DNA of 64,000 bases from NCBI GenBank assembly GCA_965222155.1, contig CBDCTH010000012.1, forward strand, positions 288,001-352,000, written 5' to 3'. The translations under genes were made by a program, and so were the position numbers. The notes below the pieces were generated by a model. It was not told the DNA's origin and did no database searches. It saw only the letters and a list, made by a program, of their open reading frames with translations. Of the stretch, positions 1 to 64,000 are shown piece by piece. Position 1 is the stretch's first letter; the number at the start of each line of letters is the position of its first letter. This DNA is from Gammaproteobacteria bacterium. Lineage in GTDB: Bacteria; Pseudomonadota; Gammaproteobacteria; Eutrophobiales; Eutrophobiaceae.

Positions 1-922
1 CTGCGAACAAGTCCTGAGCGTTGATGCCGTGGGACTGGTAGAGCGTAACCTGCCGGTCGTCCTGCCTGCCGGGAATTTTGCCTTCCAGCAACTCACCCAG
101 TTCTCCGATGATATGAGTTTCATCGATAGCTCCTTCGTCGACGGGGATCATGATATCGCCCCCTTCGTTGCGGGTGGATTCCATGAGGTCTACGTAGACT
201 GAAGACTTGATGATCAAGGCGGTATCCGCCTCCCGGGCATTCAGGCTGTGGGCGCCGACCAGGTTGACATGGGCGCCGGGTTTGACCCATTCCCCCGCCA
301 ATATGGGTTCCGGCGAAGTTGTAACGGTACATACCAGGTCGCAGGCGCCGGCATCTGCCGGATCAGCCGTCGCCCGGACCTTGATGCCGGTGCGCTTTGC
401 CTGCTCCCGGGCGAAGGATTTCGAGTTATCCGGGTTGCGTCCCCACACGACTATCTCATCCACGGCGCGCACGGCGCGCATGGCATCAATATGGGTAACC
501 GCCTGCACACCGTTACCGAAGATGCCGCAGCTGTGCGCATCCCGGCGCGCCAGGAGCCGCGTTGCCAGTCCGGATGCCGCGGCGGTGCGGATCGCAGTCA
601 CCTCAGCGCCGTCGATAAGAGCTAAAGGTGCGCCGGTCGCGTGGTCAAACAGAGCGATGAAGCCCTGAATTGCAGGAAGCCCTTTGGCGGGGTTGCCGGG
701 GATCAGGTTGATCACCTTGGCGCCGAAAGCGGCCAGTTCGGTGGAAGAACCCGGCATCAACACCAGTAAACCACTTTCATCAATGAGCCTGGCGACCAGC
801 CGGGGAGGCATCGATATGGCGCCGGTGCTGGCGGCAATCATGGCCGGTTCCATGACGTCTATGCATTCGTTCATGGGCAGCAGTTTGCGCACGCCTGCAG
901 CGTTGACGATGGTCAGGGGCAT
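1..922 (-). CDS. Ornithine cyclodeaminase/mu-crystallin family protein (3' end beyond window)
   Basis: Not in the ORF track because it is open at the edge. Manual translation from ATG 922 (GGAGA RBS): MPLTIVNAAGVRKLLPM...LVLMPG...GAKVINLIPGNP...TAIRTAAASGLATRLLAR...GIFGNGVQA, typical OCD motifs. Confidence 0.9.
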   Translation of the reverse strand, partial: MPLTIVNAAGVRKLLPMNECIDVMEPAMIAASTGAISMPPRLVARLIDESGLLVLMPGSSTELAAFGAKVINLIPGNPAKGLPAIQGFIALFDHATGAPLALIDGAEVTAIRTAAASGLATRLLARRDAHSCGIFGNGVQAVTHIDAMRAVRAVDEIVVWGRNPDNSKSFAREQAKRTGIKVRATADPADAGACDLVCTVTTSPEPILAGEWVKPGAHVNLVGAHSLNAREADTALIIKSSVYVDLMESTRNEGGDIMIPVDEGAIDETHIIGELGELLEGKIPGRQDDRQVTLYQSHGINAQDLFA

Positions 923-985
923 GTTTTATTCTCCAGAGGTTAAAATACAGAAGTCTACCTTGCATGTACGGTAGTGACCAGTCCG

Positions 986-2308
986 TCAGTGAGCGGGGGA
1001 ATAATCCTCGTCATCAAAGGGGGGAACCGGCTCGACCTCCTGCTCAGTCTTTTTCCTCTCTGTTGTCGGGACGATAGTCTGCCTGTGTCCGTAAGGCTTC
1101 CAGGCCGGGGCGATGACGTTGGGCATCTCGGAGCGGTGCATCAGCGTGGCCCGGCTGAGGGTGAATTCCCCGTAGCGGCTGTTGACGTCATCCATGACCT
1201 TGTTCAAGCGGTGGAACCTGTCTTCTTCATCTCCGAAAAACTGCGTCTGACCCTTTTCCGGTCGTGGGTCAAGTGCTGTCACCTGTACCTGAAAAATACC
1301 TTCGCCGCGCCAGTACTCATGCATGACCCGATGGCATAATTCGATAATGGGCCGGCTGTCGCTGGTCGGAAATGTCGTCTTTAACTTGTTGCTGCCAATC
1401 CAGTCGTCTTTGCTGCGCAGTCCGATAAAATACTTCTGGGCGGCCAGGGAATGCTGTCTCAGACGGAACCCCAGTTTCTCGGCCATGTGGATCAGGTACA
1501 TGTAGACGATGTCCCTGTCGGTTGTATCGGGCGGCATTATTTTGCCGTGTCCCAGACTCTTGGGCGGGGCGATTTTTGTTTCGACCGGCACCGGGTCTTC
1601 GCCCCGGCACATCAGCCAGATTCGCCTGCCCGGGTGGCCGAAGCGTTTTCCGAGCACGCTGATCGGCAATTTTGCGACGTCTCCGCAGGTAATGGCGCCG
1701 CGTTTTGCCAGAAAGCCGGCTATACCCTTATTGACCCCGCACAGTTCCATGACCGGGACATTTTCCAACTTGGCGCGCGTCTCCCAGGGCGGAATGATGG
1801 TCAGGCCATCCGGCTTGTTCTGTTTCCCTGCGTATTTGGCGGTGGTTTTATCCCCGCTCAGCCCCACCGAACAGGGCAGGCCGGAGACGTCCCAGACCAG
1901 TGCCTTAATCATTTTCCCCAGCGCTTCAGGAGATTTATCCCAATATACCTGGCAGCGCGTGATATCGAGAAACGCCTCGTCGACTGAAAATACCTCCACA
2001 TCCGGTGTGATATCCAGGAGGGCGTGCATAATGCTCGTTGAGACTTCTGCATAACGCTCGGGACGGGCGGGTACCTGGATGAAATCAGGGCATAGTTTCC
2101 GGGCCTGTTTCAGCCGCATGGTCGTGTAGATGCCGAGCGCCCTGGCCTCATAAGAACAGGTGATGAGGCAGGTGCCGGTTTTGCCGTTGGTAACGCCGAT
2201 CGGCTTGCCGCGATATTCAGGATTGTCCAGTTGCTCGATAGACGCGAAAAACGCATTCATGTCCACGAAAGCAATGAACCGCGGCCAGTGTTGATTATTG
2301 CCCGACAT
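986..2308 (-). CDS. dinB: Y-family DNA polymerase IV
   Basis: FVDMNAFFASIEQ, SYEAR, SVDEAFLD and KPDG motifs. Confidence 0.9.
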   Translation of the reverse strand: MSGNNQHWPRFIAFVDMNAFFASIEQLDNPEYRGKPIGVTNGKTGTCLITCSYEARALGIYTTMRLKQARKLCPDFIQVPARPERYAEVSTSIMHALLDITPDVEVFSVDEAFLDITRCQVYWDKSPEALGKMIKALVWDVSGLPCSVGLSGDKTTAKYAGKQNKPDGLTIIPPWETRAKLENVPVMELCGVNKGIAGFLAKRGAITCGDVAKLPISVLGKRFGHPGRRIWLMCRGEDPVPVETKIAPPKSLGHGKIMPPDTTDRDIVYMYLIHMAEKLGFRLRQHSLAAQKYFIGLRSKDDWIGSNKLKTTFPTSDSRPIIELCHRVMHEYWRGEGIFQVQVTALDPRPEKGQTQFFGDEEDRFHRLNKVMDDVNSRYGEFTLSRATLMHRSEMPNVIAPAWKPYGHRQTIVPTTERKKTEQEVEPVPPFDDEDYSPAH

Positions 2309-2388
2309 AGGACGATTGATCCTAGGCGAGTTAACGGGTCAGGGTCAAGTGGTGAATTTGCTTCACGCTGACAAAGATTCGGCAGCGT

Positions 2389-3363
2389 TCATAGCGAATA
2401 GCCGGCACAGACCTCCGCCAGCAGCTGCAGGTTGCAGTTTCCCCCCGAGAGGATCCCGACAGCCGTTTTGCCTTTGAGTTGATCGCGCAGTTTCCAGGCC
2501 GCGGCGGTTGCCGCGGCGCCGGACGGTTCGGCCAGGTTATGGGTCGTTTCCAGTAGCCAGGCCATTGCCTGCCTGATCTCGTCGTCTGTTACCAGGACGA
2601 TATCGCTGACCAGCCGGCGCATGATGTCCAGCGTCATGTCCGCCGGCGCCCGGGTTGCCAGACCTTCGGCAATGGTGTCCAGGGAATCGTATTCGACATT
2701 CCTGCCGGTCTTGAAAGATTCGGTCACTGCGGGCGCTCCCGTGGATTGAACGCCGATCACCTGGGTTCCGGGGTTACGCTCTGCCGCGACGATGGCCGTG
2801 CCGCAAATACCGCTGCCCAGGCCGATAGGGACAAATACCACGTCCGGCGCTGGTTCCCGGTCGAATATCTCGTCGGCCATGGTGCCGACCCCGGCGATCA
2901 GCACGGGCTCATTGGCGGAATGCACGTAACGCAGTCCTTTCTCTTCGGTCAGCTTCTCGCAGTAGATCTTCGCCTCGTCGAAATCTTTGCCATGCTCGAG
3001 CAATTCGGCGCCCAGCGCGCGCATTGCCTGGTTCTTGCCCGGATTGTTGTTTTCCGGCACGATTAAAGTGCAACTGGCGCCGAACTGTCGCGCTGCATAA
3101 GCCAGTGACTGCCCGTGATTGCCGGTGGTACAGCTGATGATGCCCCGTTGTCTCTGCTCTGCGGACAGACGACTTACGAGGTTGATGCCGCCGCGCACCT
3201 TGAACGCCCCGGTCGGCTGGTGGTTCTCGTGCTTCAGCAGGTAACGGAAACCGAGCCGTTTTGTCAGCAGCGGCCATTCATTCAGCAGGGTGGGGCGCAG
3301 GTACCGGTATACCTGATCGCGGGCCTGGGTTACGTCGATATAGTTAACAGGGAGTGTCTTCAA
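2389..3363 (-). CDS. PLP-dependent threonine/serine dehydratase family protein
   Basis: KHENHQPTGAFKVRG PLP-lysine motif, TGNHGQ, PIGLGSG, ILSGGN. Confidence 0.9.
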   Translation of the reverse strand: MKTLPVNYIDVTQARDQVYRYLRPTLLNEWPLLTKRLGFRYLLKHENHQPTGAFKVRGGINLVSRLSAEQRQRGIISCTTGNHGQSLAYAARQFGASCTLIVPENNNPGKNQAMRALGAELLEHGKDFDEAKIYCEKLTEEKGLRYVHSANEPVLIAGVGTMADEIFDREPAPDVVFVPIGLGSGICGTAIVAAERNPGTQVIGVQSTGAPAVTESFKTGRNVEYDSLDTIAEGLATRAPADMTLDIMRRLVSDIVLVTDDEIRQAMAWLLETTHNLAEPSGAAATAAAWKLRDQLKGKTAVGILSGGNCNLQLLAEVCAGYSL

Positions 3364-3519
3364 TATTAAAATCCCGACTTCAGTCCGTGCAGGCTGCGAT
3401 TAAATATCTCTTTATCGGCATTAAGCTGACTGCGGGTAATGTTGTATGATTTGGTCCTGGCGGTGTGTGAGCGTACAGAAAAATATCAGACTGCGAATGT
3501 AACACGAGAGGACAACAAC

Positions 3520-4623
3520 ATGTCAAGAATAAACGGTTCGGTTTTATTGGTCGGCAGTGTCCCCGGGCAGGATGCGGAAGGGGTAATGCGCTTCTGCGCG
3601 CGGGAACTGGGGGACAGGTTGAGCTTTTTCCCCGACGGGGAAACCGGTTTCAGAAAAGTCTGGATCAACTTTCTCGCCGCCACCGTCTACGCAGCCAACG
3701 ATGCCCTGGAGACGGTCAACCGGCCCGAACCCGTCAACCCGGATGACCCGGATGAATGGCGGGCAGCAAGCGAGCACTGGGTTCCCAGGGGCTATCACGA
3801 TCACTGGCAATTCAGAATCAGGGACATCAGGCAGGTTCATTTTGACCATCTGGGTTATGCGGAGGAAGCAATCGCTTCCTACCGGATATTCAAACAACTG
3901 CGCGCCGAGGGTCTCGTTTCCGATAGCCAGCGGTTTATGGTGGCCATGCCCATGTGTGAATCCGCGCTACGCCCGTTTCTCGGCAAGGCCGGGGAGAATG
4001 ACTATGGCAGGATATCGGAAGCCTACACCGAAGCCATGTCCCGGGAGATACCGAAAATGCTGGAAGAAATCCCTGCCGAAGACCTGGTGGTCCAGTGGGA
4101 TATCTGTATGGAAATGCTGGCGGTTGATGTAAATGATGACCACTCGGGATTGTTTCCCTGGAAACCCGTAGGTGAAGCCATGGAACGTTATGCCGGGACG
4201 GTCAAAACTTTCTCAAATTTTGTGCCCGAGGACGTTTTTCTGGGCTTGCATTTTTGCTATGGCGACCTGGGTCATAAGCATTTTGTCGAACCGCACAGCC
4301 TGGAGAATGCGACGCGCATCGCAACCGAATCGGTAAAGGCCATCGAGCGCACGATTGATTTTTGTCATATTCCCGTCCCGCGGGACCGCCATGACGATGC
4401 CTATTTTGCAGCATTGTCGGACTGGCCGGGAAACGCCGGCAAACTGTTCCTGGGCCTGGTGCATTATACCGACCGTGTGGATGGTACAAAGCGCAGACTC
4501 GCGACCGCCAGACGATACATCGATAATTTTGGAATCGCAACGGAGTGCGGTTTCGGCCGCCGTCCCAAGGAGACATTACCCGAACTGATGCGCATACATC
4601 GCGAGATAGCCGAACTTCTCTGA
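3520..4623 (+). CDS. Cobalamin-independent methionine synthase (MetE C-terminal/UROD superfamily)-like protein
   Basis: LVGSVP N-terminus, DGETG, VQWD, HFCYGD (HxC) and C-terminal TECGFGR. Start moved to ATG 3520 after a GAGGA RBS. Confidence 0.7.
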   Translation: MSRINGSVLLVGSVPGQDAEGVMRFCARELGDRLSFFPDGETGFRKVWINFLAATVYAANDALETVNRPEPVNPDDPDEWRAASEHWVPRGYHDHWQFRIRDIRQVHFDHLGYAEEAIASYRIFKQLRAEGLVSDSQRFMVAMPMCESALRPFLGKAGENDYGRISEAYTEAMSREIPKMLEEIPAEDLVVQWDICMEMLAVDVNDDHSGLFPWKPVGEAMERYAGTVKTFSNFVPEDVFLGLHFCYGDLGHKHFVEPHSLENATRIATESVKAIERTIDFCHIPVPRDRHDDAYFAALSDWPGNAGKLFLGLVHYTDRVDGTKRRLATARRYIDNFGIATECGFGRRPKETLPELMRIHREIAELL

Positions 4624-4629
4624 TGTTTA

Positions 4630-4660
4630 ACCCGCATTTCTCACCAGCCGCACCGAAGCG
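4630..4660 (+). repeat. Single terminal repeat of MITE family A
   Basis: TA|ACCCGCATTTCTCACCAG matches the ends at 23489, 23729, 27375 and 27469. Confidence 0.75.
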
Positions 4661-4661
4661 C

Positions 4662-5045
4662 GTATTCAAACCTGATGCTGGCGCCTTGCTGTTATCTCCC
4701 GCCGATGAGACACCCAGCCCTCCCTGTGACGCCCGGCCCGAGGAATTGGACGTGGCCCTGGCGGTGGATCGGTTTGAGACGGCGACGGGCATTAACATAT
4801 CCCGCGTGACCCATCGTTGGGCGGGCCTGCGGACCTTCGCGCCGGACAAGACCTTCGTCGTCGGGTTCGACCCCAGGACGGAAGGTTTTTTCTGGCTGGC
4901 GGGGCAGGGGGGCTACGGCGTGCAAACGGCCCCGGGTCTGGCAAAGTTGACGGTTTCCATGATCAGCGGGGCATCACCCCGGGAATATACAGGCAGGGAG
5001 GCTGATCTTGTCAATCGATTAGCCCCCGGCCGGTTGCTGAAGTGA
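4662..5045 (+). pseudogene. C-terminal fragment of an FAD-dependent (DAO/DadA family) oxidoreductase
   Basis: FKPDAG...SPADE...WAGLRTFAPD...FFWLAGQGGYGVQTAP. The N-terminal GxGxxG FAD-binding half is missing, and the fragment begins at a MITE end. Confidence 0.85.
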
Positions 5046-5060
5046 GATGGGTGGATCGGA

Positions 5061-6179
5061 TCAGTGTTTCGTATTCAGGCATTCAATATTGCGCTTAATC
5101 AACGACTCAATGGCGCGTAATTTCCCCTTTTCATCCCTGGACACGAATGAAATAGCCTGACCGCTGGCGCCCGCCCGGCCGGTACGACCAATACGATGTA
5201 TATAATCTCCCGGCGCCTCGGGCATATCGAAATTGACGACTATAGGCAGTAACTCGATATCGATGCCGCGCGAGGCGATGTCAGTGGCTACCAGCACCTG
5301 TTTTTTGCCCTTCTTGAAATCATCCAGCACCTTGGTGCGTTGTGCCTGAGTTTTATTACTGTGAATTGCAGAGGCGGAGATTGAATTCTTGCCCAGTCGT
5401 TTTACCAGCTTGTCTGCGCCATGCTTGGTGCGGGTAAAAACCAGTATCTGCTCGTGAGTGTCCTGCGCAAGTTCACTCAACAAATTGGCTTTGCGATCCT
5501 TCTCGACCCAGTACAGTTTCTGTGAGATTGCCTCAATTGTCGAGTTACCAGGGGACACGTCTATTTCTATAGGGTTTCTGCAAATCGTGCCGGCCAGTTG
5601 GCGAATCTCCCTGGAGAATGTGGCTGAAAACATCAGGTTCTGTCTGCGCTGTGGAATAAGTTTCAGAATCTTGCGTATGTCCATGATAAAGCCCATATCC
5701 AACATGCGGTCGGCCTCGTCCAGCACCAGCAATTCGATATCGTCAAAGCGGATGGCGTTCTGCTGAAAAAGGTCTAACAAGCGCCCCGGTGTTGCCACCA
5801 GCAGATCGACGCCGCGTCGCAGCGCGCGCAGTTGGGGAGTAATGTTTACTCCGCCGAATACCACCGCTGAAGTGAGTCGTTCATTCTTGCCGTAAGTCAG
5901 AATACTCTGGTGTACCTGGGCCGCCAGTTCCCGTGTCGGCGTCAGGATCAGCGCCCGCGCCCGCCCAGGCTTGGCCTTGGCGCTGGCGCCCAATTGTTGC
6001 AGCATGGGAAGCACAAACCCGGCGGTCTTGCCGGTGCCGGTCTGAGCGGCCGCCATCACGTCGCCGCCGGAAAGAACGGCAGGAATTGCCTGGGCCTGAA
6101 TAGGGGTTGGAGTTGTATAGCCTGTGTGCGCAACTGCGCGCAACAGGGAATCGGATAGTCCGAGTGTCGTAAAAGTCAT
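5061..6179 (-). CDS. rhlE: DEAD-box RNA helicase (RhlE-like)
   Basis: Q motif, AQTGTGKT, PTRELA, DEAD, SAT, HRIGRTGRAG. Short C-terminal tail. Confidence 0.85.
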   Translation of the reverse strand: MTFTTLGLSDSLLRAVAHTGYTTPTPIQAQAIPAVLSGGDVMAAAQTGTGKTAGFVLPMLQQLGASAKAKPGRARALILTPTRELAAQVHQSILTYGKNERLTSAVVFGGVNITPQLRALRRGVDLLVATPGRLLDLFQQNAIRFDDIELLVLDEADRMLDMGFIMDIRKILKLIPQRRQNLMFSATFSREIRQLAGTICRNPIEIDVSPGNSTIEAISQKLYWVEKDRKANLLSELAQDTHEQILVFTRTKHGADKLVKRLGKNSISASAIHSNKTQAQRTKVLDDFKKGKKQVLVATDIASRGIDIELLPIVVNFDMPEAPGDYIHRIGRTGRAGASGQAISFVSRDEKGKLRAIESLIKRNIECLNTKH

Positions 6180-6706
6180 ATATCTCTCTTTAAAAATTTA
6201 TTTTGCAGGCATGTACAGCCCTTCGACTCCGGGATTAGCGAAGCGATTGGCGCTGAATGACCAATGGATGTGTTCCCCGGACGAATGGCGTCTGGTTGCA
6301 CGGGTGTGCAATCGATAGATAATGTTCGGAGTTCGAAACCGCGAATAGATCGGTGACAAAAGCAGAAGAACAGGTAAAGACTCGGAGTCTCAGAGAACTG
6401 CGTTAATTAAAACGCAGAAAAATGACCTTTAGCTAAAGATAACGCACTTGCAGCGAGGTATTACTCAAGCGGCAATAGCCAACTATAGCATGAAATTAAC
6501 TGAATAGTTCAAATAAAATGGAGACAGGGTAAAAATCAAAGACCAAGCCCCTGTTAAGACGAATATCGTCGCGCAGCCGATGGCCTGTTCAATCCCTGCA
6601 CGTGCTGTGGTGACCCAGTCAATTTCCGATTTCACAGTTTCATCCAATCCCAGCAGCGCGTTAACATTACGGTGTTTCATAGAACCGTTCCATGAACGCT
6701 CTTACC

Positions 6707-6735
6707 TTGACAAATAACTATATTTAGACCATATT
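6707..6735 (+). promoter_or_regulatory. Putative sigma70 promoter of the phd-relE pair
   Basis: TTGACA-17 bp-CATATT, about 40 bp upstream of the antitoxin start. Confidence 0.55.
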
Positions 6736-6772
6736 CAGTCATCCTGACGATGACGACTTTATAAGAGTACCC

Positions 6773-7054
6773 ATGATGAAATTATCTGTGCAAATAAAAC
6801 CAATCAGTTATCTCAAGGCTCATGCCGCTGATATCGTCCGCCAACTGAGTGAGCAGAAACAACCCCTTATCATTACACAAAACGGTGAAGCCAAGATTGT
6901 GGTGCAGGACATCAAAAGCTATGAGGAGAATGAAGAGACGCTTGCTTTGCTCAAGATACTCGCTCTTGGCAATAGTCAAATCGAGCAGGATGACATCACC
7001 CCTGCCAAATCAGCGCTGGAGCACATTCGCCTGCGACGTAAACGGAAATCGTAA
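6773..7054 (+). CDS. Phd/YefM family antitoxin
   Basis: IKPISYLKAHA...PLIITQNGEAK. Overlaps the downstream toxin (TAATG). Confidence 0.9.
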   Translation: MMKLSVQIKPISYLKAHAADIVRQLSEQKQPLIITQNGEAKIVVQDIKSYEENEETLALLKILALGNSQIEQDDITPAKSALEHIRLRRKRKS

Positions 7055-7377
7055 TGTACGAGGTCTACCTGACCGATGATGCATTGCGCGACCTTGAGGA
7101 AATTGATGACTACATTGTAGCCGCTGACTCGCCGCAAAGAGCAGAGTATGTTCTCGGTAAGATTGAAGACGCATTTCTCACCCTCTCTCATATGCCGGAG
7201 CGTAGTAACTATCCGGGTGAGTTGTTAACCCTTGGTATTAAAGAATACAGGGAAGTCTTGTTCAAACCCTACCGTATCGTTTATCGTGTACAGGACAAAA
7301 GAGTTTATATTTATTTGATCGCTGACGGGCGCAGGGATATGCAAACCCTGTTAAGCAGGCGCCTGCTGCGGCCTTGA
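7054..7377 (+). CDS. RelE/ParE family toxin
   Basis: YEVYLTDDALRDLEEI...YREV...YRIVY...DGRRD. Translationally coupled to the antitoxin. Confidence 0.9.
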   Translation: MYEVYLTDDALRDLEEIDDYIVAADSPQRAEYVLGKIEDAFLTLSHMPERSNYPGELLTLGIKEYREVLFKPYRIVYRVQDKRVYIYLIADGRRDMQTLLSRRLLRP

Positions 7378-7423
7378 ACGGTTACTTTCGCGTTACTTGT
7401 TGATGACCAGGTTGAGGAAAGTT

Positions 7424-9583
7424 ATGGTGAATTACCCGTATCATTTTCTGTTCCTGCTGCTTCTGTCCGCAGTATTTGCTCCGAGCCAGGCCAATGAACC
7501 GCAAATCTCCATTCAGAGAACAGATAAAGCGCCGGTAATTGACGGCGTGCTGGATGACGAGGCGTGGAAAGACGCGACCCTGGTTACAGAGTTTTATCAA
7601 AGCGTTCCGGTTGAAGGCGCAGAAGCCAGCGAAGCAACGGAAGCTTACCTGACCTACGATAGCGATATGCTCTACGTGGGGGTGCGTATGTATGATCGTA
7701 ATCCCGACGCAATTGTCGCCAGGGAGTTGCGGGAAGATGAAATGATGATCAACGACGATATCTTTACTATTGCCATCGATTCTCTCCTGGATCGGAAAAA
7801 TGCGTTTGTATTTTATATGAATGCTCTGGGTACGAAATCCGATGCCCGTTTCGAGAATAACTCTACGCTCCGTGGTGAATGGGACGGTATCTGGTACGGC
7901 GCCGCCGGTCGTAATGAAAAGGGCTGGATTGCCGAGTTTGCCATCCCCTTTAAAACACTGTCTCTTGATGCCGATGCGCCGGCCTGGGGTCTTGAACTGG
8001 AACGTTACATCAGGCGGCGTAATGAATTCGTGTTGTGGGCCAATCATGATCAGGACAAGACATTGAGCTATGTGGCTGCCTATGGAGATTTGCTGGGCCT
8101 TGATAACCTGGATCAGGGGCTGGGTCTGGACATCAAACCCCAGGCGGCAAGCCGTTACCGCCGGCGATTTGATAGTGATGATAAGGATTTCACCATAAAG
8201 CCGGGCGCAGAAATCATTTACAAGCTGACGCCTTCATTGAACGGCTCCCTGATAATCAATCCGGATTTTTCCAATGCCAGAGTAGATGAAATCAAGACCA
8301 ATCTGACGCGATTTGATCTTTTTTTCCCGGAGCAACGTGATTTTTTCGTCCGCGACGCAGATGTCTTTGAGTTTGGCGGCCTCAATGAAGTGAATGGCAT
8401 TCCATTTTTTTCAAGGCGTATCGGCCTGCCCTTTGATATGGAAAATCCGGAAGTGCTTGACATTGATATCGGCGCCAAGCTGAGTGGCCGTCTTGGGCGC
8501 TATACAATGGGCCTGTTGAATACGCAGATGGGTTCCGGACAGGGAATCGGCTCAAAAAACCTGTCCGTGGCCAGAGTCGCCATGGATATCCAGGAGGAAT
8601 CCCGGCTTGGCGCCATGATGACTTATGGCAACCCCGCAGGCAACGCTGATAACGGCGTCGTCGGCATCGACTACCGCTATCGGAACAGTAACCTGTTCGG
8701 CTCGCAGGTGTTTGTGGCCGATGCGTTTGTTATGAAGTCTTTCAGTGAGGATACCGGCAGCAATGAGTTGGCCTATGGCCTGACGCTGGATTTCCCCAAT
8801 GACCGCTGGAATGCCAGGTTAAAATATCAGGAAACCCAGGAAAACTTTAATCCGGCGCTCGGTTTTGTCAATCGCTCCGGTATCAGGCTATACGAAGGCG
8901 ATTTACGCTACAGGATAAGGCCCAAAAACAGTCGCTTGCTCAGAACCATGAACTGGGGATTTAAATCATCCTTTACGACGACAACGGGTAATGAGCTTGA
9001 GAGCGGCCGTGTTTATTTCCGGTTTTTTGACCTGGAAAGTCATGCCGGTGATCATATTCAATTCTGGGGTAACTGGCAGCACGAAACATTATTTGCCCCC
9101 TTTGAAATTCAACCGGGCATTAATATTCCCACCGGTGATTACGATTTCTACTTTTTATGGGGCAAGCTGACTACGGCAAATCACCGGCCTGTTTCTATGG
9201 AAGTAATATCTAAAATCGGCGAATTTTATAATGGTGATATCACTGATGTGCTGGCTTCTGTAAAGTGGCGGCCAACGCCTAATTTTTATATCACCCTGGA
9301 ACGCCATATCTTCGATGTCGATTTGCCGGCAGGTAATTTTGAGTTTGAGATCAATCGTGCACGCTTTAATATTAGCTTCACACCGACATTATCCTGGACT
9401 AATTATCTGCAACAGGAGTCGGAAAGCCACATCATGACGCTGCAGAGCCAGTTGCGCTGGATTATTGTCCCGGGTAATGAACTGACCATGACGATCAATC
9501 ATGACTGGGCAAGGGATAACGGCTCATACAAAAGCACCGAGACTGATTTTTTTACCCGCCTGGTGTGGACGCACCGATTCTAG
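7424..9583 (+). CDS. Secreted CBM9-like + DUF5916-type outer-membrane protein
   Basis: Signal peptide, APVIDGVLDDEAW, GWIAEFAIPF, NPDFS...NLTRFDLFFPEQRDFF, FFSRRIG, C-terminal F. Confidence 0.75.
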   Translation: MVNYPYHFLFLLLLSAVFAPSQANEPQISIQRTDKAPVIDGVLDDEAWKDATLVTEFYQSVPVEGAEASEATEAYLTYDSDMLYVGVRMYDRNPDAIVARELREDEMMINDDIFTIAIDSLLDRKNAFVFYMNALGTKSDARFENNSTLRGEWDGIWYGAAGRNEKGWIAEFAIPFKTLSLDADAPAWGLELERYIRRRNEFVLWANHDQDKTLSYVAAYGDLLGLDNLDQGLGLDIKPQAASRYRRRFDSDDKDFTIKPGAEIIYKLTPSLNGSLIINPDFSNARVDEIKTNLTRFDLFFPEQRDFFVRDADVFEFGGLNEVNGIPFFSRRIGLPFDMENPEVLDIDIGAKLSGRLGRYTMGLLNTQMGSGQGIGSKNLSVARVAMDIQEESRLGAMMTYGNPAGNADNGVVGIDYRYRNSNLFGSQVFVADAFVMKSFSEDTGSNELAYGLTLDFPNDRWNARLKYQETQENFNPALGFVNRSGIRLYEGDLRYRIRPKNSRLLRTMNWGFKSSFTTTTGNELESGRVYFRFFDLESHAGDHIQFWGNWQHETLFAPFEIQPGINIPTGDYDFYFLWGKLTTANHRPVSMEVISKIGEFYNGDITDVLASVKWRPTPNFYITLERHIFDVDLPAGNFEFEINRARFNISFTPTLSWTNYLQQESESHIMTLQSQLRWIIVPGNELTMTINHDWARDNGSYKSTETDFFTRLVWTHRF

Positions 9584-9597
9584 CAATAAGAGTTCAT

Positions 9598-9825
9598 CTA
9601 TGGTGAATACCAGATGGGTGAAGTCCATGCCATCTCCTGGATGATGTGGCGGGAACTGTCTTCGCCCACCCTTGGCCTTTCTGACGTATCGTATTTCAAA
9701 CAGTTCAGCAGACTCCAGCGCGGGCTGGGATTTTCCACCACGCGCAGGTAGTAATACGCAGGCCGCGCCGGATCGAAATCTTCATCCTTGAACACCGCGC
9801 ACAGGGAAGCATTACCTTCTCCATG
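9598..9825 (-). pseudogene. C-terminal remnant of a DUF3604-type protein
   Basis: LCAVFKDEDFDP...YYYLRVVENPSPRWS...IIQEMAWTSPIWY is the characteristic C-terminus of these ~600-aa proteins; the rest is absent. Confidence 0.75.
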
Positions 9826-10006
9826 TTGTAATATACGGTATGCCGGGTTAGCACCTCAACACAATCATACTCGTCAACCATAGGAAGTCGCATCACCCAC
9901 CAGGGAAAACAGCCCTTAAATGCAGGCCAGCGAACCGCGCACTTATATATTTTTAATATATCTTTTTTGCACTATACTGTGACCTTTGAACAGCGGAGGT
10001 CTCACC

Positions 10007-10276
10007 ATGGCTGTACCAGATAAACAAGACAGGGCAAAAGTCTTCATGTCGGGGCTATCCCAGGCCGTGCGGTTGCCGAAAAAATTTCGTTTCTCAGAAG
10101 GCTGTGATGAGGTAGCCGTGCGCCAGGTCGGACGACATCTGATTTTGAGTCCGCGTTTCACTGACTGGGAAGACTACTGGGCAAACTCGACTCGTCCTGA
10201 CGATGATTTCGCAAGTACGGTATTGGAGCTCCGTGCCAATGATTTACCTGTTGAAGAACGTCAGAGCTTTGACTGA
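10007..10276 (+). CDS. vapB: VapB (AbrB-fold) antitoxin
   Basis: AKVFMSGLSQAVRLPKKFRF; GGAGG RBS. Confidence 0.9.
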   Translation: MAVPDKQDRAKVFMSGLSQAVRLPKKFRFSEGCDEVAVRQVGRHLILSPRFTDWEDYWANSTRPDDDFASTVLELRANDLPVEERQSFD

Positions 10277-10680
10277 TGCAATGTATGCTGGACACAGACC
10301 ATTGCGTGTACCTCATCAGACGTTCGCCGCTGATCACACCGCAAGCGCCAATGAACGACTGTTTTATTTCAGCGATCGTCGCCGGTGAGCTACAGGCTGG
10401 TGTGGCAAAATCGCACGAATCCAGACGCGCACAAAATCGACAAGCTCTGCTCGATTTTTTGAGTGTGGTACGCATTTTGCCGGTCGATGAACAAGTCGTA
10501 GAAACCTATGGCGAGGTACGCGCGCACCTGGAAACGAGTGGCCAAAGAATAGGTCCCCATGATACGTGGATTGCTGCACATGCCCTCGCCCTTGAGTTAC
10601 CCCTCGTGACTAACAACACCCGTGAATTCTCACGGGTGCCTGAACTTGTTATCGATAACTGGCTGCAGAACGAGGGCTGA
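10276..10680 (+). CDS. vapC: VapC PIN-domain toxin
   Basis: MLDTD, GEL, IGPHDTWIAAHA, LVTNNTREF. Confidence 0.9.
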   Translation: MQCMLDTDHCVYLIRRSPLITPQAPMNDCFISAIVAGELQAGVAKSHESRRAQNRQALLDFLSVVRILPVDEQVVETYGEVRAHLETSGQRIGPHDTWIAAHALALELPLVTNNTREFSRVPELVIDNWLQNEG

Positions 10681-10709
10681 TATCAAAGGCAGATTTATAA
10701 AATATCATT

Positions 10710-13700
10710 ATGGCGACAAAATTTTTCACTAATGCAGACAGCAATACCCTACTCAATAAATTGGATGGAGTGTTCAGGCACGGCGCCCACATTGAAGATT
10801 TCGACGCGTTAGTTGGCTATTTTCGCTCCACCGGTTATTTCAAAATTCGCCCCTTTCTGGAAAACGTACCGCAGATTCGGGTATTGGTCGGGATTGATGT
10901 TGATGCACTTACCGCTGTATACAAACACCAGGGGCTGTTATTAGCTACGGATACGAGCGCTGCAAAACAGGACTACCTGGATAGACTCAAGCACGAAATA
11001 GAAGATGCTGACTACTCACGGGACCTGGAACAAAGCATCTTGCAATTCATCACCGACATCGCTACTGGAAAAATTCGGATAAAGGCTCACCCTACACGCA
11101 AACTGCATGCCAAGATTTACATCTTCCGACCCAGAGACTTTAATCCGCACAGCGCCTGTGAAGTAATCACGGGTTCATCGAACCTCACCGATGCCGGTCT
11201 CGGTGTGCAAGACAATGATTCCAATTATGAATTCAATGTATCGCTCAGGGATTACGACGACGTGAAGTTCGCTACCGACGAATTTGAAAAACTCTGGAAG
11301 GAAGCCGTTGATATTCTCCCGGAGGAAGTGGCGGAAGCAAAAGACAAAACATTTCTGAAAGACAACTTCACTCCGTTTGAGCTCTATATCAAACTTCTGA
11401 TTGAATATTTCGGCAAGGAAATTGAATTCGACCCCAATAACATCAAGGATCTGCCGAAAGAATTCATGCGGCTGAATTATCAACTCGACGCAGTGCAACA
11501 GGGACTCAGAATATTAGACGAGCACAGCGGCTTTTTTCTTGCTGACGTGGTAGGGTTGGGCAAAACCATTGTAGCTATACTGATTGCCCGACAGTTTTTC
11601 TATTCCAACAACTACCCGGAATATATATCCAAAACGCTCATCATCATGCCGCCGGCGCTGAAAAGCCAGTGGCAGGATACCGTAAGAAAATTCGGATTCC
11701 AAAATGTGGACTACATCACCAACGGCAGCTTGCACAAGGTTCAACACCCGAGTGAATACGATCTGATTGTTGTGGATGAAGCGCACAAGTTCAGAAACGA
11801 CAGCTCGCTGAGCTACGAAAGGCTGCAACACATCTGCAAAACCCCTTGTCGCGGGGGCAAGACGAAAAAAGTCATCCTGGTGTCCGCTACTCCACTCAAC
11901 AACCGCCCCGATGATATTCGCAATCAGGTATTGTTGTTCCAGGATGCCAATAACAGCACAATGGACATCCATATCGGTAGATTTTTCTCCAAAATCAGTA
12001 AACGCTACAAAGCAATCATCGGAAAAGGCATATCGGGCCCAACCCACGCGAGCAATGAAATATACGCTGAACTACGCGACAAAATCATCGAACCACTGAC
12101 TGTGCGACGCACCCGTACCGACCTGCTCCAGCATGAACTTTACGCGCAGGATTTACAGGAACAGGGTATTCGCTTCCCCGAAGTCGGTGTACCGGAAAAG
12201 CTCCTGTATCCGCTGGAAGCACCCTTGAACCAACTCTATGACGAAACGATAAGACTTATAAAAGGCGACGAAGGGCTGCAATACGTACGTTACCGCGCCA
12301 TAGAATTCATGAAGCCGGAACACCGCAGGGACTACAACCGTCCGGAATTTATTTCCAGCTTGTTGGCAGCGATTATGAAAAGTCTGCTGGTCAAACGCCT
12401 GGACAGTAGTTTTTATGCCTTTCATTGCACCTTGCAACGCTTTGTCGGTGCATCTGAGGCTATGTTAAAGATGGTGGAAAACAACCGCATTATTATCGCG
12501 CCTAATCACCGCGTTGAGGAATATATTCTGGAAGGCAATGAGGATGAACTACTGGAGAAACTGTCTGTAGAACAGTTAACCGACCCGAACATCAAGCTCC
12601 TCTCAAGGGATGATTTTGCTCCCGGGTTTATTGAAGGACTGAAAAGCGACCATAAAATCCTGACCGACATGCAGCAGGAGTGGCAGAAAGTGGTTGAGGA
12701 CGAAGAAGACCCGAAACTGGACAAATTTCTATCTGTTCTGGAAACGGAACTGTTGACAAAAAGCCGGAATCCGGAACAGAAACTGGTGATCTTCTCGGAG
12801 TCACTGGACACCACGAATTATCTGACGAAAAAGCTCAAGTTAAAGCAATATGAAAACATCTTGTCGGTCAATTCTACAAACAGAGACCAACTGCGAGACA
12901 GGATCAGACAAAACTTTGACGCCAACATCCCCTTGATACAACAAAGCTCCGATTACAATATCATCATCACTACTGAAGTGTTGGCTGAAGGAGTGAACCT
13001 ACACCGTGCCAATACCATTTTGAATTACGATACACCTTGGAATTCTACCCGTCTGATGCAGCGCATCGGACGTATCAACCGTATCGGCGCCAAAGCAGAT
13101 AAAATCTATATATACAATTTCTTCCCCACGGAGAAAGTGGAAGATGATATCCAACTGCAACACAAGGCAATCGTGAAGCTACAGGCATTTCACTCGACGC
13201 TTGGAGAGGATTCACAAATCTATTCGACCGATGAGCAGGTAGAAACTTTTGGTTTGTTTGATGAACAGCCACAGGGTGACATTGAAGCCAATGAACGTTT
13301 GCAATACCTGATGGAGGTTCGTAAATTCAGGGAAGAGTCCCCGGAAGAATTTCGACGAATCAGGAACCTGCCGCTCAAAATCCGCAATGCAGTGAAAAAC
13401 AGAGAACGCCAAAATGGCACCATAACCTATCTGCGCAACAAAGGACGACACCATGCCTTCTATGCCGTGGACCAGCAGAATGAAATCGCTGAACTTGGCT
13501 TCCTGCAAGCAGTACCAATTTTCAAATGTGACCGGACTATCAAGGCACAGGCTCTGCACGAACAACACCACGCGCAGGTGCAACAGGCGATAGCAGATTT
13601 TCGACGACAGACAGAAGAAAAAATCGTGATCGAACAGCAAAACCAGGCCCTCACACCACAACAAACGCGAGCGGTCCGCTATATGAAGGCAATACACGCA

Positions 13701-13991
13701 TTGCCACACATCGGTGAGCAGGAAAAACAAGCCATCACCCAGGCTATTGAGACAATAAAACTTGGGCGCTTCCAGGCTTTGGAACGGGACGTGAACAAAC
13801 TGCAAAGAAACGCGAAGCGCTTATCCCTTACCAACGAAGTTCAACTACGATCTCTACTGGAAATCTTACATAAGCACATACCCAAAGTTGAAGATACCCA
13901 TGCACGTGATGAACAAAACACTGGCGGCAATCTGTCAACCGCAACAGTGGACGATCAGCCCAGAGTCATTATTTCCCAGTCTTATGTTTAA
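10710..13991 (+). CDS. Phospholipase D-like nuclease + SNF2/SF2 helicase
   Basis: LHAKIY...GSSNLT...EFN (PLD), ADVVGLGKT, DEAH, SATP, EGVNL...PWNSTRLMQRIGRINR. Confidence 0.9.
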   Translation: MATKFFTNADSNTLLNKLDGVFRHGAHIEDFDALVGYFRSTGYFKIRPFLENVPQIRVLVGIDVDALTAVYKHQGLLLATDTSAAKQDYLDRLKHEIEDADYSRDLEQSILQFITDIATGKIRIKAHPTRKLHAKIYIFRPRDFNPHSACEVITGSSNLTDAGLGVQDNDSNYEFNVSLRDYDDVKFATDEFEKLWKEAVDILPEEVAEAKDKTFLKDNFTPFELYIKLLIEYFGKEIEFDPNNIKDLPKEFMRLNYQLDAVQQGLRILDEHSGFFLADVVGLGKTIVAILIARQFFYSNNYPEYISKTLIIMPPALKSQWQDTVRKFGFQNVDYITNGSLHKVQHPSEYDLIVVDEAHKFRNDSSLSYERLQHICKTPCRGGKTKKVILVSATPLNNRPDDIRNQVLLFQDANNSTMDIHIGRFFSKISKRYKAIIGKGISGPTHASNEIYAELRDKIIEPLTVRRTRTDLLQHELYAQDLQEQGIRFPEVGVPEKLLYPLEAPLNQLYDETIRLIKGDEGLQYVRYRAIEFMKPEHRRDYNRPEFISSLLAAIMKSLLVKRLDSSFYAFHCTLQRFVGASEAMLKMVENNRIIIAPNHRVEEYILEGNEDELLEKLSVEQLTDPNIKLLSRDDFAPGFIEGLKSDHKILTDMQQEWQKVVEDEEDPKLDKFLSVLETELLTKSRNPEQKLVIFSESLDTTNYLTKKLKLKQYENILSVNSTNRDQLRDRIRQNFDANIPLIQQSSDYNIIITTEVLAEGVNLHRANTILNYDTPWNSTRLMQRIGRINRIGAKADKIYIYNFFPTEKVEDDIQLQHKAIVKLQAFHSTLGEDSQIYSTDEQVETFGLFDEQPQGDIEANERLQYLMEVRKFREESPEEFRRIRNLPLKIRNAVKNRERQNGTITYLRNKGRHHAFYAVDQQNEIAELGFLQAVPIFKCDRTIKAQALHEQHHAQVQQAIADFRRQTEEKIVIEQQNQALTPQQTRAVRYMKAIHALPHIGEQEKQAITQAIETIKLGRFQALERDVNKLQRNAKRLSLTNEVQLRSLLEILHKHIPKVEDTHARDEQNTGGNLSTATVDDQPRVIISQSYV

Positions 13992-14062
13992 GACCTGATG
14001 TATACTGAAAAACTAGCGTCTATCCGACAAAATAAGGTTAAAATCACCCAAAGAGGAGAAAA

Positions 14063-14272
14063 ATGATGAAATCGAAACAAAAACCTCTCATTTGCAAGCG
14101 TGAGCAAGAACGTAGCGCCATGCTGGAAGAGGCACTGGCTCGGCCAGGTGTACGCGAAGTCATGAAAATCTATGGTCAATGGCAAAGAAAAGATCGGGGA
14201 CTTGAGTCCTATAGGGCAGCGACGGCAGAACTTTTCCAGATAAGTACCACAGATCACACAAACGTTCGATAA
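14063..14272 (+). CDS. Hypothetical 69-aa protein
   Basis: Strong AGAGGAG RBS; fills the gap between the helicase and protease genes on the same strand. Confidence 0.65.
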   Translation: MMKSKQKPLICKREQERSAMLEEALARPGVREVMKIYGQWQRKDRGLESYRAATAELFQISTTDHTNVR

Positions 14273-14296
14273 ATGATTTAAGGAAAGAGTAACCCC

Positions 14297-15283
14297 ATGC
14301 CTATTTGGAGTGAAATCCTTGCCGAGCTTGGGGAGACCAGCGCCCACAATAATGGTACTCCTGACTTTGATGCTGTTCGGCGGACATATCTGACGAGACT
14401 ATATCAATATACTGGGCGCAATGTTATTTTATATGCTTCGGGATGGCTGCAAAAGGAGCAGGTACCGGGGGTCACTGTTTCTATTAACGACGAAGATATT
14501 CAGGCGCTCATGGAAGTCATCCAAGGTTTGGAAGGCTCTAAGCTTGACTTAATACTGCATAGTCCGGGTGGTTCTCTCGAGGCAACGGAAGCGATTGTGT
14601 CTTATCTGCGCTCACGGTTTTCTGATATCCGGGTAATCGTGCCGCAACTAGCGATGTCCGCGGCAACTATGATTGCCTGTGCTGCTGATTATATCGTGCT
14701 TGGTAGACATTCTTTTCTCGGGCCGACGGATCCACAAATTCTCATTTCAACTCCACTAGGCATACGCCAAGTTGCTGCTCAGGCAATTCTGGACCAATTC
14801 GACAAGGCACAACGCGAATGTGAAAACCCAGCAAAGTTATCAGCTTGGTTGCCAATGCTGAACCAATACGGCCCTGACCTGCTTGAGCTGTGCGAAAAAG
14901 CCTTAGATATGTCCAAGAATCTTGTAAAGACATGGCTGGAAATATACATGTTCAAGGGAGAGTCTGATAGTTCAAAACAGGCAGAACAGATTTCCAATTG
15001 GCTTGCTGACCATCAGCATTTCAAGAGCCATAATCGACATATATCGCGAGATGAGCTTCAAAAACGACAATTAAAAATACTGCAATTGGAAGATGATGAA
15101 AACCTGCAAGACCTGAGTCTTTCGGTATTCCATGCCACAACTCACACATTTACCGGTACTCAAGCGGCAAAGATCGTGGAAAATCACACGGGTCGCGCAT
15201 TCGTCAAACATTATTTCATCCAACCAGCGCAAGGAATTCAGATGAGTCTTGAGCCTGTTCCACTAGTTCAGGGCGACCAATGA
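14297..15283 (+). CDS. SDH-family ClpP-class serine protease
   Basis: LHSPGGS, AMSAATMIA (Ser), LGPTDPQ (Asp), KSHNRHI (His). Confidence 0.85.
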   Translation: MPIWSEILAELGETSAHNNGTPDFDAVRRTYLTRLYQYTGRNVILYASGWLQKEQVPGVTVSINDEDIQALMEVIQGLEGSKLDLILHSPGGSLEATEAIVSYLRSRFSDIRVIVPQLAMSAATMIACAADYIVLGRHSFLGPTDPQILISTPLGIRQVAAQAILDQFDKAQRECENPAKLSAWLPMLNQYGPDLLELCEKALDMSKNLVKTWLEIYMFKGESDSSKQAEQISNWLADHQHFKSHNRHISRDELQKRQLKILQLEDDENLQDLSLSVFHATTHTFTGTQAAKIVENHTGRAFVKHYFIQPAQGIQMSLEPVPLVQGDQ

Positions 15284-15364
15284 CATGAAGCCGTAATTAT
15301 CAGTTCCCCAATACAGTTTCGGCAACCGCCGATAACGACATAAGAATAAAAACCAAACGACTCA

Positions 15365-18300
15365 ATGATGGCAACCGCAGATGCTCTAAGAAATCTTTTC
15401 GAGCAGGTATACCAGCGCGATGAATGGCTCAAGATACTTGCTGAAACACTATCGATAGACCGATTTTTACGACCGATATCAATCAAAGGGGATACGGAAT
15501 CATTTTATCAGTTGGGTAAAGTCACTCTCACTGATAACAAGGAACTGGGGATCTATGAAATAAAAACAAAGCCCCGGACCCAGCTACATCGAAACCGGGT
15601 ACAAATGCGCCACCTGGTGGCAAAACATTGTCGTCAATTCGCTCTTGACGGCGCACTTGCTGTTTATTACGACGACCTGGATCAATGGCGTTTCAGCTTT
15701 ATCAGCATGGAATACCAATTGAATAAACAGGGTGAGTTAAACAGAAAGGAAAGTACATCCAAACGCTTTACCTATCTGCTGGGGAAAGACACAAAAGTTC
15801 GCACTGCGGTGACACGGTTCAGCCATCTGGACAAATCTGCCACACTGGATAACCTGAAAACCACATTCGCGGTGGAACAACTAAACAAGGAATTCTATGA
15901 AAAACTGTTCCGTTGGTACGAAAATGCAAAAACACAGGTCGTTTTCCCCAATGATGAGCATGTGGACAAAGGTAAACATCACTCCATCAGTTTAATCCGT
16001 CTGTTAACTCGACTGTTGTTCGTCTGGTTCATCAAGGAAAAAAAACTGGTTAACCCGGACTTTTTTGAACTTGATAAAGCCAGAAAAATCATCATCTGGG
16101 ACAAAGACAGTAGTTACTACAAGGCCATATTGCAAAATCTGTTCTTTGCGACACTCAACCGGGAAATCACAGACCGAAGCTTTCGCACAACCAGAAACGG
16201 CAAACCAAGTGGCGATAACTATCTGGTTACCAATATCTACCGTTATCAGAATTTATTCTTGCAAAAGAACGAAGATGAAATCCTGAAACTGTTTGAACAA
16301 ACGCCATTTCTCAACGGTGGGCTGTTTGAATGCCTGGACAGAGAATCAACGAATGAAGAAAAAGCCGCCTATGATAAAAACAAGAATATACGCATCGGTA
16401 AAAGCGCGATCCGTATCGATGGCTTTTCCGACCGGGACGACAATCCGTTATACGTGCCAAACGAACTGTTTTTCAACGATGATGAAGATAGTCCTGGATT
16501 GATTCAATTGCTTACACAATATCAATTCACTGTGGAAGAAAGTACCCCACTGGATGCAGATGTGGCATTAGACCCGGAGTTGATGGGACTGATCTTTGAA
16601 AATCTGCTGGCGTCCTATAACCCGGAAACGCAGCAAACCGCCCGCAAGGCCTCAGGCTCCTACTACACCCCCCGTGCGATTGTTAGCTATATGGTGGATG
16701 AAAGCCTGAAGGCCTATCTGGCCCAGACTGTGTCCCCCCGTGACGGAGATGTGGAATTCTACCATGAACGTTTGAATGATCTGTTTGATACCTTATCGCA
16801 GACCGGCGAATTGAATAGCGAAAATGGAGAGCATCTTCTCTATGATGAAGAGATCCCCAGGCTGCTGGAGGCAGTAGAGCGGATAAAGATATTGGACCCG
16901 GCCGTGGGCAGTGGTGCTTTCCCAATGGGTATTCTGCAACGGTTGGTACAGATACTCGGTTTGATTGATCCGGAAAATGAACAATGGAAACAGCGGCAGG
17001 TCGACATTGTTTCTCAAATGGATGACTCTGAAAGTCGTACGCAGGTGCTTCAGGATATCGAAGAAATATTCAGTGAGAAAAACCGCTTTAACGATTTTGG
17101 ACGTAAACTGTATTTGATTGAAAATGCCATTCATGGCGTGGACATTCAGTCTATCGCCTGTCAGATTGCCAAGCTGCGCTTTTTCATCTCCCTAGTGATT
17201 GAGCAGAAGCCAAACGACAACTTAGACGACAACTATGGCATCCGTCCATTACCGAATCTAGAAACCCGGTTTATAGCAGCAGACAGTTTGTTGAGTCTGG
17301 ATGAGCCCAAACAACGGAGCATCCGCAATCTGGAGATTGATAGCAAGGAACAAGAACTGCGAAGAGTCCGTCAGAACCATTTCAACGCCAAAACACTACG
17401 AACTAAACGGACATATCGTTGCAAAGACAGAAAGTTGCGACTAATGATCGCAGAGTTGTTGGTGAATGACGGCTGGAACGACACAAATGCAAAGAAAATC
17501 GCCGATTGGGACCCCTATGATCAGAATGCGGCCGCCACCGACTGGTTTCATGCCGAGTATATGTTTGGCGTGACTGATGGCTTCAATGTGGTGATTGGCA
17601 ATCCGCCGTATATCCAGTTGCAGAACAACGAGGGGGCACTGGGACGGCTATACCAAAGCGCTGGCTTTGCTGCCTTCGCCCGCGCGGGCGACATTTACTG
17701 CCTGTTTTATGAGAAAGGCATCGAACTGTTGAAAGAAAACGGCCACCTGTGCTACATCACCTCCAACAAGTGGATGCGAGCCAAATATGGTGAGAAGCTA
17801 CGCGAGTTTTTCGTTGAAAAGACTAACCCTATGAAATTACTTGATTTCGGTGGCTTTAAGGTCTTTGAGAATGCCACTGTAGATACCAATATCCTGCTTA
17901 TCCAGAAGACAAAACCGATGGTTCAACTGCTGGCTACGAGCTTCAAAAACGACTTTCACAAGGGAGAAAGTATCGGCAACTACGCAGAACGCAATGCGGT
18001 TTCCGTCAACGTGACGCGCGACACTTGGTTTATCGGTAGCCGCGCCGAAGTAGCTTTGAAAGAGAAAATCGAATGCATAGGCACCCCCCTGAAAGACTGG
18101 GATATAGCCATTAACTATGGAATTAAAACCGGTTTTAACGACGCCTTTATCATTGATAATGCAACTAAGAAAGCATTGATTAAGGAAGATCCAAAATCGG
18201 CTGAGTTGATCAAACCGATTTTAAGAGGCAGGGATATTCAAAGATATCGAGCTAATTGGGCGGGGAAATGGTTGATTGATGTACATAATGGATATGGAGA

Positions 18301-18850
18301 TATTCCGCCAATTGATATTCGTTGCTACAAAGCTGTTAAAAAACACCTGAATAAATTCTATTGCCAATTGGAAAAACGTCAGGACCAAGGGGTCACGCCA
18401 TATAATCTTCGTAATTGCGCTTATCACGCAGAATTTGAGCGCAACAAAATCGTTTGGGGCAACCTATCTGTTCAGCCAAGGTTCGCTGTAGATAATGATT
18501 CTAGTCTTATATCAGCACCGACCAATCTTCTTACCGGGACAAACCACATCAAATATATCGCAGGCGTGCTCAACAGCCAGTTCTGTTATTGGGGTATGAG
18601 ACAGTTAGCGTATAGTAGGGAACAAGGGTACATGGAATACAAAAAAACCTTTGTAGAACAACTACCTGTCCCTAGAGAAACATGCCAAAATTACCCACTG
18701 ATAACTCAAATAGGAAATCTGGTGGATCAAATCCTGATCGCCAAAAAGAAAAATTCTGGCACCGCCAAACTTGAAAATCAGATAGACGCACTTGTTTATC
18801 AGCTTTACGAGCTAACAGCGGATGAAATTAACGCCATATCAAATATTTAA
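15365..18850 (+). CDS. Type IIG/Eco57I-like N6-adenine DNA methyltransferase with C-terminal TaqI-like specificity domain
   Basis: FLNGGLF, GSYYTP, ILDPAVGSGAF, IGNPPY, YGIKTG, PILRGRDI, C-terminal IDALVYQLYELT. Confidence 0.9.
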   Translation: MMATADALRNLFEQVYQRDEWLKILAETLSIDRFLRPISIKGDTESFYQLGKVTLTDNKELGIYEIKTKPRTQLHRNRVQMRHLVAKHCRQFALDGALAVYYDDLDQWRFSFISMEYQLNKQGELNRKESTSKRFTYLLGKDTKVRTAVTRFSHLDKSATLDNLKTTFAVEQLNKEFYEKLFRWYENAKTQVVFPNDEHVDKGKHHSISLIRLLTRLLFVWFIKEKKLVNPDFFELDKARKIIIWDKDSSYYKAILQNLFFATLNREITDRSFRTTRNGKPSGDNYLVTNIYRYQNLFLQKNEDEILKLFEQTPFLNGGLFECLDRESTNEEKAAYDKNKNIRIGKSAIRIDGFSDRDDNPLYVPNELFFNDDEDSPGLIQLLTQYQFTVEESTPLDADVALDPELMGLIFENLLASYNPETQQTARKASGSYYTPRAIVSYMVDESLKAYLAQTVSPRDGDVEFYHERLNDLFDTLSQTGELNSENGEHLLYDEEIPRLLEAVERIKILDPAVGSGAFPMGILQRLVQILGLIDPENEQWKQRQVDIVSQMDDSESRTQVLQDIEEIFSEKNRFNDFGRKLYLIENAIHGVDIQSIACQIAKLRFFISLVIEQKPNDNLDDNYGIRPLPNLETRFIAADSLLSLDEPKQRSIRNLEIDSKEQELRRVRQNHFNAKTLRTKRTYRCKDRKLRLMIAELLVNDGWNDTNAKKIADWDPYDQNAAATDWFHAEYMFGVTDGFNVVIGNPPYIQLQNNEGALGRLYQSAGFAAFARAGDIYCLFYEKGIELLKENGHLCYITSNKWMRAKYGEKLREFFVEKTNPMKLLDFGGFKVFENATVDTNILLIQKTKPMVQLLATSFKNDFHKGESIGNYAERNAVSVNVTRDTWFIGSRAEVALKEKIECIGTPLKDWDIAINYGIKTGFNDAFIIDNATKKALIKEDPKSAELIKPILRGRDIQRYRANWAGKWLIDVHNGYGDIPPIDIRCYKAVKKHLNKFYCQLEKRQDQGVTPYNLRNCAYHAEFERNKIVWGNLSVQPRFAVDNDSSLISAPTNLLTGTNHIKYIAGVLNSQFCYWGMRQLAYSREQGYMEYKKTFVEQLPVPRETCQNYPLITQIGNLVDQILIAKKKNSGTAKLENQIDALVYQLYELTADEINAISNI

Positions 18851-19233
18851 CCTGATTCAACAGCGTTGATTTCCGCATCCGTCAGATTGTAGATGGTATA
18901 CACTAGACGATCGATTTCGGCTTCCAGTGCAGTGGTGTTCTTTCCCTTTACTTTTCCAGCAATTACCTTGTCCACTAGATCAATAAAAGGTTGTTGCTCG
19001 ATAGTATTAATTTTAGGGACAGGAAATCGTTCAACAAAAATTTTCTGTAGTAAATATCCACTGTCGTCCCATGAGTAAACATATAGTGGTATAAAAAATG
19101 TAGCGAGTTTTGAATTGAGAAGTGCAATAAGATAGTGCAAATTATTTCCTACCAAAATAAATGCAGTCTTATCAGTTATTGACCCTCTATTTAAATCTAT
19201 AGAAAACCGTGGAAATCCATTCTTGGAATGCTT
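18847..19233 (-). pseudogene. Second, inverted C-terminal specificity (TRD) module of a type IIG MTase, 5'-truncated by an IS
   Basis: KHSKNGFPRFS...YLIALLNSK...FVERFPVPK...EAEIDRLVYTIYNLTDAEI parallels the C-terminus of 15365..18850. The frame is open up to the IS end, and its stop overlaps the MTase stop in TTAA. Confidence 0.85.
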
Positions 19234-19234
19234 A

Positions 19235-20527
19235 GGGGTTTGATCGAATTTAAGTTTCCAACTTTATCGAGGGTGCAATTCATAGTTCCACTCGCCGTGG
19301 AACTCATTGCGATGTAGTGACAACCCCTCCATCTCCGCGTTCGTCGCCGTCACGCCTTTCGGGTATTTTCCCGTGTCGAGTTCGGCTCTGACCCGAAGCC
19401 CTGCGTCGGTGCGTGTATTGCCAATCAAGTCGACAATGGTTTCAAAGGTCCGCAGCGGCTTGCCGCGCCAATTCTGCGTGATGTGACAGAACAGCCGATG
19501 CTCAATCCTGTTCCACTTGCTGGTGCCAGGCGGGAAATGGCTGACGTGGATGCGCACCCCCGTCTCGTCGGCAAACTGCTGCAGCCCGTGCTTCCACGCA
19601 CGGGCGCGATACCCGTTGCTGCCACCCGCATCGGCGGTGATGAACAGGGCACTCGCCTCGGGGTAACGGCGCTGGCCCATCGCCGCCCACCAGCGCCGCA
19701 GCGAGGCCACCGCGAAGGCCGGCGTATCGTGGTCACACCCGACACTGACCCAGGCTTCGTTGCCGCCCATGTCATAAATGCCGTAGGGTATCGCCTTGCC
19801 GGCCGCGTCCTGCGGGAAGTCATGCACCAGCGCTTGCTCGGGCTGCCCCTGCGGCTGCCACTCCCGGCCCGCATTCTTGAAATCCCCCACCAATTCCTTC
19901 TTCTTGGTATCGACCGACACCACCGGCTGGCCGCGCCGCAGAAAGTCCCCCGCCTGCGCGTTGATATGCTCGAACTGTGCGTTGCGGTCCGGGTGTGAGG
20001 TCCCTTCCCGGCTCTTGCGCACCGATTGCAGCCGATAGCCCAGCTCGTGCAACAACCGCCCCACCGACGTCGAACTCACCGTCCAGCCCGCCTGCGACAG
20101 CGCCGCGGCAAGCTTCGCCCGACTCTTGCACGTCCACCGCAACGGCGACTGCGGGTCGCCGCGCGTCACCGGGTCGACCAGCTGCTCCAGCGCACGCTTG
20201 ATACCCGGCTGCGACTGCTCAATGCCCGGCCGTCCCGCCCCCGGACGGCGAACCCGACCGCGCGCGGCGCCACCCGCTGCCAGCTCCCGGCGCCCCTTGC
20301 GCACCGTCGGACGCGACAGGCCGGTCGCATCCGACACCAGCGCATCGCCCCCATACCCGATGGCACGCGACTCCGTGGCCGCCCAGATACGACGCCCGCG
20401 CTCATCGAGATGCGCCTCGACCGCCGCGTACTTCTCCACGATTGTTGCTTCAAGTTCAAGATTGCGTCTCATCGGGAGATTGAAACACAAAAACCTGAAG
20501 ATGGCAATTTAATTTAGGACAGTATCC
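19235..20527 (-). mobile_element. ISAzo13-family insertion sequence (1293 bp)
   Basis: Imperfect IRs GGGGTTTGATCGAATTTAAGTTTCC and revcomp GGATACTGTCCTAAATTAAATTGCC. Visibly GC-richer than its flanks. Confidence 0.85.
19264..20472 (-). CDS. ISAzo13-family DDE transposase
   Basis: LDERGRRIWAA, RGDPQSPLRWTCKS, HPDRNAQF, SVDTKKKE, TADAGGSN, PGTSKWNRIEHRLF, FHGEWNY. Confidence 0.95.
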   Translation of the reverse strand: MRRNLELEATIVEKYAAVEAHLDERGRRIWAATESRAIGYGGDALVSDATGLSRPTVRKGRRELAAGGAARGRVRRPGAGRPGIEQSQPGIKRALEQLVDPVTRGDPQSPLRWTCKSRAKLAAALSQAGWTVSSTSVGRLLHELGYRLQSVRKSREGTSHPDRNAQFEHINAQAGDFLRRGQPVVSVDTKKKELVGDFKNAGREWQPQGQPEQALVHDFPQDAAGKAIPYGIYDMGGNEAWVSVGCDHDTPAFAVASLRRWWAAMGQRRYPEASALFITADAGGSNGYRARAWKHGLQQFADETGVRIHVSHFPPGTSKWNRIEHRLFCHITQNWRGKPLRTFETIVDLIGNTRTDAGLRVRAELDTGKYPKGVTATNAEMEGLSLHRNEFHGEWNYELHPR

Positions 20528-20528
20528 T

Positions 20529-22019
20529 AAGAACAATCCCAATTGTATCGACTCAACGGGTTTTAACCACCAGTACCAGGATTGGGAAGATGTATATGGT
20601 AACCTGGAATTCAAGGAGAATGTTGACCTGTGGGGGACTTCATTCAGGGCGGAATGGGACCTGGATGCATTCACGCTGGTATCGGTCACCGCTTACGAGG
20701 AGTTTGAAGTGGAATTCTCTGAGGATTCGGATTCCAGTCCCAATACCGGCTTTCAGTTCTACCAGGATGCTGAATATGAGCAATGGTCCCAGGAATTGCG
20801 ACTGCAATCCGCCTCAGACCAGGCCTTGCGCTGGATAGCCGGATTTTACTGGTTTTTCGAGGAGGGGAAATACGCAACCGCAGTGCGCAGGACTCCGGCG
20901 GAGTTTGCGCCCGCAGGCCCGAGGAACTTCAATATCGTCCCGAATACCCGGGTTACCCAGGACAACGAAGTCTATTCCGTATACGGCCAGGTTGAATACG
21001 ACATGCAGTCCAACCTGACGGCCACTGCCGGCCTGAGATGGACCAAGGAATCCAAAAAAGGGTTAAACCAGCCTTCAGTACGCTGTGTTGGTAGCGTCGG
21101 CGGACCGCCGTTCTGCCCTGCCGCGGGCGCCAGTTTCTTCTTCGGCCTTGACGAGGTGCCCAATTTGCCGGGCTTGTTCGTGCCACCGCCCGAGGTTCTT
21201 GATTATGATTCGACGGATTGGGGAGCCAGGTTTGCGCTTGACTGGCAGGCCACCGATGACATGTTGTTATACGGTAGCATATCGCGCGGCTTCAAGGGTG
21301 GCGGATTCAGTCTGGCTGCCTTGGCGGCATTGACCGGCGGCGCCGCTCAAAGTGTGCAACCGGAAATCTTATGGGCCTATGAAATAGGCGCCAAGACATC
21401 ATGGCTGGATAATACATTGCAGTTGAACGCCGCGTTTTTCTATTATGACTGGTCAGACCTGCAATCATTTGAGGTATTTGTTGAGCCGACAGAAGCGTGC
21501 CTTTTCGCCTGCTTGATCAATATACCTGAGGCCAGCTTGAAGGGCGGGGAAGTGGAACTGCAATGGGCGCCGGCCGGGGGCTGGCTGTTGCTGGCAGGCG
21601 TCGGGTTGAGTGATGGTAAAATTGATGATGCGGGGAACATACCTGGCACCAGAAAAGGTAATGAGCTGACGAATACACCCGACCTTACATTCAATGGGCT
21701 GGTTCGAAAAGAATTTACCATGTCGGGCGGCACACTCGCCTTACAAACAAGCTGGTGGTATAAGGACGAGGTCTATTATGGCCTTGCCAATGTGCCAAAC
21801 CTGAGTCAACCGGAAGGTATCTGGAATCTCGATGCACGCGCCTCATTCCGGTTTGGTCCCGGTGAGCGTTATGAGGTGGCTGCCTGGGGTAAGAACCTGA
21901 ACGGTGAGGAATACTGCCGGGGGATGACGAGTCTCCAGGGCCTGGTCGAATCCAACCTGTGCCTACCCAGCTTATCTGAACCTACTTACGGAATCACAGC
22001 TGCAATAAGGTTTGAATAA
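20529..22019 (+). pseudogene. TonB-dependent receptor, 5'-truncated (no signal peptide or plug)
   Basis: The frame is open from the IS end (KNNPNCIDSTG...). SRGFKGGG, YEIGAK, WGKNL, C-terminal IRFE. Confidence 0.85.
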
Positions 22020-22040
22020 GGTACGGGAAATTCAACCTCT

Positions 22041-22085
22041 GGGCGTAACGCGCTGACGCCGCATGGCAAAATACGTATTACGCCC
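22041..22085. repeat. REP-like hairpin
   Basis: GGGCGTAA...TTACGCCC inverted repeat just after the receptor stop. Confidence 0.45.
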
Positions 22086-22310
22086 CTGTGCTATATGTCA
22101 GCTAACAGATCAAGGCCGCGTAAGCCGTTAAAATTTTTACAACCGTATATTGATGCCAGGGAAGCGATGGAACCCTTTTATGAGGATGAACGGGGCTGGG
22201 AGGAGGAGACCCTGTTTTCCCTGGATCAATTCGTCGTGGAATGGCGTAAACTGGTAGTCAATAATGCCCGCGGCATACAATCACCCCCCAAACAGACAAA
22301 AGGTTAGCCA

Positions 22311-23144
22311 ATGCAAGCACGAGACATACCGGGCGCGGAAAGCAGACACATCGACGTTAACGGTATCAATACACATTACTACGAGGCGGGCGTCGGTGAG
22401 GCGTTAATCCTGTTGCACGGCGGCGGCGCCGGCGCCGATAGTTTCGGTAACTGGCGCGGTTGTCTGGCCCGCTTTGCCGAGCATTACCACGTTTATGCCG
22501 TTGATATGGTCGGTTTCGGTTGTACTGATAAGCCGGACCCGCGTGACTATTCCTATACCCAGCAGGCGCGCAACGAACATATTATTGCCGTCATTGAGAC
22601 GCTGGGATTGGATTCAGTGAATTTAATCGGCAATTCCATGGGGGGCTCCACCTCCATGGGGGTTGCAATAGAACGGCCGGACCTGGTGAATAAACTGGTA
22701 TTAATGGGTAGCGCCGGGGTGCGCGCGCCGATTACCGACGAGTTGAAATCCATCATGAACTATGACCACACCACGGCCGGGATGATCAGGATCGTACGCG
22801 GGTTGACCAATCCGGATTTCCGTTTTGATGAGGAACTCGTCAATTATCGCCATGGCCTGTCGATCCAGGATGATACGAAACGGGCCTATAACGCGGTAAT
22901 GGGCTGGATACGGCAACAGGGCGGCCTGTATTATGAAGAGGACTATATCGCCCGTGTCACACAGGAGACACTGGTCGTGAACGGCAAGCTGGACAAGGTT
23001 GTGCCCTTGAGCAGCGCTTACAGATTGCTGGAACTGATTGAAAACTCCTGGGGTTATATCATCCCCGGGTGCGGCCACTGGGCCATGATCGAAAAACCGG
23101 TCGAGTTCACTGCCACAACACTTTCATTTTTGAATAATACTTGA
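22311..23144 (+). CDS. Alpha/beta hydrolase, meta-cleavage product hydrolase-like (BphD/CarC/MhpC group)
   Basis: LHGGGAG, GNSMGG nucleophile elbow, DKVVP, CGHWAMIE. Confidence 0.85.
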   Translation: MQARDIPGAESRHIDVNGINTHYYEAGVGEALILLHGGGAGADSFGNWRGCLARFAEHYHVYAVDMVGFGCTDKPDPRDYSYTQQARNEHIIAVIETLGLDSVNLIGNSMGGSTSMGVAIERPDLVNKLVLMGSAGVRAPITDELKSIMNYDHTTAGMIRIVRGLTNPDFRFDEELVNYRHGLSIQDDTKRAYNAVMGWIRQQGGLYYEEDYIARVTQETLVVNGKLDKVVPLSSAYRLLELIENSWGYIIPGCGHWAMIEKPVEFTATTLSFLNNT

Positions 23145-23233
23145 TACGCAGGGAATTCTGGGGACACCCCACCTCCGGGGTCAGGCCAACATAATCCCAG
23201 TTGTACCTGCTACAGGGAAAGAGTCGTGTGTAG

Positions 23234-23434
23234 TTACTTTACCGCCTCGATCAAGTCGATATCTTTTCTAAGTATCTCATTAATCAACTCATTCACCTCA
23301 ATACCTTTTGATGCGGCCCGCTCGTTAAGATAGGTGAGTACGTCATCATCCAGGTAGACAGGCAGGTTAAATTTAGCCCCGGGCCGATAAAACTTCCCGC
23401 GCTCGCCATCGGTAAAATCGTATTCGTCTTCCAT
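23234..23434 (-). CDS. BrnA-like antitoxin
   Basis: MEDEYDFTDGERGKFY...PVYLDDDV; GAGGAGA RBS; lies downstream of a BrnT remnant. Confidence 0.75.
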   Translation of the reverse strand: MEDEYDFTDGERGKFYRPGAKFNLPVYLDDDVLTYLNERAASKGIEVNELINEILRKDIDLIEAVK

Positions 23435-23822
23435 TCTCCTCAGTATCACCATGCTCATAATCTATAATCGATACTGCCAGCGGATATAGCCCGCATTTCT
23501 CACCAGTTCGCCTGTTGTCATCGGATAGTTGTTTGCTGTCAATACGTTATGACAATCTGCTCACTATATCAACATAACAGACTGCGCTTGATACGCCCTC
23601 GCTTGTCTTTTTGCCGTCAGCGGGCACGTGCTCCCTCAACCGTAGCTACGGCTATGCTTTCGGTCGCAGGCACCCGCTGGCGGCAAAAATCCGGCGCGAT
23701 CATCGCATCAACTGGTGAAAAATGCGGGCTAGAAACACAGATGTTGCCCGCGTAAAACCGATCCTGTGTTTTCGGAAATTTGTTCTGGCCTTATTGATGT
23801 CCCATTCAAAATTGTATTCCAT
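23435..23822 (-). pseudogene. BrnT toxin interrupted by a MITE and C-terminally deleted
   Basis: ATG 23822: MEYNFEWDINKARTNFRKHRIGFTRATSVF. After removing the MITE it continues in frame LYPLAVSIIDYEHGDTEE, then runs into the antitoxin RBS. Confidence 0.85.
23489..23729. mobile_element. MITE family A (241 bp) with TA target duplication
   Basis: TA|GCCCGCATTTCTCACCAGTT...AACTGGTGAAAAATGCGGGC|TA. Excision restores the brnT frame. Confidence 0.9.
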
Positions 23823-24088
23823 CCCTTGAGAGCCCCTTTAACGGTTATCATCATCTGCCTGAGTATTACACGGTATATTAGCACAGAGTGGAAAATGGTG
23901 AATGGGATGATGCACTTTACCCGCCCTGACCCTATTCAGGTCAATGCAGGTAAGACATTGAAAGAAGCGTATATCCGCGCGATGGCCGTGGCATGATACT
24001 TCCCCTTAAAGTCCTGTTTTGACGTACGAAAAGCGCAGTCTAAGCGTAGGGCAGCACATTTTTTGAGATAAATTCTCTGTATTATCAG

Positions 24089-24164
24089 TAGCTTTTTCAA
24101 ATTGGACTGGTCTGACCCTATACTGCTAGCTTTTTCAAATTGGACTGGTCTGACCCTATACTGC
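24089..24164 (+). repeat. Perfect 38-bp tandem duplication
   Basis: TAGCTTTTTCAAATTGGACTGGTCTGACCCTATACTGC x2. Confidence 0.9.
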
Positions 24165-24166
24165 TA

Positions 24167-24208
24167 GGGAGGATGCCCTCGATCCCGGGAGTTAGCGGGA
24201 ACTGCCGG
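24167..24208 (+). repeat. Partial copy (one end) of MITE family B
   Basis: GGATGCCCTCGATCCCGGGAGTTAGCGGGAACTGC matches the ends of 56289..56442 and 57189..57358. Confidence 0.8.
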
Positions 24209-24267
24209 CGCTGCAACAGCGTCTTTCATTTCATAAAAACTTTGTGTTAAAATCCTCGTCCAATAGA

Positions 24268-24337
24268 GGTCTGAGGAGCGTTGCGATGGGTGTTGCCCAC
24301 CAGGCTCAGGCCGGTCTTGAGATATAACGGCGCTCGC
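24268..24337 (+). ncRNA. SAH riboswitch
   Basis: CTGAGGAGCGTTGC...CCAGGCTCAG...AACGGCGCTC consensus with the GAGCG/CGCTC pseudoknot, directly upstream of ahcY. Confidence 0.92.
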
Positions 24338-24357
24338 TTGACTTTGAGGAGAAAAAG

Positions 24358-25773
24358 ATGAGCGTAGCAGTCCAGGCCGTATTTTCCGATTTTTACGTTG
24401 CCGACCTGTCCCTGGCCGAATGGGGCCACAAGGAGATCCGTATTGCCGAAACCGAAATGCCGGGCCTGGTTTCGGTGCGTAATGAGTTTTCAGAAGAGCA
24501 ACCCCTGGGGGGCGCCCGTATCGCCGGTTCCCTGCACATGACCATACAGACGGCCGTATTGATCGAAACACTGGTTGCCCTGAGCGCGGAAGTCCGTTGG
24601 GCATCCTGCAATATCTTTTCCACCCAGGACCACGCCGCCGCGGCCATTGCCGACCAGGGTATCCCCGTGTTCGCCCATAAGGGAGAAACCCTGGAGGAGT
24701 ATTGGGAATATACCCATAAAATCATGGAATGGCCCGATGGCGGGACGCCGAACATGATACTGGATGATGGCGGGGATGCCACCCTGCTGGTGATCCTGGG
24801 AGCCAGGGCTGAACAGGACCCGTCAGTAATAGATAACCCCACCAGTGAAGAGGAGCAATACCTGTTTGCCGCCATCAAAAAACGGCTGGCTTCAAACCGG
24901 GGCTGGTATACCCGGATTCGGGACAATATTATCGGCGTGACGGAGGAGACTACCACAGGCGTGAACCGTCTCTACCAGATGCAGCAGAACGGTGCCTTGC
25001 CGTTCTCGGCCATCAACGTGAATGATTCCGTAACCAAGTCCAAATTCGACAACCTGTACGGTTGCCGTGAATCCCTGGTTGACGGGATTAAACGCGCCAC
25101 TGATGTCATGATCGCCGGAAAGACCGCAGTGGTCCTCGGTTATGGTGACGTGGGCAAGGGTTGTGCGCAATCCCTGCGCGGGCTGGGCGCAACGGTCTGC
25201 ATCACGGAGGTGGACCCGATATGCGCCCTGCAGGCGGCCATGGAAGGTTACCGGGTGGTGAAGATGGACAATATTTGCAGTGAAGCGGATATATTTGTTA
25301 CCGCCACCGGCAATTATCACGTGATCACCCGCGAGCACCTGCTGGCCATGAAAGACCAGGCCATAGTCTGCAATATCGGCCATTTCGACAATGAGATCGA
25401 CGTGGCGGCGTTAGAGGATTACCAGTGGGAGGAAATCAAACCCCAGGTGGACCATGTCATCTTCCCGGACGGCAAGCGCATCATCCTGTTGGCCAGGGGA
25501 CGCCTGGTGAACCTGGGTTGCGCCACCGGCCATCCCAGTTTTGTCATGTCCAACTCGTTTACCAACCAGGTGCTGGCGCAGATAGAACTGTATCGCCACC
25601 GGGACAACTACCAGGCAGACGTGTATGTGCTGCCCAAACACCTGGATGAAAAAGTAGCCCGGCTGCATCTTGAACGTATCGGAGCGCAGCTTACGTCGCT
25701 GACCGAACAGCAGGCCGCTTACCTGGGAGTCCCCGCGCAAGGCCCCTACAAGCCGGAACACTATCGTTATTGA
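24358..25773 (+). CDS. ahcY: S-adenosylhomocysteine hydrolase
   Basis: [52 protein letters not shown] end. Confidence 0.98.
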
Positions 25774-25823
25774 AACCGTGTTATCCATTGTTCCGGCGCG
25801 TGTCGGAATGTGCCGCCAGGACA

Positions 25824-25848
25824 GGGGACAGATTTCAAATCTGTCCCC
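25824..25848. repeat. GGGGAC-type REP palindrome
   Basis: GGGGACAGATTTCAAATCTGTCCCC; related copies at 27480, 35687, 55401 and 57232. Confidence 0.85.
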
Positions 25849-25880
25849 GCCAGCCCCTGGCCGTCATTCCACCTCCTGTT

Positions 25881-25908
25881 CGCCATTCCGGCGCAAGCCG
25901 GAATCCAG
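25881..25908 (+). repeat. CGTC-type REP
   Basis: CGCCATTCCGGCGCAAGCCGGAATCCAG; related copies at ~35835, 35888, ~36036 (reverse) and 53712-53795. Confidence 0.8.
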
Positions 25909-25938
25909 TGAACCTGCAAGCTTGAATATTATTAACCC

Positions 25939-26793
25939 GTGTTGAACCGATTATCGCGCAACTCTCTTAAACTCAGCTTCGAGTTTTTTCCTCCCAGGAC
26001 AGCCGCAGCAGAGCAAAGCCTGCACACGACTATTGCCCGGCTGAAACTGCTGCGTCCGGATTATTTCTCGGTCACCTTCGGCGCTGGCGGCAGTACCCGG
26101 GAGAAAACCTTTGAGACGGCCTCGTATATCAATGAGACAACCGGGATAGAGGCGGCGCCGCATGTTTCCTGTATCGGCTCTTCCAGGGAGGAACTCAGGG
26201 CGGTAATACACAATTATAAAAATCACGGTTTTGATCACCTGGTAGCCTTGCGCGGCGACCTGCCATCCGGCCTCGCTGGCGTGGGTTCCCTGCACTTTGC
26301 AAGCAAACTGGTCGAGTTAATCCGCAGCGAGACAGGTCGGCATTTCCATATTGATGTGGCATGCTATCCGGAATTCCACCCCCAGGCGCAAAGCGCCGGC
26401 AAGGACCTGGAAAATTTCAAGAGGAAAGTGGATGCCGGCGCCGACAGCGCCATTACCCAGTATTTTTACAATGCCGAGGCCTATTTCCGCTTCATGGAAA
26501 GCTGCGCCGGGATAGGGATTGATATCCCCGTCGTCCCCGGCATCATGCCCATCACCAATCGTAACCAGCTGGTCAGGTTCTCCAGCATGTGCGGCGCCGA
26601 AATACCGCGCTGGATATTGAAACGCCTGCAGGACTTCGGGGACGATCTTGACGCCATCCGCAGCTTCGGTATTGACGCCACTATCAGGTTGTGTGCTCAA
26701 CTGCTGGACGCAGGCGCTCCCGGCCTGCATATCTATACGATGAACAAAGCCGAGGCGTCCGAAGCGATCTGGGCCGCACTTGACCTGGCATAA
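25939..26793 (+). CDS. metF: Methylenetetrahydrofolate reductase
   Basis: SFEFFPP, SVTFGAGGS, ALRGD, YPEFHP, ITQYF, HIYTMN. Confidence 0.96.
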   Translation: MLNRLSRNSLKLSFEFFPPRTAAAEQSLHTTIARLKLLRPDYFSVTFGAGGSTREKTFETASYINETTGIEAAPHVSCIGSSREELRAVIHNYKNHGFDHLVALRGDLPSGLAGVGSLHFASKLVELIRSETGRHFHIDVACYPEFHPQAQSAGKDLENFKRKVDAGADSAITQYFYNAEAYFRFMESCAGIGIDIPVVPGIMPITNRNQLVRFSSMCGAEIPRWILKRLQDFGDDLDAIRSFGIDATIRLCAQLLDAGAPGLHIYTMNKAEASEAIWAALDLA

Positions 26794-26804
26794 CTCGTGT
26801 CCCG

Positions 26805-27329
26805 ATGACCCGGAAACAAAAACAGGTATCCGTGTTATTCGTCTGCATGGGAAATATCTGCCGATCCCCCGCGGCAGAAGGCGTGTTCCGCCATTACGTC
26901 GAACAGCAGGGCGCTGCTGAAAACCTTTACATCGACTCCGCCGGCACCATTGATTACCACAGCGGCAAACCCGCCGATCCCCGCATGCGCGAAGCTGCGG
27001 CAGACCGTGGCTACACACTGACTTCCATCTCGCGCCAGGTCACTCCGGAGGACCCGGAGGATTTCGACCTCATCGTGGCCATGGACCGCGACAACCTGTG
27101 GGAACTGAAGCATCTCGCCGGAGGCCCCCGGCCCAATCTGCGACTGCTTGGATCATTTCTCCCTGAACACCAGGGCGACCCCGAGCAGGCGCCCCAGGTG
27201 CCAGACCCATATTATGGCGGCCCGCAGGGTTTTGAGGTGGTGCTCGATATGATAGAACGCGCCTGTCCAGGCATCTTTTCCACCTGCCGGGAGCTACCAG
27301 AGAAAAACCTGCCCGAAGCAGAATCTTGA
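26805..27329 (+). CDS. Low molecular weight protein-tyrosine phosphatase
   Basis: VCMGNICRS P-loop; DPYYG. Confidence 0.95.
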   Translation: MTRKQKQVSVLFVCMGNICRSPAAEGVFRHYVEQQGAAENLYIDSAGTIDYHSGKPADPRMREAAADRGYTLTSISRQVTPEDPEDFDLIVAMDRDNLWELKHLAGGPRPNLRLLGSFLPEHQGDPEQAPQVPDPYYGGPQGFEVVLDMIERACPGIFSTCRELPEKNLPEAES

Positions 27330-27374
27330 CTAGAGACAATAAAACAGCTTCGACCTGAAGCAGGATCAGGTTTA

Positions 27375-27469
27375 GCCCGCATATCTCAACTAGCCGGGCA
27401 TGGGAACGGGTTACCCCAAATATCCTCCCATAGCCGATGACCACAAGCGAACTGGTGAGAAATCCGGGT
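27375..27469. mobile_element. Short (95 bp) MITE family A copy flanked by TA
   Basis: TA|GCCCGCATATCTCAACTAG...CTGGTGAGAAATCCGGGT|TA. Confidence 0.75.
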
Positions 27470-27479
27470 TAGTGCAGAA

Positions 27480-27504
27480 GGGGACGGATTTGAAATCCGT
27501 CCCC
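27480..27504. repeat. GGGGAC-type REP palindrome
   Basis: GGGGACGGATTTGAAATCCGTCCCC. Confidence 0.85.
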
Positions 27505-27590
27505 GGAGAGTTCCAAACAAATTAATCATATGCAACCTGTATTATGGTACAGTCTGCGTTTATTTATTCATATTGCGAGGGAGTAGTATT

Positions 27591-29852
27591 ATGTTCCGGC
27601 CGAGTTCTATCCTGACAGTACCAGTCATTTTATTTTCATTACAGTTAAGCCAGACGGTGTTGGCGCAAGATACCATAGAAGAGATTGTGGTTACCGCGCT
27701 TAAGCGTTCCAGTACATTACAGGATACGCCCATCGCAATTTCCGCATTAACCAGTGAAGGACTGGAACGTGTGGGAGCAGACGATTTCGTCGATTTTGTC
27801 GGTTCCGTTCCCGGCTTGACCCTCCGAGACAACGGCCCCGGCGCGACACGGCCAATCATCCGCGGCATCGCCAGCCCCGGTGAGCCACAGGTCGGTATCT
27901 ATTTTGATGAGGCTCTGGTTGTTGGCGCCCCCGGTACGACTAATGATGCAGGTGCCAGGTCGCCTGAATTAAAACCCTTTGACCTTGAGCGTGTGGAAGT
28001 GTTGAAAGGTCCGCAGGGCACACTCTATGGAGGTGGTTCCATGGGAGGGACTCTGCGCTTTATCACCAGGAAACCCAATGCCGAAAAATTTGAAGGCAAG
28101 ATCAGCATCGAAGGTTCAACCGTAAGATACGGGGATTCGGGTTTCCAGGTTAACGGCATGGTCAATATTCCCATTGTCCAGGATCAGTTGGCCCTGCGCG
28201 TAGTCGCATTCAAGCGAGATGATCCAGGCTTTGTAGACAACGTCGCTTATGGAAAGGATGATATCAATGACGTGGACACGGAAGGCGGTCGCGTGGCTAT
28301 TCGCTGGACGCCTACCGACAGGTTTACGGCTACCGGCACTGTCTATTACCAGGACCAGAATGTCGGTGGGGGGTTCTACTTCAACCCAAGCATAGATGAT
28401 GACAATCCGAAGACGGGCGCCTTGTCCCGGGAGCCCTATAATGATGAGCAGGTGCTGTATAACCTCACTCTCGAATACGGTTTTGACTGGGCAGATGCAT
28501 TGTATTCATACTCCTGGTTTGATCGAAATGCGGTTTTCCGTTTCCACAACGGGTTTACCGGATTTCCTTTCCCGCCCGTCCTATCCACCCAACCGGAACC
28601 CTTGCAGGCACTCAGTCATGAATTTCGCTTGTCTTCATCAGGCCAGAATGTTGTCGACTGGACAGCAGGGGCGTTTTACTCCGATCGGAATGCATTTGTT
28701 GACAGCCGCGTCCAGTATCCTGACGCCAACGGCGAAATAGCCGACGACAGAATATTTTTGTTCAGACGTACCGTGAATTCAGATCTTATCCAGAGGGCAG
28801 TTTATGGAGAAGCAACCTGGCATGTAACTGACAGGTTTGCGCTGACAGCGGGGGTAAGATATTACGATGTTGACAGCGGCAGCGATGTGGTCAATCGAGT
28901 TAACGTACCTGGCCTTGGACTGCCGTCAGGGACGCCCGGTAGAGCCTTGCCACACCGCATCAACGTCACGCGTGGTTCGGAAGACGGCACGATATTCAAG
29001 GTGCATGGGGCTTATGATTTTACCGATGATGTGCTGGCTTATGCTTCTTTTTCACAGGGTTTCCGGCCCGGCGGCGCCAACCAGAACACCTCTTCCATCG
29101 CCTTGACCGACCCGGGCAATGTGGGTGTTCCGGAAGAGTTCCGCTCCGACACGCTGGACAGTTATGAAATCGGAATTCACTCACAATGGTTTGATAATCG
29201 ACTGACCCTGAACGGCGCAGTCTATTACATTGATTGGTCCGACATCGTGCTCGGTGGCAGATCGGCTACCGGCCTGTTCGGCTTCCTCAACAACGCTGAC
29301 AGTGCTGAGGCAACCGGGTTTGAACTGGAAAGCGCATTCGATCTGGGCAAAGATTTCCGCCTGACTGCAGCGTTAAGTTATGTTAATGCAGAACTCGATG
29401 CCGATGCTCCCGCCAACCGGGCCAGCAGCACCCTCAGTCGTTCCGGACTCAAGGGCGATCCCATTCCCGATGTGCCTGAATGGACGTTTAATGCATCCAT
29501 GGAGTATGGCCACTCCCTGCCGTGGATGGGCCTGCGCGGTTATTTTTATCTGAATGTCAACTATATCGGCGAACATTTTTCAGACTTCAACGAGTATTTG
29601 CTGGACATAAACACACTTGTACCCACGACAAGACCGAATTCGTCTTATAACCGGCAGGGTGACTATGCAATCCTGGATTTACGCGCCGGCGTTGAGGGAA
29701 ATGATTGGGAGGTCGCACTGTTCCTGGAGAATGTATTCGACGAACGGGCGATTACCCATATATTTGAAGACAGTACTTTCAGACTTAACCCGGGCCAGAA
29801 CTTCCTGGAAAAACCTCGAACTCTGGGTGTGATGCTCAATAGAGATTTTTGA
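27591..29852 (+). CDS. TonB-dependent receptor
   Basis: Signal peptide, IEEIVVTA TonB box, ERVEVLKGPQGTLYG, QGFRPGG, C-terminal F. Confidence 0.95.
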   Translation: MFRPSSILTVPVILFSLQLSQTVLAQDTIEEIVVTALKRSSTLQDTPIAISALTSEGLERVGADDFVDFVGSVPGLTLRDNGPGATRPIIRGIASPGEPQVGIYFDEALVVGAPGTTNDAGARSPELKPFDLERVEVLKGPQGTLYGGGSMGGTLRFITRKPNAEKFEGKISIEGSTVRYGDSGFQVNGMVNIPIVQDQLALRVVAFKRDDPGFVDNVAYGKDDINDVDTEGGRVAIRWTPTDRFTATGTVYYQDQNVGGGFYFNPSIDDDNPKTGALSREPYNDEQVLYNLTLEYGFDWADALYSYSWFDRNAVFRFHNGFTGFPFPPVLSTQPEPLQALSHEFRLSSSGQNVVDWTAGAFYSDRNAFVDSRVQYPDANGEIADDRIFLFRRTVNSDLIQRAVYGEATWHVTDRFALTAGVRYYDVDSGSDVVNRVNVPGLGLPSGTPGRALPHRINVTRGSEDGTIFKVHGAYDFTDDVLAYASFSQGFRPGGANQNTSSIALTDPGNVGVPEEFRSDTLDSYEIGIHSQWFDNRLTLNGAVYYIDWSDIVLGGRSATGLFGFLNNADSAEATGFELESAFDLGKDFRLTAALSYVNAELDADAPANRASSTLSRSGLKGDPIPDVPEWTFNASMEYGHSLPWMGLRGYFYLNVNYIGEHFSDFNEYLLDINTLVPTTRPNSSYNRQGDYAILDLRAGVEGNDWEVALFLENVFDERAITHIFEDSTFRLNPGQNFLEKPRTLGVMLNRDF

Positions 29853-30016
29853 TTTGGCACGTTACTTCAGCGCTGTCGCGAATTCAGTACCGGACACATC
29901 ATAACCGGTAAAGTTGTGTCCGGATACGACCTGTTATCAGCCGCGGGTGGGATCAGCTTGCGGGCCAGTAGCCGGGCTCACGATCTATCGACATTTTCAA
30001 AATACGTTGTAAGTAT

Positions 30017-31354
30017 ATGAAACAACCAAAATATTTATCCGGATGTATCTTTTTTTTATTTTTCCTCCACATATCGGTTGCTGTCGCACAGGAAGGGAAG
30101 CAGGAAGAACAAAAGATATCAACATCGGTAATCCATGCAGGAACGTTACTGGACATACCCGGCGCCAGCCCAAAGCATAAACAGACGCTTGTTATTCAGG
30201 GCAGCAAAATTACCTCCGTTCGTACAGGATATATATCACCGCAACAACTCGGTCTCGATTCCCCTGAAGTAAATGTATTCAACCTGAAAGATAAATTCGT
30301 TCTCCCCGGTATGATTGATGCACATGTTCATCTTATCCACAGATATGGGGAAACATTTAGAAACCCGACGCTTTCTGGAGAAGAACTGTTGATAGCGGGT
30401 ATCGTCAATGCCAAAGCGACGCTGGAAGCGGGTTTTACCACAGTTGCCGATCTGGATGCCGGAACCAATTCCTGGCCTGTCATCGTCCTGCGTAACGCCA
30501 TTCAGTCAGGGGAAGTTGCAGGGCCGAGAATCCTGGCTGCGGGTTCATCTGTGTCCCCGACGGGTGGCCATGGCGATCTTCTGGACCGCCCGGACCAGGT
30601 ATTGGAACTCTACGCGTCTTCAGGCTTGTGTGACGGCGTGGACGAGTGCCGCCGCGCCGTCCGTCGGCAGTTCCGCCAGGGTTCGGACCTGATCAAAATC
30701 CACGCGACCGGAGGTGGCAACGAGCGTACCGGAGGGAAACATCATGCCCCCTCTTTTATGCAGGACGAATTGAAAGCTATCGTCGAGACGGCACATAGCC
30801 TGGATATGAAGGCCACTGCCCATGCCCATGCTACCGCGGGTGTTAATGCAGCATTGAAAGCCGGGGTGGACAGCATCGAACACGGTTCCTTCCTGGACAG
30901 CGAGTCTATTCAGTTATTTAAAAAAACCGGCGCCTACCTGGTGCCTACGTTGGATGTGCAGGATATGATCGCCGACAGGATTGATTCCATACCGGAGCCT
31001 ATGCAGGAGCGCATGAAACTGTTCCAGAAAGAACATCCTGCCAATTTTCTCCTGGCGTACAAGGCCGGAGTGAAGATCGCACTTGGTTCCGATGCCGGCG
31101 TGGTTCCCCATGGAACGAATGCCCGCGAAGTAGAATGGCTGGTGAAGGTGGGTGTCAGCGAAGCGGAAGCGCTGAGGATAGCGACTGTCAGCAGCGCGGA
31201 TCATCTCGGTCTGGCGGATGAAGCAGGAAAGCTTGAACCGGGAATGAGGGCGGACGTGATAGCAGTCGAGGGCAATCCGCTGGAGGATATCACTGTATTG
31301 CAGAAGGTAGTATTCGTGATGAAAGATGGTACTGTTTTCAAATTCGTGAAATAG
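30017..31354 (+). CDS. Secreted metal-dependent amidohydrolase (Xaa-Pro dipeptidase/ochratoxinase-like)
   Basis: Signal peptide, PGMIDAHVH, TGGHGD, IKI, AHAH, SIEHG, GSDAG. Confidence 0.88.
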   Translation: MKQPKYLSGCIFFLFFLHISVAVAQEGKQEEQKISTSVIHAGTLLDIPGASPKHKQTLVIQGSKITSVRTGYISPQQLGLDSPEVNVFNLKDKFVLPGMIDAHVHLIHRYGETFRNPTLSGEELLIAGIVNAKATLEAGFTTVADLDAGTNSWPVIVLRNAIQSGEVAGPRILAAGSSVSPTGGHGDLLDRPDQVLELYASSGLCDGVDECRRAVRRQFRQGSDLIKIHATGGGNERTGGKHHAPSFMQDELKAIVETAHSLDMKATAHAHATAGVNAALKAGVDSIEHGSFLDSESIQLFKKTGAYLVPTLDVQDMIADRIDSIPEPMQERMKLFQKEHPANFLLAYKAGVKIALGSDAGVVPHGTNAREVEWLVKVGVSEAEALRIATVSSADHLGLADEAGKLEPGMRADVIAVEGNPLEDITVLQKVVFVMKDGTVFKFVK

Positions 31355-31367
31355 CACGGACTCTACC

Positions 31368-32942
31368 GTGTCGGCTGGATTTAAATCGCTGGTTTCTTTA
31401 TTTATCGCCCTGGTAATTTATTTTCCGCTTGTTTTATCGGCAGAAGCGCAGCCAAACATAATTTTAATCCTGTCCGACAACCAGAGCAGTTCGTTATTGG
31501 GAACATACGGCAACAAAGAAATAAAAACCCCGAATATTGACAGACTGGCAAATGAGGGTATCAGGTTTAATAATGCTTTCGCCGTAAACGGGGTCTGCTC
31601 TCCCACCAGGGCAACCCTGTTGACCGGTTTGATACCGTCACAAACGGGCATACACGTCGCCTTACCGTCAGATATCAACGTGCCAGGCTGGTCCGGGATA
31701 GAGGAATTCCGTTCTCTCCCCCAGACCCTTTCGGAAGCGGGTTACAACACTGGGCTTGTGGGCAAGTACCATTTAGGCATGCCGCATAAACCGCAACTGG
31801 GGTTCAAATACTGGGTAACATTTCCCTCGGGGCACACGACCACGTTTTATGATCAAACAGTGATCGATAACGGCGAAACTTATGCAGTTGCCAGACACCT
31901 GACTGATTTCTGGACAGAGAAAGCAGTCAAGTTTCTTTCCGGACAAAATAAGGACAAGCCTTTTTTCCTGTATCTCGCCTATAATGGCCCGTATAACTTG
32001 CCGCCGACGGTAACCATGGAACCAAATAACCGGCATGCCGCGTATTACACAGAAAATACCCCATCCATGCCGCAGGAAAAAATACATCTTTACCTGAAAA
32101 ACTGGGCCCAGGGAGGGCGCGGGCCGACGAGCTTGATGGTGAAGGAAGGCACAACCGCATGGACGGCCATAGAGGCGTTGAATAATAAGACGGCGATGAT
32201 CAACGCCGCTTCGGAAACAGCCATGGTGGATGACGGCGTCGGCGCCGTTATGCAGAAACTGAAGGAACTGGGAATGGATCACAATACCATAGTGATCTAT
32301 ACCTCGGACCAGGGCGCTTCCTACGGGCACCACGGTCTGTTTGGAAATACATCCTGGTCTTTTCCCTTTACGGCGCATAACATCAACATGCAGATTCCGC
32401 TTATCGTCCGTCATCCCGGCAGGATTCCGCGTGGTATCGAAAGCTCCAGGTTCATCAACCAGTTTGACCTGTTTCCAACTTTACTGGGATACATTGGTAT
32501 GGGCGATAAAAGCATTGCCAATACCCCGGGGAAAGACTTTTCGCCGATGCTGCTCGGTAAAGACATTGATAAATGGGATGATGCAGCGTTTTTTGAATTC
32601 GTCACTGTCAGGGTAATCCGAACGCCGGGATGGAAGTACATGAAGCGGCTGGATGATGACGAGCCGAATACACTTTACGATCTCAGGAACGATCCTGAAG
32701 AACGGGTGAACCTGATTGATCATCCCGCTTATATGGATGTCGCCAGGGAACTGGACAGGCGCCTTACGACCTTCTTCGACAGATACAGCGACAAAACCTA
32801 TGACTTATGGAAAGGGGGTACGGCCAAGGGCATATTATTGCAAAAATACTATGGTCGTAACGATATCTTCACCAGCAGGTTCCCCGACTGGAAAGAACCT
32901 TCACTCGAAAAAGCAAAACACATTTTTACCGACGTCAGGTAG
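31368..32942 (+). CDS. Secreted sulfatase (formylglycine type)
   Basis: PNIILILSDN, CSPTRATLLTG (CxPxR), GKYHLG, SDQG. Confidence 0.92.
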   Translation: MSAGFKSLVSLFIALVIYFPLVLSAEAQPNIILILSDNQSSSLLGTYGNKEIKTPNIDRLANEGIRFNNAFAVNGVCSPTRATLLTGLIPSQTGIHVALPSDINVPGWSGIEEFRSLPQTLSEAGYNTGLVGKYHLGMPHKPQLGFKYWVTFPSGHTTTFYDQTVIDNGETYAVARHLTDFWTEKAVKFLSGQNKDKPFFLYLAYNGPYNLPPTVTMEPNNRHAAYYTENTPSMPQEKIHLYLKNWAQGGRGPTSLMVKEGTTAWTAIEALNNKTAMINAASETAMVDDGVGAVMQKLKELGMDHNTIVIYTSDQGASYGHHGLFGNTSWSFPFTAHNINMQIPLIVRHPGRIPRGIESSRFINQFDLFPTLLGYIGMGDKSIANTPGKDFSPMLLGKDIDKWDDAAFFEFVTVRVIRTPGWKYMKRLDDDEPNTLYDLRNDPEERVNLIDHPAYMDVARELDRRLTTFFDRYSDKTYDLWKGGTAKGILLQKYYGRNDIFTSRFPDWKEPSLEKAKHIFTDVR

Positions 32943-32954
32943 AGGGTCGGCATC

Positions 32955-34313
32955 ATGAATAAATATTCCGGAAATATTCTCCTGATCATCGCGGTCTGTG
33001 GATTTTGTATCAGCAGCACCGGTCACACCAGACAGCCGAATCCTTACGCAGTCGGGCCGGAGACGATAATCATCCATGCAGGTAGTTTACTGGATATGCC
33101 CGGCAATCCGGCTAAGCAGCAACAAACCGTTGTTGTCAAGGGAGGAAAGATCGACAGCGTCCATGCCGGTTTTTTGGGAAAAAGTGAAATCGAAGGAAAT
33201 GATAATGACGAGGTCTTAATCGATTTACGCGATCAATTCGTCATGCCGGGTTTTATCGATTTGCACGTACATATCAGCAAGGAATATGGACAGAATGCGA
33301 AACTGGAAACTGTAACGATGGGCGATGCGGACAACTCGCTGACTGCTGCCATGTATGCGCATCGTACACTTGATGCCGGATTTACCACGATAAGGGACCT
33401 GGGTTCACGGGGTCGTTCAGTATTCGCTTTACGCGCTGCGATCAGGGCCGGAAAAGTTCCGGGCCCCAGGATTCTCGTAGCCGGCGAAGCTATTAGCGCT
33501 ACCGGCGGACACGGTGATATACATGGTTTCAGGCAGGAGGTACTGGAGGCCATCCCATCGACGGCAACCTGCGACGGGCCGGACTCCTGTCGTGCAGCCG
33601 TACGGCGACAGGTAAAACGCGGGGCTGACGTGATCAAGGTTACGGCAACCGGCGGCGTGTTAAGCGAAACAGCGGCGGGCACAGGCCAACAGCTTACCGA
33701 TGATGAACTGAAAGCCATCGTGGAAACCGCTCATAGTCTGGGGCGTAAAGTTACTGCTCATGCCCATGCCAGGGAGGGCATCGAAGCCGCCCTGCGCGCA
33801 GGCATGGATTCCATCGAACACGCCATGTGGGCGGATGAAGACACGATGAAGTTATTCGTCGAGACGGGGGCATGGATGATCCCGACCATTTATCCCATAA
33901 CAGCGGTCGGTGATACACCGGAGAAAATGAAAAAAGGCCCCTTTGGTCACTTGCCTGCACCCGTTATGGAAAAACTGCTGCAGTTGGGCAGACAACCCAA
34001 GGACATGGGCGCTTTGGCCTATAAAATGGGAGTGAAGATAGCTTTGGGAACAGATTCAGGCGTCTCTCCGCATGGAGAAAATCCCAATGAGTTTATCGAA
34101 TATGTCAACATCGGCATGTCAAACATGGAGGCGTTGATGGCGGGTACCATCAATGCGGCCATAGCCGCAGGCATTGAGAAAAAAACCGGTTCGCTTGAGT
34201 CCGGCAAGGCGGCAGATATCGTCGCGCTGCCGGGCAACCCGCTGGATGATATAAATGCGGTGCTGGAGGTCGGGTTTGTTATGCGGGATGGGATTGTTTT
34301 CAAACATCAATGA
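32955..34313 (+). CDS. Second secreted metal-dependent amidohydrolase (paralog of 30017..31354)
   Basis: PGFIDLHVH, TGGHGD, IKV, AHAH, SIEH, GTDSG. Confidence 0.88.
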   Translation: MNKYSGNILLIIAVCGFCISSTGHTRQPNPYAVGPETIIIHAGSLLDMPGNPAKQQQTVVVKGGKIDSVHAGFLGKSEIEGNDNDEVLIDLRDQFVMPGFIDLHVHISKEYGQNAKLETVTMGDADNSLTAAMYAHRTLDAGFTTIRDLGSRGRSVFALRAAIRAGKVPGPRILVAGEAISATGGHGDIHGFRQEVLEAIPSTATCDGPDSCRAAVRRQVKRGADVIKVTATGGVLSETAAGTGQQLTDDELKAIVETAHSLGRKVTAHAHAREGIEAALRAGMDSIEHAMWADEDTMKLFVETGAWMIPTIYPITAVGDTPEKMKKGPFGHLPAPVMEKLLQLGRQPKDMGALAYKMGVKIALGTDSGVSPHGENPNEFIEYVNIGMSNMEALMAGTINAAIAAGIEKKTGSLESGKAADIVALPGNPLDDINAVLEVGFVMRDGIVFKHQ

Positions 34314-35488
34314 ACAACAGACTATTCAGGCGTAAATTCATTCAACTGACATCAGCCGGCCTGGCGGCGCTCCCGTTCGGCTTGAAATCTCCTCCCGTAG
34401 AAGCCGGATCCCCGGCTATCAGGGACATGATAATCATTAATGCCCTGGGGGGATTATCCAACCAGAACCTGTGGGTCGAATCCCGGAGTAGCCAACGTAA
34501 GGGTGATGGCGGTAATTTGATTAAACGAATGCGTAGCGTAGATGCGCGTGCCATCAATGATACCCATGCTTCCGGAACAACCGCGATAAATGTCACTCTC
34601 GGCTATGTCTCGGGGCCGGAAGCGCCCTATGAGTATACTATTAAGGACATTTCTGAATGGAATTCAATAATACGTGAACAGCGCGCTGATCTTGTCAAGA
34701 TCTGGAGTGCGGAGGATATCCTGGCAGCGAAACGGGAAAATAAAATCGGTATAATTTTTGGTTTCCAGAACGCGGCAAGTGTCGGTGATGATACGGGTCG
34801 CGTTAAGGTCTTCGCCAATCTTGGCGTACGCATTATACAATTGACCTATAACGACCGTAATCAAATCGGCGACGGATGTGCAGTGCAGGAAAACAGTGGA
34901 TTAACGTCGTTCGGCCATAAAGTGGTCGAGGCCCTTAACCAATACAAGGTATTGGTGGACCTGAGCCACAGCGGGGAGCAAACCTGCCTGGATGCAATAA
35001 AGACGTCAGAGGCGCCCATCACGATTTCTCATACCGGCTGCCGGGCTATTACGAATCTACCCCGCAACAAGACCGATGAAGAATTACGCCTGGTTGCTGA
35101 GGGAGGAGGCATTGTCGGTATCTACTTCATGCCATTCCTGAAACGCGATGGTCACGCCCTGGCCGAAGATGTTGTCCGTCATATTGAGCACGCGCTTAAT
35201 GTATGCGGACAGGATCACGTAGGAATAGGTACTGATGGGGATGCGACTGCAATCGACGATATGACGAAATATCGAGTCGCTATCGCCGGCGAAGTGGAAC
35301 AACGTAAAAAAGCCGGTATTGGTGCCAGCGGAGAATCCAGCCAGGTTGTGCCGCTGGTGCCCGACTTGATGGGGCCGACACAATTTCAAAAACTCGCCGA
35401 CATGTTGCATAAGCGAGGCCACTCCACAAACAGCATTGAAAAAGTACTGGGTCTGAACTTTCTGAGACTGATGAAAGAGGTGTGGTGA
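34310..35488 (+). CDS. Membrane dipeptidase (M19) with Tat signal
   Basis: FRRKFI twin-arginine motif, QLTYN, VDLSH, SHTG...RNKTD, HVGIGTD. Confidence 0.88.
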   Translation: MNNRLFRRKFIQLTSAGLAALPFGLKSPPVEAGSPAIRDMIIINALGGLSNQNLWVESRSSQRKGDGGNLIKRMRSVDARAINDTHASGTTAINVTLGYVSGPEAPYEYTIKDISEWNSIIREQRADLVKIWSAEDILAAKRENKIGIIFGFQNAASVGDDTGRVKVFANLGVRIIQLTYNDRNQIGDGCAVQENSGLTSFGHKVVEALNQYKVLVDLSHSGEQTCLDAIKTSEAPITISHTGCRAITNLPRNKTDEELRLVAEGGGIVGIYFMPFLKRDGHALAEDVVRHIEHALNVCGQDHVGIGTDGDATAIDDMTKYRVAIAGEVEQRKKAGIGASGESSQVVPLVPDLMGPTQFQKLADMLHKRGHSTNSIEKVLGLNFLRLMKEVW

Positions 35489-35593
35489 GGCTCAGGACAA
35501 GATCATACTTTTTGTCCTAAGCAGGGAACTTAAGGATGTTATGGGGATCATAGCAGTATTACCCCCAACTTGAGGAGAAAATGATGAGTTTAC

Positions 35594-36088
35594 CAGCCGT
35601 TCCCGCTAACTCCCGTGAGTTGGGGCATCCTGCCCTCGTGGAGGGCGAGACGCCCTCCCTCCCAGGGGAAATGCCCGTGACTCCTGGGGGACAGATTTAA
35701 ATCTGTCCCCTCCACACAAGAACAGTATGCGGGGGACACTCAAGCAGGCCGGGTGGAGTGATACGAGACGGGCGGAGATTCTATCTGGACAGTCCTTATA
35801 ACAGATATAAAAAAGTATGCGGTTGCCCTGGTCTCGTCATTCCGGCGCAGGCCGTCAAGAATAGAAAACCAGCTGTATAACTCAGTGCGTCATTCCGGCG
35901 CAGGCCGGAATCCAGTTAACAAACCAACCTTCTACCATAAGGAACCGTCTTTTTCGACTGGATTTGCATCCTACGCTCCGTTGACGGCACATCCCCCTGC
36001 TTACAGCCTGCAGGGGCAGGCTATGTGCCACTACTCGGCCTGCGCCGGAATGACGATAACCCGGATTCTAAAGTATGCGTTCGCCCTG
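35594..36088. repeat. Intergenic cluster of stacked repeats (partial MITE B, GGGGAC palindrome, CGTC REPs, AAAGTATGCG(G/T)T(T/C)GCCCTG x2)
   Basis: Direct matches to copies elsewhere in the window. Confidence 0.8.
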
Positions 36089-36229
36089 TGGTCAGGCTGA
36101 TAAACTAAAAAATTTTATTTGCAATATACGGCGTCAGAGTATATCCTCATAGTCACAGGGTAGTTCACGGGGCGCGGCTTGCGCTGCGTGGGCTGTTAGG
36201 AAGGAGTTGCAGGAAAGTAACGGAGCATC

Positions 36230-37900
36230 ATGGAATTGTTACAAGGGATTTACGGGTTTACGGATAGGCCATCCCCGACAGGATACCGCTTTGGGATGGG
36301 ACGGGTTATTAAGGATGGGTCCGCGAGCAGGCGGATTGTCACCTGTCTGCTTTGCTTCACTGTTTTCGCCGCGTGCGCAAAATTCACTCCCGAACCGCCG
36401 ACGCCTTCGACAGGACATCTCACCGTAACAGCCGATACGAGCCTGTCCGGCGATATTCCCGAGATTGTCCGGCAACCCCCGCCCGTTCCTGAGCCTGCGC
36501 CGTTGCAGCACGAGGAAAGGTACACGGTAGTCGTTAATGAAGTCCCCGTAACGGAACTGTTGTTTGCCCTGGCGCGGGATGCGCAAGTGAATGTCGATAT
36601 TGCTCCGGGTATCAGCGGCCTTGTGACCATGAACGCGGTGGAGCAGACCTTGCCGCAGTTATTGCAGCGCATAGCCCGGCAGGCAGGCTTGCGCCATTCG
36701 ATAGAGGAAGACAGCGTATTCATCGCCCCGGACGAGCCGTATTTCCGCACCTACCGAATTGATTACCTGAACATGGCTCGTGATACGTCCCACGTCGTAC
36801 AGGTCGGTACACAGATTGCCGGAACCGGCAACAGTGCAGAAGGTGGCGGCGGAACGAATAATTCGACCACAACTATCGCCAGCACGATGTCCAACCATTT
36901 CTGGGCCAGCTTGGTGGCGAACGTCACTGCCATCCTGGATTCGGATGGTTCAGTCGACGCTAAGTCGATGGCTGGTAATGCCGTCATCCCCCATCCCGAA
37001 TCAGGTGTTTTGACCATAAAGGCAACCGCTGCACAACATGAATTACTGCAGAAACTGATTAACCAGACCCTCACCAACGCTAATCGCCAGGTGTTGATAC
37101 AGGCGACAATTGTCGAAGTGAGTCTGACGGACCAGTTCCAGGCCGGCATCGACTGGCAGGTGCTCAACCAGGCCGGTCTCGCCGGATTTAACCTGACAAC
37201 GAAAACGATCACGGCAAACCCCGTTAATGCCGCTTCCCTGTTTTCCCTGCGTTATGACGATCCCAACCCGGACCGGGAGCGGGTGTTCAGCGCCGCCCTG
37301 GAATTGCTGGAGGAGTTCGGCGACGTAAGCGTGTTGTCGAGTCCGCAGATCATGGCCCTGAACAATCAAACGGCCATCCTGAAGGTGGTCGATAACGTGG
37401 TCTATTTTGAAGTGGAACAGGAAAGCAACGTCACTCAGGGCGTTGCAGCCAGTACCTTTGAGACAATCGTAAAAACCGTACCGGTGGGCATAGTCATGAC
37501 TATCACGCCGCTCATCAAAGCCGATGATTCCATCATTCTTAACATCAGGCCCAGCATTTCCCGGATCAACCGGTTTGTCAACGACCCGAACCCGGCATTG
37601 TCGGTCACCAGCCCGGTACCGGAAATCCGGGTACGCGAAATGGAATCCATGTTGCAGTTGAAAAACGGCGAGATCGCGGTCATGGGCGGGCTGATGCAGG
37701 ATGAAAATCGCAAAAACGACAACGTCATTCCCGGGCTTTCCCGGATACCGGTCCTGGGCAATGCCTTCAAGATGGCTATGCGCGAGTACGGAAAGACCGA
37801 ACTGGTTATATTTCTGCGTCCGCTTATTATCCGTAACCCAAGCCTGGAGGGTGATTTCAGTTCTTATAAACAGTTCTTTCCGGGAGAAAACAATGAGTAA
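36230..37900 (+). CDS. Secretin, MshL/PilQ/GspD family (lipoprotein)
   Basis: Lipobox VFAAC, QVLIQATIVEV, VLSSPQIMALNNQTA, VMGGL, KTELVIFLRP. The start may be ATG 36296. Confidence 0.9.
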   Translation: MELLQGIYGFTDRPSPTGYRFGMGRVIKDGSASRRIVTCLLCFTVFAACAKFTPEPPTPSTGHLTVTADTSLSGDIPEIVRQPPPVPEPAPLQHEERYTVVVNEVPVTELLFALARDAQVNVDIAPGISGLVTMNAVEQTLPQLLQRIARQAGLRHSIEEDSVFIAPDEPYFRTYRIDYLNMARDTSHVVQVGTQIAGTGNSAEGGGGTNNSTTTIASTMSNHFWASLVANVTAILDSDGSVDAKSMAGNAVIPHPESGVLTIKATAAQHELLQKLINQTLTNANRQVLIQATIVEVSLTDQFQAGIDWQVLNQAGLAGFNLTTKTITANPVNAASLFSLRYDDPNPDRERVFSAALELLEEFGDVSVLSSPQIMALNNQTAILKVVDNVVYFEVEQESNVTQGVAASTFETIVKTVPVGIVMTITPLIKADDSIILNIRPSISRINRFVNDPNPALSVTSPVPEIRVREMESMLQLKNGEIAVMGGLMQDENRKNDNVIPGLSRIPVLGNAFKMAMREYGKTELVIFLRPLIIRNPSLEGDFSSYKQFFPGENNE

Positions 37901-38612
37901 CACGGAAATCCATCGGGGGGCAGGGATCAGAGCTATGTTTTTTCCGGCGTTGATTGTTTTCGGCGCCTGTGCCGTTTCCACGGTGCTCCAGTCCGTCGGG
38001 GCAGAACCGGATCCAGCGCCGATCAGTGTCATACGCACGGAAGCCGTCGAAAACAAGGACGACCAGGCGAATGCGGCTTACCGGGCTTACCAGGCCGGCA
38101 ATTTGGACGCTGCCAAATCCGGCTATGCAGACGTATTACAAACATATCCGGACAACCGCAATGCCATGCTGGGGCTGGCAGCTTGCGCAGTTAGGGAAGG
38201 AGATATCAAGACCGCGCAAAGCATGTATCAGCGAATAACCCGCGCCTTTCCGCAGGATACCTTCTCCAGAGCCGCGTTGATTGGCCTGCAAGGAGACCGG
38301 CAGGGAGAGCCCGTCATCAGGCAACTATTGTCAAGGCAACCGGATAACCCGTTTCTGTATGTTACCCTGGGTCAGCTCCTGGCAGCGCAAACGCGCTGGG
38401 CCGAGGCGCAACAAGCCTTTTCTGCAGCTCACCGTATGGAGCCTGCCAACCCGGTTTATACCCTTAACCTGGCTATCAGCCTGGACAGGATGGGGCAGAG
38501 AGAGGAAGCGCTGAGTTATTATCGCATCACCCTGAAACTGGTAGAGGCCGGCGCTTCGAACCTGGATATCCGGCCGGTCATCAGACGCATTCAGTCATTG
38601 CGACGGCCGTGA
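37893..38612 (+). CDS. TPR protein (MshN-like)
   Basis: AYRAYQAG...PDNRNAMLGLA...WAEAQQAF...NLAISLD; overlaps the secretin stop. Confidence 0.8.
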   Translation: MSNTEIHRGAGIRAMFFPALIVFGACAVSTVLQSVGAEPDPAPISVIRTEAVENKDDQANAAYRAYQAGNLDAAKSGYADVLQTYPDNRNAMLGLAACAVREGDIKTAQSMYQRITRAFPQDTFSRAALIGLQGDRQGEPVIRQLLSRQPDNPFLYVTLGQLLAAQTRWAEAQQAFSAAHRMEPANPVYTLNLAISLDRMGQREEALSYYRITLKLVEAGASNLDIRPVIRRIQSLRRP

Positions 38613-40321
38613 CTATGTCCAATCCACACCTGCGTTTGGGCGAGATACTCGTCAGTAGAGGGATCGTTACATCCGACCAGCTTGAAATTGCGCTGCTGGA
38701 GCAGAAGAAGCACCGGGAGTTACTGGGGAAAATCCTGGTTCGCCTGGGGTTCGCAACTGAGGCGATCATTCATGATGTCATCAGTGGTGCGTTCGGGCAG
38801 CAGTGCGTTGATTTGCAATCCAGCGTGGCCGACAGTGAAGCGATAGCCATGGTCCCGGAAGAACTGGCCCGGAGTCTGCATGCCGTGCCTGTCAGCTATG
38901 ACTCAGTCCGCAGATTGCTGAAAGTAGCGCTGGCGGATACTTTTGACATTGTTGCCCTGGACCAGGTCAATGCTCACCTGGGCGGTGCGGCAGACGTTGT
39001 CCCCGTGCTCGCTGCAGAGGCGGAAATTGAGAAATCCATCGATCGGTTCTACGGCTATGAGCTGTCCGTTGACGGTATTCTGAACGAGATAGAAACGGGC
39101 GAACTCGACTACCAGAGCCTTGCCGCGCAGAGCAATGAATACAGCCAACCGGTTGTCCGCCTGGTCAATGCGCTGTTATCCGATGCGGTTAAGCGCGGTG
39201 CCTCGGATATCCATTTTGAGCCGGAACAGGGATTTCTCCGTTTTCGCTACCGCATAGACGGCGTACTCCGGCAGGTACGCAGCCTGCATAAAAACTACTG
39301 GTCGGCGCTTGTCGTCCGTGTGAAAGTAATGGCGGGGCTGGACATTGCCGAAACCCGCGCGCCGCAGGATGGCCGTATTTCCCTGTCCCTGTCTGGCCGG
39401 CAGGTGGATTTTCGCGTATCCACACTACCTACCCTGCACGGTGAAAATATAGTCCTGCGAGTCCTGGATCGGCAAAAAGGTATCGTTGCCCTGGATCAAT
39501 TGGGTCTGGCGAATTCGGATCTGACTGCTCTGAAGGACATGGTAACGCGTCCGGAAGGCCTCATCCTGGTGACCGGGCCTACCGGCAGCGGCAAGACCAC
39601 CACCTTGTACTCGGTTTTACAATACCTGAGCACCGAATCCGTCAATATCATGACCCTGGAAGACCCTGTTGAATATTCCACCTCCATGATCAGGCAGACC
39701 CAGGCCAACGCAACAACAAAACTCGATTTCGCCGACGGCATCCGATCGATACTGCGCCAGGACCCGGATGTTATCCTGGTCGGAGAAATACGCGATGAAG
39801 ACACCGCAACCATGGCCTTGCGCGCAGCCATGACCGGTCACCGAGTGTTTTCCACCCTGCATTCCAATTCTGCGGTCGGCGTCATCCCGCGCCTGCTCGA
39901 TATAGGCATCAAACCTGGAATCCTGGCTGGAAATATCATCGGCGTGGTGGCGCAAAGACTGGTGCGCAAGCTATGTAATGACTGTAAGGAACCGGTTGAC
40001 AGGAACTATCCCTTGCCCGACTCGCGAGTAGCAGATGAATCACTCATTGTTTACCGGCCCGTAGGGTGCCCGGCCTGCATAGATCAGGGCTATCGCGGCC
40101 GCATGGCATTGATGGAAATATTGTTGTTCGATTCTGACATGGACGAATTGGTTGCCCGTGGCGGAACGCCCCGGGAACTCTCCGGTATGGCCCTGGCAAA
40201 AGGTTTCAAGCCCCTCAGCGATGCAGCGATGAGCAAGATCGTTGAAGGTTCCACCAGCCTTGAAGAAGTTGCCCGCGTGGTGGATTTCGGCAATAGCCGG
40301 GCACAGGTCCGATATTCATGA
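38609..40321 (+). CDS. GspE/PilB/MshE assembly ATPase with MshEN domain
   Basis: RLGEILVSRGIVTSDQLEIALLEQ, ASDIH, GPTGSGKTT, LRQDPDVILVGEIRD, CxxC...CxxC. Confidence 0.95.
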   Translation: MTMSNPHLRLGEILVSRGIVTSDQLEIALLEQKKHRELLGKILVRLGFATEAIIHDVISGAFGQQCVDLQSSVADSEAIAMVPEELARSLHAVPVSYDSVRRLLKVALADTFDIVALDQVNAHLGGAADVVPVLAAEAEIEKSIDRFYGYELSVDGILNEIETGELDYQSLAAQSNEYSQPVVRLVNALLSDAVKRGASDIHFEPEQGFLRFRYRIDGVLRQVRSLHKNYWSALVVRVKVMAGLDIAETRAPQDGRISLSLSGRQVDFRVSTLPTLHGENIVLRVLDRQKGIVALDQLGLANSDLTALKDMVTRPEGLILVTGPTGSGKTTTLYSVLQYLSTESVNIMTLEDPVEYSTSMIRQTQANATTKLDFADGIRSILRQDPDVILVGEIRDEDTATMALRAAMTGHRVFSTLHSNSAVGVIPRLLDIGIKPGILAGNIIGVVAQRLVRKLCNDCKEPVDRNYPLPDSRVADESLIVYRPVGCPACIDQGYRGRMALMEILLFDSDMDELVARGGTPRELSGMALAKGFKPLSDAAMSKIVEGSTSLEEVARVVDFGNSRAQVRYS

Positions 40322-41523
40322 GTTATTACAGGTATAAGGGGATCGATGCCCGCGGCCGCATGAAGAAAGGGAAAATGAGCGCCTCCAATGGAGCGGACCT
40401 GGAAATACGACTGCGGAAAATGGGACTGGAGCTGATCAGCTACAAAACAAACCGATCACCGGGCTTACGCCTGCCGCTACGCCGGGTGAAAAAGCGCGAC
40501 CTGATTTTATTTTGTTTTCACCTGGAACAGACCTTGCGCGCCGGCGTGTCTATCCTGGAAAGTCTGCAAGACCTGCGCGACAGCGCGGACAACCCCCGGT
40601 TACGGGAGGTCTGTGCGTCAATGCTTGAATCTATTGAAGGTGGCAAGACCTTGTCGGAAGCCATGCGCGAGTTTCCCGACGCGTTCAGCGAGGTATTCAT
40701 CAACCTGATCCGGGCGGGAGAGCAAACCGGCGATTTGGGCAGCATACTGGACAGGCTGGGAGCAAACCTGAAATGGCAGGACGAACAGGCATCCATGGCC
40801 GTGAAGCTGATCATATACCCGGTTTTCACCGGCACAGTCATCAGCGCCGTGGTGTTTTTTCTGATGACTTACCTGGTGCCGGAACTGCTGGCATTCGTCA
40901 GGACCACAGGTTCGGAATTACCAGCCCATACCGTATTGTTGATCACAGTATCCGGCGGGTTTGCCGACTATCGGTATCTTATTCTGTCTGCCCCGCCGTT
41001 GATTGCCATTCTCGTAGTTATCGGCGCCAAAACCAGTCCCGGATTCCGGCTTGCGCTGGATCGGTTCAAGTTATCTGCGCCGGTGGTTGGCCCGGTGCTG
41101 GAGAAGCTGATCCTGGCGCGGCTCTCCGGTCTGTTTGCCATGATGTATACATCGGGCATCACGGTTATCGATTGCATCAGCGCCGCTGAACGTAGCGCCG
41201 GCAATCTTGTCATTGAAAAGGCGATGAACAGCATCGGCAACGCTGTGGCGGACGGTAAAAGCCTGGCTGACAGCTTTGCGGCAAGCGGACTGTTCCCGCC
41301 CCTGATCCTGCGCATGATCCGGGTTGGAGAAACAACCGGCGCCCTGGCGCTGTCCCTTGAGAACGTTGCCTATTTCTACACGCGCGATGTGCGGGAGTCC
41401 ATAGGCAGACTGCAATCAATGATAGAACCGATAATGACGCTGTTGTTGGGAGTCATTATCGGCTGGGTCATGGTTTCCGTTTTAGGGCCGATTTATGATC
41501 TCATTACCGATCTCAGGATATAA
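40318..41523 (+). CDS. PilC/GspF/MshG platform protein
   Basis: AGEQTG, GETTG, IEP repeats; three TM segments. Confidence 0.93.
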   Translation: MSYYRYKGIDARGRMKKGKMSASNGADLEIRLRKMGLELISYKTNRSPGLRLPLRRVKKRDLILFCFHLEQTLRAGVSILESLQDLRDSADNPRLREVCASMLESIEGGKTLSEAMREFPDAFSEVFINLIRAGEQTGDLGSILDRLGANLKWQDEQASMAVKLIIYPVFTGTVISAVVFFLMTYLVPELLAFVRTTGSELPAHTVLLITVSGGFADYRYLILSAPPLIAILVVIGAKTSPGFRLALDRFKLSAPVVGPVLEKLILARLSGLFAMMYTSGITVIDCISAAERSAGNLVIEKAMNSIGNAVADGKSLADSFAASGLFPPLILRMIRVGETTGALALSLENVAYFYTRDVRESIGRLQSMIEPIMTLLLGVIIGWVMVSVLGPIYDLITDLRI

Positions 41524-43099
41524 CATTGGCGCCCGCAGAGGGCTGTTTATAAGCACGCAGCAGGTAGCCGTATACCATTGGGAGGATAATGACAGCAGCC
41601 ATTCCTCAGTGTTTGACGCGGGTGAAAAAGGCCGGCAAAACTTTCGGCGCTATCTGGCTGAAACAGCGGATATCCCGTTCTATGTGCTGGTGGACGTATT
41701 TGATGAAGAGTATCGTCAGGACACTATTCCGCATGTATCCCGGCGCGACCGGCAGGCGCTGCTCAAACGCAAGGCCGGACGTCTTTTCAAAGACACTTCT
41801 TATTGTTTTTACAAGGTGACGGGTCGGGAAACCGGGGGGCGCCGAAATGACCGGGTACTGCTGAGCGCGCTTGCCAATCCGGCCGTCATCAAACAGTGGG
41901 TTGCCCTTTTGGGTGAAGCCAAAGTGCCCCTGGCAGGCATCTGTTCACTACCTCTTTTTACGGGACAGTTGCTGAAACCCATAGCCGGTCGGAGTGACGG
42001 ACGTCGGCTGCTGGTCAGCATGCAAAGTATCAGCGGATTACGTCAGACTTATTTTGACAATGGGGAATTTCAGTTCAGTCGTCTGGTGCAGCTGCCCCGC
42101 GGCGAAACTGCGTCATATTTTCCACTCATTCGTGATGAAGTGGAAAAAATTCAGCGTTATCTGAACAGCCAGCGACCGCTTACCTCTGAGGAGCCGTTGT
42201 ATGTCCACTTTATCCTGGCCGGCGCCCTGTTACAGGAGTTGAAGTCTGCATACGCTCATCAGGAATCCGTAAGCTGCCACTTTTGCGACCTGAACAAACT
42301 TCTGGCTGAATCCGGTTCGCGCAAGACGGCGTCAACCCCCTTCAGTGACCTGTATTTCATGCGGCAGTTGTTGAAGATCAGGCCCGGGAATTGTTACTCC
42401 GGCGCCGCGGAAAGGCGTTATTTTTCCCTGCGGCGGTTACGCGACTCGGTAATGGTCGCCGGTATTGTGCTGTTACTCGGCAGCGCTAGCTGGAGCGGGC
42501 TGAATTTACTGGGCGGCATAGCCTTTAAACGGCAAAGCGTTGCGGCAAACGAACAGACGCAAGTGTACGCCGCGAAATATGAACTGGCCAGAAAGCGCCT
42601 CCCGGACACACCGGTTGAACCGTTAGACTTGAAAACGGCAGTCCGGATTGCGGATAGTTTGGCGCTATTCAAATCATCCCCAATAGACATGGTGTCCGTG
42701 CTCAGCGCCAGCCTGGATCGGTTTCCTTCCATACAGGTAAGTAAGCTGGTATGGGCTGCCTCTGATAATCCGCGCACAGCCCTTGATAACCCTCCGGATC
42801 GTGCGGATATACGGGTCGCATTGGATGTTTCCGGCGCCGACGCAGATGCAACGGTTTACCACGTGGCCTTGCTTAAAGGACGTATCGAACCGTTTAACGG
42901 TAATTTCAGGGAAGCCATGGACGCGATCAATCGACTTGCCGACGATCTGCGCGCGCGGGAGGCGGTGCATGATGTCAATATCGTTTCTTTGCCCCTTGAT
43001 GTCAGTTCCGGCACGGATTTGCAGGGTAATACGCAATCTCTTCAACGCCGGGCAGAATTTACCCTCAGGATCGTTCTGGAAAGCAGCAATGGGACCTGA
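41495..43099 (+). CDS. Pilus alignment protein (PilM/PilN- or GspL-like fusion)
   Basis: Cytoplasmic domain (GLRQTYF...FSRL), one TM segment, periplasmic domain; operon position. Start uncertain. Confidence 0.6.
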   Translation: MISLPISGYNIGARRGLFISTQQVAVYHWEDNDSSHSSVFDAGEKGRQNFRRYLAETADIPFYVLVDVFDEEYRQDTIPHVSRRDRQALLKRKAGRLFKDTSYCFYKVTGRETGGRRNDRVLLSALANPAVIKQWVALLGEAKVPLAGICSLPLFTGQLLKPIAGRSDGRRLLVSMQSISGLRQTYFDNGEFQFSRLVQLPRGETASYFPLIRDEVEKIQRYLNSQRPLTSEEPLYVHFILAGALLQELKSAYAHQESVSCHFCDLNKLLAESGSRKTASTPFSDLYFMRQLLKIRPGNCYSGAAERRYFSLRRLRDSVMVAGIVLLLGSASWSGLNLLGGIAFKRQSVAANEQTQVYAAKYELARKRLPDTPVEPLDLKTAVRIADSLALFKSSPIDMVSVLSASLDRFPSIQVSKLVWAASDNPRTALDNPPDRADIRVALDVSGADADATVYHVALLKGRIEPFNGNFREAMDAINRLADDLRAREAVHDVNIVSLPLDVSSGTDLQGNTQSLQRRAEFTLRIVLESSNGT

Positions 43100-43709
43100 A
43101 AATATGGACTGGCCGTATTTGCGTGGCGCCGTGACGGTGTTTATCAGCGTCACTACACTCAGTGTCTCGTTGCTGGCGGCAAGCGCTTATTTTGAGAGTC
43201 AGATGGAACAGGAATACCGGCACAACAGTGAACAGCTGCGCGCGCTCAGCCGCCGTTACCTGGCGGTGGATGAGGAAGAGAATGTAATAAAAGATTATTT
43301 CCCCCGGTTTATGGACCTGTATAACACCGGCCTGTTGGGCAAGGAGCAAAGGTTGAACTGGATTGAAGTCCTGCAGGACGCGGGAGACAGACTTCAACTA
43401 CCATCCCTGAGCTATGAGATAAGAGCGCAGAAACACCATCTTCCAGAGTTTCCGACCCCTCCGGGCAGGTATGACATCTTTGTCAGTGAAATGACCCTGA
43501 CTATGCAATTGCTGCATGAAGGGGATTTATTTGCATTGCTGAACCTGTTGAATGAACGGGCCAAGGGCCTCTACACCGTTTCGGGTTGTGAATTAACGCG
43601 CAATTTTGTGGAACTGACGGATAACCCGGGAGCCGGCAACGTAACTGCAACCTGTCTGCTGAAATGGTTTTCCATCAGGCTGACGGATGACTCGGAGATT
43701 AAGGCATGA
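43089..43709 (+). CDS. PilO/GspM-like protein
   Basis: N-terminal TM, coiled coil, EQRLNWIE, LLHEGDL; operon position. Confidence 0.6.
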   Translation: MGPENMDWPYLRGAVTVFISVTTLSVSLLAASAYFESQMEQEYRHNSEQLRALSRRYLAVDEEENVIKDYFPRFMDLYNTGLLGKEQRLNWIEVLQDAGDRLQLPSLSYEIRAQKHHLPEFPTPPGRYDIFVSEMTLTMQLLHEGDLFALLNLLNERAKGLYTVSGCELTRNFVELTDNPGAGNVTATCLLKWFSIRLTDDSEIKA

Positions 43710-44230
43710 GCTTGATTAAATGGTGGCCGTCCGGAGTAACCGGAAGGTGGATAATTATTGCAACGTTTTCCATGTCCGGCTATTGCTGTTCGGCCGATGA
43801 ACAACAATTCGGACGATTGTTTACCACCCGGGAGGAGCGCCAACGGCTTCAGGAGGTCAGGGAGGAAAACATGCAGACCACAAGTGGCCGGGATAACAGC
43901 GGCGCCGGTACTCAGGGAAAGCTCGGGAAAGATAGAGCCAGGCAAGCACAGGCCGGAATATTCCGCGGGCCGGAAGAGAGCAATGGGGATTTACCGGTTA
44001 TTACCCTCAAAGGCGTGATTTATAAAAAGGACAGGGCACGAATGGCTTGGGTCAATGCAAAGGAAGGCACTGCGGCTCTGGATTACCGGGAACTGGAATC
44101 AGGGCAGATACTCGATAACGAGGTCAGCATCCGTGTGCCGATGATCGGTAAATCAGTGAAATTAAAACCCGGGCAGTCTTATCACCTGCATTCCGGCGCT
44201 GTCACAGACCTGAAGGATGAGGCTCCGTGA
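43706..44230 (+). CDS. Pilus-associated periplasmic protein (PilP/MshK-like)
   Basis: Signal peptide, GRLFTT.EER, AWVN, VKLKPGQ. Confidence 0.55.
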   Translation: MSLIKWWPSGVTGRWIIIATFSMSGYCCSADEQQFGRLFTTREERQRLQEVREENMQTTSGRDNSGAGTQGKLGKDRARQAQAGIFRGPEESNGDLPVITLKGVIYKKDRARMAWVNAKEGTAALDYRELESGQILDNEVSIRVPMIGKSVKLKPGQSYHLHSGAVTDLKDEAP

Positions 44231-47200
44231 AATATGCAGGTCCAAACACGGGTCCGGGCTTTCGATCATCGACAGGCGCGGTGTTGCTGGCTTTCATGCT
44301 GGCGCTGATCCTCAGTTCAAGCTGGCTGTTGCTGTCTGACTTGAACGGGCACACTCAAGTTTATGTTCGCCGTTCAGACAGCCGGCTCGCGTTGAACCGG
44401 GCAAAACAGGCCTTGTTGCACTACGCGATGAATTATCCCGACTTGCGCATCAACCCGGACAAAGGCCCGGGATTTTTACCCTGTCCCGACCGGAATAACG
44501 ACGGCCGGCCGGAAACGAATTGCGCGCTGAGTACCGGGACGACGTTGGGCCGATTGCCGTTTACCATACTGGGACTCGATGACCCGCGCGATAGCAGCAG
44601 TGAACGATTATGGTATGCCTTGTCGCCGGATTTCAAGAACAGCCAATCCAACCAGGCGGTTATCAACAGTGAAACGCCCGGACAACTCAGTGTTGATGGC
44701 GTGGATGACGTGGTAGCGGTTGTCATCGCTGCGGGCGCGCCTGTCTCCAATCAATATGCCCGCCCGAGCAATGATGCTGTCGATTACCTGGAAGGTGATA
44801 ATAGCAACATCAGTAATGGTGCATTTTCTACGACCGCCGGCAATGATCAGTTGGTAATCATCAACCGCGCGCAACTGATGTCGGTGCTGGAACGACGCGT
44901 GGTCAATGAAATGCGTGCAGTACTTGCGCGCTATAGAGCAGAGCATTCCGCGTACCCCTGGCTGACACCGTTTGCCGACCCCCATGCCGATAACCGGGTA
45001 TTACGCGGCGCCCATACCGGGGATGATGAGGCAAGCATACTCTCCGATACACGCAAAGATTTCAATGTGTGGGGAGTCAGACCCAACGACCTTGTCAGGA
45101 ATGTTACGGACGGCTCAGTTGCCGTTGTGAAAGTGGTAAATAAAAAAACGCTGGAAGTGGTCGGCCATGGAACGGGCAGGGAAAACGATTTTGATAAAGG
45201 GGACGTTTATTTTATCGAACTGCGCGGTCTTGCACACACCTTGTCAGGTATGGCCACTACCGGCAGCAGGGATTTCATCCTTAAGGATACCAGCCGCAAC
45301 TTCAAGAAGTTCGGCATTGTGCCCGGAGACGTGATAGAAAATCTGAGTGATGGTTCCAGTGGAACGATCAGCGCCGTGAGCAGGACGGAGTTAACGCTGG
45401 GCAGGCTCAGTGGCGGGTTAGAGAATGATTTCGACCTCGGCGACCTTTACCGCCTGCGCGCCAATACCGGCGTTGCCGGGCCGGGCAGCCTGGGCTTGAC
45501 TTTGATTGACCCCCGGGTGGACTTCATTGCCAGGGGGATTGTCAACGGTGATGTGGTGGAGAACCTGAGCGATCGTTCAGTTGGTCGCGTGGACAGCGTT
45601 GGCGGCCCGACGCTGCTGACCGTGTCCGGCCTGAATTTCGGCAGGAATAACCAATTCAGAGAAAATGACGTTTACCGGTTGCCTCGATACAATGCCGGGA
45701 ACCACATCAGGAAAGGCTTGTTGTCTGTCCATGAACCAGGCAAGCGTTTTCCCACCGGTTTTCAGGTGGAGTGGAGGGTTCCTTTCCTTGACCGTTACGT
45801 GATCACGGGGTTTACCCCGGATACGCAATCCGGGTATGCCGCGGCAGTTATTCAAGCGCTGCAATCTTCGACGCCCGCAGGAACCATCAACGCCAATCGC
45901 GAAAACGGGTATTGTGTCTGGCTCAATGCGCAGGTGGTCGAGTGTACGGGCGCCGGCGTTGCGATACCCCTCCTGGATGGGAGCGCGAGCCCCGGGTCAT
46001 CAGCCTCCGTCCTGGTGGACGCGGCGCAGGATTTCATCTCGGCCGGAATAAAACCGGGCGACCTGATCGAACAGCCGCACGCTGCGGTCGTTACCCGGGT
46101 CACTTCCTCAACGGCATTGAACCTCGGGCAGTTATCGCCCGCGCCCCTCGTCCTGGCTGATGGTGAATATTATCGCATCCGGGCAGCTACCCGGTCTTTG
46201 AATGGTACTGCCGGCGCTCCCGCTAGCGACCGGTTGCAGGACTTGAATCGGAACTTCAGTGCGGCGGGTGTACTGGCTGGCGATATCGTGGAAAACGCAA
46301 GCGACGGTTCCTTTGGCCTGGTTACCGGTGTCAGTGGTTCAAACATCAGCACAACACTGTATGGCGGAGGGGATAATTCCTTTCAGGCAGGTGATGAATA
46401 CAATGTGTACTACGCGTATGTAAACCGGCGCCGCTACCGCTTCAACCTGCGTTATCAGGGAGACCTGGGTATCCACTCAGCCGACGGCATCCGCCGGCGT
46501 GACGTGTGCCGGGGTTATGGCGTCGATTGTGCAGACAGCCCGGTTGCCGCCACCCTGCCGTATCACGAAAGCGGTATCAGTGGTACGGCCAGTTCCGCTA
46601 CAACCGGTCTCACCCTGGAAGATGTCAGCGCAGACTTTCTTCAACTCGACGTTGTCCCTGGTGATACGCTTTTTAATACGACCGACGGTTCGGCGGGGAT
46701 GGTTGTGGCGATCAGCCGCCATTTCCTGACAGCCGGGGCGCTTGAAGGCGGTCACGATAACGATTTTGATGCAGGTGACAGCTATCGGGTCAGCAGACCG
46801 CTGCTGATCATCGAAGATTTACGTGATGCAAGCGTCGTAGCCAGGACCGGGTTGACTGTGCTGCCCGGTGGCGCCCCCGGTTCCATTCGCACGAGCGGCA
46901 TAGATTATTTCTTATCCGAGTCGCCCGAAGGACTACCGGCCTGGTTCATAAAAAATAAATGGCACCACCTCCTGTACATTGCTTACAGCGCCGGGTCTAC
47001 CCCCGGTGGCGCCGGCCATTGCACGGCTGGGGTTGATTGTCTGGTTATACAAGGCCATGCCGAAGACACGGAAGCGTTGGTGGTCTCTGCCGGGATGACC
47101 CTGGCAGCACAGGATCGTTCGACCGGTTCCATTACCGATTATTATGAAGGAGAAAATGCAACATTGTCCGGCAACGATATTTTCAGCGGCGCTGGAATCA

Positions 47201-47241
47201 TTGCAAGCTTCAACGACCAGTTAGCCGTTGTCGAACCCTGA
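44227..47241 (+). CDS. Large minor pilin-like protein with six internal ~75-aa repeats
   Basis: G|AVLLAFML N-terminus lacking E5 (PilX/GspK-like), ALNRAKQALLHYA, LPCPD, GRLPF, WFIKNKW. Confidence 0.75.
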   Translation: MKYAGPNTGPGFRSSTGAVLLAFMLALILSSSWLLLSDLNGHTQVYVRRSDSRLALNRAKQALLHYAMNYPDLRINPDKGPGFLPCPDRNNDGRPETNCALSTGTTLGRLPFTILGLDDPRDSSSERLWYALSPDFKNSQSNQAVINSETPGQLSVDGVDDVVAVVIAAGAPVSNQYARPSNDAVDYLEGDNSNISNGAFSTTAGNDQLVIINRAQLMSVLERRVVNEMRAVLARYRAEHSAYPWLTPFADPHADNRVLRGAHTGDDEASILSDTRKDFNVWGVRPNDLVRNVTDGSVAVVKVVNKKTLEVVGHGTGRENDFDKGDVYFIELRGLAHTLSGMATTGSRDFILKDTSRNFKKFGIVPGDVIENLSDGSSGTISAVSRTELTLGRLSGGLENDFDLGDLYRLRANTGVAGPGSLGLTLIDPRVDFIARGIVNGDVVENLSDRSVGRVDSVGGPTLLTVSGLNFGRNNQFRENDVYRLPRYNAGNHIRKGLLSVHEPGKRFPTGFQVEWRVPFLDRYVITGFTPDTQSGYAAAVIQALQSSTPAGTINANRENGYCVWLNAQVVECTGAGVAIPLLDGSASPGSSASVLVDAAQDFISAGIKPGDLIEQPHAAVVTRVTSSTALNLGQLSPAPLVLADGEYYRIRAATRSLNGTAGAPASDRLQDLNRNFSAAGVLAGDIVENASDGSFGLVTGVSGSNISTTLYGGGDNSFQAGDEYNVYYAYVNRRRYRFNLRYQGDLGIHSADGIRRRDVCRGYGVDCADSPVAATLPYHESGISGTASSATTGLTLEDVSADFLQLDVVPGDTLFNTTDGSAGMVVAISRHFLTAGALEGGHDNDFDAGDSYRVSRPLLIIEDLRDASVVARTGLTVLPGGAPGSIRTSGIDYFLSESPEGLPAWFIKNKWHHLLYIAYSAGSTPGGAGHCTAGVDCLVIQGHAEDTEALVVSAGMTLAAQDRSTGSITDYYEGENATLSGNDIFSGAGIIASFNDQLAVVEP

Positions 47242-47269
47242 AATACATTGTTGCAGAGGGCCGCAAACT

Positions 47270-48016
47270 ATGATGAACAGGCAACCAGGATTCTCCCTGC
47301 TCGAGCTTGCGATTGGGTTGATGATCATCGCGCTGGTGCTGGGTGGGATGCTTAATCCCCTGGGTTCCCTGCTGGAAGCAAAACAGCGGGCCAGGGTGGA
47401 GATTGAACTGGAACGGACCAGGGAAGCGTTGGCAGGTTTCGCCATGATAAACGGCTATCTTCCCTGTCCGGCAACGACCACAGACCCGGACAGCGATAAT
47501 TATGGTCTTGAAGACGCCGCCTGTAACAGTGTTCCGACGGCGGAGGGATATATCCCCTGGCGAACCCTGAGCGTGCCGGAGGTTGATCCGTGGGGAGTCC
47601 CGAGAAGCGCGGATACCGACTCGTTTAATGGTTATTGGCGTTACCGTGTTGATCGTAATTTCAGCAATTCCGCAGAGTTGTTCACCATGAAGACGGTATT
47701 GGCCGATAACCTGAGCGTTGTAGACAGCCGGGGTAAGCTGTTGACTGCGCCCACGGAAACCCCGGTAGCGATTATCTTTTCCACCGGCGCAAACCTGACC
47801 CCGGATGGAGAAAACACCCCTTTTGAAGGCGCGCCCTGTGGCAACGCCAGTGGTTATGATATGGGAAGCGGAACATCCTGCCCCGACGGCGAGCCCTTGT
47901 ACCAGGGCGGCGCTGTGTCCGGAACCGGCACTGGCGCCGTTTTTGATGACGTGCTGGTGTGGATGGCACGGCCGCGCCTGTTCAACAGGATGGTTACGGC
48001 AGGCCGGTTACCGTGA
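47270..48016 (+). CDS. Minor pilin/pseudopilin
   Basis: QPG|FSLLEL prepilin motif, GYLPCPA, DPWG. Confidence 0.9.
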   Translation: MMNRQPGFSLLELAIGLMIIALVLGGMLNPLGSLLEAKQRARVEIELERTREALAGFAMINGYLPCPATTTDPDSDNYGLEDAACNSVPTAEGYIPWRTLSVPEVDPWGVPRSADTDSFNGYWRYRVDRNFSNSAELFTMKTVLADNLSVVDSRGKLLTAPTETPVAIIFSTGANLTPDGENTPFEGAPCGNASGYDMGSGTSCPDGEPLYQGGAVSGTGTGAVFDDVLVWMARPRLFNRMVTAGRLP

Positions 48017-48067
48017 AACCTTCCACCGGCAAACAGCGGGAGCTTCTCCGATAAGGAGTACATAGTG

Positions 48068-48829
48068 ATGTACATGTCCACAATAGCCCGTTTTACTTTG
48101 CTTGAAGCCGCACGCCGTCATTTATTTATTATGATGATTGCAGTTGTGTTCGGTCTGGTCGGACTTGCGGAATTCATTGGTGAATTAAGCATCACGGAAA
48201 CCAGGCAGGTCCAGGCGGTTGTTACGGCCTCTTTACTGCGTGTCTTCTCGGTTTGCGTTATCTGCCTGTTTGTCATAAGCAGTGTATTGAGAGAACTGAA
48301 TGACAAAGGTCTGGAAATCATTTTGTCCCTGCCCATACCCAGGTACGCGTACCTGTTTGGTAAATTATTCGGATTTGCCGGCCTGTCATTATCCATTTGC
48401 GTCATGGCCGGTTTGCCGTTGTTGCTGTATGCGCCTGCCGTCCGGGCCGGCTTCTGGCTTCTTTCCCTGTTCTGTGAACACCTGTTGATAATCTCCCTCA
48501 GTCTCGTCTGCCTGCTGACGTTTTCCAATATCACTATATCGTTCATTTCAGTGATGGCGTTTTACCTGTTGTCACGCAGCATGGAGGCGATTTGTCTGTT
48601 AAGCGCCGACCCGATTTTGGCGACCGGCGCCGTTTCGCAGGACTTTGTACATTTCCTGGTGAATGTATTTGCATTGGTGCTGCCCGACCTGAATGCGTTT
48701 GCCCGAAGCGACTGGCTGGTCTATGGAGTCGATTTCGCAGATTTGCGGGCAGTGTTGATGCAAACCCTGCTGTACCTTACCGTCTTATCGTCAGCCGGCC
48801 TGTTCGACTTGTATCGAAAGAATTTGTAA
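48068..48829 (+). CDS. ABC transporter permease (PilI-like)
   Basis: IARFTLLEAARR, LSLPIPRYAYLFGK, about six TM segments. Confidence 0.85.
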   Translation: MYMSTIARFTLLEAARRHLFIMMIAVVFGLVGLAEFIGELSITETRQVQAVVTASLLRVFSVCVICLFVISSVLRELNDKGLEIILSLPIPRYAYLFGKLFGFAGLSLSICVMAGLPLLLYAPAVRAGFWLLSLFCEHLLIISLSLVCLLTFSNITISFISVMAFYLLSRSMEAICLLSADPILATGAVSQDFVHFLVNVFALVLPDLNAFARSDWLVYGVDFADLRAVLMQTLLYLTVLSSAGLFDLYRKNL

Positions 48830-48838
48830 TCGGACGCC

Positions 48839-49591
48839 ATGAACCTGTCAGGAAGACTAACGGGAAGGGACGACAGCACGAGGCCGCTGTCAACGGTCCC
48901 GCTTGCCGTTCGGGCAGTATTGATTACGAGTTTATTGCTCCAGGTATCCTGGAGCTATACCCGGTCGCAGGATGTTGCGACGACATACGCCCTGCCGGAC
49001 GCGCCGGATACCAGGCTGCTGCGCTTATCCGCCATGGGAGACCAGGTAACGCTGGCAAAGGTCCTGATGCTGCGGCTACAGGCTTTCGATAATCAGCCGG
49101 GCATCAGCATCCCGTTCGCCGAACTGGATTACGCCAGGGTCATAAACTGGCTGGACGCGCTGCTCGGCCTCGACAACCGGTTTCAATATCCGCTGTTATC
49201 CGCCAGCCGCGTGTACACGGAAACGCCGGATAACGGCAGGAAGAGACAAATGCTTGAGTTTGTCCACCGGCGCTTTCTTGAAGACCCCGACCGGCGCTGG
49301 CCCTGGATGGCCCACGCGGTATATGTTGCCAAACACCGCATCAAGGACCTGCAACTGGCTTTGAAGTATGCCGAGGCCCTGCGTCTGAACGTGAGTAATG
49401 ACGCGGCGCCCCCCTGGGTAACGCAAATGGAGATATACGTACTGGAAGACCTGGGAGAACTTGAGAGCGCCCGGATAATTATCGGCGGCCTGCTGGAGAG
49501 CGGAAAACTGGCAGGCAATGACAATGAACTGCGATTTCTGAAAAACAAGCTGGCGCAACTGCAATTGAAAAAGCGGGGAAGCAGCCCATAA
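48839..49591 (+). CDS. Pilus/ABC-associated hypothetical membrane-anchored helical protein
   Basis: One TM segment, LQAFDNQPG, LDNRFQYP, RWPWM; operon position. Confidence 0.7.
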   Translation: MNLSGRLTGRDDSTRPLSTVPLAVRAVLITSLLLQVSWSYTRSQDVATTYALPDAPDTRLLRLSAMGDQVTLAKVLMLRLQAFDNQPGISIPFAELDYARVINWLDALLGLDNRFQYPLLSASRVYTETPDNGRKRQMLEFVHRRFLEDPDRRWPWMAHAVYVAKHRIKDLQLALKYAEALRLNVSNDAAPPWVTQMEIYVLEDLGELESARIIIGGLLESGKLAGNDNELRFLKNKLAQLQLKKRGSSP

Positions 49592-49657
49592 CCTGCAATA
49601 TTGAGTCGTCCAATAATACATTGATATTTGTATCGCATACGTTACAATATTTCTAAC

Positions 49658-49981
49658 ATGGAAGTTGTCCATTACACGGATCAAGACGGAAAGGACCTTA
49701 TTGACTGGTGGTTCCATACTCTGCGGGATCAAAGGGCTGTTGCCAGAATAGCTGCCAGGATTGAGCGCCTGGAACTTGGTTTGCTTGGCGACTGCAAATA
49801 TCTCAGAGAAGGTGTAAGCGAATTGCGGATAGACTATGGTCCCGGCTATAGGATTTATTTTTTGCGGATTAGCATTTCCGGCATATTGCTTCTCAATGGA
49901 GGTAGGAAATCCACCCAGAAAACAGATATCAAAATGGCAAGGGAAAGATTGAAAAAATGGTTGGGCCGACAACCTGGTTGA
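49658..49981 (+). CDS. RelE/HigB-like addiction-module toxin
   Basis: GLLGDCK...GVSELRIDYGPGYRIYF...GGRKSTQKTDI. Confidence 0.9.
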   Translation: MEVVHYTDQDGKDLIDWWFHTLRDQRAVARIAARIERLELGLLGDCKYLREGVSELRIDYGPGYRIYFLRISISGILLLNGGRKSTQKTDIKMARERLKKWLGRQPG

Positions 49982-49985
49982 TTAC

Positions 49986-50279
49986 ATGAATATGAAAACC
50001 GTAAAACATAACGAGTGGTTGTACAAGAAGCTGACAGACCCCGATTTTGCCGCACAATACCTGACTGCGGCTGCAGAAGACAAAGAACCGGCTGTTTTTT
50101 TGCAGGCCCTTCGTAAAATCGCAGAAACACAGGGGATGTCACAGGTTGCGGACAGAGTGGGGATCCCCAGGGAAAGCCTCTACCGCGCTCTTTCCGAAAA
50201 AGGAAATCCGCGCTGGTCAACATTGGCCCCAATTGTACGCGCCTTAGGCATGAAACTCGAAGCCAATCCGAATTTATAG
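49986..50279 (+). CDS. HTH addiction-module antitoxin
   Basis: GMSQVA...RESLYRALSEKGNPRWST. Confidence 0.9.
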   Translation: MNMKTVKHNEWLYKKLTDPDFAAQYLTAAAEDKEPAVFLQALRKIAETQGMSQVADRVGIPRESLYRALSEKGNPRWSTLAPIVRALGMKLEANPNL

Positions 50280-50382
50280 AGACTTTTCTTTTTTATTTTG
50301 TTTATTTCGTTGTGTTAATGGTTGTACCGAGGTTGGGAGCAGAGCTCCCATAAATTAATGGAAATTCATGGAGGATAACTTT

Positions 50383-51183
50383 ATGGAAACACGTAAACAG
50401 TCAGGTTTTACCCTGGTGGAAATCGCTATCGTCCTGGTCCTGATCGGACTCCTGCTGGGCGGCATCCTGAAAGGTCAGCAATTGATCAGCAGCGCCAGGG
50501 TGCGCAATATGGCTGACCAGAATTCCGGCATCCAGGCCGCGTATTACGGATTTATTGACCGCTTCCGGCAAGTTCCGGGCGATATGCCTGCAGCGCTGGC
50601 CTGTAGGGCCATCACGGCTGAAGTGGATGCCAACTGTGGCGGAACTCCTACCATAGGCGGCAACCAGAATGGGCGGATTGACCAGTGGGAGGAAGCCGGT
50701 GCAGCCTGGGCGCACCTGGCTCATTCCCGCCTCCTCAATGGGAGTTACAACGGGAATACCACCACGGCTGCACAGTATGAGTCCGGTGTATTGACGGGGC
50801 AAGTGCCGGGCAATGCCTTTCAGCAACCCGTCCTGCTGGGGTTTACCGATGATTATGACGACGGCGGCGCCATGGCCGGGTCAACCGTGCGTTTGGCTTA
50901 CGTGTTCGGGGCTGGCGTTACCCCGACCCTGTTGCGCGAGTTGGACGTAAAACTGGATGACGGCGACCCGGGCAGCGGGGTAGTACGCGGTACGGTGAAT
51001 ACGGCAAAAACCGGCGAGAGTATAGTGGGGGGCGATGATTTCGGTGCAGGGACGCCGGGGAGTGAAGTCATACTCTGGTCATCCGCGACCGGCGCCCCCT
51101 GCATCAATAATGCGGATGCGACGGGTTCTTACTGGAATGTGGACAGTGACAACACCCGCTGTAATGCGCTGTTCCTGTACTGA
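50383..51183 (+). CDS. Type IV pilin (candidate major pilin)
   Basis: KQSG|FTLVEIAIVL, PGD, LDVKLDDG, C-terminal Cys pair; GGAGGA RBS. Confidence 0.9.
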   Translation: METRKQSGFTLVEIAIVLVLIGLLLGGILKGQQLISSARVRNMADQNSGIQAAYYGFIDRFRQVPGDMPAALACRAITAEVDANCGGTPTIGGNQNGRIDQWEEAGAAWAHLAHSRLLNGSYNGNTTTAAQYESGVLTGQVPGNAFQQPVLLGFTDDYDDGGAMAGSTVRLAYVFGAGVTPTLLRELDVKLDDGDPGSGVVRGTVNTAKTGESIVGGDDFGAGTPGSEVILWSSATGAPCINNADATGSYWNVDSDNTRCNALFLY

Positions 51184-51219
51184 CCCGGTCATCAGCCGAC
51201 GCAAGGAGCGGATCAAGCC

Positions 51220-52005
51220 ATGCCGGTTCCAGCCATACGGATACAAGGACTGACAAAACAGCGCGGCAGGAAAGCCGTGTTATCGGACCTGGATCTTATG
51301 GTTCCCGAGGGTAGCTACATGGGCCTGGTGGGGGTTAACGGCGCCGGCAAAACCACCTTGCTGAAATGTCTGCTGGACCTCGATACGGCAACCTCGGGAG
51401 AGATTGCCGTCTTCAACAGGAAGCACAGCTTGGTCGCAGCCAGGTCGCGCCTGGCTTACCTGCCGGAAAAGTTTCGGCCGCCGGGTTATCTCAACGGTTG
51501 GGAGTTCCTGCGTTACCTGGGCGCACTCCATGGCAATGAATTCAACCTCAACCGGATAAAGGAGGTTATGGACATCCTGGACGTGGAGATTGCAGAGCTG
51601 GATAAACCCGCTATGCGCCTGTCAAAAGGAACGGCGCAGAAACTGGGCCTGGCTGCCTGTCTGGTGAGCGGGAAAAGGCTGCTCATCATGGATGAACCAA
51701 TGAGCGGCCTGGACCCCAGGGCGCGGGTCTGTCTGCAATCTCACCTGCTGGAGCTGAAACGGCAGGGTCTTACCTGTTTTTTCACTACCCACCTGCTGGC
51801 GGACGCGGAAAAACTATGCGACAGCATAGCCATATTGCACCAGGGCAAAATCCACTATGCCGGATCACCCGCCGCCTGCTGCCGGCATTTCAACGCAGTT
51901 AACCTTGAACAGGCTTTTTTACGCTGTGTGAGAGGCAGGGACCGGTTACCAGGCAACAGGCGGCAGGTAACGGACACGGCGAATGGCGAATATACGGAAC
52001 ACTGA
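51220..52005 (+). CDS. ABC transporter ATPase (PilH-like)
   Basis: GVNGAGKTT, LSKG signature, DEPMSGLDP, TH switch. Confidence 0.92.
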   Translation: MPVPAIRIQGLTKQRGRKAVLSDLDLMVPEGSYMGLVGVNGAGKTTLLKCLLDLDTATSGEIAVFNRKHSLVAARSRLAYLPEKFRPPGYLNGWEFLRYLGALHGNEFNLNRIKEVMDILDVEIAELDKPAMRLSKGTAQKLGLAACLVSGKRLLIMDEPMSGLDPRARVCLQSHLLELKRQGLTCFFTTHLLADAEKLCDSIAILHQGKIHYAGSPAACCRHFNAVNLEQAFLRCVRGRDRLPGNRRQVTDTANGEYTEH

Positions 52006-52039
52006 GATTTAGTGATATTCTGCCACGAGGTTCCCGGCA

Positions 52040-52504
52040 TCAGGAATCGATATTATCAGCTACCCTGTGCTTTGTTCTGATGTAATCTTTATGGGAGATA
52101 TAGAGCAAATCGGCAATTTTTCGGATGTAATATTCTTCATATTTATCCAGAACGGCATCGGCAAATGCAACCTGCCAGAGTAATTCAATGATTTGGATTT
52201 TTTCCGATGCGTTCAGATTGTTATTGAGCATACGGGTAAAGTCATGCAGGGAAACGGCGAGGTCGACTTCCCGGCGCGCCAACGCGATTAATTCATCCAC
52301 CTGTTCGGCGGCAATATTAAAGTGAGCGCTCAGCGCTTTTTTGATGACAGCCAGTTCTTCATTATCAATAGATGAATCTGCCAGGCTGATTTCTATCATC
52401 AGTACGGCTGCAGCCAGCTCAACCCGGTTGTCGAGACCGGACATACTGTGGTCAGTCTCGTCCTGAATGCTTCGTTCAAAGAATTCTTTCAACGATTTAA
52501 GCAT
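52040..52504 (-). CDS. TerB-family protein
   Basis: LAAAVLMIE, LWQVAFAD...YEEYYIRKIADLL. Confidence 0.85.
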   Translation of the reverse strand: MLKSLKEFFERSIQDETDHSMSGLDNRVELAAAVLMIEISLADSSIDNEELAVIKKALSAHFNIAAEQVDELIALARREVDLAVSLHDFTRMLNNNLNASEKIQIIELLWQVAFADAVLDKYEEYYIRKIADLLYISHKDYIRTKHRVADNIDS

Positions 52505-52546
52505 GAGCAGCCTGTTCCGGAATATCCTTACCGAATCCGGGTAGCG

Positions 52547-52864
52547 TTAATTCCTATGCTGGGTATGGAGGTAATGGCCGTCATTGAAGCGTTTAAAATA
52601 AGCCTCTATCAGCGGATGGTCCACCGGTTCGAGCGAGGAGTCATTGTTCAGGTTTCTTTCGGCGACATAGGTTTCCTGGTCGGAATTGTGAACCAGCACT
52701 TTATACCAGGGTTTGTCCTTGGGGGGACAGGATTGTGCTACCTCGTCGTACCATTCATCCGAACCCTGAAAAACAGGATCAACGTCAACTATAACCCCCC
52801 GGTAATCAAATAATTTATGCTTGATCAGTTGACCTATGTTGTATTTGGCGTGCTGTAATGTCAT
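52547..52864 (-). CDS. hspQ: Heat shock protein HspQ
   Basis: AKYNIGQLIKHKLFDYRGVIVDVDP...PWY...TYVAERNL. Confidence 0.92.
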   Translation of the reverse strand: MTLQHAKYNIGQLIKHKLFDYRGVIVDVDPVFQGSDEWYDEVAQSCPPKDKPWYKVLVHNSDQETYVAERNLNNDSSLEPVDHPLIEAYFKRFNDGHYLHTQHRN

Positions 52865-52915
52865 CTTTCTTGTATCAGGCTTGTTATAACGCTCTATTTT
52901 AAACACTAACAGGTT

Positions 52916-53650
52916 ATGCGCAATATCCGAATATACATAGATACCCCGTTAGCGGTCGCCGCAAGAGTTATTTTGCCTAAAGAGGCGTCACACCACTTGC
53001 TGCGGGTCCTGCGTTGTCGGCGCAATAATGATATTACCCTGTTCAACGGCCATGGAGGAAGTTATCCGGGAAAGATTATTTCCGATTCCACTCGTATGGT
53101 TGAAGTTGAAATTCTGGGCTTTGAGCCGGAAACATCCGAACCCGCCCTGTTTATCACACTGGGGTTTGGTATATCACGCAGCCTGCACATGGATTATGCC
53201 ATACAAAAGTCGGTGGAATTAGGTGTATCCGCTATTGTTCCCCTCTTTACTGAACGCAGCAACGTCAAACTGGAGCATAAACGTGCAGAGACGCGCCTGC
53301 AACATTGGGAAAAAATCATGATCCATGCCTGTGAGCAGTCCGGCAGAAATACCGTGCCGGTATTACATGCTCCGCGAGCGCTGCATGAGTGGGCCTCGAA
53401 CGATCAGAATACAACACGATTTCAACTGGCGCCGGCAGCACGGCAAACCCTGGCCGGATTTAACGGGATGAATAGTCGGGATATAAGCATCCTGGTAGGC
53501 CCGGAAGGCGGCCTGACCGATTCAGAGCAGACGACAGCCGAAAAACTTGGATATATCCCGATAAAACTGGGCCCTCGTACGTTACGCACTGAAACTGCCG
53601 TGGTTGCAGCTATCACTGCACTGCAGGTGCTATGGGGCGACTTACGTTGA
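52916..53650 (+). CDS. rsmE: 16S rRNA m3U1498 methyltransferase
   Basis: HHLLRVLR, QKSVELG, ACEQSGR, GPEGG, LGPRTLRTETA. Confidence 0.96.
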   Translation: MRNIRIYIDTPLAVAARVILPKEASHHLLRVLRCRRNNDITLFNGHGGSYPGKIISDSTRMVEVEILGFEPETSEPALFITLGFGISRSLHMDYAIQKSVELGVSAIVPLFTERSNVKLEHKRAETRLQHWEKIMIHACEQSGRNTVPVLHAPRALHEWASNDQNTTRFQLAPAARQTLAGFNGMNSRDISILVGPEGGLTDSEQTTAEKLGYIPIKLGPRTLRTETAVVAAITALQVLWGDLR

Positions 53651-53711
53651 ACAAAGGGGTCAGACTCGATTGATTTTCCAGACACCTTTGATTCCATTCA
53701 GGGCAGCGCCC

Positions 53712-53795
53712 GTCATACCGATACCCCCAGTCGTCATACCGGCATTCGCCGGAATGACGACGGGTGAAGGTGCCGGAATGACGAGGGCCTGGATT
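53712..53795. repeat. Cluster of CGTC-type REPs
   Basis: CGTCATACCG x2 and CCGGAATGACG x2, forming hairpins. Confidence 0.75.
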
Positions 53796-53890
53796 CACAA
53801 AGTATGATATTGCCCTGTCTGCAAGTAAACAGAACACAGAAAATTCCCAATTTAAGATATAATATTGTTTTCTATTAGGAAGATTAAAAT

Positions 53891-55186
53891 ATGGTTGCAA
53901 CTGCAGCAGAAGTGGTACCACACCTGACAACGGCCCTGACCGGTCCCTTGAACATCATAGAGAGCACTATCCTGGACTACCAGGCGAGGATTGAATCCTG
54001 GTTCCGGTCGCAGTGGCGTAAGACACCGGTGCCGTTATATGCTTCCGTAGACTTGAGAAACGCAGGTTACAAGATAGCCCCCATCGACACCAACCTGTTC
54101 CCCGCAGGGTTTAATAACCTTAACCCGGCTTTCGAACCCCTGTGCATACAGGCGATGCAATCGGCGCTGGAGCGAGTGGATGGGCCGGTGGACCGTATTT
54201 TAATCATTCCCGAGAACCATACCCGAAACAGGCATTATCTTGAGAACCTTGCCGTCCTGCAGAGAATACTTGAAAAGGCCGGCTTCGAGACCCGGCTGGG
54301 TTCCCTGCTGCAGGACCTGGGCAAGGGAATGCAAATCGATTTGGACAGCGGTTCGTCCATCCACCTGGAACCGTTACGGCGAGAGGGTTCCAGTCTTCTG
54401 GTCAATGATTTCCGGCCGGAACTGTTGATATTGAACAATGATTTATCATCCGGCATACCGGAGTTCCTGCAGGGAGTGGAGCAAATGGTCATGCCGCCGC
54501 TCAACCTGGGTTGGTCTGACCGTCTCAAGTCCGTACATTTCGGTTTTTACCGGGACATCGCCCGGGAATTTGCCGCGTTGCTGGATATTGATCCCTGGCT
54601 GATCGATCCCATGTTCCGCAACTGCGGAGAAGTGGACTTTATGAAACGTGAAGGCGAATCCTGTTTGTCCAGGAACGTTGATTCACTGCTTAATGCCATC
54701 CGGAAAAAATATGATGAGTATGGCGTAAACAATGAGCCGTTCGTAATGATCAAAGCGGATTCAGGCACTTACGGCATGAGCGTTATGCCTGTCCACAGCG
54801 CGGAGGATATCTCGGAACTGAACCGGAAGCAAAGGACGAAAATGGCTACCACCAAGGAAGGACAAAAAGTGACTAAGGCGATCACTCAGGAAGGCATATA
54901 CACCCGTGAAACCTGGGGTAATCCCGGTACGGTGGCGGAACCGGTCGTTTACCTGATAGACCAGAACGTAGTAGGTGGTTTTTACCGGGTGCATCCGCAA
55001 CGGGCTACGAATGAGAACCTCAATTCACCGGGCATGTATTTCGAACGGCTGGCCTTTGATGAATGTTGTATTTCACCTGACAAGGAGCAGTCACCGGATG
55101 CCCACCCGAACCGTTTTTATACCTACGGCGTCATAGCCCGGCTTGCAATGCTGGCAGCCGCCCGGGAAACGAAAAACCTTGGGTAG
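53891..55186 (+). CDS. gshA: Glutamate-cysteine ligase
   Basis: VPHL, SVDLRNAG.K.AP.DTNLFP.GFNNL, PENHTRN, KADSGTYGM, NRFY.YGV.ARLA. Confidence 0.92.
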   Translation: MVATAAEVVPHLTTALTGPLNIIESTILDYQARIESWFRSQWRKTPVPLYASVDLRNAGYKIAPIDTNLFPAGFNNLNPAFEPLCIQAMQSALERVDGPVDRILIIPENHTRNRHYLENLAVLQRILEKAGFETRLGSLLQDLGKGMQIDLDSGSSIHLEPLRREGSSLLVNDFRPELLILNNDLSSGIPEFLQGVEQMVMPPLNLGWSDRLKSVHFGFYRDIAREFAALLDIDPWLIDPMFRNCGEVDFMKREGESCLSRNVDSLLNAIRKKYDEYGVNNEPFVMIKADSGTYGMSVMPVHSAEDISELNRKQRTKMATTKEGQKVTKAITQEGIYTRETWGNPGTVAEPVVYLIDQNVVGGFYRVHPQRATNENLNSPGMYFERLAFDECCISPDKEQSPDAHPNRFYTYGVIARLAMLAAARETKNLG

Positions 55187-55232
55187 CCGCTTTATCATAT
55201 TTGATAAGCCAGTTGGCAAGTACATAATCCAG

Positions 55233-55510
55233 CCATAACGGACTGCGCTGGATGCGCCCTTGCTTGTCTTCATTTCAACTTTATTCAGCGTCAACCTTGC
55301 CCTCCATGGCGCGGCTTCAGTGGCTTCGATAAACCCCAGCCACAACATCCCTGTTGTGGCGAAATCTGCCCGGAGCAGATTTGGACGCCCCTATGCATAA
55401 GGGGACGGATTTGAAATCCGTCCCCGGAAGGATGGGGCGCACATCAACTACGACTATGCTCATCGTCGCAAGCACCCGCTGGCGCTAAAAATCCGGCGCC
55501 ATCATGCGTC
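55233..55510 (+). repeat. Degenerate MITE family A interior with an inserted GGGGAC palindrome (55401..55425)
   Basis: CATAACGGACTGCGCTGGATGCGCCCTTGCTTGTCTT and GCACCCGCTGGCG..AAAAATCCGGCGC match 23573-23700. Confidence 0.7.
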
Positions 55511-55860
55511 CTGATGAGACTTTCCAACGGAATAGACAGGTTTGAATGAAGGTTTCGAATCATGTTCAGTGATAGTTCCCTGCGATGGTTGAGGATTTCT
55601 GAAACCCTGCCTCGGTTACCGATATAGGGTTCCAAATCTTTTCTTGTCAGATTCATTTGCTCCATCCTGAATTTAATAGCCTCTATGGGACTTGGCGGAG
55701 AAATTTGGTGATGCTTTTCTTCGTAGTCTTCAACAAGGATAAACATGATATCCAGTTTGTCACCGGCTTTCGTACCTTCATCAGCCCCCCACAGCCTTTC
55801 AATTTCGGCAAGAGCCTGATCGTAGTCTTTTTCATTTTTAATGGGTTGAATATCCATCAT
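55444..55860 (-). CDS. higA: HigA-family antitoxin
   Basis: IQPIKNEKDY...PIEAIKFRMEQ...RVSEILN...LSLNMIR. The C-terminal tail is read from repeat DNA. Confidence 0.88.
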   Translation of the reverse strand: MMDIQPIKNEKDYDQALAEIERLWGADEGTKAGDKLDIMFILVEDYEEKHHQISPPSPIEAIKFRMEQMNLTRKDLEPYIGNRGRVSEILNHRRELSLNMIRNLHSNLSIPLESLIRTHDGAGFLAPAGACDDEHSRS

Positions 55861-56149
55861 AGACCTCCGCATCAATGGCCTCATATTGCTTATGTGTGCC
55901 GATAAATTTTACAAAGCAGGCTTGTCTCCGATAATCAATGGCGACAACCATCCGATATTTATTTCCCGCTATATTGAACACAACACGGTTATTTTTAAGA
56001 ATACTTGCTGAACGAAACTGTGCTTTTAGCGTAGTCCAGGTGGCTTTTGGAGTTTCAAAATACCAGGCTTCCAATGGTCCCTGTGCATCAGAATATTTTG
56101 GCACTGATTCCCAAAATTCCCTTAATGTCCTTTTTGCAATTACTCTCAC
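55838..56149 (-). CDS. higB: HigB-family toxin (possibly degenerate)
   Basis: MRVIAKRTLREFW...RVVFNIAGNKYR...FIGTHKQY. Confidence 0.85.
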   Translation of the reverse strand: MRVIAKRTLREFWESVPKYSDAQGPLEAWYFETPKATWTTLKAQFRSASILKNNRVVFNIAGNKYRMVVAIDYRRQACFVKFIGTHKQYEAIDAEVYDGYSTH

Positions 56150-56288
56150 ATTGAAAGTTTAAATTGATACCATTTTGGGATCAAGCTTTGATTGCTTGAA
56201 TAATTCCGGTTTCTTGAAATTCGTGGGGATAACTCAGGGTCAAAGCCCATTCTTTTGGCATGGATGTATGACAGCATCTCCAATATGC

Positions 56289-56442
56289 CAGCAGCTCCCG
56301 CTAACTCCCGGGATCGAGGGCATCCTGCCCTCGTGGAGGGCGAGACGCCCTCCCTCCCAAGGGGAAATGCCCCTTTATGGTCAGAGTATGCCCGAATCCG
56401 GCAAAAATCACTGTATTGACCTCGATTTAGCGGGAGCACCTG
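56289..56442 (-). mobile_element. MITE family B (154 bp) with 9-bp target-site duplication
   Basis: TIRs CAGCAGCTCCCGCTAA / TTAGCGGGAGCACCTG; CCAATATGC on both sides. Confidence 0.9.
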
Positions 56443-56459
56443 CCAATATGCAGAGATAT

Positions 56460-56487
56460 TTGACTCTCTTTTATAAATAACTATAAT
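56460..56487 (+). promoter_or_regulatory. Putative sigma70 promoter upstream of virB3-virB2
   Basis: TTGACT-16 bp-TATAAT. Confidence 0.55.
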
Positions 56488-56545
56488 TGGTATGAAATAG
56501 AAATAGATAGGGAGTATTCAGCAACCCATTTTTTGCAGGTAGTTT

Positions 56546-56854
56546 ATGGATATCAGGGAAGATGCATACAGTAACAGGTCGTCCTTAACCGCGCATAAGC
56601 GGTACTTCGGCTATCCCGCCAATGCAGTTTTATTCCTTTTTGCCGTGTCTGCCTTACTGGGAGTGCAGTTGCGCTCGTTATTACTGTTTTCAGTCATATT
56701 CACTTTCGGCCTGTTAGTGCTTAACCTTGTTTGCCGGAATGACCCAAACGGTATAGCAGTATGGTTGTATGTAATCAGAAAAAGGTTGCTGAAACGGATT
56801 ACCTGCCTGTGTGCAGGTCGGGTGGCTGACAGGCCGTTCATGTTTACCGAATAA
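56546..56854 (+). CDS. VirB3/TrbD-like T4SS membrane protein
   Basis: SL...FGYP, two hydrophobic segments, then RNDP.....W; ~100 aa; next to a T4SS pilin. Confidence 0.6.
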   Translation: MDIREDAYSNRSSLTAHKRYFGYPANAVLFLFAVSALLGVQLRSLLLFSVIFTFGLLVLNLVCRNDPNGIAVWLYVIRKRLLKRITCLCAGRVADRPFMFTE

Positions 56855-56876
56855 CACTTAACCAGGAGATGTAACG

Positions 56877-57170
56877 ATGCGTGACAGTATCAATTTGCTT
56901 GGATTGCTTCTTTTCCCCGGTACCCTGCGCGCCGAATTTGATATCGGCACGACTGGAGGGCCGCTGGATTTTATCACTACCGCGTTTCAGACGGCGGTGG
57001 ATTTTTTGACGGGGCCGGCGGCGCTGGCCTTCCTGGTCGGCTCCGTTGTCGTGGGCGGCGTAATGTGGGCTTATGCGCCCAAGAGTGGCGCTCTTGGCAT
57101 TGTATTCCGGGCGATCATGGTGTTGCTGGTTATCTTCAACCTGTCTCTGGTTGTCAATAATCTGAAGTGA
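56877..57170 (+). CDS. VirB2/TrbC-like conjugative pilin
   Basis: Signal peptide, DFLTGPAA motif, two hydrophobic helices; AGGAG RBS. Confidence 0.75.
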   Translation: MRDSINLLGLLLFPGTLRAEFDIGTTGGPLDFITTAFQTAVDFLTGPAALAFLVGSVVVGGVMWAYAPKSGALGIVFRAIMVLLVIFNLSLVVNNLK

Positions 57171-57188
57171 TGCAGGGCGTATGAGAAC

Positions 57189-57358
57189 CAGGCGCTCCCG
57201 CTAAATCGAGGTCAATACAGTTTAAGACAAGGGGGACAGATTTAAATCTATCCCCTGGGAGTCTGACCATAAGGGGGCCTGTTTCCCTGGGAGGGAGGGC
57301 GTCTCGCCCGCCACGAGGGCAGGATGCCCTCGGTCCCGGGAGTTAGCGGGAACTGCTG
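57189..57358 (+). mobile_element. MITE family B copy, inverted relative to 56289..56442, containing a GGGGAC palindrome
   Basis: Same TIRs and interior; no target duplication in its flanks. Confidence 0.85.
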
Positions 57359-57619
57359 CCGTGAAGATGGAGCGTCTGCGACTCATGGTTTCACCAGCCG
57401 TCTCACAACGCTGTATGAGCAATTGAACAAAGCTTCCTTCGTAGCGGCACTTGTCGACGGCCAGGAGGCCAATATCGAACTGGCCAACGAATTGCAGCAG
57501 GCCGGCGCCGGCACAGGTTTGTCTCATAGGTACTGAACCCGGACAAGAGGGGGTTGACATTGCATGAAGCAGTGGGGTAGGGTATGCCGACTGTGATTAG
57601 AGGATGGATGACCATAACA

Positions 57620-60600
57620 ATGAATAGGCACGCCCGCCTGTCTTACGGGAGAGAGTTCGGAACGTCCTGCGGTGCTGACTCGCTGACGCATCGTCTGTGC
57701 GGCGTCCTGCGCCCATTCTCCTTTACCCCCCCCCCCCCCCCCCCCACATGAGATAACGAATCGCCGGTGCGGCGCTGCCGCTTCGCCGCGTGCGCGGGTA
57801 GCGGGCGTTCGCGGGGGGTCGACCGCAGCGGGGCTTTCCAGGCGGTTCCGGCGCGGGGTCCTGTGCGCCCTGGCGCTCGTGACGCTGATGTGCGGTCTGG
57901 CCGCGCCCGCGGCGGCGCAGGTGCCGGCGGCGCCGGAGGGGCTCGGCACCATGGGTACCGGCGACGGAGTTGTCACCCTGGTCTGGAGTAACCCGGGCGA
58001 CGCGAACATCATCGGGTATCAGTACCAGCATAAGGTCGGGTCGGACGCCTGGGGCTTGTGGACCAACATCCCGAGCAGCGGCCCGACCACGACGTCATAC
58101 ACCTTCACGGGACTGGCCAATTTCGTGGTACACTCTCTCCGGATCCGGGCGGTGAACGCCGCCGGTGCGAGTCAACCTAGCATCATCAAGACTGCTCAGC
58201 CGTTCGGCCAGCTGCCTGCGCCGACGGGTCTCACGGCGACGCCGGGCGACAGCGAGGTCAAGCTGCGCTGGACAATGCCGAGCGGCGCGTGGATCGACGA
58301 TGTCTATGGCTATCAATATCAGAAGAAAGAGGGGTCGAGCGGCGCCTGGGAAGCCTGGACGAAGAGTTCCGGAGTTCTGAACCTGTCCACGACGCACACT
58401 GTCACCGGTCTGACCAACGGCACGACTTATTACTTCAAAGTCCGGGCGATGGGTATTTCAGACTCCGGCCTGGGGTCTAACGTGGCGTCGGCGACGCCGA
58501 TCGCCGCCCAGTGGCCTGACACCCCCGATGCCCCGATACTCATCCCCGGTGACAGCGAGATCGCGGTGTCATGGACCGCCCCGGCGGCCAACCGCGCGTC
58601 CATCAGCGACTACGACGTGCGCTACCGGGCAGGCAACTCCGGCCCCTGGACGAACTGGGATGCGTCCACCACGAGCACGGCGCTGAGCACGGTCATCACC
58701 AGCCTGACCAACGGCCAGCGCTACCAGGTGCAGGTGCGGGCGACGAACCGCGTGGGCCCGTCAGACTGGTCGGCCAGCGCCCGCGCCACGCCGGTGGCCG
58801 CGCCCGCGGCGCCCGCGCGCCCGACCCTTATACCCGGTGACCGGCAAATCCAGGTGTCCTGGAATGCGCCGACCGACACCGGCGGCGCGGCCATCACCGG
58901 CTACGACATCAGGCTGCGGCGCCCCTCGGACGGCCTGGTGTTGAGCCAGGCCAACACCAGCAGCGGCACCAGCTATACATTTACAGGCCTGACCAACGGC
59001 CAGTCCTACCAGGTGCAGGTGCGGGCTGCGAACAAGAACGGAGACGGCGGCTGGTCGCCCAGCGCCAGCGCCACGCCCGTGGCGACGCCGGGCAAGCCGA
59101 CTGCGCTGACGGTCACCGTGCTGGGCGCCACCTCACTGCGGGTGAGCTGGACGGCGCCGACCAACACGGGCGGCAGTGCCATCACCGGCTACACGCTGCG
59201 GCGCAGTGCGGACAACGGGTTAATCTGGATGGCGTTGCCGGATGTCGCGGGGCCCGGGATGAGCAGGACGGTGACGGGTCTGACGCCGGGGGTCGCGTAT
59301 GTGTTCCAGGTACGGGCAACCAATGCGGCGGGGAACGGGGATTGGTCGGACGCCTCATCGCCGGCTACCCCCTCGGCGGCGCCGGCTGCGCCCGACGCCC
59401 CGACCCTTACCCCCGGCAATCAGCAGCTCGGGGTGGTATGGAGCGCGCCGGACGCCAACGGCGCGGACATCAGCGACTACGACGTGCGCTACAAGCTGAG
59501 CACCGTCACCGGCTGGACGGACGCCCACTACAACGGCACCGACACCAGCACGACCCTCGACGGTCTGACCAACGGCCAGCGCTACCAGGTGCAGGTGCGG
59601 GCGATAAACGTGCAGGGCCCCGGCGGCTGGTCGGACTTCGCCAGCGCCACGCCGGCCACCACTGCTACGGTGCCCGCCGCGCCGGCCGGTCCCGACGCTC
59701 GCCCCCGGCAACGGCAGGATAGTGGTGTCGTGGGCTGCGCCGACGAGCAACGGTGGCGCCCCTATCACCGGCTACAACGTACAGTACAGGCGGAGCAGCG
59801 ACACCGCTTGGACGGACGCCCACTATGATGGCACCGGCACCAGCACGACCCTCGATGGCCTCACCAACGGCCAGGACTACCAGGTGCAGGTACAGGCCGT
59901 GAACGCGCAGGGCGCGAGCGACTGGTCGGCCAGCGCCCCGGACACGCCGCCGGCAGCCCCGTCCCCGGCCGTGCCGCCCACCCTCCTCGTGACACGGGGC
60001 GACACCAGGGTGACGTTGCACTGGGGGAGCGTGAGCGATGCTACCATTACCCGCTGGGAGTACCGGCAGAAGGCGGGCGCGGGCGATTACGAGGACTGGA
60101 CCGGGATTCCCGGCAGCGCCGCGGACACGAGAGACCACGAGGTCACCGGCCTGAGCAACGGCACGCGCTACACCTTCCAGGTGCGGGCGCTGAGGGGGGG
60201 CGTGCCCGGTGCCGCCTCCAACGAGGCCAGCGCCACGCCGACACCGCCCTTGGCGCAGCCGACGGACTTCACCGCCACCCCCGGCGATAGCCAGGTCATT
60301 CTGCGTTGGGCCGGCCCCAGCGACCCCAACATCGTCAGTTGGGAGTACCGGCAGAAGGCGGCGGACAATTACGGGGGCTGGGCCGAGATTGCCGGCAGCA
60401 ACGCGACCACGAGAACGCATACGGTCACCGGCCTGAAGAACGGCACGCGCTACACCTTCCGGGTGCGGGCGCTGAGCGGGGCCGTGCCCGGCCCCGTCTC
60501 CGCCGAGGCCTCGGCCACGCCGACCGCCCAGAAGCCCGACGCGCCGGGGACGCCGAGCGGCCCGGCGCTGAGCGACGTCAAGGCGACGCCGTCAACCATC

Positions 60601-63600
60601 AGGGCCCGGCCGGTCTTCCACACTCTCCTGGACGCCGCGTGCGGACGTGAGGGCGGTGTACGTGAACGGTGGCGGGCTGTCTGAGGTCCCGGCCACTGGC
60701 AATTCCCACGTGGTGACGCCTTCCGAAACCGGGGACATCACCTACACGCTGAGCGTCGAGGACGACGAGGGTGCGCCGCTGGGCGAATTCCCGCTCAGCG
60801 TGACCGTGCGGCCGCCCCCACCGCCGCCGCCCCCACCGCCGCCTTCTCGCAACACGGCACCGGTGGCCGGGGATGATGAGGTAACGCTGGACCAGGGTGG
60901 TCGGGTTACCCTGTCAGCCGCAACCTTACTGGCCAATGACCGGGATGCGGACGGGGATACACTGCGCATTACAGCCGTCAGCAAGGCCACGGCCAACATC
61001 AGCGTCAGCCCTACCCCGGCTTCAAGTTGGCGGATTACGTCTATAGACGTTCAACACGACGGCGCCGACACCCCGACAACCGCCGGTTTTGAGTACACCA
61101 TTACCGATAGCGCCGGCGCCACGGCGACGGCGACCGTGACGCTGACGATTGCGCTGACCGCAGCGGCGCCGGTGATAGACCGGTTCAGCGCACCGGAGAC
61201 GGTCATGGCAGGTGAGCAGGTCACCTTGCGTTGGGTTTTGTCCGGTGGCCCGGTGACGGGCATCGAGGTGACCTACAGCGCCGCGGGGGACGCGCAGGGC
61301 TCGGGGACGCTCGGCAAAGACGAGATCTCTTGGACCACCACGGTGGCGCCCACCGAGGCTGAGACCGTGTTCACGCTGACGGTGATCGGCCCCGGTGGTG
61401 TGGTCACGCGGACGCTCACGGTCGCCATGGCGGCGCCGGTGATAGACCGGTTCAGCGCACCGGAGACGGTCATGGCGGGTGAGCAGGTCACCTTGCGTTG
61501 GGCCTTGTCCGGTGGCCCGGTGACGGGTATCGAGGTGACCTACAGCGCCGCGGGGGACGCGCAGCGCTCGGGGACGCTCGGCCAGGACGAGACCGCCTGG
61601 ACTACCACGGTGGCGCCCACCGAGGCTGAGACCGTCTTCACGCTGACGGTCACCGGCCCCGGTGGTGTGGTCGCGCGGACGCTCACGGTCGCCATGGCGG
61701 CGCCGGTGATAGACCGTTTCAGCGCACCGGAGACGGTCATGGTGGGCGAGCAGGTGACGTTATCCTGGGCCTTGTCCGGTGGCCCGGTGACGGGTATCGA
61801 GGTGACCTACAGCGCCGCGGGGGACGCGCAGCGCTCGGGGACGCTCGGCAAAGACGAGAGCTCTTGGACCACCACGGTGGCGCCCACCGAGGCTGAGACC
61901 GTCTTCACGCTGACGGTGACCGGCCCCGGTGGTGTGGTCACGCGGACGCTCACGGTCGCCATGGCGGCGCCGGTGATAGACCGGTTCAGCGCACCGGAGA
62001 CGGTCATGGCGGGTGAGCAGGTCACCTTATCCTGGGCCTTGTCCGGTGGCCCGGTGACGGGTATCGAGGTGACCTACAGCGCCGCGGGGGACGCGCAGGG
62101 CTCGGGGACGCTCGGCCAGGACGAGACCGCCTGGACTACCACGGTGGCGCCCACCGAGGCTGAGACCGTCTTCACGCTGACGGTCACCGGCCCCGGTGGT
62201 GTGGTCGCGCGGACGCTCACGGTCGCCATGGCGGCGCCGGTGATAGACCGGTTCAGCGCACCGGAGACGGTCATGGCGGGTGAGCAGGTCACCTTATCCT
62301 GGGCCTTGTCCGGTGGCCCGGTGACGGGTATCGAGGTGACCTACAGCGCCGCGGGGGACGCGCAGCGCTCGGGGACGCTCGGCGAGGACGAGACCGCCTG
62401 GACTACCACGGTGGCGCCCACCGAGGCTGAGACCGTGTTCACGCTGACGGTCACCGGCCCCGGTGGTGTGGTCGCGCGGACGCTCACGGTCGCCATGGCG
62501 GCGCCGGTGATAGACCGTTTCAGCGCACCGGAGACGGTCATGGCGGGTGAGCAGGTCACCTTATCCTGGGCCTTGTCCGGCGGCCCGGTGACGGGTATCG
62601 AGGTGACCTACAGCGCCGCGGGGGATGCGCAGGGCTCGGGGACGCTCGGCGAGGACGAGACCGCCTGGACCACCACGGTGGCGCCCACCGAGGCTGAGAC
62701 CGTCTTCACGCTGACGGTGACCGGCCCCGGTGGTGTGGCCACCCGGACCGTCACGGTGAGTCGCAACACCGCGCCGGTGGCAGGGGCGGACACGGTGGCT
62801 GTCCTCTGGGGTGGCAGTGTCACCCTGGCGGCGGCGACCTTACTCAGTAATGACACCGATGCGGACGGCGACCCCCTGGTGATTAGCGCGGTACAGGATG
62901 TGGTTGGCGGGGTGTTGGATGAGACCGGGGAGGCCCCGATTGAGGAATTGGTGTTCACCCACGATGGCGCCGCCGGTGCAGCCTCTTTTGCCTATAGTAT
63001 CGAAGACAGTCGCGGCGGGCGGGCGACGGGCACGGTGAGTGTCACGGTCAGCGCCCCGCCCCCGGCGCAGCCGGCAGGGTTGCGGGCGACGGCAGGCGAT
63101 GCGCAGGTGACGTTGGCCTGGAGTGCTCTTGAGGATAGCTCGGTGACCCACTGGCACTACCAGCAACGGGCCGGAAGCGGCAGTTATGGAGCGTGGCAGA
63201 GTATCCCGAACAGTGCCGCGGACACCACGTCGCACACGGTGCGGGGTCTGGTTAACGGAACCCCGTACAGTTTCAGGGTGCGGGCGGTGAACGCGGCCGG
63301 TGCCGGGGCGGTCTCCGATGAGGTGACGGCGACGCCGCAACGTGCCGTGGCGCTGGCGCGGGTGGCCACGCACTGGCTGGCGCGGTTCGGACGCACGCTG
63401 GCCGGTCAGGTGGTGGACGTGATGCACTCTCGGGTGCAGGCGGCGCCCACCCGTCGGCTTACCCTGGGGGGGCAGGACATCACGCTTGATGACACCGCTG
63501 CGGTGAGCGCCACCGAGCCTGGCGATACAACTGCCCCCGCGTTCAGCCGGCAGTCTGCTCACCAGGCGAGGGCTTCAACGCAGCAGGGCAAGCGCGGGGT

Positions 63601-64000
63601 CTCTACCCTGGCGGGTGATGGCTACCGTCAGGGCCACACGCTGCGCACGCTGGGCGCCCGTGAGTTCTGGTACAACAGTGCATTTTCATTGGCGTTAGCG
63701 CCCGCGGGCAGTGCGAGCACCTGGAGCATCTGGGGGCGGGCCACGCTGAGTCAATTTGAGGGTAGAGACGATGACGTGTCGGTGGCCGGTGAGGTGGTCT
63801 CGGGCTACCTGGGGTTGGACTGGCATCGAGACCGGTTCAAGAGCGGGGTAATCGTCTCACACACTGGCAGTGACGGTGATTACGGCGTGGCGCGTGAGGA
63901 CGGGGACATTGATGCCAGCCTGACCAGTGGGTATGCCTGGCTGCACTGGTTGCCGCAGGATGCGCTGAGCGTGTGGGCGTTAGCCGGGCTGGGTCGAGGG
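57620..64000 (+). CDS. Giant autotransporter adhesin (10 FN3, Ig-like, 2 cadherin-like, six 89-aa repeats, beta-barrel); frameshifted as assembled; runs off the window
   Basis: Leader ending AAPAAA|QV. FN3 motifs (GLTNG..Y..QVRA.N). NTAPVA..D/LLxND.DADGD domains. WLARFGRT and WSIWGR...GYLGLDW barrel start. Frame breaks at C20 (57726), ~59688 and ~60607. Confidence 0.88.
57726..57745 (+). repeat. Poly-C tract (C20) in the leader coding region
   Basis: TTTA-C20-ACATGAG. Confidence 0.95.
61162..62760 (+). repeat. Six near-identical 267-bp coding tandem repeats
   Basis: The unit AAPVIDRFSAPETVMAGEQVTL.W.LSGGPVTGIEVTYS...TLTV.GPGG recurs with an exact 267-bp period. Confidence 0.97.

Follow-up and report, generated by a model that had tools for sequence, protein, structure and literature searches.

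The analysed window, a 64,000-nucleotide stretch of a gammaproteobacterial contig, contains four plus-strand open reading frames of 1093, 69, 328 and 1161 amino acids, separated by intergenic gaps of 71, 24 and 81 nt (Table 1). Gene 1 was assigned from Pfam matches to PLDc_2 (1.5e-7), SNF2-rel_dom (2.5e-15) and Helicase_C (2e-17), and gene 4 from matches to Eco57I (2.3e-39) and TaqI_C (4.5e-14). The ORFs and Pfam matches confirm the four co-oriented, closely spaced genes described in an earlier, sequence-only reading of this DNA. In the PADLOC check proposed there, gene 1 was matched by C3a139 'HKD+Snf2' (1.2e-46) and gene 4 by REase_MTase_IIG (3.4e-140, residues 577-1124 only), but PADLOC-DB 2.0.0 holds no model for the small protein or the protease (genes 2 and 3, hereafter the cassette). 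The match of gene 4 to the NCBIfam BREX-1 PglX model (1.7e-20) lies far under the cut-off.

The GC content is 0.42-0.47 across 11-19 kb vs 0.55-0.60 outside. The gene pair upstream of this island matches PIN (3.4e-17) and, under the cut-off, MazE_antitoxin (0.0029), and the island also contains Phd/ParE and VapBC-like pairs as well as an IS element. The cassette is probably co-transcribed with the helicase/methylase operon.

Table 1. Coordinates of the operon and its flanking features in the window
Feature	Position	Strand	Remark
MazE/AbrB-like antitoxin and PIN toxin (VapBC-type)	9986-10680	+	directly 5' of the island
Gene 1, HKD(PLD)-nuclease/SNF2 helicase	10710-13991	+	restriction arm of the two-gene restriction-like host system
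Shine-Dalgarno box of gene 2 (GAGGAG)	14053-14058	+	4 nt before the ATG
Gene 2, small partner protein, 69 aa	14063-14272	+	no family match; kept 5' of the protease
Gene 3, SDH-type ClpP-fold serine protease, 328 aa	14297-15283	+	PF01972
Gene 4, Eco57I/PglX-like N6-adenine methyltransferase with TaqI_C specificity domain	15365-18850	+	modification arm
ISAZ013-family DDE transposase	19264-20490	-	DDE_Tnp_ISAZ013 2.1e-140; downstream edge of the low-GC block

Insertion of the cassette into a restriction-like operon

Among 44 metagenome loci with a homologue of the helicase, 23 carry a methylase homologue behind it on the same strand, at a gap of about 20-30 nt in L086, L090, L093 and L095, and none carries the cassette (0/44). 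Since the helicase relatives with a methylase behind them never carry it, the cassette in the window is an insertion, located at the junction of an HKD-SNF2 helicase/Eco57I-like methylase restriction-like operon. The earlier claim that the pair interrupts an operon that is contiguous in relatives is thereby borne out. The same helicase-methylase slot is occupied in L088 by a different accessory gene (SLFN_AlbA_2 + HATPase_c_4).

The protease and its small partner

The protease matches PF01972 (SDH_protease) at 4.3e-17 (62.5 bits, cut-off 31.3), CLP_protease at 4e-7 and, over its full length, phrog_11747 at 2e-89; a sequence-level search gave no match to any solved chain. The AF2 model (pLDDT 93.6) shares its fold with ClpP (7eko_B, Z 13.4, rmsd 3.9, 180 residues aligned), 1510-N (2deo_A, Z 11.5) and SppA (4kwb_A, Z 11.4). 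As in other ClpP-fold proteases, the nucleophile serine (Ser121, within AMSAAT) and the oxyanion motif (HSPGG, residues 88-92) are conserved. HSPGG, Ser121, Asp145, His245 and His279 are invariant in 73 protease sequences, in agreement with the Ser/Asp/His motifs noted previously as intact. Unlike ClpP, SppA and 1510-N, however, the window protease has an extra helical C-terminal domain, which carries the invariant His245 and His279, and Asp145 appears to stand where ClpP has its histidine, judging by the CLP_protease alignment offset and the known ClpP motifs. No transmembrane-like segment was found apart from the buried helix bearing the active-site serine, and neither an AAA+ partner nor a membrane anchor was recognised. 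Identity between phyla is 52-80%. We know of no experiment on this protease subfamily.

The small protein is basic (pI 9.8; median across its family 9.3), with a basic N-terminus, a helix-RPG-helix core (ALARPGVREVMKIY) and a Ser/Thr/Asn-rich C-terminal tail (ISTTDHTNVR; family consensus ITTT[DN][HS][AS]N), these three residues making up 40% of the last 14 positions vs 13% of the remainder. It has no match in Pfam, PADLOC, NCBIfam or PHROG, and its AF2 model (pLDDT 77), a long helical hairpin with helices at 12-26, 30-46 and 48-54 and the tail as coil, found no structural match (best Z 4.2). Neither the sequence search nor the model revealed an HTH/RHH signature or a recognisable DNA-binding domain. 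A search of 1.84 billion proteins at E<=1e-3 gave 607 family representatives. Of 17 sequence pairs tried, 15 were computable and 13 of these gave a dN/dS of 0.04-0.37 (the other two 0.58 and 1.01), values which indicate purifying selection on the small gene.

The two proteins have complementary charges (pI 9.8 and 5.4), and a model of their complex, whose runs have 80% or more of their contacts in common and whose partner pLDDT is 59 or higher, scored 0.53 vs 0.02 for the best control, which was graded as weak support; no interface was reported for it. This mark was reached by 116/157 solved complexes and 2/215 mismatched pairs, counts that hold only roughly here because the complex model used our own alignments; passes at 0.60 or under came from only 18 of the 157 solved complexes and from both passing mismatches.

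Linkage, mobility and genomic setting of the pair

Most of the sampled loci come from metagenome-assembled genomes and were chosen by two peptide patterns, so that the set does not represent a random sample of the family. Across many phyla, tblastn placed a homologue of the small ORF directly 5' of the protease in 65/80 loci, and a profile made from 72 of the 80 loci and the window did so in 80/80, the spacing typically being about 24 nt. The conserved upstream small ORF that the sequence-only reading had proposed to test for is present, and this position in related loci identifies the small ORF as a real gene. The protease tree does not follow taxonomy, context labels are scattered over it (the MANTIS label shows 10 changes vs a shuffled mean of 10.5), and clustering of 1231 neighbouring ORFs gave mostly singletons. 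The small gene and the protease constitute an obligate pair that moves between phyla independently of its neighbours. The likeness between related cassettes ends at about the Shine-Dalgarno box and, judged by eye, the 110 nt preceding the small gene have nothing visible in common across 45 loci beyond a GGAG-type box.

By our own labelling, the nearest flanking gene in 30/79 loci belongs to a restriction, defence or toxin-antitoxin system or encodes a transposase; this census is rough, given the crude ORF calling and the 81/157 flank proteins without a Pfam match at E<=1e-8. The proposed defence-island context applies to these loci, but other copies reside in variable islands, in prophages or, in some cases, between housekeeping genes. 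Examples of the latter are PCuAC and SCO1 in L010 and L015 and glyoxalase and PEMT in L074 and L076, the upstream and distal neighbours of which recur in L078. Such placements are as compatible with a selfish cassette as with a defence gene.

Full-length relatives of the protease occur in prophages and phages, in accessory slots. A Klebsiella lambdoid prophage has one in its nin region, immediately preceded by a homologue of the small protein (E 2e-9); other phage carriers are a Shewanella Mu-like phage, Gordonia phage BeeGee and five Porphyromonas phages, and a P. aeruginosa circular element has a copy at an integrase-proximal site. In an E. coli lambdoid region, a distant SDH protease and a 56-aa ORF lie directly after cI, the place of rexAB in lambda, with the small ORF behind the protease.

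There is a strong enrichment of the cassette immediately 5' of DNA methyltransferase genes, which belong to two unrelated types. A same-strand Eco57I-type methylase follows it in the window, in L056 and, with one M78 gene between, in L054, while a DUF1156/Hma-type methylase on the same strand follows it in L012, L018, L022, L048, L053, L077 and L002 (in the last after an 82-aa ORF). The genomes of L001-L050 contain 116 DUF1156 matches, and the domain was observed within the cassette locus in 8/50 cases vs 0.51 expected (P 7e-8) and directly 3' of the cassette in 5/50 vs 0.018 expected (P 2e-11). The DUF1156 methylase belongs, with a DUF499 ATPase and a helicase-nuclease, to the systems named Hma, Gao_RL, MANTIS or 'BREX-related type 1' (10.64898/2026.09.23.753747; PMC12839542). 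No other host recurs around the cassette as often as systems of this type, whose methylase cluster occurs in 13 loci and whose DUF499 cluster occurs in 10, and the L002 genes match PADLOC HmaA, HmaB and HmaC at E = 0. Among the auxiliary effectors in the main text of PMC12839542, ClpP, SDH and serine proteases are unmentioned. The restriction-like system of the window was ruled out as Hma because it has no DUF499 ATPase and its methylase is Eco57I-type.

Candidate functions and related systems

PrrC, an anticodon nuclease embedded in the EcoprrI type I restriction operon and physically held by its restriction enzyme, likewise represents an unrelated effector gene inserted within a restriction-modification operon. 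By analogy, the cassette would be a dedicated back-up of methylation-dependent restriction systems that monitors the methylase/helicase machinery, or detects the phage anti-restriction proteins disabling it, and activates the protease in response. The position directly 5' of same-strand methylases of two types, the DUF1156 excess and the gaps of just 18-33 nt to the methylase in L012, L018 and L048 argue for such a role. However, about 60/79 loci have no methylase homologue of recognisable types within 10 kb, only 8/116 DUF1156 genes are accompanied by the cassette, and the phage-borne copies have no adjacent methylase; PrrC is a nuclease, whereas the cassette is a protease pair, mostly without restriction genes nearby. 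The association is also co-inherited in part and not independent, as indicated by the correlation of protease and methylase pairwise identities (r 0.74 over 55 pairs). Moreover, unrelated accessory genes take the same slot (that of L088, and M78-HTH genes in L027 and L054), as a permissive insertion site predicts; the frequent place 5' of methylases reflects either such a site or selection that favours expressing the pair together with methylation-based systems. A dedicated back-up of this kind is, on balance, unlikely. The claim that the pair guards the restriction-modification complex does not hold as stated, neighbours being mostly unrelated between loci and context labels scattered on the tree: the pair, which also occurs in prophages and between housekeeping genes, is not tied to this or any one restriction system, so that it is unlikely to guard this particular complex physically, and a functional back-up role for the restriction system is possible.

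The closest known system is presumably FS_HP_SDH_sah, which we take to consist of a small hypothetical protein and an SDH protease of phage satellites, SDH_sah being the older name of PF01972. It is reportedly due to Fillol-Salom et al. (2022, Cell 185:3248), in work on phage-inducible chromosomal islands. The opinion that the architecture has no name is thus probably wrong, a small hypothetical protein with an SDH protease being a DefenseFinder system under the name FS_HP_SDH_sah, which appears in PMC13532340, and a module of this type has probably been catalogued as anti-phage already. Compared by name and composition only, the two have in common the small hypothetical protein, the PF01972 protein and phage-related mobile carriers; in contrast, the window cassette belongs to the chromosome of an uncultivated bacterial lineage, where it lies within a restriction-like operon.

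Our leading interpretation, held with about as much doubt as conviction, is that the pair is an anti-phage or abortive module of the FS_HP_SDH_sah kind, autonomous and spread horizontally, which forms an accessory layer of the restriction-like operon. The basic small protein would bind the acidic protease via its helical hairpin and place the conserved Ser/Thr/Asn tail at the active site, acting as a latent inhibitor, pseudo-substrate or specificity adaptor; the partnership proposed earlier is upheld by the obligate pairing, but in the binding model it reached only a weak pass. On infection the protease (Ser121/Asp145/His triad) would then be set free or redirected, and its cleavage of host or phage proteins would halt phage growth. 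As an autonomous protease module, the cassette would therefore add a second, restriction-independent layer to the operon.

A selfish addiction cassette, in which the small protein would neutralise a toxic protease and post-segregational killing would maintain the pair with no anti-phage role, is distinctly improbable. A small gene at a short distance from a larger one resembles type II modules, and promiscuous transfer on the protease tree, copies flanked by housekeeping genes and decay of the protease (split or frameshifted in L049, L051, L052 and L072, broken in L055) are consistent with it. However, the small protein has no recognised DNA-binding domain and no conserved operator was seen by eye 5' of the pair in the 45 loci; the unusual conservation of the protease across phyla (65-80% identity among the best 120 matches) suggests a conserved target and not mere toxicity, and prophage accessory slots and defence operons fit a host benefit.

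CapH/CapP and ImmR/ImmA pair M78 metallopeptidases with HTH repressors, and, like the cassette, they combine genes for a small protein and a protease at the 5' boundary of operons belonging to defence systems or mobile elements. A comparable switch, with a small repressor cleaved by the protease on stress and expression of the methylase or defence genes rising in response, would suit the basic small protein, the co-oriented position immediately 5' of methylase genes and the M78 peptidase-HTH genes found in the same slot. The cassette, however, has neither an M78 metallopeptidase nor an HTH partner, its helical hairpin has no structural match, the upstream DNA is not conserved and many copies have no obvious target operon; such a switch is very improbable. 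Maturation of the Ser/Thr/Asn tail into an active peptide by the protease seems far-fetched, with defence islands and prophages as contexts and no recurrent modifying enzyme, exporter or immunity gene nearby, despite the conserved tail, the leader-like helical N-terminal part and the precedent of 1510-N, the NfeD-type protease and structural neighbour encoded beside its dedicated substrate, a stomatin homologue.

Organization of the helicase–methylase operon

The cassette, composed of a gene for a 69-residue protein and an SDH-type protease gene, is located in the window between an HKD(PLD)–SNF2 helicase gene and an Eco57I-type methylase gene. The four co-oriented ORFs are separated by 71, 24 and 81 nt, and their coordinates, together with the Pfam and PADLOC matches listed in the table, bear out the closely spaced block described in the sequence-only reading. 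Over this block, at ~11–19 kb, the GC fraction is 0.42–0.47, as compared with 0.55–0.60 alongside. A scan of 10.4–19.3 kb for promoters and terminators did not yield sites in excess over shuffled sequence.

Table. Coordinates of the four-gene block, its neighbours and the related genes of two other loci.
Feature	Sequence	Position (nt)	Strand	Matches and remarks
Phd/YefM-type antitoxin (93 aa), then ParE toxin (107 aa)	window	6773-7377		PF02604 1.5e-13; PF05016 7.5e-18; one-base ORF overlap; upstream of block
VapBC-type pair: MazE/AbrB-like ORF (96 aa) and PIN ORF (134 aa)	window	9986-10680		MazE/AbrB match weak, below cut-off; PIN 3.4e-17; one-base overlap; directly 5' of helicase gene
HKD(PLD) nuclease–SNF2 helicase fusion	window	10710-13991	+	Pfam PLDc_2 1.5e-7, SNF2-rel_dom 2.5e-15, Helicase_C 2e-17; PADLOC 'HKD+Snf2' 1.2e-46
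Small protein, 69 aa	window	14063-14272	+	GAGGAG box 4 nt ahead of ATG
SDH-type protease	window	14297-15283	+	PF01972 SDH_protease 4.3e-17, 62.5 bits, cut-off 31.3; Clp protease weaker
Eco57I-type N6-adenine methylase with TaqI_C specificity domain	window	15365-18850	+	Pfam Eco57I 2.3e-39; PADLOC REase_MTase_IIG 3.4e-140, residues 577-1124
ISAZ013-family transposase	window	within 19264-22019	-	Pfam; downstream of block
SLFN_AlbA_2 + HATPase_c_4 gene, 487 aa	L088 (metagenome locus)	5696-7159		between homologous helicase and its methylase
Distant SDH-type protease (300 aa), then 56-aa ORF	L130 (E. coli IncI2 plasmid-borne lambdoid region)	3357-4430		directly after cI-like repressor

Relatives of the window helicase were identified in 44 metagenome loci, none of which contains the small gene or the protease. 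A methylase homologue follows the helicase on the same strand in 23 of the 44, with a gap of ~20–30 nt in L086, L090, L093 and L095, and in L088 the same junction is occupied by the SLFN_AlbA_2 gene. The canonical system is therefore a contiguous helicase–methylase pair, with a junction that serves as a slot accepting accessory genes. Judging from this comparison of sequences, the cassette in the window is an insertion into such a system, and its placement marks the helicase–methylase junction as an exchange slot for accessory defence genes. A search of 400 further genomes from this phylum did not recover the window helicase at E ≤ 1e-50. Unlike Hma and MANTIS, the host system has neither a DUF499 AAA+ ATPase nor a DUF1156 methylase among the genes scanned, its methylase being of the Eco57I/TaqI_C type.

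Several side observations concern the surroundings. A TonB-dependent receptor ORF adjoining the transposase (window 19264–22019) matches profile positions 95–436 only, and the receptor gene may have been interrupted by the ISAZ013 insertion. At window 57000–64000 the GC fraction jumps to 0.62–0.71, as compared with ~0.46–0.57 elsewhere in the window; because the reported contamination of the assembly is 7.28%, this segment could be a foreign island or a mis-join. A larger protein with the SLFN_AlbA_2 and HATPase_c_4 domains is also encoded 3' of the protease in L038, one of the cassette loci.

The small protein, the protease and their predicted complex

A scan of one genome per species gave 80 loci with protease relatives, mostly in metagenome-assembled genomes, distributed over Pseudomonadota, Acidobacteriota, Gemmatimonadota, Latescibacterota, Binatota, Poribacteria, Chloroflexota, Bdellovibrionota, Planctomycetota and other phyla. 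By tblastn, 65 of the 80 loci have a same-strand homologue of the small protein immediately 5' of the protease, and a profile made from 72 of the loci and the window detected one at the protease in all 80 (E 5e-5 to 1e-35), so that the conserved companion ORF anticipated in the sequence-only reading is indeed present throughout. A profile search of 1.84 billion representatives returned 607 family members, nearly all stand-alone and of 60–100 aa. Selection on the small gene was estimated for 17 pairs, 15 of which were computable; dN/dS was 0.04–0.37 in 13 of these, and the remaining two pairs, both very close, gave 0.58 and 1.01.

In the small protein, an N-terminus that is basic and variable precedes the helix-RPG-helix core (ALxRPGVREVMxVYxxW), and the tail (ITTT[DN][HS][AS]N) is rich in Ser, Thr and Asn; these three residues make up 40% of the last 14 positions versus 13% of the remainder. 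In the predicted model (pLDDT 77) the chain folds into a long helical hairpin and ends in a coil tail, and the invariant RPG hairpin and the tail together are a clear candidate as an experimental handle on the family. Pfam, PADLOC, NCBIfam and PHROGs all lacked a match to this protein. Comparison of the model with known folds gave no neighbour above Z 4.2, a value too low to be meaningful, and a profile search against sequences of solved structures gave nothing significant, the best hit (a nuclease, E 0.27) being taken as chance.

The protease has 4038 relatives at E ≤ 1e-3, the best 120 of which are all at least 65% identical, and the nearest Atlas clusters are 98–100% PF01972. Its model is confident (pLDDT 93.6) and displays a ClpP-fold core extended by an additional helical C-terminal domain, with 7eko_B (Z 13.4), 1510-N (Z 11.5) and SppA (Z 11.4) as structural neighbours, and the ClpP structure 2fzs_F (E 5e-4) from Foldseek. 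Among predicted viral structures, giant-virus 'serine dehydrogenase proteinases' come closest (TM 0.55–0.70). A profile search against sequences of solved structures returned no significant match, and PADLOC-DB 2.0.0, NCBIfam and PHROGs yielded matches to generic or unannotated families only. Across 73 sequences, His88, Pro90, Gly91, Gly92, Ser121, Asp145, His245, His279 and a few other residues are invariant. Five histidines are conserved in the C-terminal domain, with His248, His283 and His297 retained in at least 90% of the sequences in addition to the invariant His245 and His279, and from this pattern these residues could mark a metal site.

The fold (Z 13.4) and the invariant Ser121 agree with the ClpP fold and nucleophile serine of the ClpP (S14) proteases. 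In other respects the enzyme departs from that group: the sequence fits the SDH_protease model better than the CLP_protease model (62.5 versus 30.5 bits), its score with the NCBIfam ClpP subfamily model is 23 bits where the cut-off is 228, and, by alignment offsets, the Ser-His-Asp triad order would not be followed. Asp145 would stand at the position of the ClpP histidine, as deduced from the offset in the CLP_protease alignment and from the ClpP motifs, and this placement fits the Ser-Asp-His order behind the family name SDH.

With pI values of 9.8 and 5.4, respectively, the small protein is basic and the protease acidic. Their predicted complex scored 0.53 as compared with 0.02 for the best control, a result classed as 'weak support'; the runs share at least 80% of contacts, with a partner pLDDT of at least 59. 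Of 157 solved complexes 116 attained the mark, as did 2 of 215 mismatched pairs, counts that are rough since our own alignments were used, and scores ≤ 0.60 comprised just 18 of those 157 solved complexes together with both mismatches that passed. The physical association supposed in the sequence-only reading is thus predicted, albeit weakly.

Genomic contexts of the cassette

For the neighbourhood census, ORFs in 79 loci were called by a crude greedy procedure; L071, which lies at a contig edge, was left out. The 1231 neighbouring ORFs cluster mostly as singletons; the restriction context of the cassette is not conserved. When the closest ORF of ≥ 110 aa was taken on either side (157 proteins, Pfam E ≤ 1e-8, our own labelling), a restriction, defence, toxin-antitoxin or transposase/integrase gene was the nearest flank in 30 of the 79 loci (13/40 and 17/39), and 81 of the 157 flank proteins lacked a Pfam match at that threshold. 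Flanks that are clearly housekeeping genes were found as well: PCuAC and SCO1 (L010/L015), glyoxalase and PEMT (L074/L076) and SmpB (L032, L055). The upstream and more distant neighbours in L078 are those of L074/L076.

Among the recurrent neighbours are DUF1156 methylases (13 loci), HEPN-DUF499 ATPases (10 loci) and HKD- or NOV_C-SNF2 helicases (7 loci), all of them parts of Hma, Gao_RL, MANTIS or BREX-related systems (10.64898/2026.09.23.753747; PMC12839542), and the genes of L002 match PADLOC HmaA, HmaB and HmaC with E = 0. In the main text of PMC12839542, no ClpP, SDH or serine protease is named among the auxiliary effectors of BREX-related loci.

Full-length protease relatives of 39–54% identity also occupy accessory slots of temperate phages. 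In a Klebsiella lambdoid prophage the slot is the nin region; a homologue of the small protein (E 2e-9) is encoded there 13 nt upstream of the protease, and the DNA of this cassette had no match in the E. coli genome collection. Further relatives were found in a Shewanella Mu-like phage, Gordonia phage BeeGee and five Porphyromonas phages, and in a circular element of P. aeruginosa, where the protease lies beside an integrase and is abutted by an unannotated small ORF with a TTVTTNT tail. The lambdoid region L130 carries a variant in which the small gene is 3' of the protease, in the slot after cI that rexAB occupies in lambda.

An adjacent pair of this kind is named FS_HP_SDH_sah in DefenseFinder, a system said to be described by Fillol-Salom et al. 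(2022, Cell). The window protease matches PF01972 above the cut-off, and the adjacent small gene, conserved in 80/80 loci, is a putative counterpart of the HP component. The system name occurs in PMC13532340; no description of the cassette in restriction operons was found in the mostly open-access literature searched. The best-supported reading, to which we assign an even chance, is that the small protein and the protease form an autonomous, mobile module of the FS_HP_SDH_sah kind, which was inserted into the two-gene HKD–SNF2/methylase system as an accessory layer. The small protein would bind the protease and, once bound, gate or direct it. The mechanism of protease-based anti-phage modules is still poorly understood, and the present family is compact (~1.2 kb), very widespread by the protease and small-protein counts, and unusually conserved across phyla.

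Proximity to methylase genes and competing readings

The principal alternative is that the pair guards the restriction/methylation system as a back-up, in the manner of PrrC, and its position inside a restriction-modification operon in the window is that of such a guard. Real support is provided by the positional bias of the cassette towards methylase genes. Members of the methylase cluster are most frequent at the position just 3' of the protease, 7 of the 14 being at +1 and 2 at +2. The cassette directly precedes a same-strand Eco57I-type methylase gene in the window, L056 and L054 (one M78 gene between in L054), and a same-strand DUF1156-type gene in L012, L018, L022, L048, L053, L077 and L002 (an 82-aa ORF between in L002). 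The genomes of the first 50 loci (L001–L050) contain a strikingly large number of DUF1156 matches, 116 in total (30/50 genomes, up to 10 per genome), which suggests that Hma/MANTIS-like systems have expanded massively in these uncultivated lineages. A DUF1156 gene is found within 8 of the 50 cassette loci versus 0.51 expected (P 7e-8), and directly downstream of the cassette in 5 versus 0.018 expected (P 2e-11). The cassette accompanies only 8 of these 116 genes and is therefore an occasional accessory rather than a core component.

Against the guard reading, many copies lack any methylase nearby, and the same junction slot is used by unrelated genes. A recognisable methylase was present within 10 kb in ~17 of 79 loci and directly downstream in 9, and the phage copies have none beside the cassette, so an obligate tie to a guarded restriction system does not hold across relatives. 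Context labels are scattered on the protease tree, the MANTIS label requiring 10 changes (shuffled mean 10.5), at least 4 of them forced by well-supported branches. Pairwise identities of protease and methylase are correlated (r 0.74, 55 non-independent pairs), and the association is therefore partly co-inherited, with perhaps five to seven independent events. On balance we consider the guard reading unlikely. The repeated placement ahead of methylase genes of unrelated restriction-like systems gives a testable hypothesis of layered immunity, and is the part that merits follow-up. In an extended version, which we hold to be quite improbable, SDH-protease cassettes would be an exchangeable general back-up for methylation-based helicase–nuclease immunity (Hma/MANTIS, HKD–SNF2 paired with an Eco57I-like methylase, and perhaps also Type III and MADS), and co-expression would be the purpose of their position 5' of the methylase; phage anti-restriction proteins, be they acidic DNA mimics or methylase inhibitors, would take the basic small protein as a bait, and its capture would free the protease, which would then kill the infected cell or destroy a phage protein.

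The remaining readings are less likely than the module and guard readings. A purely selfish addiction module, a reading that we rate as very doubtful, would agree with the type II toxin-antitoxin layout, in which a small upstream gene is tightly linked to and co-inherited with a larger one (gap 24 nt, 80/80 loci). The small protein matches no Pfam or NCBIfam domain, its model being the helical hairpin described above, and inspection by eye revealed no conserved motif, operator or repeat 5' of the cassette. A switch akin to CapH/CapP has a lower probability again, since there, as in ImmR/ImmA, an M78 metallopeptidase is paired with an HTH repressor, whereas the cassette combines a ClpP-fold serine enzyme with a small protein devoid of an HTH match. 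That the two genes form a peptide-maturation pair is highly improbable.

Two minor features of individual loci were also recorded. The protease frame is split or truncated in L049, L051, L052, L072 and L055. In four loci the second half falls into an ORF cluster of its own at +1; in L055 tblastn gave two pieces, and the small ORF is shortened. Decay of the copies or errors in the assemblies could account for these frames. Near-identical cassettes in L010, L015 and L017, labelled as different phyla, have ~110 nt of upstream DNA in common, including an imperfect palindrome around CATG that could be an operator or a recombination site particular to that subclade.
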